A DNA stretch of 50,018 nt, counting the filler, from Jimgerdemannia flammicorona (Eukaryota), in the NCBI GenBank assembly GCA_003990765.1. It is 2 parts of 2 records of this genome, joined end to end, with 100 filler letters (N's around TTAATTAATTAA, not from the genome) between each part and the next. Parts side by side here need not be neighbours in the genome. Positions count along the whole stretch, not along the records: positions 25,065 to 50,018 come from RBNJ01000899.1; 1 more part is not named here. One strand, written 5' to 3'. Shown here piece by piece: positions 1 to 50,018 of this stretch. The translations under genes were made by a program, and so were the position numbers. The notes below the pieces were generated by a model that was not told the origin of the DNA, did not search any database, and was given only the letters and a program-made list of their open reading frames with translations. Positions within the stretch are counted from its first letter, which is position 1, and each line of letters opens with the position of its first letter.

Positions 1-326
1 TCCCTCTAGAGGCCCTCCCCCCCCCTACCCCTTTCCAATGAAAGACCACTTTGTCCAACACAATCCCCACCCTCCCACTACTCTGGTCACAGATCCTAGC
101 CACCAAACTATGATGTTGCCCCCCCTGAGGGCCCCAACCAACCCACCATCCAGTTAACTGATCCTCCAACAGCTCCTCCCATCTTAATACCTTCTCCTGC
201 AGCCCCATCTACTGCTCCTCCTCAAATACAAAGAGCCAATGACCTGCCAGTCCCATCTACACTGCTAACACCCACCCTATAGTGAGCCAACTATCACCCA
301 CCCCACCCACTAGCCGAGATTTCAAG

Positions 327-887
327 TAGCTGTTCTTGTTTTATGTATATCCATGAGAGTGGTATCTTGTAGCTTTTGAGTACTGGCCTGTGGGAACTTC
401 TGGTAGAGGAGGGTTTCTATTTCATACTCCTGCCATATTTGGAGGCATTTGATAGCAATGGTGATCCTTATTTCCATTTCATAGTAGTAGAGAATATAAT
501 GATAAGAGTCACCAGTACTCAGGTTGACACTAGGAGTCTTTCTTGAGCAGGTCCTCATGGCTCTTCTGATGTCTTAGAACATCCTTTCTTCAACTGAGAT
601 GTCTTGGTAGTTCCTTGACCTTGAGGTTTGGTAAGCAGCAGACATTTCATTTGTAGTAAGTCTTTGAGCTATTTTGGGATTGGTGGGTCTTGTTGGTTGC
701 TGTTACCATAGTTCCTTGGTCCTTCTTTTATATTCCTCAAGATACTCATACTGTGGTCACAATGACTCACAGTTGGTCATCATTGTTCATCTCATATGCT
801 GTATGATCTTTTTGTGCTCTGATCTGGTGACTTATAAGGAAAGACTGTCTCTTGTGCTGATGTTATCATTCTGGAGTCACTGTTATA
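327..887 (-). mobile_element. Truncated LTR fragment (5' ~560 bp) of the family-1 Ty3/gypsy LTR, inverted
   Basis: Reverse complement matches 9920-10480 and 17148-17710 (TATAACAGTGACTCCAGAATG vs TGTAACGGTGACCCCAGAATG). It contains the start of the LTR ORF (ATG at 645; RTCSRKTPSVNL). Confidence 0.95.
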
Positions 888-899
888 ATAAGTAGCTTG

Positions 900-2200
900 A
901 AACTGATAGATATATCTATAGAATAAGTTGATATAGAATATAATTTCTTTGTTTTCTAATAGTCTAGTTAGACTCAAAGATTTTATATCTAGTATATTAT
1001 AGTTTTTAGCATTTCTTACTTACTTTATTATAGAGTTTCTTGATCTAAGTCTCTTAGAGTAGAGGATTCTAATTGATTGACTCATTCTCTCTAATTTATT
1101 TTAAGTTTATTTAACTTATTTTAACTAATTTCTGAATTTATATAAGGTTTTTTAATAAATAAGATATCATATTACTACTACTATCAAGTATAATAGTTTT
1201 AATTTAGTTTTAAAATAGTTTAAAGAGATACTTATAGATTCAAGTAGTTATAAAAGATTTCTAGAAAAGATATTCTAAGTTTTTTTAAACTTAAAAAAAG
1301 AATATTTATATAAGATTTAAAAAAAAGATCTAGAAGAATTTTAAAAATATATAAAAAAAAAATCAAGAAGTGATTCTTTATAAAGATGACTAATAAAATT
1401 CTATAATATTTCAAAAAGTTTTATAACTAGCTAAGATAAGCTACTTCATACTAAAAAAGACAAGAATGGTCTAATAACTTCTTAATATTAAAATATACTA
1501 AAATATTATAAAATATTTAAGAGAAAATTAAAAAAGACTAGAGAAAATATAAGAAAAATAAACTATAACCAAGATATAATAAAGAAATTATTATGTAAAA
1601 TTGAAAAGAAGATATAGAAATTTTTTTTTTAAAAAAAAAAAAAAAAGCTAAAAAAGTAATTTTAAAAAAGAATAACTAATATAGTTTTATAATATTTTAA
1701 GAAGATAAGATACTTAGTATCAAGAAAAGATGAAAATGTTTTAGTAGAGTTTAATATTATATATGTGAAAGAATTTTTAAGTATTTAAACAATACTAGAA
1801 TATTATAAAATATTTAAGAAAAAGAAAGAAAACTAGAAAATAATATGAAAATAGACTAGAACTAAGATATAAATAAGAAATTATTATAAATATTTTTTAA
1901 GTTTTTATAACTATTTAGAGTAAAATAATTAATAATAAAAATAAAAAATATTTTCTTTAGCTTATTTTTAAGAGAAGAAAAAATAAATAAAATAATATAT
2001 TTTTAAAGATAAATTATTATTATATTATTATATAAAGATTTTTTTAATATAGTATCTAATGATTATTATAAATAGTTCTTATAATAGTAATTAATATTTA
2101 ATATATTATCTATAAATATTAAATATTATATTTTAAATATTATAATTAAAAATGAATTAATATTAGCAATACTTGTGTTAAATAAATAAATAAGTAAATA
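900..2200. repeat. Extremely AT-rich, mutationally decayed repeat relic
   Basis: No CpG seen and very little G/C. A ~90-bp block recurs at ~1502 and ~1799 (AATATTATAAAATATTTAAGA...GAAATTATTAT). Confidence 0.55.
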
Positions 2201-2559
2201 AATTTATTATTTGTCAATGTTAATGTATTTTGAACTTTGACATATGTGATTTCTTTTCAATCAAATCAAATTAGAAGATGATTATGAATGGGTCACGTGT
2301 GCTCCAGTGGCGAATGTAGGTCATGTGATTTATTGAATTGATCAACGATCATTGTCTCGCAAAATCACACTCACACCTTACTTACACACTTTATCAACAT
2401 GCGATTGTCTTTGTCAAAGTATGAGAGTGGTGAAAACACTGGCGAAACCAGAACCTACGTTCGTGTATCTGTTGCTGATGATGCCCACCCCGATTTCGTC
2501 GACAGTCATTCATTCGATCTGAAACAATTGCAAAACCGTCGATCCAGAATCCCTCATCC

Positions 2560-3388
2560 TTGAAGCTCAGAAACTATGGAAAATTGTTGTTCGATGCCCT
2601 CTTCTCAGATGATGAGTCCAGTCTTGCCCGACAATTGCTACAAAATGTATTGCTGCCTCACCCAATCGGTCGGGTCCTGCTTGAGCTCAATGGCAACAAG
2701 GAGCTCGATGGCATCCCTTGGGAGTATGCATGGGACGGAAAGGAATACTTGATTCGTCAATTCATATTCACACGTGCGCTCGATAGGGAAACGCACCAGC
2801 TTCCCAAACTTCCTTTGCGCATTGTTGTCGTTGCTCCTGATCCCACAGACTCAATCGAAAAGAACCTGCCTGAACTTCATCTTAGCGACCAATTTCAGAG
2901 CATTATTGACCAATACTATAGTAACTCAAACAAGGTCATGTTGGAACGTGTCCTCCCGGCAACTATAATGAAGATGGAATCTATGCTCTCTGTCAAGCAT
3001 GACGAGATGGCCAAGGTACTTCACTTCAAGGGACACTGTATCGAAGCTGACGACAATTCCCGGGCTCTTGTCTTTGAACACCATGAACATGGTAATATTG
3101 ATGTCGTGAAAATGCTACGCTTCATCAGTGCCACTGAGAACCTGAGGTTCGCGGTTTTATCCGCCTGAAATACTCGCGAGGTCGCTCGAGATATTGTCCA
3201 GCATGGCGTTCATAACGCCATCGGTTCCTTTTGTTCATTACCCGATGACATTGCCCGAATGTTCGAGGCACTGTTCTTTCGATTCCTTGTTCTGGGTCTA
3301 TCCGTTGACAAAGCAATGTGGAGGACGCGCTTGGAACTTGGGAACGGAAAAGGCAAACGGCAACGCGATTACCTTGCAGGAGCAATGG
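2560..3388 (+). other. CHAT (caspase-like) protease domain with TGA at the catalytic-Cys position
   Basis: ELDGIPWEYAW, VLHFKGHC, FAVLSA[TGA 3166-3168]NTREVARDIVQHGVHNAIG; the frame continues into ORF 3259. Confidence 0.85.
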
Positions 3389-4789
3389 TGGGTTATGACA
3401 TGTATGCTAATAATGGTTCAACCTTCCTAGTAATCAAAATCTCATGCATGTCAATGCATTCCATAACTAGATACTCTATTCAACAACGTCTGAGACGACT
3501 GACAGTTTGTTTCTGTGCGAATCGGGGAAGCCCACGGTTAACCTCAACATGTTCCCCAACAACTATGCCAACATCCTCATCACGAAGAATTCTGTGGACG
3601 CAGGGAACAGCTTGCCAACTTAAAAACGCCTTAAGGCGCATGGCGAGTCGTCGGAGCGTCTCTTCAGACCTGTGCACCATCACAGGCATCAGTGGCCAGG
3701 GCAAGGTTAGTCCTAGAAAATTCATTGTCAAATCTACACTACAAGTGAATAGGAGTATATAGTTAATCTTTTTATTACCTATATTAGACATCATTGGCTC
3801 TGGAGGCTGTGAAACGGATCGCACACATCTTTCCCAGGTGAATGTTCGCTTGGCAGTTCAAAGATGATGTGCCGATTTAAGCTACAACGTATCTTCGCCA
3901 TCTGGTGAACGTCATACAACCCGAGCTAGTGAATTACATATTCCTTAAAGACGCCGAGGCGCAGCCGAGTCACAATGACATATTAGACATTGGACGGAAG
4001 ATCTTTAATCAATTCAGTGCCTCGTTTTTGTTGATCCTCGATCATGCCGACACCCTGAAGCGCGCCGAATCCCGTGGCAACGCAGAGGCACTTGCGATGG
4101 TGGCTTTACTTAAGGAGGTTTTAATGAAACCGGACATCGCTGTGAAGATCTTGGCAACTTCGCAAGAGCCTTTGAGATGGCCAGGGGAGGTCAGCATGCA
4201 TCTCGACGGTTTTTGTGATTTGGACGTTGACGGTGGCGTCGAGTTATTCATTCGAAAGCTTGATGCACAAGATAGGCAAATGATGAAGAGGGAGACAAAT
4301 TCTACGCTTCAGCACCTTGTCAGGCTCGTAGACGGACATCCACTGTGTCTGGAATTCCTTGCCCATGCAGTTGGCCTACCACAATATCGCAATGAATCGC
4401 TTGAGAAACTCGTTCATGAACAGGTCAGAAAATTGCTAGAGGAAGGCTCGAATGGGAATAGAAACCTCGGCACTCTTTTCCGGCCAATGATGGACACTCT
4501 TCCTATCGAACAGAGCCTGCTACTGTATATTTGTTCTCTATTCACCGATCCAATCACCTATGGGGTGCTCGCTTTTGTCCGTTACTTTGTCAACAACTCT
4601 GGTGAATCATTGGAATGGATCTATTCTTATATGGAGTTCATTGTAAAAAATCTACATCATCTTTGCGATTGTGGATTACTGTCTCGAAACGATGAAGAAT
4701 ACAGGATTCAATTCGCCCTTAGGGAGGGCGCGAGACAGTGTAATTCTACGTTGAAATTCCGCCTGCATTTGCCGATCCCAGGCTCATTT

Positions 4790-5333
4790 GATGATACATT
4801 TGTAGCTGGCGTAGTCGGACCGCCTCCACATGGTGAGTTAAATGCTGAAACGATATGATTCTTTTTCTCCTGTTCACTTTCTAACTCTACCAATCTTCAA
4901 ACAGTGAAATCCATGGTGCCGGAATGGCAACTTCGCAGAATTCGAGCCAACGCCCATAGGGAGCAGAGGACCAGGGGTTTCGGAATAAATTACTACTCCA
5001 TTGGAAATGCAGGTCTTAGAATTTTCAATATTCCCGGCATCAACGACCACTCTCCCGCTAAAGCAGCGGAACAGCAGCATGAAACATATCTTCAGTTGGT
5101 TGTATTCATATACGATATATCCGAAGGCAACAACAAGAGCTTCTCTCGGTACTGCATGGAACAAATATTACCCCTGGTACAAGAAAAACAAATCACGTTT
5201 ATCCTTTGTTTGAACCATTCCCACGAGACATATTAAAGAAGGATTGCTTCAATTCTGTTGAAGAAAGCTGCCAAAATTCTTCAAGATTATCTTGCGAAGA
5301 CGCACTGGATCATTAGTACAGAGGTTTCATCTG
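4790..5333 (+). other. Degenerate Ras/Arf-like small GTPase domain inside the NLR
   Basis: VAGVVGPPPH|VKS (G1-like), RTRGF (G2), LRIFNIPG (G3), LVVFIYDIS, FILCLNHSH (G4), ISTEVSSG (G5) occur in the expected order and spacing. Confidence 0.6.
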
Positions 5334-6986
5334 GTAAGTTTATATTTCATATCTATCCTAACAATTTCCATCATCTACCTCAAATATTTATAGCACACTA
5401 TTGTTACATTTGTTTGACTTATTACCAAACACACATTTTCTAATAGACATAGTACAAGCAAGGGACGGAACGTCTGAAATCGTAGGTAAGGGATACTTTC
5501 TGTATTTTTGAATGAATGTACTCGATTATTTTGGAATACTTAAATAACGGAATAACTTTCAAACGACCTACAGTGCGGAATGAAAATATAAACCACAACA
5601 GCAAAATGATTTACCGTAAACTCAACGACAACGTCCGCATGGAAGGACTTTTCATTGGGCCACAACGGGTCTCGAAGAATTGGACAAACTTCTCAAAGGC
5701 CATGAACGTTATATCACCATCAAAGGATTCGGCGGGATGGGCAAAACATCATTGGCGCTTCAGGTTTTCAATAACTTTAACTCTGGCAGAGCTCTTGCAC
5801 TATCTCTCGCTGGAACACCTAAATCAAGTCAAGTGATCCTGAATATTGCAGAATTTTTTGCTATCGACATTACGGGCTTAAATGATCAAGAACAGCAGTA
5901 TAAAGTGCTTCAAAATATGGAAAGCGACGAGAAAATCTTGCTCTATCTTGGAAATATGGAGGACGTCAAACATGGAATTCAGCGAAAAGACTCAGAAGCA
6001 AAGGCTCTGAAAAAGATTACCCAGAAATGTCAAAATTCTCGCAACATCACGGGTAGCACTTGCTTGGCCTAAAGAACATTTGATCGAACTGGCGGGCATG
6101 GTATTACACGACGGTATGCAGGTTTTTGAACAGTGGATCACACAGCGATTGGAAGAGGTGAATATAGATGACAAAATCAGACAGGAGCTTAGCCGTGTAA
6201 CTGGTGGTCACCCATTGTCACTGCGCCTTCTTGGAAGTATGTATGATAATTGTAATAACCCCATCCAACAATTCATCAAAGACATCGGCAATCTGCTTCC
6301 GGTGGCTGAGAATTGGGAAGCTATTGATGACCGACACGAAACAGTAGACGCCTGCATCAAGTACACCTTTGATTATTTGGACGATATGCTTCAGAAATTC
6401 CTGGGTCAGTCGAGGGAATGGAATGTTCCATTTACATCAACCCTCATCTTCAGGGCTTTGAACCATGACCCTGTTACATCGCCGGTGGCAACCAATTTGC
6501 ACAAACTTTGGCAAAGAAGCTGGCTAAACCGACGAAAATACGAGGTCGACCCAATGCTCGGTGACTGGCGCCCCAACATTATCGAAAATGAATCGGAGTT
6601 TTATAGCCTGCATCCACGCCTACACGACTTTCTCAACCACCACTTTAACAACATTGAGGCCACTCTACCCAACGATGCAGAAATTCAATTTTACACCGCG
6701 CTGTGTTACGGAGTTGGATTTGGTGTTGCAAATATTCTAGCCAAGCAAATTGAGTGGTGCACTAAGGCTGCGGACAACGGACATTTGGAGGCGCAGTTAG
6801 CGCTAGCTGCATCAAGGAGGGTGCTGGGTTAGCCCAGACCCGAAGATGGCATTTAATTTGTACTTGAAGACTGCGGAGGCAGGCAGCAAACAAGCACAAA
6901 GCGAGATCGTAATGTGTTATAGAAAGGGAAAAGGTGTCGAAATCAATGAGGAAAAAGCGACTTATTGGGAGCAAAAGCTTCAGGGT

Positions 6987-7076
6987 GTTGAAGGAAACAA
7001 GATGGCGCCACTTTTAGTTGAAGGAAACAAGACGGCGCCACTTTTAGTTGAAGGAAACAAGACGGCGCCACTTTTG
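6987..7076 (+). repeat. In-frame 30-bp tandem repeat x3 (VEGNK[M/T]APLL)
   Basis: GTTGAAGGAAACAAGAYGGCGCCACTTTTR occurs three times. Confidence 0.95.
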
Positions 7077-7439
7077 ATGAAGTTCGACCTTTCTCTCCCA
7101 CTCATCCATCGCTTGGCATTCGGTGGAGATGCGGCAAGGGTCAGATCACTCTGTAGTGGTCTCAGTGACGTCAGTGTTCGGGACAGAATTGGCAGAACGC
7201 CGCTGTACGTGGCTGCACAGAACGGTCACATTGACGTGATCGAGTGACACGTGTATGAATTTCAGGCAGAGATTTCCCCAAAAGACTTGTATGATGACAC
7301 CACTGCACCTAGCCGCAGAAACCGGTCGCACCGAGCTTTTGTCAACGACTTTGGCGTTGACGTCAATATCAAAAATTATGTCGGAGTAACACCCCTTTAC
7401 AGTGCTGCACGAAAAGGCCACGTCGATATTGTGAGGTTG

Positions 7440-7850
7440 CTCTTGGCCGACTCCAAGGCTGACGCCAAAGCTAAGGACGGCGAGGGATGGACGCCGCTTC
7501 ATTTCGCTTCAAGCGAGGGGCACGTCGAGGTCGTAAAGGTGCTCTTGGCCCACTCCAAGGTGGACCCCAACGCCAAGACCAACGACGGATGGACACCGCT
7601 TCACTGTGCTTCAAGCGAGGGGCACGTCGAAGTCGTAAAGGTGCTCTTGGCCGACTCCAAGGCGGACGCCAACGCCACGGATAACTTGTTGTGGACCCCG
7701 CTTCATCTCGCTGCGCAGAACGGGCACGTCGAGATCGTTGAGGTGCTCTTGGCCGACTCCAAGGTGGACCCCAACGCCAAGACCAACAATGGATCGACGT
7801 CGCTTTACTGGGCTACTTGCAGAGGGCATCCCGAGGTTGTGAGGATGCTG
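7440..7850 (+). repeat. Ankyrin repeats as 102-bp units with high internal DNA identity
   Basis: CTCTTGGCCSACTCCAAGG recurs at 7440, 7542, 7644 and 7746; the translation gives GWTPLHxA...GHVEVVKVLL units. Confidence 0.95.
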
Positions 7851-10161
7851 GAGGCCGGGCGCCAATGCCAAGAAAAATAATGAATCAACTCTGCCTCACT
7901 TCCCCAGGCAGCGCGTCGTAGTTTTGAAGATGGACGATCGAAATGTCTTTACAGGGGCACTAAGCGGAGGATTCATAACTTGAGATTCCTGACCTGGTAG
8001 GGAATTTTGCTGGATAGAGTGTATCAAAACTTGTGCCGTCTGGAGATTTTGTCACCGTCGGGGTAGGAGATAGCGTGGAAAGAATAGAACGAAAGCCAAA
8101 TATATTTTTTAACAAAGAAAAAGAGGTTCTCATAAAAATTCTTTTCAAAAGTTCAAATGATGGTAAGGGAGTGTTGTTTTGGAGTTTCTATTTCGATTCC
8201 ATCATGTCATCTTTGTTTTGTGGAACCCCAAGATAGTTGATCGGCAAGCGCTATGTCGAGATCGCTATCACAGCTTGCGCACACCACGACCGCCATGCTT
8301 CATAGTAATAGATATTACTGACGAAAGCTTTAGAATGGATGGTGGGGTTGGTGTTATAGTTGTCTTGGGTTTGTGTTTAGGGTGCGGCTGATCGTAGAAT
8401 ATAGAATGGATGTTAGGGCAAGGTGCGCCGTGATTGATGGTGTGGTGAATTGGAAGGTGGCATGGCGACAGATAGGGTGATGACAAGCATTTGGGTGGAC
8501 GAAATGAAGGGTGGGAAGCGTGAACTACAAAGTCACCGGATAGAGATAGTAGCTGATCGTATACCCGACCTCCATTCGTTCCCATCCCTCCTACACCATT
8601 GCCCGACCAGATCTGCCGCCAAGCGCCATTGCTATTTTGACAACCCTGTCATAAGAATCTCTGCCTCGTCGCTTGAATGGAATCAGTTAAAGTTTAGTGG
8701 TGAGTGCTTTTATTTTATTTTATTTTTGGAAAGCTCAGAAATAATTTCCAGCCTGGCCCCGCCCAACCCTCTCGGCCCATTCAGGAAGTAATTACATCCC
8801 TTCGCCATTACCTCCGGGACCACTTAACCCTCCACCGCCAACCACGCCAGACCCAAACCTGTCCAACATCCCCGTTGGTAGGGGGGGGGGTATACGTGGT
8901 TTTCAGGTCATGCCGTCCGGACGTCATGCTGTCCTGACGGTGGTCTGCCGGTTTGGCATTGATTTTCTGTTCAAAACATATTATGAAGACGAGGTGGCAA
9001 AAAGAGGAATTGAGTCCATTAGCATCGTTCATAGTAACCATAGCCAAACACCTTAGTATGGCACAGATGTATCAATAAGATGCCAACTTACATTCAAATC
9101 GTGGGGACGTTCTGGTATTAAATTCTAAGTGAACGCATCGCGCAAATAACGACATATGGGACAACAATTAGCAATGTTCGACAGATAGTATATAATAGCC
9201 CAGCCGGGAATATTACGTCGTTCGAGCTTTGCAAGCTGGGCGTTGCAATTATTTTTAACATCCATCATCCTTTCGAAATTCGCCGAACTATACTCTTCTT
9301 TGAACGCCGTTCTGACCTCACTACCCTCACTAAGTGAATTGTATACAACTATTAAAATATCTGTTATACAATGAAATCAATCATGAACTTATTTTTAGAT
9401 ATATATATATTACACCAAGTTTCACATCTAAGCTATGGAATTTTGAGAAATGGTTAAGTCAGCCTCTTATTGTATTTCTTTTTCTTTCTTTGTTTTTTTT
9501 TGAAAAAAAGAAAAAAAAAATAAAAACGTTGATTCTAGTTGGAGGAAACCTTGCATGCCACTGGTAGCATATCTTTAGGAGAGGCCACTTTCAACATGTG
9601 AAGATTTCGTGCATTGCAGAATATGAAATAGATTGACAATAACCTTGAAACACAATAATATAATACTGACAACCAGCAAAGCAAGACATGCACTAAGTGC
9701 AAGACCATCAATACAGACAATGGCCATATCATTATAGCTGAGTTTTCCTTTATGGAGGTGGTGTTGCCCTTCAGGCTAAGACCACAGTAAGATTGCACAT
9801 CCAGTTTAGTATATAAATATACCATTGTTTGGTTTCTGGATTTAAATATTTACTTGAATAATTTATAATGAAGCTATTAACCCATTAGGGTTTTGCAAAA
9901 AGGAATAGAAGAAATATATTGTAACGGTGACCCCAGAATGATGACATCAGCACAGGAGACAGCCTTTCCTTACAAGCCACCAGATTGGAGCACAAGAAGA
10001 TCATACAGCATATGAGATGAGCAATGATGACCAACTGTAAGTCATTGTGATCACTGCACAAGTATCCTGAAGAATATAAAAGAAGGATCAAGGAACTGCA
10101 GTAGCAGCAACCAACAAGAACCACCAATCCCAAAATAGCTCAAAGACTTACCATAAACGAA

Positions 10162-10989
10162 ATACCTGCTGCCTGCCAAACCTCAAGGTCAAGGAATCAC
10201 CAAGGTATCTTGGTCAAGGAAAGAATGTTCCAAGACATCAGAAGAGCCATGAGGACCCACTCAAGAAGGACTCCTAGTGTCAACCTGGGTACTGTAGACT
10301 CTTATCACTTCATTCTCTACCACTGTGAAATGGAAACAAGGATCACTATTACTACCGAATGCCTCCAAATGTGGCAGGAGTACAAAATAGGAAACCTCCT
10401 CTGCCGGGAGTTCCCAGAGGCCAGCACCCAAGAGCTACAAGATGCCACTCCCATGGATATACATGAAACAAGGACAGCTAAGAAGATCCATCAGATCTTC
10501 AGACATATACCATGGTCAATCCCCAACTTGGAGTATGTTAGAGTCTCAGATTTTAGAGACCTATCATCCCACCATATCAATGCACTAGAAGCCAGGGTGG
10601 CTACAGAAGCCCAGTCCACTATCACCCTCAACAGTGAAGAAGTAGAAGACTTCTGGCACCCTATCCTTCAGGACAACTCAGATCAATTCCTGCAAGGATT
10701 GATCTCAGTATTCCAAGGCCCAAGCATCCAGGTTAGATCTCCCCAAGACCCCACATTTGTTCCTTATTTTGTGGAAGAGAACCTCATAGACTGGAGAGCT
10801 CCAGACCTTGTCCCTGATTTCCCTGCCACAGCCAAATGTGATGATGTCATCGATGACATCATCCTGCATGACATACCTGAAGCACATGAAGTACACGAAA
10901 CATGTGACCTACATGACGAATTCGCAGACCTCATCTCCTTCAGTGATGATGATGATAAAGCCCCCATGATCCTGAACTTTCTACTCTAA
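10162..10989 (+). CDS. LTR (U3)-encoded protein of unknown function, 275 codons, acidic C-terminus
   Basis: Open frame of 828 nt. The start is ATA here but ATG in the other two copies (17390; 645 on the minus strand). Same length in the 3' LTR (17390-18217). Confidence 0.75.
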   Translation: MPAACQTSRSRNHQGILVKERMFQDIRRAMRTHSRRTPSVNLGTVDSYHFILYHCEMETRITITTECLQMWQEYKIGNLLCREFPEASTQELQDATPMDIHETRTAKKIHQIFRHIPWSIPNLEYVRVSDFRDLSSHHINALEARVATEAQSTITLNSEEVEDFWHPILQDNSDQFLQGLISVFQGPSIQVRSPQDPTFVPYFVEENLIDWRAPDLVPDFPATAKCDDVIDDIILHDIPEAHEVHETCDLHDEFADLISFSDDDDKAPMILNFLL

Positions 10990-11197
10990 GTTCTTTGTTA
11001 CACTAGATAATGCCAGCACCAGTATTCTCATGTGATACTGGATAATGCCAGCACTAGTATTCTGAGGTGATGCAAAATTGTTCCAGCACTGGCATTTTGA
11101 TGTGACACTAAATAATGCTAGCCCTGGAACTTAGTAGTTTTAGTTATTGGAATTTATATTTAGCTTTATATCTTAGCAACCATTGAATTATATTTTG

Positions 11198-11230
11198 TAT
11201 AAATACTCCTCTTATTTCCTCTAAAATAAA
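11198..11230 (+). promoter_or_regulatory. LTR TATA box (TATAAATA) and AATAAA signal
   Basis: TATAAATA at 11198-11205 and AATAAA at 11225-11230; both conserved in the 3' LTR (18391). Confidence 0.6.
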
Positions 11231-11452
11231 GTCAGTCAATTCAGTACATTCAGTTCAGTATAATACACACAATCCCTTGCAAGCAATCTAAGAGATAACA
11301 AGACAGTTAAAGATAAGAAGTTTGAGGACTATAAAACCTTGGGAAGGCACTCCAATAAGAACTTGCTTATAACAACTTAAGTTAGTCTAAGAGATATATC
11401 TTGAAGAGAATCTGGTGTATTTGAAGGACTCAGTAACCACTATGTGACAACT

Positions 11453-11468
11453 TGGTACCCATTGGCTT
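11453..11468 (+). promoter_or_regulatory. Primer-binding-site-like sequence
   Basis: TGGTACCCATTGGC lies 3 nt after the LTR end; the primer tRNA was not identified. Confidence 0.55.
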
Positions 11469-11569
11469 GTGATTCAAGATGAATTCCTCACTTTCAAGCT
11501 GAAAAATGAACAACTCCCACAACAACTACCCTGACTACAAGAGTCATCCCTGCAAGAATTCAAGACAAG

Positions 11570-12826
11570 ATGGAAATATGTCCCCTCACATTCTATAGAT
11601 ATACTACTGAAGAGTCAATTCTGACCTTCATTGAAGACTTTGAACAATTTGCCACCATACGAGCCCTTGGTATGGATGCTCAATTGGCCCTTCTACCAGT
11701 CAGCCTCAGAGGACCTGCCAGAGACAAGTTCAATACAGCCACCATTGCTGATGCTGGTGCAGCCAAACTTGCCAACATGAAGGTCTTCCTCAGAACAACA
11801 TATTATACTGAAGAGATCAAGCAAGCTCTCAAGGATCAACTCAATACTATCTGTCAGGGACTTAGTGAAGATTCCAACTCATTCTATATCTGAATCTGCC
11901 ACCAGATTGTCTTGGCTGGCTATAATGATGCCCTCAAGGAACAAATAGCAAATTCAACCTTCCTCAAAGGAGTTTACCCTGAAATTGCCCTAGCAATCTG
12001 GTCTACCCCAGCTGCACCAACCCTTGATCAGAAAGTGGTCTTTGCATAGAGATATTGGACTGCCAGACACCCTGCCGAACACTCAATGGAGAAAATAACT
12101 GGCATCAAGATAGAGCCATCAAAGCCAACTAGTATCTTATCTGCAACAGTTGTAAACAGACAACCAACCCCACCTATCCCCAAGACAGCCAAAGCTGACC
12201 CAGTGGAAGAACTTGCCAAGCAGTTTGCCAAGATGACTGCACACCTCAGTGATGTTGTTAGAGAAGTCTGAAGCACCAACAGGAGACCAGTGTAGAGATT
12301 TGCAGTTGCTACAAAAGAACACAATATCACATACTTCAGATATAGAGAAGAAGGCCACTATGCAAAGAGTTGTATGACCGAAACAAGATGCAAAGCCCAA
12401 CCAAGCAATGCTAGTAGAACCAGAGAACAAACCAATGCAGTAGTCATTGAGGAGATTGGTGATACTGATGATGAAGAATACTATGAGGAGCTCGAATTCT
12501 ACCCTGCTACTGAAGGTATCAGAACCCAGTCCAAGCCCTATGACAAGAAGAGCAACAGCAAGCCAGTTGGAAGACCAAAGAAGACTCTAGCTGTCACTAT
12601 TCAAAGCAAGACCAAACCTGAGGAGATTGATCAAGACATGGAGTTAGATGAAGCTACCTGCCAAATTATCGAAGGCACTACTCCAGTCTCAGGAGAAAGT
12701 GAGAGCAAGAAGAAACAGAAGCTGTGCAAGACCAAGATCCACCAGTATGACATCTACAAGTACCTCAAAGAACAGAAGATCAATGCCACTTTTGGGCAGC
12801 TAGCTGAAGTTCCTGCCTTCAGATAG
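11570..12826 (+). pseudogene. gag: Gag with degenerate zinc knuckle
   Basis: FIEDFEQFA...LRGPARDKF capsid-like segment; YFRYREEGHYAKSC (decayed CCHC); CGA>TGA stops. Confidence 0.85.
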
Positions 12827-12939
12827 CAGTTGAGAGTAGGACTTGCAACTACCATCAAGAATTAAGAGTACAAGATTGTAGAAGCTCACAATGCACAAGA
12901 AGAATCTGAGAACTCAGGTAAAGAATCCAAAGACTAGTG

Positions 12940-15900
12940 CAAGACATCAGCCTATACCCTCTGTCAGATTGAAGACTGTATCTTTGATGTCATCATTGAT
13001 ACTAGTGCTGGAGGATGCCTCATGAGCAAGAAGGCAATTGACTGCCTAGGTTGGGACATTGAAGAGTCTACTAAGATGGTCTATGTTACAGCAGATGGTA
13101 CACGAGCTACCCCTATTGGCAAAATCCGAGAAGTCCCCATTAAGATAGGAGGAGCTACCATTCCAGTAGATATGATTGTTACAAGTACCACCAACTATGA
13201 CATCATCATTGGCAACCAATGGCTTCACAAGGCCAAGACCATCATTGACCTCAATGCCCAGAAGATGCAGATCAACTACAGAGGAAGAAAGGTATGAGTT
13301 TCTATCAATGTCCACAAAGGAGTCCTGCCTGACATAGAGGAAGGAGATGAAGAAGACACAGAGGTCTTCATGCACTTGGTGAACAAGAGCAAGAACAAGA
13401 CACCTAAGCTCACAGATGAGCAGTGGTATAACAAGATCATCAATAGATATGCCCCTCAAGGAAGATGCCCTCATGGTACTAGAATGTACTGCTCCAAACA
13501 CCTGAATGACTGCTGGTCCTGTATCAGTGAAGTCAGGAAAATCTGCTAACAGAAACATGAGCAAGAAGCTACTGAAGCAAAAAGGAAAGCTGAAGAAGAT
13601 GACCAGCCCCCAGAGCTTCAAGCTGACAGTGACAATGAGGAGGAACAAGAATCAGACATCACCCTCAAGGTCAAGAAGATTCACCCTGAAGCTAAGATCC
13701 CAGAATACAAGACTGAAGGAGCCATAGGAATGGACCTTGCCAGCATCCAAGATGCTATCCTTGAACCACAGACCACCACCCTACTTGGCACTGGAATTGG
13801 AGTCAAGTTGCCAGAAAACCATACTGGAATTATCAAGACCAGGAGCAGTCTGGCCAAAAGCGAAATCTCAGTTGAAGGAGGAGTAATTGACCCTGATTAC
13901 ACTGGTGAGATTTTTCTCATAGTCAGAAATTACAACCACACCACCCCCTTCAAAGTCAAGAAGCATGACAGGATTGGCCAGATGCTGATCCACGAAATCA
14001 AGAAGCCCAAGATCATAGAAGCCACTGAACTTATCAAGACCAAGTGAGGAGAACAAGGCTTTGGATCTACTGGAAGAGGAGCCTATGTCACCACCAAGAT
14101 TACTGAACTTGAGCACAAGAAAGACAAGGACCAGAACAAGCACATATATACCATTGGAGAAAAATTTCCCCTGGAGGAACAACTTCTCAAGATCCTGTAC
14201 CAGAATGAAGGAGTACTTGCTACAGACTTTAGAGATATCCACAATCAAGAACCCAAGTACTACTATGAAGTTGACACTGGTGATACCAAGCCTATCTACC
14301 AGAAAGCCAGACTGATACCACCTGCCTACAGAGAGTGGCTGCAAGCCGAACTCAAGGAAATGGAAGAAGCTGGAATCATCAAGCAAGCTATCAGCCCCTG
14401 GGCCTCACCCATTGTCCTCACCCCAAAGAAAGGAAGCAAGCCTGGAGAGTTTGCACTAAGACTCTGCATCAACTACAGGAAACTCAATGCCATCACCAAG
14501 AAGGATAGGCAGCCCATACCAAATATTCAAGAAATCCTTACCACCCTTGGAAGCGAAGCCAAATACTACACCATTTTGGATCTGTTCTCAGACTTCCATC
14601 AGATCAGTCTCACTCAAGATGCCAGTGAGAAATCGGCCTTTATCACACCTGATACCACCTATACCTATCTGCGAATGACATTTGGAATGTGCAATGCCCC
14701 AGCAAGTTTCCATCAAATGATGAACAAAGTCTTCAGCAATGAGATTGGAAAATGGCTCTTTGTCTATATTGATGATGTGATCATCTTCAGCAACACTGCA
14801 TGGGAACATGTCAATTACATACAGCTAACCCTCAAGAGGCTCAAGGAGCATAGCCTCTATATCAAGCCCAAGAAATGTAAGTTTGCAGCTCAATAAATCA
14901 CCTACCTAGGACACCTCATCAACCAGACTGGAATCCACACAGACCCCATGAAGATCGAGGCTGTTGCAGCCTACCCAAGACCCAGAAAAACTACAGAAGT
15001 CCATGCCTTCCTTGGACTGGCCAGCTACTACAGAAGATTCATCAAAGGATACTCCAACATTGCAGCATCTATCTATGAGCTACTGAAGAAGGAGACCAAA
15101 TTCGAATGGACCACGGAGCACCAAGAAACCTTCAATGAACTCAAGACCAGGTTGACCCAAGCACCCATCCTCAGAAGACCAGACTGGAACCTAGAATGCA
15201 TCCTGCAGACAGATACAAGTGCCATAGGACTTGGAGCAGTTCTAGCTCAGAAGAAAGATGGATATGAATATGTTATCTCCTATGCAAGCTGAGGTACCCA
15301 CGGAGCAGAACAGAACTATGAGTCATGCAAGCTTGAATGCTTAGTAGTAGTTTGGGCAGTAGACAAGTTCCACTACTACCTAGCTGGAAAATGCTTCACC
15401 ATTCAAACGGACCATTCTGCTCTTGCCTGGCTATTCCACACTTGGAACCCCAAAGGAATATATGCTAGATAGATCTACAGGCTGCAAGAGTATGACTGTA
15501 CTGTCAAGCACCACTCAGGAAAGACCAACACCAATGCCGATGCACTCTCAAGGACACCCCGAAACACCCCCATCAAGACTACTCAACATGAATAAGGAGC
15601 CATACTATGGATTAATCAGCTACCTTGGGCAGCAGAAGATACCCAACCACCTTGAACTCTGGACAATCACCATCATCAACCGACTTGGAAACAGTTTGAA
15701 TTAGACAACACTATACTCAGAAAAGGAGGAAAGCTAGTAATATCTGAATACAAGAAGTATCAAGTAATGAAGGAAGTACATGAGCAAGGACACTTAGGAG
15801 GAACCAACATATACGACAAGGCAAGAAGAGCCATGTGGTGGTCCAAGATGGAAGAAGACCTGCACCAATTTGTCAAAAGGTGTGACAAGTGCCAAAAACA

Positions 15901-16800
15901 GAAATAAGATCAGCAAGACCAGGTACCCAGATCATCAAGAATTGAGCCTATCCCCTTCCACCACATCACAATGGATATCATTGGACCACTACCAGTAACA
16001 CTATCAGGAAACTACTATATTATAGTTATCATAGACCTCTTCACCAAATGGATAGAGGCAGGAGCATTACAAGAAGCCAATGCCCTCTCTATAGCTGACT
16101 TCCTATACCGAGAAATCATCTGCCACTACAAGACACCAAAGCAAATCACAACAGACTGTGGTACAGAATTTGTCAATGGATTCTACGAGATAATATATCA
16201 GAAATACAAGATCCAGTACATCAAGACCACTGCATACCACCCTCAAGGAAATGGACAGACAGAGAGAACCAAAAAGACCCTCAAGAACATTCTAGCAAAA
16301 ATCTCAGAGACATATGAGAATTGGGATAACTATCTCCCAACTGCCCTCTCTGTTCTATGAGACATATGGTCACAGAGCACACATTTTACCCCAAGAGAGC
16401 TGCTCTTCAGAGAAGAAGATTCTGATGGAACCTCAGCTACAAATCTAGACCTAACTTGGAGGTGGGTTGATGCAGAAATCTGGAGACTACACCAAATCAG
16501 GAAGAAGGCTGAAGATTATATCACCAAGTCACAAGTGCTGATAAGGAAGAATGCAGAAAAGAATCACAAGACCCTAGAACCCATCTGGATTGGAGAAAAG
16601 ATTCTACTGTATCAAAATATGGTAGAAGCCTCATGGTCATAAAAACTGGAGCCCAAATGGGAAGGATCCTTCTATATGTAAGATATCAAGGGAACTATCT
16701 TCTGGCTTAGAAAAATCTCAGGGACCATACTGCCTACCATGGTACATAGGAACAGACTCAAAAAGTATCATGAACCTATATAAGAGAAGCAAAACATGAT
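12940..16800 (+). pseudogene. pol: Pol: aspartic protease, dUTPase, RT, RNase H, integrase
   Basis: IIDTSAG (PR); SPWASPIVL, LRLCINYRKLN, MTFGMCNAP, YIDD (RT); LQTDTSAIGLGAVL (RH); HEQGHLG..CDKCQK, MDIIGPLP, TDCGTEF, HPQGNGQTER (IN). Multiple stops. Confidence 0.95.
13660..14075 (+). pseudogene. dut: Retroelement dUTPase domain (between PR and RT)
   Basis: GMDL, TRSSLA, GGVIDPDYTGEI, DRIGQM, (R)GEQGFGSTG motifs. Confidence 0.95.
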
Positions 16801-17137
16801 GACCACCTACAAGGTTCTAGTCTGCAAATCATAACAGCATGTCCCATGACCAGCAGGCTATCTGTCTAGACCATTCTCTAAGGGATATGGCACTGGCAAC
16901 TACTCATCTGTGAGACTTTCACAGTCAGAGGAGTTCAAACCATCAACTGATTGGTCAAGATCAGAATCAGGCCCTTGCTCTATATGAAGGGAGTGACCCT
17001 TCACCATCATGCCAAAATACAAAGGGAAGATGTCAGCCAATAAACACCAGTTTTTGACCCCTTACCAGAGGTTATGGGATTAGCAAATTTTTCAGGACTG
17101 GACCAATGAATAAGGATACTCAGGAAGATCCTTATTT

Positions 17138-17147
17138 AGGAGGAAGA
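17138..17147 (+). promoter_or_regulatory. Polypurine tract
   Basis: AGGAGGAAGA lies immediately before the 3' LTR. Confidence 0.8.
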
Positions 17148-18642
17148 TGTAACAGTGACCCCAGAATGATGACATCAGCACAGGAGACAGCCTGTCCTTG
17201 CAAGCCACCAGATCGGAGCACAAGAAGATCATATGGCATATGAGATGAGCAATGATGACCAACTGTGAGTCATTGTGACGACAGTACAAGCATCCTGAAG
17301 AATATAAAAGAAGGATCAAGGAACTGCAGTAGCAGCAACCAACAAGAACCACCAATCTCAAAATAGCTCAAAGACTTACCATAAATGAAATGTCTGCTGC
17401 CCACCAAACCTCAAGGTTAAGGAATCACCAAGATATCTTGGTTGAGAAAAGGATATTCCAAGACATCAGAAGAGCCATGAGGACCTGCTCAAAAAGGACT
17501 CCTAGTGTCAACCTGGGTGCTGCAGACCCTTATCACTTCATTCTCTACTGCTGTAAAATGGAAACAAGGTACACTATTGCTACTGAATGCCTCCAAATAT
17601 AGCAGGAGTATGAAATAGGAAACCTCCTCTGCTGGGAGTTCCCAGAGGCCAGTATCCAAGAGCTACAAGATACCACTCCCATGGATATATGTGAAATAAG
17701 GATAGCTAAGAAGATCCATCAGATCTTCAGGCATGCACCAGGGTTGATCCCCAACTTGAAGTATGTTAGAGTCTCAGATTTCAGAGACCTATCATCTCAC
17801 CATATCAATGCACTAGAAGCCAGAGTGGCTACAGAAGCCTGGTCCACTATTACCCTCAACAGTGAAGAAGTAGAAGACTTCTAGCACCCTATCCTTCAGG
17901 ACAACCCAGATCAATTCCTGCAAGGATTGATCTCAGTATTCCAAGGCCCAAGCATCCGAGTTAGATCTCCCCAAGACCCCACATTTGTTCCTTATTTTGT
18001 GGAAAAGAACCTCATAGACTGGAGAGCTCCAGACCTTGTCCCCAATTTCTCCGCCAAAGCCGAACATGATGACATCATCGATGACGTCATCCTGCATGAC
18101 ATACCTGAAGCACGCAAAGTATGTGAAATGTATAACCTACATGACGAATTCGGGGACCTCATCTCCTTCAGTGATGATGATGATGAAGCCCTCATGATCC
18201 TGAACTTTCTGCTCTAAGTTCTTTATTATACTAGATAATGCCAGTACCAGTATTCTGAGGTAATGTGAAATTGTTCCAGTATTGGCATTTTGATGTGATA
18301 CTAAATAATGCCAGCCCTAGAACTTAGTAGTTTTAGTTATTGGAATTTATATTTAGCTTTATATCTTAGCAATCATTGAATTATATTTTGTATAAATACC
18401 CCTCTTATTTCCTCTGAAATAAAGTCAGTCAATTCAGTATATTCAGTTTAGTATAATACACACAATCCCTTGCAAACAATCTAAGAGATAACAAGACAAT
18501 TAAAGATAAGAAGTTTGAGGACTATAAGACCTTGGGAAGACACTCCAATAAGAACTTGCTTCTAACAACTTGAGTTAGTCTAAGAGATATACCTTGAAGA
18601 GAATCTGGCATATTTGAAGGACTCAGTGACTACTATGTGACA
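17148..18642 (+). repeat. 3' LTR (1495 bp) containing a disrupted copy of the LTR ORF (17390-18217)
   Basis: TGTAACAG...GTGACA; the ORF has TGG>TAG stops at 17600 and 17882. Confidence 0.97.
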
Positions 18643-19719
18643 ATATATAAATGTGGTTGTCAAGTAAAATACTAAACAGTTTAGAGGCAGCTTGTTCAAT
18701 ATATTCAAGATTACATTGTACATAGGAGCTCTGATCCCAATATAGCTATATTTCTCTTTTATACAACAGTACATTTTTAGACAGGATGCCATATTATATT
18801 TATATAGCAGTTAAGCCTTGAATGCTATCATTGGGCAAGAACAACTAATTAAGAGATTTATATATTACTAGTATTTGTTTTTATATTAGTCCTATATTTT
18901 TACATATTAAGTACATAAAGATTATTTTAAGTTTGTACTACATTGTGAAGTTTAATCTCAATATCTCCAAGACTGCAAACTTCTAGTAATACAGTAGCTT
19001 AAATTAGTCATACTTTTCCTGGTTATAGTAGAGCTCAGTCAAATCACCTAGAGATAGAGATATTGTCATGCTTAAGAGGTCTGGTTCTTCTTTATAGTTA
19101 TAGATATTGAGAGCTCATATCTATAGTATACTACCATCAGAGTCAAAACTATCAAATTATGGATCAATAAGAATTTTCATCAAAAAAAAATAGATCAATG
19201 ACAAAGTTTTGACCATTGATAAAATTTGACTAAAACAAATAGATTGACAACAAAAATTTAACCAAAAAAAATGAATTCATGAATTTTGATCAAAAAAATT
19301 AGATTGACAAAATTTGAGGATTGACAGATAATATATGCATTATATCTATCAAGATATATGATATATTATAAAATCAATTACAAAGCTAACATAGCCAAGT
19401 TTTTATATTATATAGCCAAATCTTCATCTCTTTTGCCAAGTTTCAATTCTTTTCTCTTTGCCAAGCTTGCCAAATTTTCTTTCTTTTGCTACTTTTCTAT
19501 TTACTTTACTATTAAGTTTCTGTCTCATCTGTGGCCAAGTTTCTATTTTCTCTATCACTAGGTTTCCATTTACTCTACTGTTAAGCTTTCAATTACTAAT
19601 ATACTAAGTACATAAGTAAATATAATTTATTTATGATTTAAATATATTGTATATATAAGAGAGGCATTCTATACCAAATTCAGTCTTAGGCACCCAGTAC
19701 ACATCAAGTTTAAGATTGT

Positions 19720-20148
19720 TATATGGCCAGGTTCAGAATAGATATACTAAAGATATCATTATAGAGATACACTTCATCAGACAGTTTGAATAGATATGAT
19801 AATATCATATAGTTACTTATGATCAAGTTCAGGATAGTTGTCAATATCAATGTAAAAGCCACTTCACTGAACAGATAAATCAAGAATATGAGGATACTTA
19901 TAGCTGAGTTTTGGGTGGATGCCAATCTCAATACCAAAGAAAATAATAGACAGATACTACTTTACTGGACTGTGCAGAATAAATATATAGAGATCATAAA
20001 ATCACTTGTAGCTAAGTTTGAGGTAGATACTAATGTCAAGAATATCGATAAAGTGATACTGATTCACCAGGTTGTACTGAATGAGGACATTGAGGTTATG
20101 AGATTGCTTATGACCAAGTTTTGGATAGATGTCAATACTAAGGATTGA
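19720..20148 (+). pseudogene. Heavily mutated ankyrin-repeat gene relic
   Basis: RQILLYWTVQNKYIEIIKSLVAKFEVDTNVKN reads as a transition-decayed GQTPLHWAAQNGHVEVVKSLVAEFGVDANVKD. Confidence 0.7.
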
Positions 20149-20489
20149 TATGAACATGGTAATGATAACGATGGCTAAAAAAAATTAAGATATACAATAA
20201 GGCAACATAGTATATATGAAGTTAAGACAAGTAAGATCAAGGTAAGTAAAACCAACAAGACTAATATTATTAAGTCAAACAAGATCTATAAGGTAATGAG
20301 ACCAGTATATATGAGATCAGAAGAAATGTGACTAGCAATGAGGTCAATATTTTCAGATGAAGCCAGTGTATATAAGGCCAATATTATAAAGGCAAATAAG
20401 ATCTATGAAGTCAATATTACTAAGGGGAGCAAGATCAAGTCCAGTGAACCTAATGAGACAAATGAGTCTCAAGAATGAGTCCAAGCTAA

Positions 20490-20990
20490 GTTCAATAGGA
20501 ACTGTAACTACTGTGGGAAACATAGATACTACAAGGAAAAAGAAAATAATTATTATAAATAATGTGAAAATGAATAATATAAAAATGGTCAATATAGAGA
20601 CCAGACAAACTATACTAAAACTAATAATATCTGGATTATAGATTTGGGCACAGCCTAACACAAGGAGTGGTTCTCTAGTTATTAACCTTTTGAACATCCT
20701 GTATCTATTAAAGTAGATAATAGTAATAATAGTAATATGATATATGTTCCGGGACAGAGAAATATCAATATATAACTTCATGGCAATACTGATTAAACAT
20801 CTGGCACTCTATACAATATACTACACTCCTCAAACCTATGCAAGAACATCTTTTCTACAGACAGAATTATGGCCTGCAGCAAGAAGATCTATATATATAC
20901 CAAAGATATAATGATATATGACTCACAGAATAATTGATAGTTAATGACAGTATTAAGATAAAAGAATCTATATATAATCAACAGTACAGT
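20490..20990 (+). mobile_element. Ty1/copia gag-protease relic
   Basis: CNYCGKH knuckle; WIIDLGTA..KEWFSSY; ILHTP..CKNIFS, all typical of the copia PR region. Confidence 0.65.
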
Positions 20991-21429
20991 CAATAGTTAT
21001 ACAGTCTATAATATAGTTAAAGTATAGCCTATAGTAGTATTAAAGTCAATGATACAGCCAACGGTATAACCTATAATGAAGTTAACAGTATAGTCAAAAG
21101 TGTAGTCAAAGGTATGATCAAAGAAACAGTCTATAATATAGTCAATTATATAGCCTTCAATAGTATGACCTCTACTAGTATTCAAGTCAATGTAGCTAAA
21201 ATAATAACATCTACATCTTGACCAACAAAAAGACCACCAGCATTATCTATGGCCAATAGCTAAAAGCATCAAATTCTTGATCAGCCAGAGTTTCTACACC
21301 TAAATTAACAGTTAAAAGTTTTGTAAAAGTATCAATATCTCAACCAGTACCAAATATCTATATTTGGATCAGCAATGTCATCTCTGAATAAGTAAAGGAT
21401 AATTAAAATAATTGATGATAATGATAGTA

Positions 21430-24400
21430 ATGTCAAGGTCAATTATGAGAATCTTATATTTAGAGACTTAACTGAAAAGATTTCAAAATCAACATGACTT
21501 TTCAGCTCATAAGAACCTATAGTCAAACTGGATAAATTTGATACAACACCTATCTCTGCTACTACAGAAGAGCCAATCATCACTAATATTTGAATAGGAA
21601 GAGAAGTAATTATCTCAAGACTTGCCAACTATCCAGCATCAGAAGGATCTCAACTAAAAATCAGTGCAGTCTGAAATCTTCAACCAGATTAACCAGATAA
21701 TACAAGCAGCCCTATTGGAGACTTTGAAGAACTTATCCAAGAACTAAAAGATGTTATTACACAAGTCCAAAATCCTGTAGGCAGATACACCATAGTAGTC
21801 TCACCAATCTCACCCATAGAACCTTTACCACTAGCTCTTGCAGAACTGAAAGTAGCTCTCTCAAGAATACCGAGGCTCACTCTACTTCACCTAAGATCCA
21901 GAACACTATCCTCAAGATACCCAAGCACTCCCATTTCCAGTGATAGTTCAGAAAGTGATTCAGAGTCAGAATCTGAATTAGAATCTGGACCAGAATCAGA
22001 ATCAGAAGAAAGTGATAATGAAATGGCCATCTTACTACCAACCTTTGCAAGATACTCAGAGGAAGATCCTAGAGAATTCCTTGACAGAATCAAGAGAATT
22101 GCAGCTCTGAGAAATCTCTCAGATGAAAGAAAAATTGCCATCTACAAGGCCCAACTAAGAGAGCCAGGCAGAGGAATTTTCCACCAAACAAAAAATGACC
22201 CACACTCAGAACTGGCAATACAAATACAAGTAGCAGCATCCTATAAGCTGGAATATATAGCCATAGTCTACTGGCTCAATGAAAAATATACAGGAAATGA
22301 AACCTACTACAAGGTTCAAGAATCCATCATAGAGATGAAGATGAATCTTAGAGAAATGCCCAGAGCCTTCTTTACAAGAATCCAGAAGAGAATGTATACA
22401 GCCAGATTTAATGTCACCAACCAAGATATCATAGGTCCAATGACCTTCATGAATGGGATTCCTCTGAACATTGTCCAGCATGTCTGTACTCTAGGTATCA
22501 GAAGGTCTGAAGAGCAGGAAGATGCAGCCCAAGAATTCTTTGATTTCAGGCAAAGAAGGAAAAAAGGACAGGTGTGAAATCCAAAACCTCAGTTTCAAGT
22601 TGGACTGATTGGTTTGATAGATTGAGAAACTCACTATATGCAAAAATTGGAGTTACCAAGACAACAGAGGATACTCACCTCAGAGGAGCCAAGGTTATCC
22701 ACCAAGAGACAACAGGAACTACCAGCAAGAGGAAAGAAGATACTCTGCCCAAGACAGAGCCCAAGTTCAATACTTCCACTGTAGACAATTTAGACACTAT
22801 GACACTGAATGTGACAATAAAAGAAGTAACTGAAGGAACTCAGAACTACCAAACTGAAGGAATAATACTCAGTATAAGAATACTGAAGCCCATCCTGTCA
22901 AAGACTTTAAAAAAGCAAGCAACAGTGAAGACTACAGTGACCTAGACTTGTACCCTACCAAGTTTACCACCCAAAAAACAGTCTATCCAGCAGAGAAAAG
23001 GAAGAGATCTATAGGAAGGCCATCCAGGAATATCAGCAGAAGTATTATCTAAAAAGTAGATAAAAAATATGAAGAAGAATAAGTAGAAACATCTCCCTGG
23101 ACTCCCTCACCTTTTTTCTCTAAGACAAATGAGCTGCTACCAGAGAATGAAGAAATGGAGCAAGAAGAATGAGAACCTACTGCCCCAAAGCCCAAGAAGT
23201 AGTACACCCTGAAGACTACACCCAGAGACATCTATAATAAAGCCTGGCAGAAGATTAAAGATGCCAAGATGGAAGTACCTCTCCTGCAGTTTCTGCAACT
23301 GATATCAGCTAGAGTTCAAAACAAATTACTAAGGACCACTAGGTCTAGTACTGGCTGGGTCTCCATTCCACAGCAAGAGCCAGCCCCCACAGACATCCAG
23401 GCTATAGAAAGACATGTTAGCTCTTACCTACATAGAGATATTAGAGGACAAAAGGCGAAAATCCTCATAGACACAGGAGCAGTAGTCTGTATCATTGCCA
23501 AATGATTTCTGGATACCCTCCAATGGCCCATTGATAGACCATCCAACCTCAGCATCATAGTAGCAGATGGAGCCCGAACTCAACCCCTTGGAGAAGTATG
23601 AAATATTACTATATCCCTTGGACACATTTGGTTCTCCATCCCAAAAGCTATTATCACCAAAACCATTACCTATGACATGATCCTTGGTACCAACTGGATG
23701 AAAGAAATGAATACCGTTGTTCATATCAGTCAACAAGTACTCAAGTTTAACAACTGAGGCCAGAAGTACAGAGTTAAGATAACTGGCTATAGCAATTGAA
23801 GAAAAAGAAGAAGGTCACCATCCAGGAGAAATATGTATACCTGCAGTAAAGAATCCACCATAGAAGAGGAAGAAGAATCTGAAGATAGAAATGATTCCAG
23901 ACTTAATCCCCAAATCAACCTAGTGGATGATATGTCAGAAGACAACATATGGGCTAAGAACACAATCCCCATTACTATTGGAGCCATTGCAGGAGAAATC
24001 AAAGGATACCCTATCTGCCTCAAGAGATACAAGTATCCCGAGCACTCCTTCAAGATCATTGGGACAAGGAATTCGCCTGGTACAGTCTGCCCTGAGAGCA
24101 GAAGAAAGAAGAAGAAATGCAGACATGACTCAGAGACACCTGCAGCTGAAGCCACAGAAGTACAAGCAATTTGGGATCAAGAATCATCTGAGAAAGAAGA
24201 AATCCCTGAACAAGAAGTTCCCAAACAAAAAGTACCTGAAGAAGAAGAAGTTCCCAAACTCATTCCCTAGGATGACTCTTGCTGGACACTACCTGAAGAT
24301 AATGATCCTTGGAATATGGAAGAAGGACTCAGCATAATTCCCATTATTCCCAAGAAAGAAACTCACCAAGAAAGGAGTTTTTAGCTAAAAAGATATCTAC

Positions 24401-24790
24401 ACCAAATGGTCTTCAACTCTCTCCAAGACTACTGCTATCAGTGCCATCTACTAGACCAATAAGAAAGACAGAGACCCCAAAGATCAGAACCCCCAACTAC
24501 AGTAGCACAGTTAGCTACCTTCTAAGAAGTTACCACTAAGCTGTAAAGTCAATTTAGAGGATAAGGTTTCTTCACCCAAACAGAAGTATACCCCTTATCT
24601 ACTCTTCCCCCAACCTATGATCAAGATGGATACTAAGTCCCAAGACAACAAGAGAGCAACAACCAGGAATAGCATTTTTGAGCAATGGGATATTATAACT
24701 ATGAAAGACACTCAAACTGCCAAGACTGCTGACATCAGAAGATTTACCTCAGTCATGATGTTGTGATCCACACCTTAAGAGAGAAGATAA
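21430..24790 (+). mobile_element. Degenerate Ty3/gypsy gag-protease fragment, 3' truncated
   Basis: LPTFARYSEEDPREFL gag; YFHCRQFRHYDTEC knuckle (~22770); KILIDTGAVVCII and YDMILGTNW protease. No RT before the interruption. Left boundary approximate. Confidence 0.85.
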
Positions 24791-24964
24791 TAGAGGCCAC
24801 CTTTCACCAGTAACATTCAGGTGACACAAGATTTGGACAACACTTTCTGCGAAGTTTTTGGTGAAAAGCTACTATCAACATGGCGAGCAACGAGCAAACT
24901 GGTGGGCAGGTCGGCCAGGGGGGCAGCCGGGCCTTCGACTGGCAGCAGGTTGGGAGGAAACGAG
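24790..24964 (+). mobile_element. 5' end of a LINE-ORF1-like element, cut by the contig end
   Basis: CTTTCACCAGTAACATTCAGG...AAGCTACT..ATGGC and the peptide MASNEQ..GQGGSRAFDWQQVGR match 48320-48490. Confidence 0.6.
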
Positions 24965-25064
24965 NNNNNNNNNNNNNNNNNNNNNNNNNNNNNNNNNNNN
25001 NNNNNNNNTTAATTAATTAANNNNNNNNNNNNNNNNNNNNNNNNNNNNNNNNNNNNNNNNNNNN
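24965..25064. other. Artificial contig linker (N44-TTAATTAATTAA-N44)
   Basis: A six-frame-stop palindrome at 25009-25020 is flanked by equal N runs. Confidence 0.97.
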
Positions 25065-26136
25065 AAAAAAAAAAAAAAAAAAGAGAAAGTAGCTCTCTTA
25101 ATATCTAAGTACTGTCTGTTATACTTTTAATTAATCTAGTCTCCTTCTGACAGACTTGGATAATAATTTGACAATTATAGACTTTAATTCTTTAAAGTCT
25201 AAGTTCTTTAGTATATCTTTTTTAGATATAGTCTAATTCTGAGAATTATATTTAGATTTTTCAGAGTTCAAGTATTTATAGAGTTCAGGATATCTAATTT
25301 TAGATATAGTCTTCTTATTGGAGATTATTCTGGGACTTATTTATATATTATAAACTTAAGTCTTTAATTGTTCTTTTTATTCAATATTCTGTAAATTCTA
25401 AATGTTCTTAAGTCATTTCTAGAGGTATTTATACATTTTGAAGATCTCTCAATATTAACTAACTATTGGCTAAAAGATATAAGATAAAAAGTTACTAGAA
25501 ATAATATAAAGTTACACCATAATAATATTATTATAAAGTCATAATAATGTTATTTAATAATATCATTTTTATATATAAACTATAAAGTAATTATTCTGAG
25601 ACTTATAATATAGTATTTTATTATATTATATAATAATAATAGACTTCTGTGAAAGGGGTTAAGATCTCTCTTAGAGGTTTGAATTTAGATGATATAATAC
25701 TAGACTTTTCAGAGTCTAGTTCTGATCTTGTGATCTTAGATAATAATATAGACTAGTGAGACCAGTCTCATATTAGCTAGTATAGAAAATTCTTGTGACC
25801 AGATATTTATAGATATCTGGACCTAAGAAATAGATACTTGGAATATATAGACTAATAAGTCTATTAAAGATATTATTCTCACATATAGTATTCTAAATAG
25901 ATTCAATTTATCTAAATGAGATTCAATTTAGATTCATTATATAGGGCATACTGTAATAAAACCAGACAAAGTAAACTTTTGATGTTACTCACTTTTGCTC
26001 ACCCCTTCCTACAACCTTTCAATTATTCAATACCCATCATACATAATAATTACAACAAGCAAGCTGAAATATAACCTACAATTCTTTCTTTATTATTATC
26101 TCTTGCTACTTTTTTTTTTTTCATAAAAAAAGTATT

Positions 26137-27775
26137 ATGACCAAAAAAGAATATTTTAATTGTAAAAATACTAAAGAAGGATTAACTATCAACTGATGAG
26201 ATCAAGAAGAAAGAGAACACATTGAATTTTGTTGTTGAGGATGTGCCAAAACTCTCCTGCAAAAAGAATTAGATGAAAACACTAACAAAGATTAAGAGAG
26301 AAATAAAATAAAGCTCTTTAATCAAGCCTTACAAAAATGTAAAAACAAAGAGAATTTTGATTGATCTTTTCAGTATAGAACTCTTAATCAAAAAGGCAGT
26401 GGCAGATGAGATCGAATAACCATCTGCTGTAATCAATGTCGAATTATGTTAGACTGAGATATTATAGCTTATAAAGACAGTTGAGGGTATAAATATTCCC
26501 AATGCCATAACTGTTACCAATAAATTAAAACTGGAAAACAAAATGATCATTTTACTTGAAAAGATAATAATACTCTAAGTTTTATTTGTCCAAAAAGTGT
26601 TGAAGGAAGTGAACTAGTTTGCTATATATGTGATAACATCAAAGTATATAAAGAAGGAACTGTATATTCCAGTACAGTTTTAAGGGCCAACTCTAAAGCT
26701 CATATAGTAATATCTACCAAAAGATATGCCGAAAACCTCAGAGAGATAACTCAGCAAGAATGAGCAGATATCTTACCAGTGCTAAAGGATACTATCAATA
26801 AGATCGATAGGAGTAAAAACCCTCTTGAACATGATCTAAGCATTGTGTTTAGAATATTAGGAGGACAAAACTCACTCTATTTTTATATGTGAATAGTTCC
26901 TAAATATAAAAAAGATTATGGTAATGTAGTATATCACTACACATACTATAAACAAGTTACTCTTAAATAAATAGAATTAACAAAAAGAACACTAAAACCC
27001 GACTCTGATAACATTATTGCTAAAAAGAGCAAAATTAAATAATGAAACTACTTTTGGGTATACTGTTATTTCTACCAAAAATCATTTACCCAATGATATC
27101 AATGCCATTGATCAAGAAACTTGGAACTAAATTGGAGAAATCTTCTATGAAATCATGAGAAAAATGGAAGAAGGAATTAATTGTCATAATTTTACTATTT
27201 GTCGTTACCTAGGAGAAAATTGTACTAAAGCCTGAAAGGAAGAAAAATGAGAGGGCACTATTATAATTCATGATGATTATCATCACAAGTTCAAATTCCA
27301 GTAAGCATTGTTTCCTAGATTCATATTACAAAAATGATGAAGATAGTATAGACTAATTAAAAAAGGTGAATTAATGGGTTCAATGAAAAACAAAAGAATG
27401 GCATTAAAATTAAGAGATCCAGAAACTTATTATGCTATCTGAAAAGGAGATAAAGATTATCCAAAATACAAAAAAGAAGCTCTGGCAGAATGAAAGAAAA
27501 ATAACTCAGAGATAGAAAAAGAGAGAGAAAGAGAGGCTTCCCAATTAATATTAAGCAGTGAAATTTAAAAATTAGAAAATATTACCAATTGAACTCCTGA
27601 AGAAGAACAAGAATTAGAAAATAAAAGAGCAGAATTAGCTCACTTAAAAGCCCAAATAGCTAGCGAAAAACAGCCTAATTGAACTCCTTGAATAGGATTA
27701 GAAATAGTTTCCACTATTATTACTAGAATATCTATTTACTTATTAGTTAAAGAGAAAGTTAGAGAAGAGAAATAA
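26137..27775 (+). pseudogene. Mollicutes-like (TGA=Trp) gene: Cys-rich N-terminus, tandem HIT-like domains, coiled coil, C-terminal membrane anchor
   Basis: One frame runs from ATG 26137 to ~27040 with ~10 TGA, mostly in Trp-like contexts (INWWDQ, CCWGC, FDWSF, QQEWAD). HIT-like motifs CYICD, AHIVISTKRY and GQNSLYFYM.IVPKY. Tail TPEEEQELENKRAEL..PNWTPWIGL plus a hydrophobic helix. No introns seen. Confidence 0.75.
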
Positions 27776-27784
27776 AGTTAATTA

Positions 27785-29968
27785 TTACTCAATGACATTT
27801 AATACTGGCTTGAGACAAGTAATATCTTTAAATTCATCTTGAACAAAGGGGCGAATATTATGATAGAGATATTTCTGACATTTCAATTTCATAGGAAAAG
27901 GCTTAAGAACTAGAAATGACATAGCTTTAATACTCTCTATGATCTTGGAAGTCTCTAATTTACTAGTTTTCAGTAATTTGAATTCCTGGAAAAGGCTACT
28001 TATGACTTCTTGGGCTTTGATTATCCCAGGATTAGCACTGGTGAAAAGAAAATATTGAAACTTTTGCAGGTCAGGTAATTTTTTAAAATAAGTTTCTAGG
28101 CTACTTATGATGTTATAATATTGAAAACCTTCATCACCATTATAACGTCGAGCTTTGTTTAGTCTAGTGATGCTAAACCTTTTTACCATATTAACAACAT
28201 GATCTATACAATCTACTGTTGTTTTGCAATAAAGCCTTTTGATTAATCTGAAGCTACCATCACACTTGAATTTGATATAGTCTGGAACCATGAAGTTCAA
28301 TTCAATACTTTCATAATAACTACTTATTACCAAATATAAGTAAAACCAAAGAGTGGTATTGTTTTTGTTTTGTCCATTCACATTGTCACAAGTGATTTTT
28401 AAGTGCTTTTTACCTTTATTCAACTGCTTAATCCCATCAAAGACTAGACTAAGCATACCATTCAGACCTTTCCTAAGAAGTTCATTCTCATCTAGTATAT
28501 AATTAATTTGCTTATAGACCACTTCATCTTAGATACCAAATAAGTGCACTTTGTAAGCACTAAAATAATACACCTTGCCGATCTATTGATCTGAATAAGG
28601 TACATGGACATTTTGAGCTCAATTATAACTATAATGGGCCACTGTGCCAATGCTGTAGTATGGTGCTTTGTCTTTCAGTACAGAATAATTTTGGTCAGTG
28701 AGTTTTCTTTGCTCTTCTGCCAACTTGGTATTTTTGTTATAATAATTTCTCTCTAGTTTGGCTTTGGCCAGATACTCTTTATATTTCTTTAATAAATCTT
28801 GGGCCTCTTTTTCTTTATGAGCTTTGAACTGTAAGTCATTTTGCAAATACTAGTAAGTATTATATAAATCGGTCCTCGGACTCATGATTTGAATATACGG
28901 GGTTATGTAACTGGTGCCATAATTTATAGAATGTATCATACTTGAGATTATGCAATTTATTATTATTCTCCAGGCTGGCTAAAAAATCCCAGTAAACAGA
29001 TCTGTAGCTCATTTCTGCCAGTAGAAAGATAATTGATAGGGTGACTTGATTAACATTTCTTACTGGGCTAGGTAAGCCATGAACTTCAGTATAATTTAGC
29101 AAAAAATTCTTGATAGCAGTAGCAATATCAATATTGATAACCATTCTGGATTTTCACTGTGGCATTCTTTTTACATTACTATGAACCTATGGTAGAAGAC
29201 CATTCTTTAACAAATGATTTCGAATGTTTTCAAAATAATTGTGACCAATGCCAAGTATATTGAGATAAGTTTTTTGGCAAATTGGAGTGCTACAATTTCA
29301 GTAGTAAATAGTTCTATTATTGACATGAGCTTTCTTTTTAAGATGGTGGCTAGTATTGGTCACTCCTCCATCCATAGTCTTGAGTTGGGCCATTAAAAAA
29401 ATATCTTGTTTGAGTTTTGTTAGCATTTAAAAATCTTCTTGCAGTTTGGCAAATTCTTCCTTGAGCAACTTGGGTGAACAACTGCAACTACATTCTACTC
29501 TCAGAAAATAGAGAGCTTTTTCATATTCATTTATAATTATGTCATCTACTATATATATATATTTTATATATATTATGCACAGTTTGTCTGGTTTTGTTAA
29601 ATTTCTTTTCAGTATACATTAAAATATATAAGAATACCCCTATATATGATACCTGTAATATTCTACTCTTCAGAGGTTTTTCTTTTTTTTCTAAACTCTT
29701 GGGATGTTTCTGGTAATTCTTGCTTCTTAGAGTTTAATTCCTGCTGACTTCATCCAAAAATATCTTCTTGATGAGCAGTATTTATACTTTTATTAGAATT
29801 ATTAGAATTGACATATAGTTGTTGGTAAATTTCGTAGGTAATTCTCTCTTTATCCAAATATTCTTGAATAACTTTGGTGTCAGATAATTTAAAAACATAA
29901 GGAGCAATTTTCTCGCCTTGCTCTTGTTTCAAAATGCTTCTGATCGCACTATAGTTTTTGGGTTCCAT
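27785..29968 (-). mobile_element. Sola-like DDD transposase pseudogene
   Basis: AHYSYN*AQNVHVP, ITCDNVNGQNKNN, FMVPDYIKFKCDGSFRLIK (decayed GHTKF.CD..FGLIK), EVHGLPSP. Terminal inverted repeats not established. Confidence 0.7.
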
Positions 29969-30714
29969 AGTGGATTTAATGTAAATTAATTTCATATTTA
30001 TATTTTTATACAGGGATAGTCCCATATCAGGTTTTCTGAACGAAGCCTTACGGGCAATGAATGCCACAATACGAAAACCTGCTCGACACTGAAAACCTTT
30101 ACAGAAATCATGAGATTGGGATATGTATTTTATCAATGAAATGCATCACGCAAGCAAGCGCACTCTTTCTTGCTATCTCAAAGCCAATCCTTTCATGCGT
30201 CCCGTGTTCTCTCTTGCTTTATTTGAATGCCCTGGCCTTACAACTCTGTTATTTCTCTTTCCCATTGACGCTTTATTATTATTGCTTTGTGCACTCCCAT
30301 TTCATATTCATATTGACAACTGCCTAACCCTTGGAGACGGCGAATTCATAGTCTCCAGTACGTTAAGAGGGAATTGGGGAACATAATATAATCAGATGGC
30401 GAAGGTAAACTCACCACGCCCACTTCATCGCAGTTTTCAAGCACCGGAAGGGAGAAGGAAGTGTTATCTTCATGAGCAAACAAAAGATAGTGCTCTGCGA
30501 TTTTGATTTGTCGTGACGTCATGCACCTGGGCCAATTAAAGATCACGCGCAGTGGTAAAAGTGGTAAACAGATCCTGACCGTCTAAACATCTCTCCTGTA
30601 ATCAATCAAGTAGGTCCTATAGTCAGTGCCGTCTTCATCTTCCGCAAAAGCTTAATTTTCCGTAGGTTTACCCAAATACGCCAGGGACTACTTTAGTCGC
30701 GTCAACCCTCTGCA

Positions 30715-32925
30715 ATGGAGTTTGCTTCATTTCCTGGAGAAAACCGAGTCGACTCGTCCGTCTGACATATCGAAAGACAAAGTTCATAACGCCTTTTACT
30801 CGAGCCTGCGCGATATTCTCAAAGTACCGACAATGAAGGGTGACCCTGTGTATCATTCAAGATCTGAGATAGCCTCCTCCAATCCGCAAAACAAGATCGC
30901 GGTGAAAAGGTTTATTTCGCAAGAGCTGCTTGATGCAAAGGTTAGTGGGAGACGAGATGTTAAATTCGCGAGTTTGAGGAATGCCCTTACCACTCACGTT
31001 GACAGGCTGGATTCGTTCTGAACGCCGGGCGAGGATTCGTTCTGTTTGGGTGGCAGGCATTCGCCTGGAGGACTTTTTCTCTTGGGCATTCCGCTCGTGT
31101 AGTGGAGAGAGGTGCACCTTAATGGTTTCTTAGCACAATTCCATTACGACTCCAACCCCTGGCGCCTTGATGATAAGGGTCGGGATTCGTTCTCATGCCG
31201 GGGGCTCGAACTCAAGGACGTGGCTTTTCTGGTTCAAATCGGAGAGCCGGGCTTTGCCTAAGCATCCCCAGTCCTTGTTGTACATCTTTCAACGCTAATG
31301 ATATAGTTTCGTTCTATATATATATGTATCTCATTTGGATTTATACTCATCCTTTTATTTACGTCTCTTATTATTAACTGATATGCAAGGACGGAATCAA
31401 TCCAGCTAGAAAATACTGGGACAATCGAACGGTTGAAAGAACGCGGACGGCTCTTAATATCGCTAAATCCCACTTCACGTTGCAAAAGATTTCCGCGAAA
31501 ACTGTTGATCTTCTCACGGATAGAAAAGTTTGTACTTTACTATATCGGCAATTTATTTTGTTGTGCTTCTTCATCCATGGGTAGTTCACTGAGTCTTTTT
31601 TCCTGTACTCAGCGCAAACGCGGTGACGACTCTGCATCTGAAGGCGATGAAGATGAGGAGGAGGAAGAGGAGGTATAGCCCTCAGTACATTTATCGAGTT
31701 CAAAACACGCAGTACTTGCAAGTAATGATAATTATATAAACTAGGTATCCTCTGATGAACGCAACTCCTCAGTGATAGAGGGCGAAGTAACTGAAACAGC
31801 AGTAGAGAACGATATGTCAGTAGGCGAAGATGATACGCATCCTCCTGAGTTAACAGAGGTAAGGCTACAATGGGCCGTTGGAGCAATGCCACATTGAGTA
31901 ACCACGTCCAGCACCGTAATTCACTAAACACCATCGATAAACCAGTTTCCAGCAGATTTTAAGAAGTCGTTCGTAAACATTAAAGAAGAGGACAAATGGC
32001 GTCTGCGGTCTGGCCGTTATGTCGAGGACATCATGTATGAGAATGGTGTCAAACTACGACAAGAAGCGTTAGTATTACTTAACAATGAACCCTTTCTAGC
32101 ATTGCAATATCATATGCCTCATTGCGAACTCGATTTGTTTCCGCTGTAGTCTCGTGCATTCGTGGATCCTTGATACGTCTTGTCCATTAGTGAAAACTTG
32201 GTTTTCCGACCAGGAATGGCAGGAAATTTGTACTACCAACTCTAAGGATGACCCGAAAATCAACAAGTTTGTTGAGAATCTTATTCTCCGTTATGATGTT
32301 AAAACGGTCGATGCACTTCGAGCAGCGGTGATGAAGCCGTGGCTTCAGGAAGAATATAACCACCAAAAGCATTTCGATGCGGAATCTCTGCATCTAGCTG
32401 TGACTGACATGTAAGATAGTCATATTTGACGTTGATGCTTTCGCTGTGAGTTATAATGACATCAATCTTATTGCAATTTCTTGACACAGCTTACGCTTGT
32501 GGGAATCAAATTCCCTGCTTAACCAGCCGTCGAGCCTAGAGAGGTGGTATGATGTGAATGTCTGGGGTCCTCTAATCGACCGTTTCTTTTTGGACCTTGA
32601 CAGCGTCGCGCTTGTACGGTGAGTTCTTAAATGACCAGAGCTTAATAACATTAAATTTCACCACACTTACACTTACACAACTCTATTTAATAGAGGAGAA
32701 GAGTGCTCACTTGCAAGTGCCGCAAGGAAGAATGCTCAGCGCACACTCGAGACACGGCAGCGTTTAGGATCACGAGGAGATGGCATCTTCAGATCGTTGA
32801 TAACATCCGAGGAATACGGCTCTATTGAATGTGGGAAGGAGGTTGTCCCGATGGCAACAAAGACTTTGCAAGATCGACGAAAAGTTGGAAAGCTCATGAA
32901 AGATATGATCAAAGGTCGTATCTAA
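30715..32925 (+). pseudogene. Multi-exon gene of a Mucoromycota-type PD-(D/E)xK-like nuclease-fold family (Crinkler C-terminal-like), 3' truncated
   Basis: KWRLRSGRYVEDIM, VHSWILD, ERWYDVNVWGPLID, RGEECSLAS, GSRGDGIF..EYGSIECGK, KVGKLMKDM; GT-AG introns; CpG retained. Confidence 0.6.
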
Positions 32926-33449
32926 GCGAGTAATGACAGCAAGATGAAGAGCTGGACTTTTTTTTACTACAGTCTGAGGGTTTCTATCCCCTATATATAA
33001 AAAGGAAGAATTAACTGGATGTTGTCCATTTTAATAGATTTCTAAGCCAGGGCTCTCAGGACTTAATAAAGAGTAGACATTTTCTAGTATTATCTAACAA
33101 TATGAGGTTCTGGACCAAGAGTTCACCTAACTATATGCTTGTATTACATTAGGATATATCAGGCATAACATTTATCTATCTATATATATAGATAACAATA
33201 TCACTCTGATAATGTTTTATATTCTGAAAAGAAAGAACTCAACTAATGTATTGATTCTAATTAGTTCTGATCCAGTAGAACTCTTTATAGTCACTACTAA
33301 TATCTCAAACATTATTATTAGAGCTATTCTAACTCAATACAAATACTCTATTACCTATCTATCTTAGAAACTTAATGAATATGAAAAAAAAAACTATACT
33401 ATATAAAATAAAAAACTCTTTATAATCATCTGATTTAGTACTCTGAATG

Positions 33450-33745
33450 AGTCGATTCGAATCAAATTCAGATTTGATTCATCACATGATGGTTTGATCT
33501 GAATCTCAAATCCAAAGCCATTTGAATCAACTCGGATTAATCTGAATCACCCATCTGAACCACCCCAATCCGAATCACTTAATCTGAATCACTCAATCTG
33601 AATCACTCAATCCAAATCACTCAATTCGAATCACTCAATCTGAATCCTCCAATTCAAATCCTCCAATTCAAATTCTCTAATTTGAATTCTTCAATCTGAA
33701 TCTTCATCCAAATCCTTCAACTGAATCCTCTAATCCAAATTCTCC
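33450..33745 (+). repeat. ~14-bp tandem array (GAATCACTCAATCY), probably subterminal to the hAT element
   Basis: More than 15 degenerate copies lie upstream of the transposase start. Confidence 0.85.
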
Positions 33746-33850
33746 ACATGACTCATATGCTGGATATGTCCACAATACAATATATATATATATATGCATA
33801 CACAATATACATACATACATATATATGCATATACAAACACATAAATACAC

Positions 33851-36421
33851 ATGTCAACAGATCAGTCTTCAATAGTTCACAGTACTGATGATGCTTCAAG
33901 TCAAATATCTCTAATAGTTCCACACCTTCTATACAATTCTCACTCTGAAATCTGACAACATTGTGCTAAGATAGGAGATGATGTTGTTTGTAATTATTGC
34001 AGGTAAAAAATTAAGATGCACCTATTGACACTTTTTGTTTTGACATACACATGATATTATTTCATCCACCTCCATAAACTGTACCAGCCAGAAGTTCAAA
34101 ATGCTTAGTGGTATAACTTTGAACATAAATCAATACATAAAAGACAAGCACTCTGACAAAATCAAAAAGAATACAGAGATAAATAAAATTGACATCCAAG
34201 CTATAGTGGGTATATTTATCTGATTATCTGACTATTTCTATACCAACAATACCATTTAATCAAAAATATTTAGCCATACTCTTCAGCAGAATTTCAAAAT
34301 TAGCTCATTTGCTAGATTGTGTACACAGACCAGCCATTTACAACCATCGAGAGTGATCAATTGCATAGTATCTTTGGCCTCCTCAAGTATGATTTATATT
34401 TGCCAAGTACCAATACTATTCGCAAAGATGTCCTGGAGGCCTATAGGAAGGAGTACAACAATCTCTGCCAAATACTTCAGGTAAAATAAAGGTAGCACCA
34501 TGACTTTTGCAAACCGAATTATATAAAAGAGCTCACCAATTTAACCTCACATTCAATAAGCAGAATTTGGCAGGCAAAATTTCATTTACGATTGACACAT
34601 AGATATCCCCCAATGCAATTTCATTTCTGAGCATTACCAGTCATTAGATTGACCTTGATTGATAGCTTAAATCTCTCACCCTTGACTTCATCAAACTTAC
34701 TGGCCCTCATTCTGGAGACAATATTGCAGATACTTTTATTAGTTGTATCTGGGAGCTTGGGATCACAACCAAGGTAAAAAAGGAGGACTTGCCATTAGGT
34801 CAGCATTTTGAGAGAGGTCCTAAAACAACTCAGATTTTATTGATTATTTATTTTCGCATAAATTTGTCAACTGAATATTTCAAGTACAGATTTTGGCCAT
34901 TATAATAAACAATGCTACAAACAACTCAACATTTTTCAAAGTTTTAGCAGCCAGTCTCAAATAGAAAAATATAGCCTTCAGTACAGAAAGCTGTCATGTA
35001 TGATGCTAGGCCCATGTACTGAATCTCACTGTTCAGAACTATCTTATGTATATAGACAAAATATCCAAGAGAGAAGGGGCCCTGAGTATAATTTCCAAGC
35101 TGTGCAAACTGGTTATATCAGTCTGATCATCCCCACAATGACGAGACAAATTCACTATACAGTGTAGAGCAATCAATTTAATTCCAAAAGAGCTTATATT
35201 GGATGTCTGTATATGTTGAAACTCAACATTTGCAATGATTCAGCATGTGCTGGAGTTTGCTGTGGTATGCATTCTTTTTTTCTTCGGTTGGCTGAAGCAA
35301 CTTATTTCAGATAATTGAAGATTTATTTTTAAAAAAAAAAAAAACAAAAAAAGCCAATAAATTCAACAGTGGCTACTGATAAGGAAATACAGGCCAAGGC
35401 TCTAGGTGAAAGTAAGTGGGATGTACTTAGGAATGTTGTCAGAGTTTTGGAAGTAAGTGGTGATTGCTCTGGCTCTATACTCATTTTGTCTGCCTCCATA
35501 TGATATAATATCTCACTACATATAACTGCCAGTGTTTTGACGATTGTACAAAGGATATAGTCAAACAAATGACTCTGACAATAAGCTTGGCAATATCAGC
35601 ATACAACCTTCTGATTGACCAGCTAGAGAATAAGCTTGAGGATAGGCTGAAGGGTTGTGGTGATTTATGGTTGAGCTTGGATCAGAGAGATACCATGGAG
35701 GTTACTCTTAGTAAGCTCAGAAAGTACTACTCCCAAACAGATACTGCTGTATACTCAATTAGTACAGGTATGTCAATATCAGCATGTGGCCATTGCCCCT
35801 TCCAAAATAGAGAAACTCTTGCAAAAACTCACTCTTTTCTTTTCTTCAAATAGTGCTGGACCAATGCTTAAAGCTACAATATCATAAAGATCAGGACTGG
35901 GAGCAGTACTTCATTGAGAGAACCAAGCAGGCTGTAATTGAAGTGTACCAGAAAAACTATATGCCACCATAAGGTTCTGGCCAAAGTCCAGACAAATATG
36001 CTAAGGGATCTCTCCTGTTCCACATTTACTTCTGCAGAAAGAGGAAGAGGGAGCCATTAGTAAAAGAGTTGCTATCAATAGATGAACTTATCATTTACCT
36101 TGCCAGTGACTGCATGATCCTGCTGGAGGGCATGGAGGTACTCAACTGGTGGAAGGTGGGTTGTCAGGTGGGCATTGGGCCAATTTAACCCATCAATCTA
36201 ACTACTGCTCTACTCACTGGAGCATGTAGCTGTGTCAAACAAACTTCCCCAGTCTGTGTGGCATGACTTGGGACTACCTGGCAATTCCTGCCTCCAGTAC
36301 TCCTGTTGAGTGGGTGTTCTCAGGTAAGGTGGACCTCATTGCCCCAAAGAGGTGTGTGCTGAATACTGAGACAATCCAGGCATGTATGTATCTGAAGTCT
36401 TGGTGGGGCTCAGGCCACTAA
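33851..36421 (+). mobile_element. hAT transposase pseudogene (BED finger, DDE, dimerisation domain), intron-containing
   Basis: VVCNYC; KISFTIDT*ISPN..FLSITSH; GPHSGDNIA; C*AHVLNLTVQ; ILDVCIC*NSTFAM; DYLAIPASSTPVEWVFS..ETIQACMYLKSW. Confidence 0.92.
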
Positions 36422-36539
36422 AATTCAATGAGTCCTGGGGGTTTGTAAATAAGTTGGTTGGCCTTGTAGAATATATTAATACCTTTCAAAAATAATAAAA
36501 AGGTAAAAAACCCTGAAGACTCAGCCCAGAGTTTATGGC

Positions 36540-37300
36540 CTAAGTAGGCAGTGGTCAGTGGGGTTGGTGGTAGCAGTGAAGAGAGCATGCAATGTTTGTG
36601 GCTCTCTGCTAGCAGCAAGGGGCAGCCCCAAGCTATCAGTATCCAGACAGGTCAGTGGGTGGGCATGGAGTTGGCAGAGGGAGTGCATAAAATTTGTGGC
36701 CCTCCACTGGTAGCAAGAGGCAGCCCCAAGCTGCAAGTGTCCCAGTCAGGGGAGTTAACAGAGGGGGGGTTGGTGGAGGGAGGGTTGGCAGAGGGGGGGT
36801 TGACAGAGGGGGGGTTGGTGGAGGGGAGGTTGGCGGAGAGAGCATACAAAACTTGTAGTCCTCTGCCAGCAGTAAGGGGCAGCCCCAAGCTATCAGTGCC
36901 TGGGTCAGTGGGCAGGGTTGGTCAGTGGGGTTAGTGGGTGTGGGGTCAGCAGAGAGAGCATGCAAAATTTGTAGCCCTCTACTGGTAGCAAGGGGCAGCC
37001 CCAAGCCACAAGTATCCAGGATGGGCAGAGCAGGTGAAGGGAGCATGCAAAATTTATAGTTCTCCACTAGCAGTAAGGGACAGCCCCAAGCTGTTAGTGC
37101 TCAGGTCAGTAGGTGGGGTCAGTCAGCAGGGTTGGTGGGTGTGGGATCAGTGAGGGAGTGTGCAAAATTTGCAGCTCTCTGCTGGCAGCAAGAGGTAGCC
37201 CCAAGCCACAAGTATCTGGGACAGACAGAGTAGGTGGAGGGAGTGCACAAAATTTGTAGCCCTCTACCAGCAGTATAGGGGCAGCCCTAAGCTGCCAAGG
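36540..37300 (+). repeat. Higher-order tandem repeat: 7 copies of a ~43-bp core with alternating spacers, plus 15-bp G-rich units
   Basis: AAATTTGTAGCCCTCTRCYRGYAGYAAGGGGCAGCCCCAAGC recurs near 36590, 36690, 36850, 36965, 37050, 37165 and 37250. Confidence 0.85.
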
Positions 37301-37609
37301 AGTCTAGGGTGGAGAGTGCTTCTAGTAGTTAGAGGGTGCTTCTGATAGTCAGAGGGCATTTCTAGTAGTTGGAGAGTACTTCTGGCAGTTGAAGTCCACC
37401 ACAGATTTGGGTCCCGCCACTGGTTCAGATCTCATGAGCACCCTGGCCCTGTACTGTAGCACTGCATTGGCAGCACTACAAAGCAGAGCCAAGGGGTCAG
37501 TAGGGTCCTGCATAACAGCTAAGCTAGTGCTACAGAAGAGGCACCTGGCCCAACCCCTATATAAGACTGCCCAATCTACACAAAATAACTGCCTAACCCT
37601 CACAAAAGA

Positions 37610-38900
37610 CTACCTATCCCTTGCAAAAGATTGCCTAATCCTTATAAAAACTGCTCCACCCACCAGTCCCAGGCCTTGATGAGCCTATCATCTGTTATAA
37701 GTGTGACAACTATTATGTCTGAGCTCTCCTTAAAGGCGACAGTGCCATGGTGGTCATGTGGTTAGAAGAGGATGGCTGTGTTGGCTGCAAATGGGACCCC
37801 GAAACCATAGGTGAGATTGTACCAGACTCCTCCACTATCCTTCCAGATTGAGCCCTTCCTTTCTGAGATATAAAACATTACTGGGGTGACATTGTTGTCT
37901 GTATGTGTGGGCAGAGAAACATTGTACCTGATATATCCTGATGTGATATGAGCATACAGTTGGGTGAACCCTTGGTCTAGGACCTCATACTGCTAGGCTG
38001 TGCTGGTGGATGCCTGCCCTTGGTCCAGCCCCAAGAGCTCTAGCTTGAAAATCTGCTAAAACAGATGGCAACCAGTCAGTCCTTTTTGTGTGCAGAGAGA
38101 CAGAAACCCCCCAGGCCACAGAAATCCCCTGGACCACAGAAACCCCCAGGCTGTAGCACCCCAAAAAAGTGGAGCTCCTCACCTCATACAGTATGCTAAA
38201 TTGTGCTAAGAATGTATGTACAGCTGCACCAAGATCACCACCAAGCTGGTCTGCTATACACTCTACCAATCTGCTCAAAGAACCCCAGATCATAGCCACC
38301 ATTATCACACAGACCGTATCATGCTTGTGCGCAGTTTGCTCTTCAATAGCACTTCTAAAGTTCTGGTAGGGGTACAGAATCTTGTATATCCCTGAAATTG
38401 TATTAAAAAGAGTATGTTGGTGAAGAGTGTAATTTATCTGGGGAGGAGAAAAAAAAAAAAGAGAGATAAGTGCAGGGGATTTTGGAACTCTGGAACCCAC
38501 CCTTTGCCAGGGTTGAAGTATACCCAATTCCTATCCAAACCCCCCCTCCTTGCTTTTTTCGCCCCCTCTTTTCTGCCATCCAGTATTTGACACAATTCTC
38601 GCAAATCTCATTGATGTAGCAGCAAAGCTCATCACTGTAGAGGTTCCTTACCACCATTACAACCACCTCTCCATGTTCATTAATAAAGATATGGTTCTCT
38701 CTGTCATTGGTTACTTCTGCTGGCCAATGGACCCCTTGGTTGAGAACAATTAGCTCTAATTCGAATGTAGACCCCCAAGCCTTAGTGATGATACTAGTAC
38801 TGCTCATGCTGAACATCTTGCTCTCAAATTTCTCTATTTGATCAGATGCCAGATATGGTTGAACTTGGGTAACTTTGAACTCTCCTTTCCAATGGAACTG
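37610..38900 (-). pseudogene. TET/JBP-like 2OG-Fe(II) dioxygenase, multi-exon, disabled
   Basis: TSGYIRYNVSLPT-HTD-NN...GGVWYNLTYGFGVPFAANTAILF*PHDH-HGT: an HxD (37897-37905) and distal His (37741-37749) triad in a DSBH-like pattern. An upstream exon reads GGVWIGIGY. Confidence 0.6.
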
Positions 38901-38929
38901 AGCCCTGATCTGAGGGACTGAGATAAGTA

Positions 38930-39010
38930 TACAGATGGGTTATGTGTGGATAGGTTGCATGTGGATGGGTTGCATGTGAGTGAGTTGCATGTAGGCAGGT
39001 TGCATGTGGG
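38930..39010 (+). repeat. 14-bp tandem repeat (GGTTGCATGTGGAT) x~5
   Basis: Directly visible. Confidence 0.8.
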
Positions 39011-39319
39011 TGTGGGTGTTTTTTTAGAAGGAGACTATGTAAAAAATGAAATTAAATAAAACACAAAGATGAGTATTTCAGAAAAAGAGCATGAGTGAGT
39101 GAGTGAGTGAGCTGCAAGCCAATAAGTTATATACTGATGAGTTGCATGAGTTGCACAAGATTACTCATGAAGGCTTGCTTCTGTTCCTTTTGAGACCTCT
39201 GCCATACAATGTATTAACTCAACAGCTCAGTCACCAAAGGCATGCTCCACAATATCCTCCAACCTTTCTTCATCTTGATCAGATGTTGCAAATAAAGTTG
39301 GCAGATCTTGCCATAGAGC

Positions 39320-41188
39320 TGTAAGAGGGTTGCTATTTAAGATAACTGTTACATAGTTCTGGAAGGGTTTTCTGGAAGTTCTAGATGTTCTGGAAGACCG
39401 TTTTCTTATGGTCAAGATCAATTTCATATGGAGTATGTCCTCTACGCTTATTGATTTCAAGATCGGGTTGACATCTCAACCAAAGTCCTTTTCTCAGACT
39501 AGTTCTGGGTTTTCAGGATTTTCCATATTTCAGGAAGTTCAAGAAACTAAGACCAGTTTAGTTGAATTGGCATATCACTGCAGACAATACCTAAGTAGGA
39601 ATTTTTGTGACAGAGTTAGGAGTGGGACCTAACAGAGAGCAGATTTACTTAAGAGTGGTTTGTGGGTTATTAAATAGGTTTATTCGCTATTTATGATATT
39701 GCTATACTAGGAGTTGTTGTGTGAAGGGATATTGTGGAGAAGTGCTCAGGAGTTGTGTTTGGAATGTTCAAGTGTTCAAGTCTGAGATTCTGAGGTCTGG
39801 GGGAGGGGGTATTTATACTAGTGAGGGGCTATCTGGACTATACTTGATATAGATGTAGCACTAAGTGCTTTGCTGAGTTGGAATGCAGTCACATAGTACA
39901 AGTGTGATCTGATATGTCAAGAGATTGTCTGACTGCTGAGTCAGTTCACAGTCACATCATATAAGGCTAATCTAACTATACTATGACTGCTTAGGCTATT
40001 TATGGTTTAGGCATAGTCTGGGTAGTCCTCGATGACATTACCATCGATTGCATCATCTCTGATAAAGTAGTTATCTAGGAAGAGTAGTTTGCGGATTACT
40101 TCTCCTTGTTCACTGAGATAATAATACATTGGAACTTTGTCTCCATCCCACAAGATGGCATCATCAGTCTCATATGCTGGATAAGGTGTTGGTGGGTGAA
40201 GGAGGGGTGCATCATCTTCACTTTCATTGGATTCGCTGTCTGTATACCTTCTGTAGGTTACAGCACTATGAGTCGTAGGGTTATAGTAAGTGGGGGGCTG
40301 TGGTTCATGTCACTCATACTCAGATAGTGGAGTGGTTGGTTCAATCTCAAGGGTTGTCTGGAGGTACAGGTTGTGTTCTCCGGTTTCTTCATTGTAGTTG
40401 AAGTAATTAGGGGTAAAGGCGGGTTGGTATTCATACCAGTGGTCATTGTCCCAATAAGTCTCATATGCTATTATGAATTGTTATAAGTTCATTGGCAAGG
40501 TTGGCAGTATGATCAGGGTTGGCAGAGATCCTTGGCTAGAGGTCATGTCAGCATCAGAGGGATCATTGTCTTCTGCTTCATCTTCATCGAAGTGGATTAT
40601 ATCATAGATGTCCTTCATGGCATATCCAACTTGGGGCATTTGCAGGATGTGATCATTGGGGTGTGAGAAGGTTCTGTCTGTGGTTTTGATGTACTTGAGG
40701 TACTTGTGGTTGAGTTCTTGTATCATGTTGTTGATTTGGCCATAGGACAGGGTGGCAACCATTTCAGCTGTGGTAACTCAGAGGTGGGGAATAATGGTGC
40801 TATACTCATAAAAGAGTTCTCGATGTTTGTAGGCAATAAGCTTCTGATGTTGAGACATCTGGGTTATGTCTATATCATAGTAGTGTTTGATCATGTCTTC
40901 CAGGAGGTGGCCGATCTGGTAGTAGCTTGAGATTTGTCTGATTCGGTGGGCCTCGCTAAGCATGTTCAGAGCATTCCATCGGGCTTCTACAAAGTAGAGG
41001 GGTGCTAGGCTATGGATATTCATGAGGGGCAGAGGGGGTGTAGCTCAGTTGATAATGGCATTCCAAATGTCAGCATGGATATGGGTATAGATCTCGGTAG
41101 TCATATTTGTATGTTTTAGAAGTTGTAGTTGTTATTTGTTTTTGGTTCTCTGATTTGATGTATCTCAGTGCTCGGTATATATGCATTT
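39320..41188 (-). mobile_element. Family-2 LTR copy lacking ~200 bp of its 5' end; contains the LTR ORF at 40007-41104
   Basis: Reverse complement of ~44480-46328; ends CTCTTACA. Confidence 0.93.
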
Positions 41189-41925
41189 TGTAAGAGGGTT
41201 ACTTTTTAGGGTAGCCGTTACGTAGTTCTAGAAGGTTTTCTAGAAGTTCTGAATATTCTGGAAGACCGTTTTCTTATGGTCAAGATCAATTTTGTATGGA
41301 GTATGTCCTCTACGCTTATTGATTTCAAGATCGGGTTGACGTCTCAACCAAAGTCCTTTTCCGGACTAGTTCTGGATGTTCAGGATTTTCCGTATTTCAG
41401 GAAGTTCAAGAAACTAAGACCAGCTTAGTTGAATTGGCGTATCGCTGCAGATAATACCCAATTAGGAAATTTCGTGATGGGGTTAGGAGTAGGACCTAAC
41501 AGGGAGCAGATTTACTTAAGAGTAGTTTGTGGGTTATGGAATAGGTTTATTTGCTATTCATGATATTGCTATACTAGGAGTACTTGTGTGAAGGGGTATT
41601 GTGGGGAAGTGCTCAGGAGTTGTGTTCGGATTGTTCAAGTCTGTTCGAGTCTGAGATTCTGAGGTCTGGGGGAGGGGGTATTTATACTAGTGAGGGGCTA
41701 TCTGGACTATGCTAGATATGGATATAGCACTAAGTGCCTTGCTGAGTCGGAATGCAGTCACGTAGTATAAGTGTGATCTGACATGTCAAGAGATCATCTG
41801 ACTGCTGAGTCAGTTCACAGTCATGTCGTATAAGGCTAATCTAACTATATTATGACTGCTAGACTATTTATAGGTTTAGGTACTGTCTGGTTAGTCTTTG
41901 ATGACATCACTATTGATGACATTAT
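41189..41925 (-). mobile_element. Family-2 LTR 3' fragment, tandem to the previous copy
   Basis: Repeats 39320-40060 (TGTAAGAGGG...). Confidence 0.92.
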
Positions 41926-43544
41926 CACTAGCAAAGTCTGAGCAGTTTTCTGACTTCTGACATCATCAGTTTTCAAGATGTCGTCACTTCTATCTCTTGT
42001 AAGATTAAGACTATCCTTGGTGGCGGTGGTTGTACAAGAATAACAGGTCTTGGTTCTCTTTTTTTTTAGTCTGCTGGTGCATTTGCGAGGACTGGCCATT
42101 CTCGTCTAGGGCGAGGGCTCCCAATGTCGCGGCTGGGGGTTCGAATCTCTCAGAAATGATATTTTCTGTAATCCGAGGCAATTTCTAGTAGTAATATCTG
42201 TCACATGGATGGCTTGAGATTGGTTTCGATGTTGTCGGCTTTCTTGAGTTCAGATGAAGTATCCATCACTCTCCAACGGAGGTAGATGTACTTCCATCAG
42301 AACAGAATACACCTATACAGTAATAAACAGCTATCTATCAAGCCCTTACTCCAGACTCACAACTACTACTCCAGCAACTTACACAGACTCAAAGAACACC
42401 CTCACACTCTGCACCAGTACCTCAAGTAGTACCAGTAACATCACAACCAGCAGTCCAACCACCTCCAGTAAACAATATAGCAAACCAACAGATTTTAGAC
42501 CTTACAGCCTAGGTAGCGATAATGGCAACAACCATTACTGCCTTAGCCAAACAGACTCAACCTACCAAAAATCTGAGCCTACCTACCTTCAATGGTACTG
42601 CACAAGAAGTCCAAAGCTTTATTAGTGTAGTTGATACCAACTTTGAAGCCAATCAATGGACCAATGAGCGAGTTGCTGACTACATTCTGATAAATAATCA
42701 AGACCACACTCTGGAACAACTCTTTGCTACCACTACAGCCTATGTCTGCTGAGTTGTTACATTCTTCCAAGGACCTGCCGAAGAATGGTGGTGAACCCTT
42801 CCTGAAAAATCCCTCACATGAGATACCTGACCTGTAGTAGTTGCTCAGAATGCAGCAAACAATGTCCCAGGATATGGAGCCCATCCTGCAGCCCCTGGAC
42901 TCAAACAACTCATGATTGCTCAATACCACAATGAAACCATGATTGCTGAATCTCGAGTAAAACTCCACAACCTCAAATTTGATATACATGGCAAAGAAGA
43001 ATTTGAAACCTTCTGTACAAAACTCAAGTCACTCCTGAACACTGTTGGCCTAGGATATATTGCCAATGATGAAGTATGAAATGGTACAAGAGCAGACCAT
43101 TTATTTGATATACTGCCTGAATGGCTTATGAGAAAAATCCATAAACAAGGCCACTCAGTCAGTTGTGATCACCAACAATGATACCTAGTAAGAATCAAGA
43201 CTATGGTCAAGTGAATCCTAATAGCTGGACCAATTCTACCCTAAAGACAATTCAACAACAAGGAAAATACTTGGACCAAGAAAGAAGAACCCAAGCATGA
43301 AGCATCCCAAACTCCCTCCACATCCACTTCTTGGACACTCAGAAATCATGAATCCATACAGCTGAGTACCTTCAAGAAACTCACTGAAGGCAAAAGAAAT
43401 GAACTTCAAAGAAGTGGAGCATACTTCTATTGCTGAAAGACAGAACACATAGCCAGTACCTGCCCCAACTGAAAACTCTGAACAGCAATATGAGCAACTG
43501 TTATCACTCTGCACCACCTCAATAACCTGACCACCAGAATACTG

Positions 43545-43950
43545 GACTTTGTCAAGTTAAGGCAAACTGCCAAGGCCCAACCAAAGGAAGTCAAAAAGCA
43601 GCTGGATATGACCTATATGCAGCCAAAGAAGCTATAGTTTCCAACCGAGAAGTCAAGCAAGTCTACACAGGAATCAGTATCCAAATTCCTGAAGGATATG
43701 TTAGAAGAATATACTGTCACAGCAGTCTAGCATTGAAAGGACTCTCAGTAGAAGGAGGAGTTATTGATGAGGATTATACAGGCAAAATTATTGTCCTCAT
43801 CTGAAACCACAGTTGGACACTCTTCAAGATCCCTATTGATTTCTATATTGCCCAGATTTTATTCAAAAAAATCAAATCAACCCTGATAGTCAAGGAAGTC
43901 CCTGAACTACTGCCCACCATCTGAGGATCCAAAGGATTTGGCTCATCAAA
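43545..43950 (+). pseudogene. dut: Retroelement dUTPase domain (between gag and PR)
   Basis: AAGYDLYA, SSLALKG, GGVIDEDYTGKI, IAQI, *GSKGFGSS. Confidence 0.93.
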
Positions 43951-44273
43951 CAAGGCTCCAGTCCAACCTACTATGAATAAAGAAGAGCAATTCTATAAGA
44001 AAATTGAAGATGGATATGTACCAAGTGGCTGATGCCCTCATGGCATTGGAATGTACTCTTCCTGAATGATTGATGATTGCTTCTCTTGTGTCAATGAACT
44101 AACATAAAGAAGAATCAACAGAAGGAAAGCTCCTACAACTGAAATCACCACCATTGGATCAGACAAACTACTTACACTTAAAGCTTTTGTCAACCGAGCA
44201 CCTGTCAAGATTATGATAGACAGTGGTACCTCAGGCAACTTCATTAATGAAGAAATAGCCAATAGACTCAAGG

Positions 44274-46328
44274 TGTAGGTGCACAACCTCCAAGCCACTG
44301 AAATTACACGTCACTCTCTGAACAAGCCACTGAAATCTCACATGACCTCTGAACAAATCTGGAAATTACCTGCTTGATCACAAAGCTGAGTCAAACCAAA
44401 GTCACAGTGCACAAAGCTGAGTCAATACAAAGTCACAGAACACAAGAATTACATAAACAGAATCTTACCAATCAGGATCAAATGCATATGTACTGAGCAC
44501 TGAGACACATTAAATCAGAAGAACCAAAACAAACAACAACTACAACTTCCAAACACACAAATATGACCACCAAGATCTATACCCATATCTGCACTGACAT
44601 TTGAAATGCCATTGTCAACCGAGCCACACCCCCTCTGCCCCTCATGAATATCCATAGCCTAGCACCCCTCTACTTCGTGGAAGCCCAATGGAATGCTCTG
44701 AACATACTTAGTGAGGCCCACCAAATCAGACAAATCTCTAGCTACTACCAGATCAGCCACCTCCTGGAAGACATGGTCGAACACCACCATGATACAGACA
44801 TTACCCAGATGTCTCAACACCAGAAGCTCATCACCTGCAAACATCGAGAACTCTTCTATGAGTACAGTACCATTATTCTCCGCCTTCAAGTTACTATAAG
44901 CAAAATGGTTGCTACTCTGTCCTATGGCCAAATTGATGACATGATATAAGAACTCAACCAAAAGTACCTCGAGTATGTCAAAACCACAGACAGAACCTTT
45001 CCACACCCCAATAATTATATCCTGCAAATGCCCCAAGTTGAATATGCTATGAAAGACATCTACAATATAATCCACTTCGATGAAGACAAAGCAGAAGACA
45101 ATGATCCCTCTAATGCCGACATGACCTCTAGCCAAGGATCTCTGCCAACCCTAATCACTCTGCCAACCTTGCCAATGAACTTACAACAGTTCATAACTGC
45201 ATACGAGACATATTGAGACAATGACCACTGGTACGAATACCAACCCACATTCACCCCCGATTACTTCAACTACAATGAAGAGACCGGAGAACACAACCTA
45301 TACCTCCAGACAACCCTCGAGATTGAACCAACCACTCTACTACCTGAGTATGAGTAACATGAACCATAACTGCCAGCTTACTACAATCCTGCAACTCATA
45401 GTGCTATAACCTATAGAAGATATGCAGATAGTGAATCCAATGAAAGCAAAGACAATACACCCATCCTTCATCCATCAATACCTTATCCAGCCTACGAGAC
45501 AGACGATGCTATCCTGTGGGATGGAGATAAAGTCCCAATATATTACTACCTCAGCAAACAAAGAGAAGTAATCCGTGAACCACTCTTCTTAGATGACTAC
45601 TTCATCAGAGATGATACAATCGATGGTGATATCATCGAGGACTACCCAGACAGCACCTAAAACCATAAAATAGCCTAGCAGTCATAGTATAGTTAGATTA
45701 GCTTTGTACAATGTGACTGTGAACTGACTCAGCAGTCAGATGATCTCTTGACATATCAGATTACACTTATACTACATGACTATATTCTGACTCAGTAAGG
45801 CACTTAGTGCTACATCTATATTCAGCATAGTCCAGATAGCTCCTCACTAGTATAAATACCCCCTCCCCCAGACCTCAGAATCTCAGACTCGAATATACAA
45901 GAACATTTCTGAATACTTTTCCACAATATCCCTTCACACAACTACTCCTAGTATAGCAATATCATGAATAGCAAATAAATCTATTCAATAACTCACAAAC
46001 CACTCTTAAGTAAATCCACTCCCTGTTAGGTCCTACTCCTAACCCCATTACGAAATTTCCTAATTGGATATTGTCTGCAGCAATACACCAATTCAACTAA
46101 GCTGGTCTTAGTTTCTTGAACTTCCTGAAATATGGAAAATCCTGAACATCCAGAACTAGTCCGAAAAAGGACTTTGGTTGAGATGTCAACCCGATCTTGA
46201 AATCAATAAGCATAGAGGATGTACTCTATATGAAATTGATCTTGACTATAAGAAAACAGTCTTCTAGAATATCTAGAATACCTTTCCAGAACTACGTAAC
46301 AGTTATCCTAAAAAGCAACCCTCTTACA
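44274..46328 (+). mobile_element. Complete family-2 solo LTR (2055 bp) with 5-bp TSD CAAGG
   Basis: TGTAGG...CTTACA; CAAGG at 44269-44273 and 46329-46333; TATAAATA at 45851. Confidence 0.95.
44563..45660 (+). pseudogene. LTR (U3)-encoded protein of family 2, 365 codons, acidic C-terminus
   Basis: Single frame from ATG 44563 to TAA 45660, with point-mutation stops only. Identical 1098-nt length in the copy at 40007-41104(-). Confidence 0.75.
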
Positions 46329-47399
46329 CAAGGTCTTTACCTCTCTAGTACAACAAACTCAAGCAGTTGCCACAGCTGATAGAACCTCACATGTTATTAG
46401 CAAGGAAGTCTACAACTTACCCTTCTGAATTGAAGACTACTGAGTATATATTATCCTTTAGATCATACTACTCTCTGACAATGAAATCATCTTTGAAACC
46501 CTATGGTTGAAACAAGAGAACCTTATGATTGGTTGGGTAAACTATTCTCTGACCATCAAGAAAGGATGTCATAACTTCAAACTACAAGATGAAAAGGACC
46601 TACTCAATTCTAGTAACCCTGGACCAAAGATCACCCACATCAACAAGCTACAACTTAAGAAATTGGCCAAGAAATGTCCTCTCTTTGCTATCTCCATCTG
46701 TCCATCCAAAGGAGAACCCAAGAACTCTGAAGAAGACTTTTCCAAAGTTGACAGCCATATCAGACCACTACTCCAGAAAGCCCAAGATACATTTCTGAAC
46801 CAAACCACAGAACCACCTGTATCTGTCATTATTAATAACCAAGAATAATATAAAGTTGAACAAATCCTTAACAAACACAGCCACAAGAACCATCCAAATG
46901 GTACAACAACATCAGAACAAATTAGAAGGCCCTGATGAGGATATCAAAAGCTAAGAAGGGGAGAGTTGTAAGCACACAACCTCTAAGCCACCAAAATTGC
47001 ATGGCATCCTCAGAACTAATTTGGAAACCACATGCAAGACTACAAAACAAGTTACTGAAGAGATCATCTGGTTATATGGAATATGCCAGCAAGCATAAGA
47101 ACCCACTGCCAAGATACAAGAATACTAGAAGAAGTACTACAACTACAAGACTGACTCCAAACCACTATAACTAGTTTGGTATACTGTACTATTACAAAAG
47201 GAAACTGAAAGTACCAAACTCAAATTGAGATAAGAAGAACCCTATCTCATCTACCAAAAGGTTCACAAATTGTACTTATCAACTTAAGACCAAGATATAC
47301 TGTGACTATATAAGACCTCATTACTTAGCAGAAGTAAAACATATTTGAATAACTCTATTTGCTCTATTTGTATCACCTCTATTAGAGAGTGATGGATGC

Positions 47400-48320
47400 G
47401 GGGAAGGACTCCTTTTGCTCGAACCATTTAGAGCAAGCTAAGCTACACAGACATCTTTTTGCGACAAGCAACATGTTTTCAAGTTTTCCCGTCATCTATT
47501 CTGGTGTATAAGGTGTGGCAGGAGTCTAGCTACAGCATACAACAAGTCTCATTGATTTTGGTGGAGTTTTCATCGGATGGCAATCCAGGGTTCATCAAGC
47601 TCTGAGTGTTTGGAGAGAAGGAGGCCTGGTCTGGATCTCCCCAAGAGTTTTGCGGTGACAGTTGGAGCAGGTGTAGGGGCAGGAGGAGTAGGTGGTCAGG
47701 AGAGGCAGGCTGGTATTGCGAGTTGGCACACAGTGATGGGGGGCAGAAGGGTGGCTACTAGGCCCATGGGGGTAGGGTAGGGGGGGCATAGTGTTGACAG
47801 GGGTAGGAGTCAGGTGACCAGCCAGGTGACAGGTCAGGTGACTGGTCAGGTGCCTGCTAGGGGCCAGGGGTCCGGAAGTAGTGTGGCTGGGACTGGTATT
47901 CCTGGGGCTGGGCCGGTGGCTGGGATGACTGCTGGAGTGTTAGAGAACAAAAAGAAGGCGATGATGGCAGTTGGATCTGGTGAACTGGTGGTGCATCCCT
48001 TCTTCCACAAATCGGTGTCGACGTGGGCCATATCAGCAAATTTTTTGGGTCTGGGGATGTCTGCGAGGGAGGTCTTGCAGCTAGTTGGAGAGGAGATTGC
48101 AGGGGTGGAGTCACTGAAGTTCATCCCATCAGCTGAGGCGGTTGAGATAGGATTCGTCAAGGAGGAGGAGATGGTGAAGGCCTTGGAGAAAGGGCTGGTC
48201 ATCAAGAGCATCAAGGTTGGCATGGCAAGGTGCCTGAGGTGGGACCCGCAGGCAGTGCGACTGGTGATTGAAGGGCTGCCGACGTTGGGGAGACAGGAGA
48301 CCAAAGGAATGGTGGTGCAG
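47400..48320 (+). mobile_element. Non-LTR (LINE) ORF1-like fragment, truncated by the next element
   Basis: G-rich; RRM-like AVEIGF..EEMVKALEKGL..RCLRWDP..RLVIEGLP, paralogous to 48940-49200. Confidence 0.5.
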
Positions 48321-50018
48321 TAGATGACTATCTTTCTCCAGTAACATTCAGGTTACACAATCTTTTGGCAACACTTTCGACGCAGTTTCTGGAGACAAGC
48401 TACTAGTATCATGGCTACTGATGAGAATCCTGAGGTGTGTACTGGGCAGGGTGGCCCTGGAGTGTTTGGATGGCAGCATGTGGGGAGAGGACCTGGCTTG
48501 GGGGGAAGCATGAGGGGCCTGCTGGTGGGAGGATGTGGTGGAGGAGGAGGCAGGGCTGGAGGGCAAGGGTCTACCGGCGACAATGGAGGAATATCTGGGT
48601 TCCCGAGCTTCGCGGACAAGGTCAAGGGGAGTGGGTGGCCGACTGGTAGTAGGGCTAGTGCTGCTGAGGGGATGGGCAAGGCGAGCCTAGGGAGGGGGGG
48701 TGGTGCTCTGGCTGGGGGGGCAGGAGTAGGGGCTGGAGGAGCGGTGGCTGGGGGTGTGACTGCTGATGGGTGCGTGACGGGGAATCAGCAAAAAAAAAGA
48801 GATGTGATGGCTGATGGCCAGGTGGGGCAGGGGGTCCCGATGCAGAAGGGGGACCTGGCCGATGGTGTTACCAGGCTGGCGGTGGCACCGTTACTCAAGA
48901 AGTTGATCTCGGAGTTTGCGGTGACTCTGTGCTTCTGAGGCTTAGGGGTAATGGCAAGGATGGTCTTGGGGCTTATCTCGAAGCAGGTGGCTGGGGCAGC
49001 ATCGGTGAAATTCCTGAAGGGTCTGGAGGGAGTTGAGGTGGGCTTTGAGGAGGTGGGCCCACTGGAGGAGGCGCTGAGGGCAGGAGTGGCAGTTGGTGAG
49101 GTGGTGGTCCCCATGGTACACTGTTTGAGGTGGGACCCCAGGGTGGTGCAGCTGCTGGTGAAGGGGGTGCCCACAGTGATGAAGGAGGAGACAAGGAGGA
49201 GGGTAGAGGAGGTGATGGCAGAGTATGGAGATGTGGTGGATATTGGCTTCCAGGTGTGGGAGGGGATGACGATCAGGACTAGCGATGTGGATGTCAGGAT
49301 CCGGCTGACAGGGAGGGAGGCCATGGGGAAGACTGGTGACTGGCCCTCAGTGTTGATGTGGGGGGCCTTTATTTGTAAGGTGTCAAGGGTGAAGGGGAGT
49401 GAGGAGGAGGAGGAGGATTTGTTGGAGGTATTGGAGGAGATGAGTGGTGTGGTGGAATGGCGGGCGAAGGCCTGGAAGCTCTTTGAGGAGTCGACGCATT
49501 TGGAGATTGTGGAGGGGAAGCATATCCGTACTGACAAGAGGCAGTGGGAGAGGGCTCAGGGGTGCTTGAGGCAGAGGGAGCTCTTGGCGAGTATGACAGG
49601 AGGAGAGAAGAGGAAGGTTGATGGGGCTGAAGGGTCTGGAGGCATCAAAGCTAGTGTATGGGCTAGCGAAGGTGGAAAGGAGGCGGTGGTGCCGGAAGAA
49701 TGGGCCGCGAAGGTACTGGGCAGGGATCCTTATGCTGATGGTACTTTCGAGGTCTGGGAGGAGGAGTCAAATGGTACCCCCCCCCCACTTATTAGGAGGG
49801 GCCCGGTGGGGTGGCAAGGGGTGGCAGAAGATGTATCGATGAAGGGGGCCCAGTGGATTACCTTTGGGGTCCCAGATGTGGCGAAAGGGGGCCAGGTGGT
49901 GGCTGTCGGAGAGGATGAGTTGGTGGATGTCCCAGAGGAGGAGTGGAATGAGGATGCTAGTGTGGGTACAGATACTACGATGCTGGATGCAGGGCGGCCA
50001 GGGACCCCTGGAGGGAAG
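48320..50018 (+). mobile_element. Non-LTR (LINE) ORF1-like gene, from ATG 48411 to the window end
   Basis: One frame with a single TGA (48936-48938); VEVGFEE..HCLRWDP..LLVKGVP..MAEYGDVVDI tandem RRM-like pattern. No RT in the window. Confidence 0.55.

Follow-up and report, generated by a model that had tools for sequence, protein, structure and literature searches.

In retrotransposons, long terminal repeats (LTRs) are regarded as control regions that do not code for protein: they are masked by annotation pipelines, and additional open reading frames are surveyed only in the interval between them. A well-known counterpart among the retroviruses is mouse mammary tumour virus (MMTV), in which the sag ORF lies in the U3 part of the LTR. 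Accessory transactivators with an acidic C-terminal activation region, such as Tas/Bel1 of foamy viruses and Tax of HTLV, provide a second point of reference; besides the LTR promoter, foamy viruses have a separate one for Tas, and Tas in turn feeds back on the LTR.

Additional ORFs (aORFs) of LTR retrotransposons, as described in the available parts of two papers, include plant aORFs, ORF0 of Retrosat2/RIRE and an antisense ORF of Boty (PMC7264820, PMC3485330), and ORF0 of Retrosat2 is placed there upstream of gag (PMC3485330). Neither 'within the LTR' nor 'in the LTR' occurs in the available text of the aORF review (PMC7264820), and a search of the literature by titles and abstract openings, which may pass over an older report, returned no protein gene within a retrotransposon LTR. 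In the Ty3/gypsy element Cer1 of C. elegans, the accessory protein CERV is needed for the export of genomic RNA, according to the accessible portion of its description (PMC10309623). Fungal Ty3/gypsy elements bearing a dUTPase, among those covered by the available text of a further study, are PosPlaTy3-5 of Postia, elements of Phanerochaete and Tmt1 of Tuber (PMC2864245).

The locus described here departs from the usual picture in that a protein gene, under selection in its relatives, lies inside an LTR, where normally only control signals are found. It was studied in a window of Jimgerdemannia flammicorona DNA, meaning the whole stretch of 50,018 nucleotides that was analysed, and is referred to below as the LTR gene. 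By position its nearest analogue would be MMTV sag, and by kind the aORFs of LTR retrotransposons. In MMTV as in the window, the LTR is unusually long (about 1.3-1.5 kb), and most of it is taken up by a protein gene of about 0.8-1 kb located upstream of the main promoter. The carriers differ, being a Ty3/gypsy retrotransposon here and a betaretrovirus in the case of sag, and the LTR gene, unlike sag, has a TATA box directly upstream of the ORF. Its product shows no evident transmembrane or glycoprotein features and no sequence relation to the sag protein: Pfam, in which the MMTV superantigen presumably has a model, returned 0 families.

With the aORFs, as far as the available text describes them, the LTR gene shares restriction to a lineage, the lack of homologues outside elements, presence in most copies and a divergence greater than that of pol. 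The aORFs are internal to the element, located either between LTR and gag or in the stretch from pol to the 3' LTR, whereas the LTR gene lies entirely inside the repeat and is therefore present in two copies per element and also in solo LTRs. CERV and the LTR gene product are alike in being novel, lineage-restricted Ty3/gypsy accessory proteins; compared by description in the accessible text, CERV is made from a spliced mRNA with its ORF in the env position (PMC10309623), whereas the LTR gene is inside the LTR. The window element resembles PosPlaTy3-5 in having a dUTPase between protease and reverse transcriptase (RT), and the available text mentions no LTR gene for the Postia, Phanerochaete and Tuber elements (PMC2864245), this comparison too being one by description.

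An old Ty3/gypsy element

The LTR gene is carried by a Ty3/gypsy element of 8.7 kb with the order gag-PR-dUTPase-RT-RH-INT. Its 5' LTR (9920-11449, 1530 nt) and 3' LTR (17148-18642, 1495 nt), both on the plus strand and both with TG..CA ends, are 91.9% identical, and the sole indel between them, of 35 nt, lies in a short tandem motif 3' of the ORF, that is, outside it. On both flanks the target-site duplication ATATAT (9914-9919 and 18643-18648, plus strand) was read from the sequence, as were the polypurine tract AGGAGGAAGA (17138-17147, plus strand), which adjoins the 3' LTR, and a TGG-starting, PBS-like site TGGTACCCATTGG (11453-11465, plus strand), 3 nt past the 5' LTR. The polypurine tract sequence also stands before the place of 9920 in contigs of other copies (runs X1 and X3). 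A search of the window for tRNA genes found none.

The internal region from gag through PR, dUTPase, RT and RNaseH to INT forms a single frame on the plus strand (11510-16639), with 17 in-frame stops in 1710 codons (0.0099 per codon) and no frameshift over 5.1 kb. Pfam matches in this frame follow the order RVP_2, dUTPase, RVT_1, RT_RNaseH(_2), Integrase_H2C2 and rve, with gag-like sequence before them; the dUTPase domain (13688-14041, plus strand; PF00692, E 3.6e-24) falls between protease and RT. Direct LTRs with TG..CA ends, a target-site duplication and an integrase after the RT identify the element as Ty3/gypsy (Metaviridae). In the decayed region 16626-17054, where a chromovirus would have its chromodomain at the integrase C-terminus, three open pieces gave no Pfam match. 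A third LTR copy, truncated and on the minus strand (327-885), corresponds to LTR positions 3-561 and is 86.6% identical. Elsewhere the window contains an ankyrin-repeat gene region.

The element is old, and its decay has come about chiefly through substitutions and hardly any indels, as follows from the transition-rich differences between the LTRs, their single indel and the gag-pol stops in the absence of frameshifts. The 121 differences between the two LTRs comprise 112 transitions and 9 transversions, 47 of the 121 being in CpG context, and correspond to a K2P distance of 0.088; the ratio of observed to expected CpG amounts to 0.12 for the LTR, as against 0.36 for the window.

Diverged copies of the element, most of them 90-99% alike, were present in four sequencing runs (4847, 897, 362 and 64 matching records), two of which are soil metagenomes in which the family is abundant; a soil fungus is probably the host. 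A further 13 runs, each with a small share, were left out of account for habitat, and read depths over LTR and internal parts in X1-X3, which do not equal copy numbers, were given no weight for the abundance of solo LTRs. In contigs of other copies from the four runs, homology stops at 9920 and at 11450, coinciding with the ends of the LTR. Contigs of run X14, a library that is of RNA type by guess only, fall on the LTR and hardly any on gag-pol, a distribution that, for contig data, speaks neither for transcription nor for silence. Among the 40 of 997 variants listed relative to contig copies are 12 of the 37 indels; all 12 are located in non-coding parts of the LTR and none in the ORF or gag-pol, which is no more than suggestive.

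The reading frame and the decay of its copies

In the 5' LTR the LTR gene occupies 10162-10989 on the plus strand (275 codons plus TAA, stop-free), within a frame that extends from stop to stop over 10105-10989 (294 codons); the copy in the 3' LTR lies at 17390-18217, also on the plus strand. The sequence-only reading had described an ORF that fills over half of the LTR and has the same length in both LTRs, and both statements were borne out (828 of 1530 nt, or 54%, in the 5' LTR; 828 nt in each copy). The ORF is wholly within the LTR in both cases, is found in all three LTR copies of the window, and is covered by contigs from four of the four runs examined. When the LTR was shuffled 2000 times with dinucleotide composition preserved, an open frame of at least 275 codons never arose (mean 92, maximum 219), and 300 shuffles of the complete element gave none either (maximum 260).

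The 5' copy, though stop-free, has lost its start codon: codon 1 is ATA, and the first ATG follows at 10225. An ATG is kept at codon 1 in the 3' copy, which has acquired two in-frame TAG stops (17600 and 17882, at each of which the 5' copy reads TGG), and in the third fragment, which covers codons 1-106 with one stop and also retains the TATA box. Because of the ATG in these two copies, and because relatives start at the same place, 10162-10989 is taken as the native span of the gene. The contrast drawn earlier between a stop-free 5' ORF and a stop-rich gag-pol thus holds for the stops themselves (0 versus 17) but not for an intact 5' gene, given its ATA start.

All three window copies are dead relics that have drifted neutrally since insertion, mostly by transitions and with many of the changes at CpG. 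Between the 5' and 3' LTR copies of the ORF omega is 0.79, and the LTR-LTR divergence is 9.7% in the ORF compared with 5.8% and 6.1% in the rest of the LTR. At several places where relatives have an Arg codon, the window copy reads His or Cys, as expected from CpG decay. At the gag-pol rate, 2.7 stops would be expected in 275 codons, and the probability of observing none is 0.065; equal ORF length says little about selection, since indels are all but absent from the element as a whole. The stop-free 5' frame and the equal length of the copies, which had been offered as indications of selection, are consequently no sign of selection on the window copies.

Relatives and purifying selection

Relatives of the predicted protein comprise 13 database proteins, a total that includes one marginal member (P0014), and one metagenome locus (L001), with identities down to about 30%. 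A first protein search returned five relatives at 62-88% identity, among them a full-length protein of 271 aa at 70%; an exhaustive HMMER search returned five proteins, including P0007 (44%), P0009 (38%, 342 aa) and P0010 (35%); and a profile search returned 12, including P0011 (325 aa, 32%), P0012, P0013 and P0014. All 13 come from gene calls on metagenome contigs of no more than 567-4848 nt, which biases the database relatives to open copies; some are truncated or continue into unrelated sequence (P0006). No Pfam domain and no informative name is attached to any of the 13, and the search found no longer or fused forms of the protein, which is weak evidence.

Alignments of the family show the shared blocks AKKIHQxFRHxP, LExxVA, WNPILQDNPDQ[FW]LQ, F[QE]GPxI, PQDP, DLI[ST]F and LNF, with conservative replacements and with whole-codon gaps in the tail, and the N-terminus MP(A/P)xR..QT(S/A) is common to all full-length members. 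In a search of metagenome, viral and genome contigs for the DNA of relatives, only L001 was found, a metagenome contig of 1535 nt with an intact ORF of 291 codons. The window ORF and L001 share 41% amino-acid identity over 260 aligned codons, and their nucleotide identity at codon positions 1, 2 and 3 is 0.519, 0.642 and 0.408, an order (position 2 above 1 above 3) that reads as the mark of translated sequence. The comparison gave pN 0.41, pS 0.74 and an omega of ~0.19, which is approximate because of saturation in dS and because the codons were aligned by way of the proteins. Purifying selection is therefore deduced from distant relatives and not from the window copies, and dN/dS, which the sequence-only reading had proposed to examine among genomic copies, indicates constraint against L001 but not between the LTR copies of the window. 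The LTR setting is known from the window family, while L001 and the distant relatives represent the gene sequence alone.

On these grounds the ORF is very probably a decayed copy of a genuine accessory gene, borne by the element and kept under purifying selection across lineages. The relatives, the low omega against L001 and the lack of any shuffle as long all uphold the accessory gene of the sequence-only reading.

A non-coding frame that arose by chance in A/C-rich LTR DNA would account for the neutral evolution of the window copies (omega 0.79) and for the lack of a known domain, but can hardly be reconciled with the result that 0 of 2000 shuffles were as long, with the order of identity across codon positions and the omega against L001, or with the open frames of 175-342 aa that relatives retain at 29-44% identity; we consider this explanation extremely improbable. 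Gene capture by LTR retrotransposons is known, and the ORF could in principle be a host-gene fragment taken into the LTR by transduction, with no role for the element. Captured genes, however, occur in one or few copies according to the available text of the review (PMC7264820), whereas the ORF is covered by contigs from four runs. Its relatives are all on short, repeat-like metagenome contigs and have neither a Pfam domain, an informative name nor a longer form, and the family retains its start, its stop and the upstream TATA box across a span of ~30-90% identity, all of which makes host capture very unlikely. A match to a known captured host gene had been named beforehand as evidence against an accessory gene, and no known family was matched (0 Pfam families for the protein, and no longer or fused forms).

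Presumed promoters, predicted product and meaning of the LTR gene

A TATA box, TATAAAAG (P1; 10075-10082, plus strand), is located 87 nt before the start codon and is identical in the 3' LTR and in the third fragment; in the 5' LTR no ATG intervenes between P1 and the start codon. The 10-mer TATAAAAGAA is common to the window, 87 nt before the start codon, and to L001, 80 nt before the ATG, and the region of the leader and start codon (10142-10169, plus strand) is 86% identical over 29 nt to L001 355-383. The non-coding DNA of the window and L001 is otherwise unalignable. The local alignment upstream of the ORF has a score of 42, against a shuffle mean of 28, and was reached in 2 of 200 shuffles, while the score observed downstream of the ORF was reached by 115 of 200.

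Downstream, 209 nt past the end of the ORF, a second TATA box, TATAAATA (P2; 11198-11205, plus strand), was read from the sequence and is the presumed promoter of the genomic RNA. It is followed by AATAAA (11225), a presumed poly(A) signal, and by the Inr-like TCAGTC (11232), together spanning 11225-11237 on the plus strand, and this layout would yield an R-U5 of ~215 nt, which is an ordinary size. A P2-like layout was also seen in L001, by eye only and without statistical support. P1, P2 and the poly(A) signal are assigned from sequence motifs only. The ORF does lie upstream of a TATA box, as had been stated, but a second one precedes it, and the pair of TATA boxes at 10075 and 11198, one to either side, bears on any sag-type placement in U3.

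An own promoter for the gene (P1), upstream of the canonical LTR promoter (P2), is made probable by the conservation in L001 of the TATA box and leader directly before the start codon, although we would put the arrangement as a whole at about an even chance. Under this arrangement, P1 (TATAAAAG at 10075) would drive the mRNA of the gene through an ATG-free leader, and the genomic RNA would start at P2, thus without AATAAA at its 5' end. Because AATAAA just precedes the presumed P2 start, the P1 transcript would carry this signal and terminate within the LTR, and every LTR would be a self-contained unit of ~1.1 kb.

Two other arrangements were considered, both using the same motifs. The gene could have no promoter of its own, lie wholly in U3 and be translated only from spliced or subgenomic RNA of the 3' end, in the style of MMTV sag, as the sequence-only reading had proposed. 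The positions of TATAAATA (11198), AATAAA (11225) and TCAGTC (11232), all 3' of the ORF, and the R-U5 of ~215 nt fit such a placement; expression from the 3' end is opposed by the TATA box and leader before the start codon, which are conserved in a relative at 41% protein identity, and we regard it as rather unlikely. Alternatively, P1 could be the genomic promoter, so that the ORF would lie in R (or R-U5) and be the first cistron, an 'ORF0' within the repeat. This would require an R of ~1.1 kb, far longer than in any LTR element that we know of, and it would put gag behind a 275-codon ORF and further ATGs, from which inefficient translation of gag would follow. A canonical TATA/Inr, spaced as usual from the end of the LTR, also speaks against it. 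The conserved P1 and leader speak for an ORF0 of this kind, as do genes of the ORF0 type upstream of gag in plant elements, for example Retrosat2 in the available text (PMC3485330), yet we hold it, too, to be improbable. We therefore retain the gene with its own promoter P1 as the preferred arrangement in what follows.

Proteins of the family are ~275-340 aa long. Across six members, net charges lie between -20 and -28; K+R make up 9-22% of the head, and the last 70 residues contain 17-30% D+E and 29-37% hydrophobic residues. Two AlphaFold2 models, with mean pLDDT values of 54.9 and 45.5 and hence of low confidence, both show a helical part at ~45-185 and, near 200-215, a small hairpin, the two ends of the chain being disordered. 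The predicted build is thus a basic N-terminal head, a helical core with the motifs AKKIHQxFRHxP, LExxVA, WNPILQDNPDQ[FW]LQ and F[QE]GPxI, and a disordered acidic-hydrophobic tail with the DLI[ST]F and LNF motifs. Database comparisons gave no relative of known fold: Pfam returned 0 families for five family members at E up to 1-10, a sequence profile had no match in the PDB at E up to 1, the ESM Atlas contained no usable match, and Foldseek against the PDB, a comparison already suggested by the sequence-only reading, had no match at E <= 0.001. A VIA-align wide search reached a best Z of 5.8, for a long helical hairpin only and below the noise level of the tool for helical models. Interpretations of the tail motifs as a clathrin box, an LIR motif or an NES were dropped, such motifs being short.

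Nuclear activators are usually built with a basic head and an acidic-hydrophobic tail, and because of this charge layout a nuclear regulatory adaptor is suggested. From composition, the foremost candidate role is that of a transactivator or adaptor acting on the element's own LTR, although this assignment is tentative and we would not call it likely. Tas and Tax serve as a working analogy for which the composition fits, while there is no homology and the coding position differs. A helper of RNA export like CERV of Cer1 or an anti-silencing factor would be alternative roles.

The overall explanation that we consider best, and on balance likely, is an accessory gene borne by the LTR, with its own promoter and with a regulator or transactivator as its product. 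A dUTPase-bearing Ty3/gypsy lineage would then carry an accessory gene inside its LTR, transcribed from a promoter of its own and encoding a regulatory protein. A more far-reaching possibility, which we think unlikely, is that each LTR, including the 3' and solo LTRs, would be an autonomous gene, equipped with its own promoter and the poly(A) signal of the LTR, for a trans-acting regulator serving the whole family, either as a transactivator of the LTR promoter or as a blocker of host silencing.

A selected gene inside the repeat alters gene dosage, with two genes per element and a further one in any solo LTR, and changes how long LTRs are read. It also bears on the origin of 'complex' regulation, since MMTV sag would cease to be a peculiarity of retroviruses, and it supplies a concrete, testable protein family without a known fold. 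If LTRs do act as autonomous genes, copies left behind after loss of the element would still serve the family as helper genes, and a retrovirus-like 'complex' regulatory circuit would exist in a retrotransposon.

Copies and components of the Ty3/gypsy element

Apart from the two LTRs that flank the decayed Ty3/gypsy element, a third, truncated LTR copy was observed on the minus strand at 327-885, corresponding to LTR positions 3-561 with 86.6% identity; here the LTR gene, the open reading frame carried within the LTRs, is cut off at codon 106. Directly 3' of the LTR gene in the 5' LTR, on the plus strand at 10990-11130, lie three or four copies of an imperfect motif of about 35 nt (..ATAATGCCAGCAC.AGTATTCT..). 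The sole indel between the two flanking LTRs (35 nt) equals one unit of this motif, and more indels were found within the array in contigs of other copies of the element. The pol region encodes a dUTPase domain (13688-14041, plus strand; Pfam E-value 3.6e-24), located between the protease and the reverse transcriptase (RT), an arrangement that PMC2864245 describes for a few fungal elements.

Additional open frames in the window

A series of long open frames extends over 2482-7880 on the plus strand; its 3' end encodes four or five ankyrin repeats (Pfam Ank, E-value 4e-50), and tandem units of 102 nt occupy 7356-7865. On visual inspection, the frames upstream of the ankyrin repeats resemble an NB-ARC/NACHT-type NTPase carrying Sel1-like repeats; the three pieces of them scanned gave no Pfam matches. 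On the minus strand, a 247-aa open frame (27785-28528) matched Pfam DUF7869 (E-value 3e-10). A 294-codon frame with a serine/glutamate-rich stretch (21693-22577, plus strand), equal in length to the frame of the LTR gene and with no Pfam match, may represent the gag of another element. Finally, three GC-rich frames of 180, 197 and 360+ aa occupy 47781-50018 on the plus strand, the last continuing past the window end. Similar segments (..CLRWDP..V.L...G.P..) occur in the frames at 47781-48323 and 48939-50018, and no Pfam match was obtained for the three frames, which may be part of the ORF1 region of another retroelement.

Repeats between 39 and 46 kb

A second repeat system, composed of direct and inverted repeats, was located at 39320-41877 and 44480-46328. 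It comprises direct repeats of about 620 nt at a spacing of 1868 nt, matching inverted copies at 45660-46328, and inverted arms of 1111 nt (40006-41116 and 44551-45661, 87% identity). One copy, on the minus strand, contains a TATAAATA box, after which comes a stretch rich in CAGA/GAACA. These repeats are probably nested LTR elements.

Nearby, a 48-nt stretch on the minus strand (42072-42118) is shared, at 81% identity, with the flank (positions 10-57) of L001, a metagenome contig with an intact relative of the LTR gene. In the window this stretch is preceded by a TTCGAACCC motif resembling a tRNA T-arm, and ARAGORN detected no tRNA genes in the window. The shared stretch may represent a repeat that is SINE-like or derived from a tRNA.

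Follow-up and report, generated by a model that had tools for sequence, protein, structure and literature searches.

Does the minus strand near 38 kb of this Jimgerdemannia flammicorona DNA hide a dioxygenase gene within CpG-depleted transposon sequence and, if so, what kind of enzyme would it encode and what carries it? The window, by which we mean the whole analysed stretch of 50,018 nucleotides, joins two parts of one genome assembly (GCA_003990765.1), with positions 25,065 to 50,018 taken from RBNJ01000899.1. The preliminary description had read a catalytic-looking exon, HTD...GGVWYNLTYG...HHGT, at a place that is empty in the ORF track. Judged from its sequence, minus-strand 37645-38939 is the remnant of a three-exon, iron/2-oxoglutarate dioxygenase-like gene that has been killed by mutation, with the following parts.

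38501-38939, minus strand: exon A, the N-terminal half, with an open frame (ORF 38403-38939)
38392-38500, minus strand: intron 1, 109 nt, GTGGGT...TTTCAG, phase 1
38183-38391, minus strand: exon B, the helical middle part, IYKILYPYQNFRS...AQFSILYE, with an open frame
38056-38182, minus strand: intron 2, 127 nt, GTGAGG...TTTTAG, phase 0
37645-38055, minus strand: exon C, the catalytic half, followed by the natural stop TAA at 37642-37644
37993-37995, minus strand: in-frame stop TAG in exon C
37897-37905, minus strand: HTD in the exon C translation
37804-37833, minus strand: GGVWYNLTYG in the exon C translation
37762-37764, minus strand: in-frame stop TAA in exon C
37741-37752, minus strand: HHGT in the exon C translation
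37681-37695, minus strand: conserved Arg within TDDRL, exon C

The three coding pieces are collinear on the minus strand and lie in three frames. Exon A was placed by tblastn to residues 92-167 of P0003, a full-length relative of 374 aa, and to exon 2 of the metagenome locus L001 (E 1.6e-11), and its translation contains the strand GEVVVMVVRN and the Gly-rich KRGRKKQGGGVWIGIGYT; exon B was placed by tblastn to P0003 and to a further relative, P0008, together with its translation. Upon translating exon C (38055-37645), we obtained a frame that reads ...SLPTHTDNNVTPV...GGVWYNLTYGFGV...ILF*PHDHHGTV..., with ...SLPTHTDNNVTPVMFYISERKGSIWKDSGGVWYNLTYGFGVPFAANTAILF*PHDHHGTVAF... around the second stop, and the hidden exon is therefore present as first described, running across two stops. 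Its absence from the ORF track is explained by this TAG and TAA, which leave pieces of at most 76 aa (the longest open piece being 76 aa). Exon C matched P0001, a protein of 136 aa and the nearest relative that is intact, at 76% identity over 131 aa by tblastn (E 9e-67) and at 77% by phmmer (E 1.6e-56).

Both intron positions and both phases are common to the window gene and L001, and as L001 belongs to a distant lineage (37-39% identical to the window exon C), this sharing indicates an old and genuinely spliced gene. An alternative acceptor for intron 2 lies 3 nt further on. The intron model rests on sequence comparison, with no exon joints over the gene among the contigs of the soil-metagenome DNA run described below, and a search 5' of exon A for a start codon or an upstream first exon gave noise alone. 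From these sequences, an intact member of the family is predicted to be ~370 aa long and to have the His-x-Asp...His pattern by which proteins of the double-stranded beta-helix fold bind Fe(II).

The family to which this gene belongs is very rare and unannotated. Searching 1.84 billion representative proteins with exon C by phmmer yielded seven matches, five of which are true relatives (P0001-P0005); the other two, long repetitive bacterial proteins with E 4e-5 and 3e-4, were rejected as relatives. P0008 was added through a word-index search with P0003, and both of these proteins span all three exons collinearly. A profile search with alignment A2 (E up to 10, in a 5.8-billion protein set) returned P0003 and P0001 alone and nothing new, while a metagenome scan found two loci, L001 and L002, both of the P0004 lineage. 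The near-absence of the family from protein databases presumably reflects repeat masking. The two metagenome loci are contigs from different metagenomes; in both, the P0004-lineage gene is near-identical and sits between the same flanks, with an open frame at L001 and stops in two exons at L002. Their DNA has a GC content of 0.34 and a CpG observed/expected ratio (o/e) of 1.21, and the host seemingly shows no CpG depletion at that locus.

The preliminary description had also taken the gene for one of 2OG-Fe(II)-dioxygenase type with an HxD...H pattern, and the conservation of the His residues bears this out. We read conservation from a nine-row alignment in which the lineages are only 23-53% identical to P0001 (P0001 and P0003, for example, share 30% identity). 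The His of HxD was invariant in nine of nine rows, and the distal His (HG[TS]) was present in all eight rows that reach this point, P0005 stopping short of it. The Asp of HxD was kept in seven of nine rows and replaced by Asn in the other two (P0004 and P0005, decayed), with HxE in none of the nine. Further residues invariant across the nine rows were F, Q, T, V, G, G, Y, Y, G, V, N and F, which include the block Gly-Gly...Tyr...Tyr-Gly...Val...Asn...Phe. An Arg 17-21 residues past the distal His, a candidate for the basic residue with which 2OG oxygenases bind 2-oxoglutarate, was found in the window gene, P0001, P0002, P0003 and P0008 and was absent from P0004 and L001/L002. Because the catalytic His residues are kept across lineages this divergent, the motifs are no chance pattern.

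Which branch of the 2OG-Fe(II) oxygenases the family belongs to had to be approached from structure and from language-model features. Pfam searches at E up to 10 gave zero matches for the window exons and for P0001-P0005, be it to Tet_JBP (PF12851), to PF20515 or to any other 2OG family; PHROGs and NCBIfam gave none or chance-level matches for the family, tblastn of P0003 against phage records gave 10 chance-level matches (E 7-9), and the sole PDB sequence match at E up to 10 was a chance antibody (E 0.63). The AlphaFold2 models were too poor for fold comparison, with a mean pLDDT of 38.0 for P0003 (7 rows) and 36.7 for P0001 (9 rows). The ESM Atlas holds its own model of P0001 (pLDDT 0.69, pTM 0.59), and among the 10 structural neighbours listed there (TM 0.54-0.63), 8 have the family or name of a 2OG-Fe(II) oxygenase and 2 are without a family. 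Represented among these ten are Tet_JBP (on 28% of one neighbour cluster, TM 0.61), prolyl 4-hydroxylase, 2OG-FeII_Oxy_3, Oxy_5 and HIF prolyl hydroxylase; the Atlas names no family for the aligned parts, and TM values are alike for TET and prolyl-hydroxylase types. These predicted structures hence support a 2OG-oxygenase fold and leave TET and hydroxylases unseparated.

A narrower picture emerged from the language-model features. Among the 30 clusters nearest to P0003, 6 carry PF20515 (2OG-FeII_Oxy_6, Tet-like), 12 carry PF12851 and 12 are without a family, with no other family present. The Atlas rates such evidence as a lead, and the recognition value of P0003 (2142) is too low for a high score to be taken as strong. 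For P0001, PF20515 and PF12851 were again the only named families, the latter at a score of 0.88; its PF20515 cluster, which is named Tet-like 2OG-Fe(II) oxygenase and has this family on 72% of members, scored 0.91 with 178 shared features. The language-model neighbours of both proteins thus bear no Pfam family other than these two, and neither profile matches the members themselves.

A third line of comparison was offered by the PE-type TET/JBP-like dioxygenases carried by fungal DNA transposons (Kojima 2025, Biology 14:1741, PMC12730594). We compared the family by eye, and without a score, with the seven PE rows of Table S1 of that work (Agaricus, Gymnopus, two species of Tuber, Morchella and Ascobolus). 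Like the PE type, it has a domain of ~270 aa, and in this reading eight conserved blocks appear to follow one another in the same order: a GE[IV]V.MV.RN strand; R...G...SAG; a helix ending in R; [IL]PR[ML]D; F.F; N[YF]..R..H.[ED]; GG.F[FY]...[HY]G[IF].[IV]....N....[WF].....HGT; and [LM]S[FI]V...RL. The closest likeness lies in the window strand GEVVVMVVRN, which is near-identical to its counterpart in Tuber (PMC12730594). The PE type is carried by DNA transposons (PMC12730594), as the window family most likely is, and both are spliced and too divergent for Pfam Tet_JBP. Two differences stand out: the window family has HxD where HxE is the PE hallmark, and its neighbour is a hAT transposase, a carrier that is not listed for PE in the part of that work used here (PMC12730594). 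The TET nature of the PE type itself rests on structure comparison, with e-values <1e-5 to CMD1, NgTET and CcTET, and with an HHpred E of 1.4 only (PMC12730594).

With CcTET, NgTET, CMD1 and human TET2, the window family shares, at the level of its sequence, the His-x-Asp...His pattern and a presumed double-stranded beta-helix. Unlike the solved TET-type enzymes, it is without a Cys-rich or CXXC part and gave zero PDB sequence match to them at E up to 10, and the CcTET residues connected with N6-methyladenine (6mA), Gly331 and Asp337, were not alignable to it. Taking the language-model neighbours, the mixed Atlas neighbours and the collinearity with PE-type domains together, we infer an affinity to TET, most probably a relationship to the PE-type enzymes of transposons. 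These three kinds of evidence support the TET/JBP-like assignment of the preliminary description only indirectly; a match to a Tet_JBP or PF20515 profile, or to a PDB entry, was not found.

The strongest alternative is that the gene encodes some other 2OG-Fe(II) oxygenase, of the prolyl-4-hydroxylase or 2OG-FeII_Oxy_3/5 type, which acts on a protein or small molecule, was acquired by a transposon and is unrelated to DNA methylation. That the hydroxylase-type Atlas neighbours of P0001 (TM 0.54-0.63) score as high as the cluster bearing Tet_JBP (0.61) speaks for such an enzyme, as does the lack of any Tet_JBP or PF20515 profile match; the Pfam hydroxylase families, however, gave no match either. 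We consider it unlikely, given that two proteins as far apart as P0003 and P0001 have PF20515 and PF12851 as their sole named feature neighbours and that, by eye, collinearity with PE-type TET domains extends over the whole domain, its N-terminal half as well.

The DNA that carries the gene is strongly depleted in CpG, as the preliminary description had noted for both the gene and the surrounding repeats. The gene has a CpG o/e of 0.11 and the transposase beside it one of 0.09, whereas the window's gene-like stretches (2.4-8 kb and 30-32.9 kb) reach 0.93-1.0. The TpG o/e of the gene is elevated, at 1.59. Classical RIP was considered and rejected, with a TpA/ApT of 0.81 and a (CpA+TpG)/(ApC+GpT) of 1.50 over the gene. 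Copy-specific C-to-T changes fell in the contexts CpA (16), CpC (11) and CpG (8).

Elsewhere in the window, we observed other decayed elements. In a decayed Ty3/gypsy-type retrotransposon at 12938-16357 (plus strand), protease and reverse transcriptase are separated by a dUTPase domain (E 3.6e-24), and a second dUTPase piece lies at 43526-43801 (plus strand, E 1.9e-19); both sit in CpG-depleted DNA. At 27788-28528 (minus strand), an open frame of 247 aa with a match to Pfam DUF7869 (E 3e-10) stands in very AT-rich DNA (GC ~0.29) and is possibly part of another DNA transposon. The stretch 5620-7877 (plus strand) is gene-like, with normal CpG, and combines an NB-ARC-like P-loop (E 1.4e-4), a Sel1 trace and strong ankyrin repeats (E 4e-50), which is an NLR-like architecture. 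Positions 1001-2000 have an extremely low GC content (0.158) and adjoin DNA with a CpG o/e of 0.02.

To follow the decay of the gene in other copies, we turned to X1, one soil-metagenome DNA run in which 0.06 of the sampled words occur and which may include the window's own organism. X1 contains 333 contig pieces on 37600-39000 at >=80% identity (30 at >=99%, 48 at 95-99%, 136 at 90-95% and 119 below 90%), with up to 20 different contigs at one place, and the gene is therefore multicopy in this sample. This agrees with the copy number suggested earlier, as does a second exon C fragment within the window (32978-33244, plus strand), which is more decayed and opposite in orientation. Its identity to exon C is 71% at the DNA level and, over 47 aa, 64% at the protein level, with HTD decayed to IYID and several stops.

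Between the window and the X1 contigs, 169 of 178 differing places were transitions. Of the 40 best-supported differences, 35 set T or A in the window against C or G in the contigs, and the two stops are among these. At 37994, nine X1 contigs have C, giving TGG (Trp) instead of TAG; at 37764, 14 have G, giving CAA (Gln) instead of TAA; and P0001 has W and Q at the two positions. With sense codons at both sites in the contigs and in P0001, the stops are private C:G-to-T:A changes of the window copy. A working counter-silencing enzyme is accordingly not supported for this locus, given both nonsense mutations and a search for a start codon that found none.

The CpG-methylation mark on the carrier DNA also bears on a second alternative, in which the protein is a TET/JBP-superfamily enzyme with another chemistry or purpose (6mA demethylation, JBP-like thymine hydroxylation, CMD1-like glyceryl transfer to 5-methylcytosine (5mC), or repair of alkylated bases) that may serve transposition or DNA marking instead of escape from 5mC silencing. 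Its last strand, S/A-x-S/T-V/T...R, is in our view reminiscent of AlkB, which we count in favour of such a chemistry. Other activities are left open for the PU and PE types by Kojima 2025, where CcTET is noted to oxidise 6mA as well (PMC12730594). We nonetheless regard this alternative as quite improbable: as CpG o/e is 0.1 in repeats against ~1 in genes, 5mC is the obvious target, and our data give nothing for another substrate.

A likely carrier of the gene is seen on its 3' side, where a second decayed gene approaches it from the opposite strand, among the following features.

33539-33750: 14-nt tandem repeat, (AATCTGAATCACTC)n, upstream of the transposase
33900-36421, plus strand: decayed hAT transposase, with stops and frameshifts over all three frames (longest open piece 114 aa)
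36230-36421, plus strand: hAT dimerisation domain, Pfam PF05699 Dimer_Tnp_hAT, E 6e-11, 42.4 bits against a cutoff of 21.4
36540-37400: tandem-repeat spacer of ~0.9 kb between the converging genes
38936-39012: 15-nt tandem repeat directly upstream of exon A, where X1 contig cover fades

The two genes converge tail to tail, with 1.2 kb between the end of the hAT domain and the 3' end of the dioxygenase-like gene, in keeping with the convergence with a hAT transposase that had been described. In place of the Kyakuja/Dileera/Zisupton or Plavaka elements that had been named as bearers of such genes, the likely carrier here is a hAT. Upstream of the dimerisation domain, Pfam gave zero match; blocks seen there by eye, which we take to be hAT-like, are full of stops, several of them at Trp codons. 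The spacer consists of degenerate units of ~100-200 nt and a run of 15-nt G-rich repeats; the units share a conserved 17-nt core, AGGGGCAGCCCCAAGCT, in seven copies, and the spacer has a GC content of 0.55 and a CpG o/e of 0.02. The repeats at 38936-39012 and 33539-33750 may be the two subterminal repeats of one element. One X1 contig runs past 38941 with a CpG-rich form of the 15-nt repeat, GCGGGCGGGTTGCG..., where the window reads GGGTTGCATGTGGAT; from this single contig, the difference reads as a visible CpG decay to TpG/CpA in the window copy. Elements of the hAT superfamily have short terminal inverted repeats (TIRs) flanked by an 8-bp target-site duplication (TSD), and two scans of left ends against right ends within the window gave no convincing pair; the element ends have probably decayed. 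Beyond the 5' side of the dioxygenase gene, two direct repeats of ~670 nt (39320-39991 and 41189-41860, 82-95% identical, spacing ~1868 nt) enclose 1.2 kb with minus-strand ORFs of 88-100 aa and zero Pfam match; this arrangement may represent a tandem duplication or else a small element with LTR-like or other terminal repeats.

That the gene and the hAT transposase are unrelated decayed repeats which happen to abut, with the gene stemming from another kind of element or a former host gene, is in our judgement very unlikely. The equal degree of CpG loss in both genes speaks against it; the lack of a convincing TIR/TSD pair, the 0.9-kb tandem-repeat block between them, the exon C fragment at 32978-33244 without a transposase of its own and the lack of a hAT domain beside the L001 copy (none within 1.7 kb downstream) speak for it. 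We infer that gene and transposase belong to one element. A known parallel is found in the TET+ hAT7 transposons of Puccinia, fungal hAT-superfamily elements with a second gene for a TET/JBP-like dioxygenase (PMC12730594). The hAT7 group is defined by 7-bp TSDs, and its cargo is of the PU type, with the motifs R.WGG.MW.IGWRK, H.D..D, HCT and R.G.S.Q, to which the window family is only loosely similar by eye (PMC12730594).

Overall, we favour, with a probability of about 0.65, the reading that a multicopy, spliced gene, whose closest published relatives appear to be of the PE type, is present here as a dead copy, that it most likely shares one hAT-type transposon with the dead transposase facing it tail to tail, and that intact copies act against silencing. 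In intact copies, the enzyme would take Fe(II), 2-oxoglutarate and O2 to oxidise 5mC, and possibly 6mA, on DNA, which would strip the host-placed methyl mark from the transposon and keep the element expressed. In the window copy, the host would have won: the element would have been methylated at CpG, would then have lost nearly all of its CpGs and many other C:G pairs via transitions, and would have gained its two stops in exon C. The window copy yields no enzyme. The proposed substrate and anti-silencing role draw on analogy and on the pattern of CpG loss that the carrier DNA shows.

Among candidates for a defence that transposons themselves mount against silencing by DNA methylation, the TET-like genes they carry are the clearest, and to our knowledge none of these has been functionally tested. 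The family described here adds a pairing of carrier and enzyme, namely a hAT element with a PE-like enzyme that keeps HxD. The window copy, which was methylated, deaminated and stopped, shows only how the conflict is lost, and its value is that of one more dated copy and not of an enzyme source. The kind of cargo gene was published in 2025, and ours is a variant of that kind. TET-like transposon cargo is known in Basidiomycota and Pezizomycetes according to the part of a 2026 review that we used (PMC13297926), and a literature search on JBP-type dioxygenases with hAT transposons or in Mucoromycota returned nothing on such cargo beyond Kojima 2025 and this review, which cites it. We tentatively suggest, at somewhat less than even odds, that the family forms a separate fourth clade of transposon-borne TET-like dioxygenases, a sister of PE that kept HxD and was taken up by a hAT element in a fungus that does not belong to the published groups. 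If so, the capture of DNA demethylases by transposons would be older or more widespread in fungi than has been reported.

Follow-up and report, generated by a model that had tools for sequence, protein, structure and literature searches.

A decayed, formerly selected protein-coding gene inside a putative gypsy LTR from Jimgerdemannia flammicorona, and its candidate distant homolog in a second LTR family

The long terminal repeats of retrotransposons are usually treated as non-coding promoter/terminator modules and are masked ahead of gene calling. A gene lying in the U3 region is 3'-terminal on the genomic RNA, and its mRNAs arise by splicing or by internal initiation, as do those of sag, nef and tas/bet. 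For the foamy virus genes tas/bel and bet and for HIV nef, expression is from spliced mRNAs or an internal promoter, and an acidic activation region is found in the Tas protein. Pfam includes a model for Sag, a membrane glycoprotein. In mouse mammary tumor virus (MMTV), sag is a sense ORF of several hundred codons that lies within U3, is thus present in both LTRs and occupies a 3'-terminal position on the genomic RNA, a placement that resembles that of the ORF described here. Among Ty3/gypsy retrotransposons, the sections covered of the relevant papers describe extra conserved ORFs of unknown function in plant elements (aORFs; PMC6317226, PMC11963269), fungal elements with an "add. ORF" and, in basidiomycetes, a dUTPase at variable positions (Novikova et al., 2010; PMC2864245).

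We analyzed a window of 50,018 nucleotides (the whole stretch, filler included) from J. flammicorona (GenBank assembly GCA_003990765.1), which contains two LTR families with an ORF inside the LTR. The ORF that is the main subject of this report belongs to family 2. It is in sense orientation, begins 289 nt from the 5' end of the putative LTR, lies wholly inside it, and its stop codon is 190 nt from the TATA-like motif GTATAAATAC. The family-2 features are the following:

44274..46328, plus strand: putative family-2 solo LTR, 2055 bp, TGTAGG...CTTACA (TG..CA ends, CAAGG duplication, contigs joining the flanks)
44563..45660, plus strand: family-2 LTR ORF, a pseudogene (ATG at 44563, TAA at 45658-45660; 1098 nt, 366 codons, one frame)
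45850..45859, plus strand: GTATAAATAC, TATA-like; the same 10-mer, then C-rich sequence, is found in family 1
44269..44273: target-site duplication CAAGG, left copy (sequence read)
46329..46333: target-site duplication CAAGG, right copy (sequence read)
42248..44268, plus strand: degenerate gag-dUTPase-PR element hosting the putative solo LTR (ORFs, Pfam hits), which resumes after 46334
39320..41188, minus strand: second family-2 LTR copy, without the first 206 bp (self-BLAST)
40007..41104, minus strand: second copy of the family-2 ORF, exactly 1098 nt, with 4 in-frame stops
41189..41937, minus strand: partial family-2 LTR (last ~20 ORF codons, TATA, R-U5), head to tail against the 39320..41188 copy

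The two family-2 ORF copies align without a gap over 1098 nt, with 142 differences. The plus-strand copy has no frameshifts and is interrupted by five in-frame stops, at codons 14 (TGA), 129 (TAA), 218 (TGA), 265 (TAA) and 269 (TAA). Two public relatives read through such positions. P0013, a protein of 128 aa without stops, covers residues 1-128 and has W at codon 14, where the minus-strand copy likewise has TGG (W); P0010, a stop-free protein of 247 aa with 62% identity, covers residues 115-366 and has Q at codon 265, which is a stop in both window copies (TAA in one, TGA in the other). The differences between the copies at codon positions 1, 2 and 3 number 50/19/73 over the full 1098 nt, and a chi-square test on a 1038-nt span (45/18/70) gave a p value of 2.4e-7. 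The dN/dS ratio between the copies (Nei-Gojobori) is 0.19, the lowest among the six frames, and by segment it is 0.26 for codons 1-130, 0.16 for codons 131-264 and 0.16 for codons 266-366. There are no indels between the copies in the ORF, whereas the 668 nt that follow it contain 23 gap positions. Since the low dN/dS persists in codons 266-366, the ancestral protein did not end at the stop of codon 265. The gapless copies, the codon periodicity, the low dN/dS and the uninterrupted relatives together indicate a selected coding gene that is a pseudogene here. We conclude that 44563-45660 represents, in decayed form, a genuine protein-coding gene, and that this gene was under purifying selection over its full length during the divergence of the lineages of the two window copies. 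The stops in both copies were gained later, mostly via transitions.

These results bear on an earlier note on this DNA, made by reading the sequence alone. It had counted two full copies of 1098 nt with no net frameshift, which the gapless second copy (41104-40007) bears out, and it had held the ORF to be selected as a protein, which the dN/dS of 0.19, the periodicity (p about 2e-7) and the absence of indels over 1098 nt confirm. The ground that it gave for selection, namely conservation across the two LTR families, has to be replaced, as it is the comparison between family-2 copies that shows selection. In the protein as quoted in that note, "DIRNAI" was a misreading of DIWNAI (W in the minus-strand copy and in P0013), and "ACKHRELF" occurs in no copy, the copies reading TCKHRELF, AYKHRELF and ARKHRELF.

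Family 1 is represented in the window by the following parts:

9920..11449, plus strand: family-1 5' LTR, 89.8% identical to 17148-18642
17148..18642, plus strand: family-1 3' LTR, paired with 9920-11449
11510..16642, plus strand: family-1 internal region with gag, PR, dUTPase, RT, RNase H and integrase (Pfam hits)
10162..10989, plus strand: family-1 LTR ORF, open from the ATG at 10225 (254 aa); 10162 reads ATA
17390..18217, plus strand: family-1 LTR ORF in the 3' LTR, with the upstream ATG kept and two TAG stops at W codons
327..890, minus strand: a further, partial LTR copy of family 1 (the third), which includes ORF codons 1-106 and the ATG at 645

With its LTR pair in direct orientation around gag and pol, family 1 is a true Ty3/gypsy element; its LTR termini are TGTAAC...GACA, and it has an AT-rich target duplication. 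The ATG located 21 codons upstream of 10225 is present at 17390, at 645 on the minus strand and in the public relative P0006, and is ATA at 10162. Since it is kept in the 3' LTR, the third copy and P0006, the ancestral family-1 protein was probably 275 aa long. Comparison of the ORF between the 5' and 3' LTRs gave a dN/dS of 0.76 with flat codon positions (27/23/20), as expected of decay after insertion, and the third copy gave 0.49, also with flat positions. Neither of these comparisons within the window shows a selection signal in the family-1 ORF, and the case for a family-1 gene rests on six public relatives (P0005-P0009 and P0016; 60-88% identity), which are gene-called, so that broken copies would go unseen. 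The reading of either ORF as pol running on into the LTR was rejected, as in each family the ORF is delimited by stop codons that lie within the LTR.

To what extent the two LTR proteins are related was assessed by several methods. The earlier note had described the DNA of the two LTR families as lacking extended similarity, and the best blastn hit is indeed E 0.49 over 46 nt. Between the proteins, BLASTP gave E values of 0.30 and 0.046, and hhalign with three versions of the alignments gave E values of 0.059, 0.018 and 0.013 with a probability of 0.9-3.4%. The real hhalign score was reached by 2 of 300 column shuffles and by 2 of 250 local (12-column) shuffles, and the reversed alignment gave half the real score. 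The family-1 HMM scored 8.6 bits against P0013, the cleanest family-2 sequence, a score reached by 3 of 5000 shuffles when these were global and by 4 of 5000 when they were local. This corresponds to an empirical significance of about 7e-4, uncorrected for the several tests tried; because several homology tests were run, the best p value has to be discounted. In the reciprocal comparison, the family-2 HMM, to which the two decayed copies had contributed, scored -0.7 bits against P0005, with 600 of 5000 shuffles reaching the score. For nine pairs compared by Smith-Waterman, between 0 and 1077 of 2000 shuffles matched the real score. The family-2 profile search of 1.84 billion representatives had no family-1 protein among its hits. 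BLASTP, Smith-Waterman, hhalign and HMMER all produced the same collinear alignment of ~105 N-terminal residues, containing the YQIGHLL/YEIGNLL and KHRELF/KIHQIF blocks.

The two families are also alike in the way the ORF is placed. Its orientation is the same, it begins 289 nt into the LTR in family 2 and 305 nt into it in family 1 (242 nt if counted to the upstream ATG), and the distance from ORF to TATA is 190 nt and 208 nt, respectively. The identical 10-mer GTATAAATAC with its C-rich continuation is found at 11197 and 18390 in family 1; in family 2 it is found at 45850 and, in the minus-strand copies, at 39818 and 41687, with an AATAAA further downstream in both families. As the earlier note had stated, both ORFs lie upstream of this motif and the C-terminal regions of both proteins are acidic, which extends to their C-terminal halves.

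A serious competing explanation is that both families harbor a real U3 gene and that these genes are unrelated, having arisen as independent captures or de novo births in the same permissive place of U3, with the match seen by eye resulting from chance and a shared composition (helical start, acidic tail). The hhalign probability of 0.9-3.4%, the BLASTP E values of 0.046-0.30, the 600 of 5000 shuffles that reach the reciprocal HMM score, the lack of a cross-hit among 1.84 billion representatives and the dissimilar LTR DNA are all in keeping with it, as are the pol layouts of the two gypsy lineages of the window, which differ in the position of the dUTPase. Nevertheless, we consider it the less likely reading: it has to accommodate a family-1 HMM score matched by only 3-4 of 5000 shuffles, one collinear register from all methods and the parallel offset, orientation, TATA distance and TATA 10-mer, and, long U3 ORFs being rare, two independent ones in one 50-kb window would be a coincidence. 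On balance, these comparisons lead us to favor distant homology of the N-terminal ~105 residues of the two LTR proteins, which would imply that the U3 gene predates the split of the LTR families. For the homology that the earlier note had proposed, the evidence is suggestive, the family-1 HMM (3 of 5000 shuffles) and the parallel architecture speaking for it and hhalign against it. The profile-profile alignment was the check which that note had suggested, and a probability below 4% is formally the non-significant outcome that it had named as speaking against its proposal.

Four features identify the 2055-bp unit as a putative solo LTR of family 2, namely the form of its ends, the target duplication, the contigs that join its flanks and its analogy to family 1, and the first three of these support the earlier placement of the ORF within an LTR. 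By self-BLAST, 44480-46328 pairs with 41188-39320 at 86.9% identity; the LTR as delimited here (44274-46328) is longer than the paired part, and the window contains three copies in all (solo, 5'-truncated and partial). Among the public contigs compared with 39000-47500, those of two runs (X1, listed as "DNA?", and X4, listed as "?") link 44268/44269 directly to 46329/46330, with 5-6 letters at the 44268/46329 joint fitting either side. An intron with apparent GT..AG ends was considered for this joint and rejected, because the skipped piece carries LTR ends and a 5-bp duplication and because of how the two runs are listed. The unit breaks into the protease region of the degenerate gag-dUTPase-PR element, in which Pfam places a dUTPase at 43526-43801 and an aspartyl protease at 44108-44275. 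The 41937 junction of the partial copy is spanned by a public contig, record 18 of run X11. Within the solo copy, an AATAAA at 45974 lies downstream of GTATAAATAC. As the ORF is upstream of this TATA motif, it is probably located in U3, the assignment being made by the motif.

It was also considered whether the 2055-bp unit might itself be an entire, small non-autonomous element, or else a host gene that was captured and is moved by other means. Self-BLAST of the 50-kb window found no family-2 LTR pair around gag-pol, and the sequence just past the unit is unlike a primer-binding site, both of which speak for such an origin. We regard it as improbable, given that the ends of the unit are TG..CA, that its 5-bp duplication is of the kind made by gypsy integrase, that it has no terminal repeats of its own, that its order of ORF, TATA and AATAAA is that of the proven family-1 LTR, and that a head-to-tail arrangement of a partial and a full copy is usual among the products of LTR recombination. 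The solo LTR remains our reading of the unit. A loose-end sequence that follows the LTR in run X10, sought in the window as a possible family-2 leader, had no match there.

In addition to the two LTR families, the window carries a broken NB-ARC/AAA-like ORF followed by ankyrin repeats, and its gypsy elements have the dUTPase at different positions according to Pfam. The NB-ARC/AAA-like ORF, the ankyrin repeats and the dUTPase-bearing gypsy elements are consistent with a fungus. The tRNA and Rfam scans of the window gave no hits. Parts of the family-2 LTR were found in soil metagenome runs from several studies, and none of the runs listed as containing it is an RNA run. A few contigs of runs X10 and X11, which are guessed to be RNA, cover the ORF start at ~87% identity, and such contigs give no level, start, end or strand.

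The predicted proteins were compared with public collections. The Pfam scan (E up to 1) of the four window translations P0001-P0004 matched no family, and NCBIfam and PDB yielded no relative of the LTR proteins, the sole PDB rows having E 0.31 over 28 residues. The few public relatives of the family-2 protein are unnamed or "hypothetical protein", in agreement with the earlier view that the system is probably undescribed. Among billions of sequences there are two distinct relatives (cluster representatives) for family 2 and six for family 1. The family-2 profile search of 1.84 billion representatives gave four hits, of which P0010 and P0013 are real. The other two match the profile in short stretches, 9 for P0014 and 6 for P0015, and were taken as spurious, since P0015, the one whose sequence was examined, is a repetitive protein. 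Metagenome contigs scanned with the two alignments gave 31 and 355 pattern matches and viral contigs gave 24 and 34, none of them confirmed. In the Protein Atlas, the best feature score was 0.88 (P0002), there was no usable hit for P0010, and the structure rows had a TM of at most 0.30.

AlphaFold run on the two family alignments produced poor models (pLDDT 32.6 and 31.0), in which helices are predicted for residues 1-163 in family 1 and 1-142 in family 2, with mostly coil beyond. The models agree only in having helices over the first 140-160 residues, in an order that looks alike at the N-terminus, and little regular structure beyond; for the structural check that the earlier note had suggested, models at pLDDT 31-33 give no meaningful basis for searching by fold. 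The N-terminus of the family-1 protein is strongly basic (net +8 in 60 residues of P0006), and both LTR proteins end in acidic, hydrophobic, aromatic segments. The long acidic tail, rich in aromatic residues and proline, is predicted to be disordered, which at this model quality is a weak statement, as it is for the helices. That both window copies are broken (5 and 4 stops), match no known domain and give poor models might suggest a functionless relic or a frame that happens to be open because the LTR DNA is A/C-rich, a reading that we dismiss as contradicted by the selection signal (dN/dS 0.19, the 50/19/73 periodicity, no indels in 1098 nt) and by the stop-free relative at 62% identity, constraint from an overlapping frame being disfavored as well by the worse scores of the other five frames (dN/dS 0.34-1.53).

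How a gene in this position might be maintained and expressed can be outlined by analogy. Because U3 is copied to both ends of the element at each round, the gene would be carried in every LTR, solo LTRs included. The LTR ORF would be the 3'-most ORF of the genomic RNA, a position that would require a spliced or subgenomic mRNA, or else a promoter near the start of U3, within its first 300 nt; this putative route of expression is modelled on the U3-overlapping accessory genes of complex retroviruses. In family 1, a conserved TATAAA at 10075 and 17303, located 87 nt ahead of the upstream ATG, is a candidate signal for such a start. The protein could conceivably act in trans as a regulator or adaptor of the element, for instance as a transactivator of its own LTR, although we hold this tentatively and do not expect it on present grounds. 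Still more speculative is a fuller version, in which the U3 gene of fungal gypsy elements would be a trans-acting regulator of the tas/rex/rev class, with a helical or basic start and an effector tail of acidic character, whose age would explain why its versions in different LTR families are no longer easily recognized as related, and in which solo LTRs would be potential gene copies that serve or police the family in trans. For the explanation as a whole, comprising the decayed U3-resident gene of family 2, the parallel gene of family 1, their distant homology and the proposed mechanism of carriage and expression, we estimate a probability of roughly 60%.

A selected gene located wholly inside an LTR would mean that U3-resident accessory genes are possible outside the vertebrate retroviruses, and that coding capacity may reside in solo LTRs, which are what most commonly remains of such elements. 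Databases would then lack a class of proteins on account of repeat masking. Should the homology of the two families be real, the gene would be an old and stable part of the biology of these elements and would provide a direct handle on their self-regulation.

Among the known systems, the placement is closest to that of MMTV sag, in that the family-2 ORF lies inside the LTR at 44274-46328 and upstream of the TATA at 45850; this likeness is one of position only. The ORF reported here differs in belonging to a putative Ty3/gypsy retrotransposon without env, in a host that is apparently a fungus. No feature of a membrane glycoprotein such as Sag is, we presume, evident in the LTR proteins, and the Pfam scan of P0001-P0004 (E up to 1), which matched no family, gave no indication of membership in the Sag family. 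The foamy virus genes tas/bel and bet and HIV nef are likewise 3'-terminal accessory genes that reach into U3, but they show no sequence similarity to the LTR ORF, which unlike them lies wholly within the LTR. The plant aORFs and the fungal "add. ORF", as described in the sections covered, are located in the internal region, some ahead of gag and others in the stretch that separates pol from the 3' LTR, in contrast to an ORF inside the LTR; the variable position of the dUTPase described in the portions covered of PMC2864245 is shared by the gypsy elements of this window. The literature covered contained no fungal LTR-embedded gene; the sole "LTR ORF" in it was MMTV sag, next to internal extra ORFs of plant and fungal gypsy elements. 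Against this background, what appears to be new here is a putative accessory gene in the probable U3 of a fungal-type gypsy element, encoding a predicted protein family without known relatives.

The changes that disable the LTR open reading frames at 44563-45660 and 10162-10989 and their copies are mostly transitions, among them TGG codons turned into TGA or TAG. Several further stops in the LTR ORFs lie one transition from the codon of the sister copy. The differences between the window and the public contigs are likewise chiefly transitions. This transition-heavy pattern of both stops and differences suggests that the LTR ORFs decay by cytosine deamination, which would be either methylation-linked or RIP-like.

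At 41937 the partial LTR of family 2 (the family with the 366-codon ORF) loses its ORF, and a contig from X11, a public sequencing run, bridges this junction (region 41649-42024). The LTR form without the ORF may thus be a repeated variant in its own right, rather than a local deletion. Several public contigs also link remote sites at 46969 and 47223, with 46969 joined to 41344 or 42816, and 47223 to the LTR end at 39322. These distant joins indicate that, in other copies, 46969-47223 is flanked by further insertion or recombination breakpoints.

The stretch 42100-42170 (-) resembles a tRNA T-arm (GATTCGAACCCCC), and neither ARAGORN nor Rfam made a call there; a public contig with high word depth covers 42092-42244.

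GC content jumps abruptly to 58% in 47500-50018, with a strong G skew. Two open frames in this region had no Pfam match, and a DUF7869 ORF elsewhere in the window is possibly a piece of another mobile element:

48939-50018, long open frame running past the window end
47781-48320, second open frame
27788-28522 (-), 245-aa ORF with a DUF7869 match (E 3e-10)

A further locus carries ankyrin repeats:

2560-7880 (+), ORF run including an NB-ARC/AAA match and ankyrin repeats

The NB-ARC/AAA match (5680-6069, +) is weak, and the ankyrin repeats located 3' of it (6846-7877, +) are strong, this stretch being made up of 102-nt tandem units at 7356-7865. The locus at 2560-7880 resembles a fungal-type NLR-like (STAND) gene that is broken.

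The pol layout differs between the two gypsy lineages of the window, since their dUTPases lie on opposite sides of the protease: 3' of it in the family-1 element (13550-14044), and 5' of it in the element hosting the family-2 solo LTR (43526-43801).
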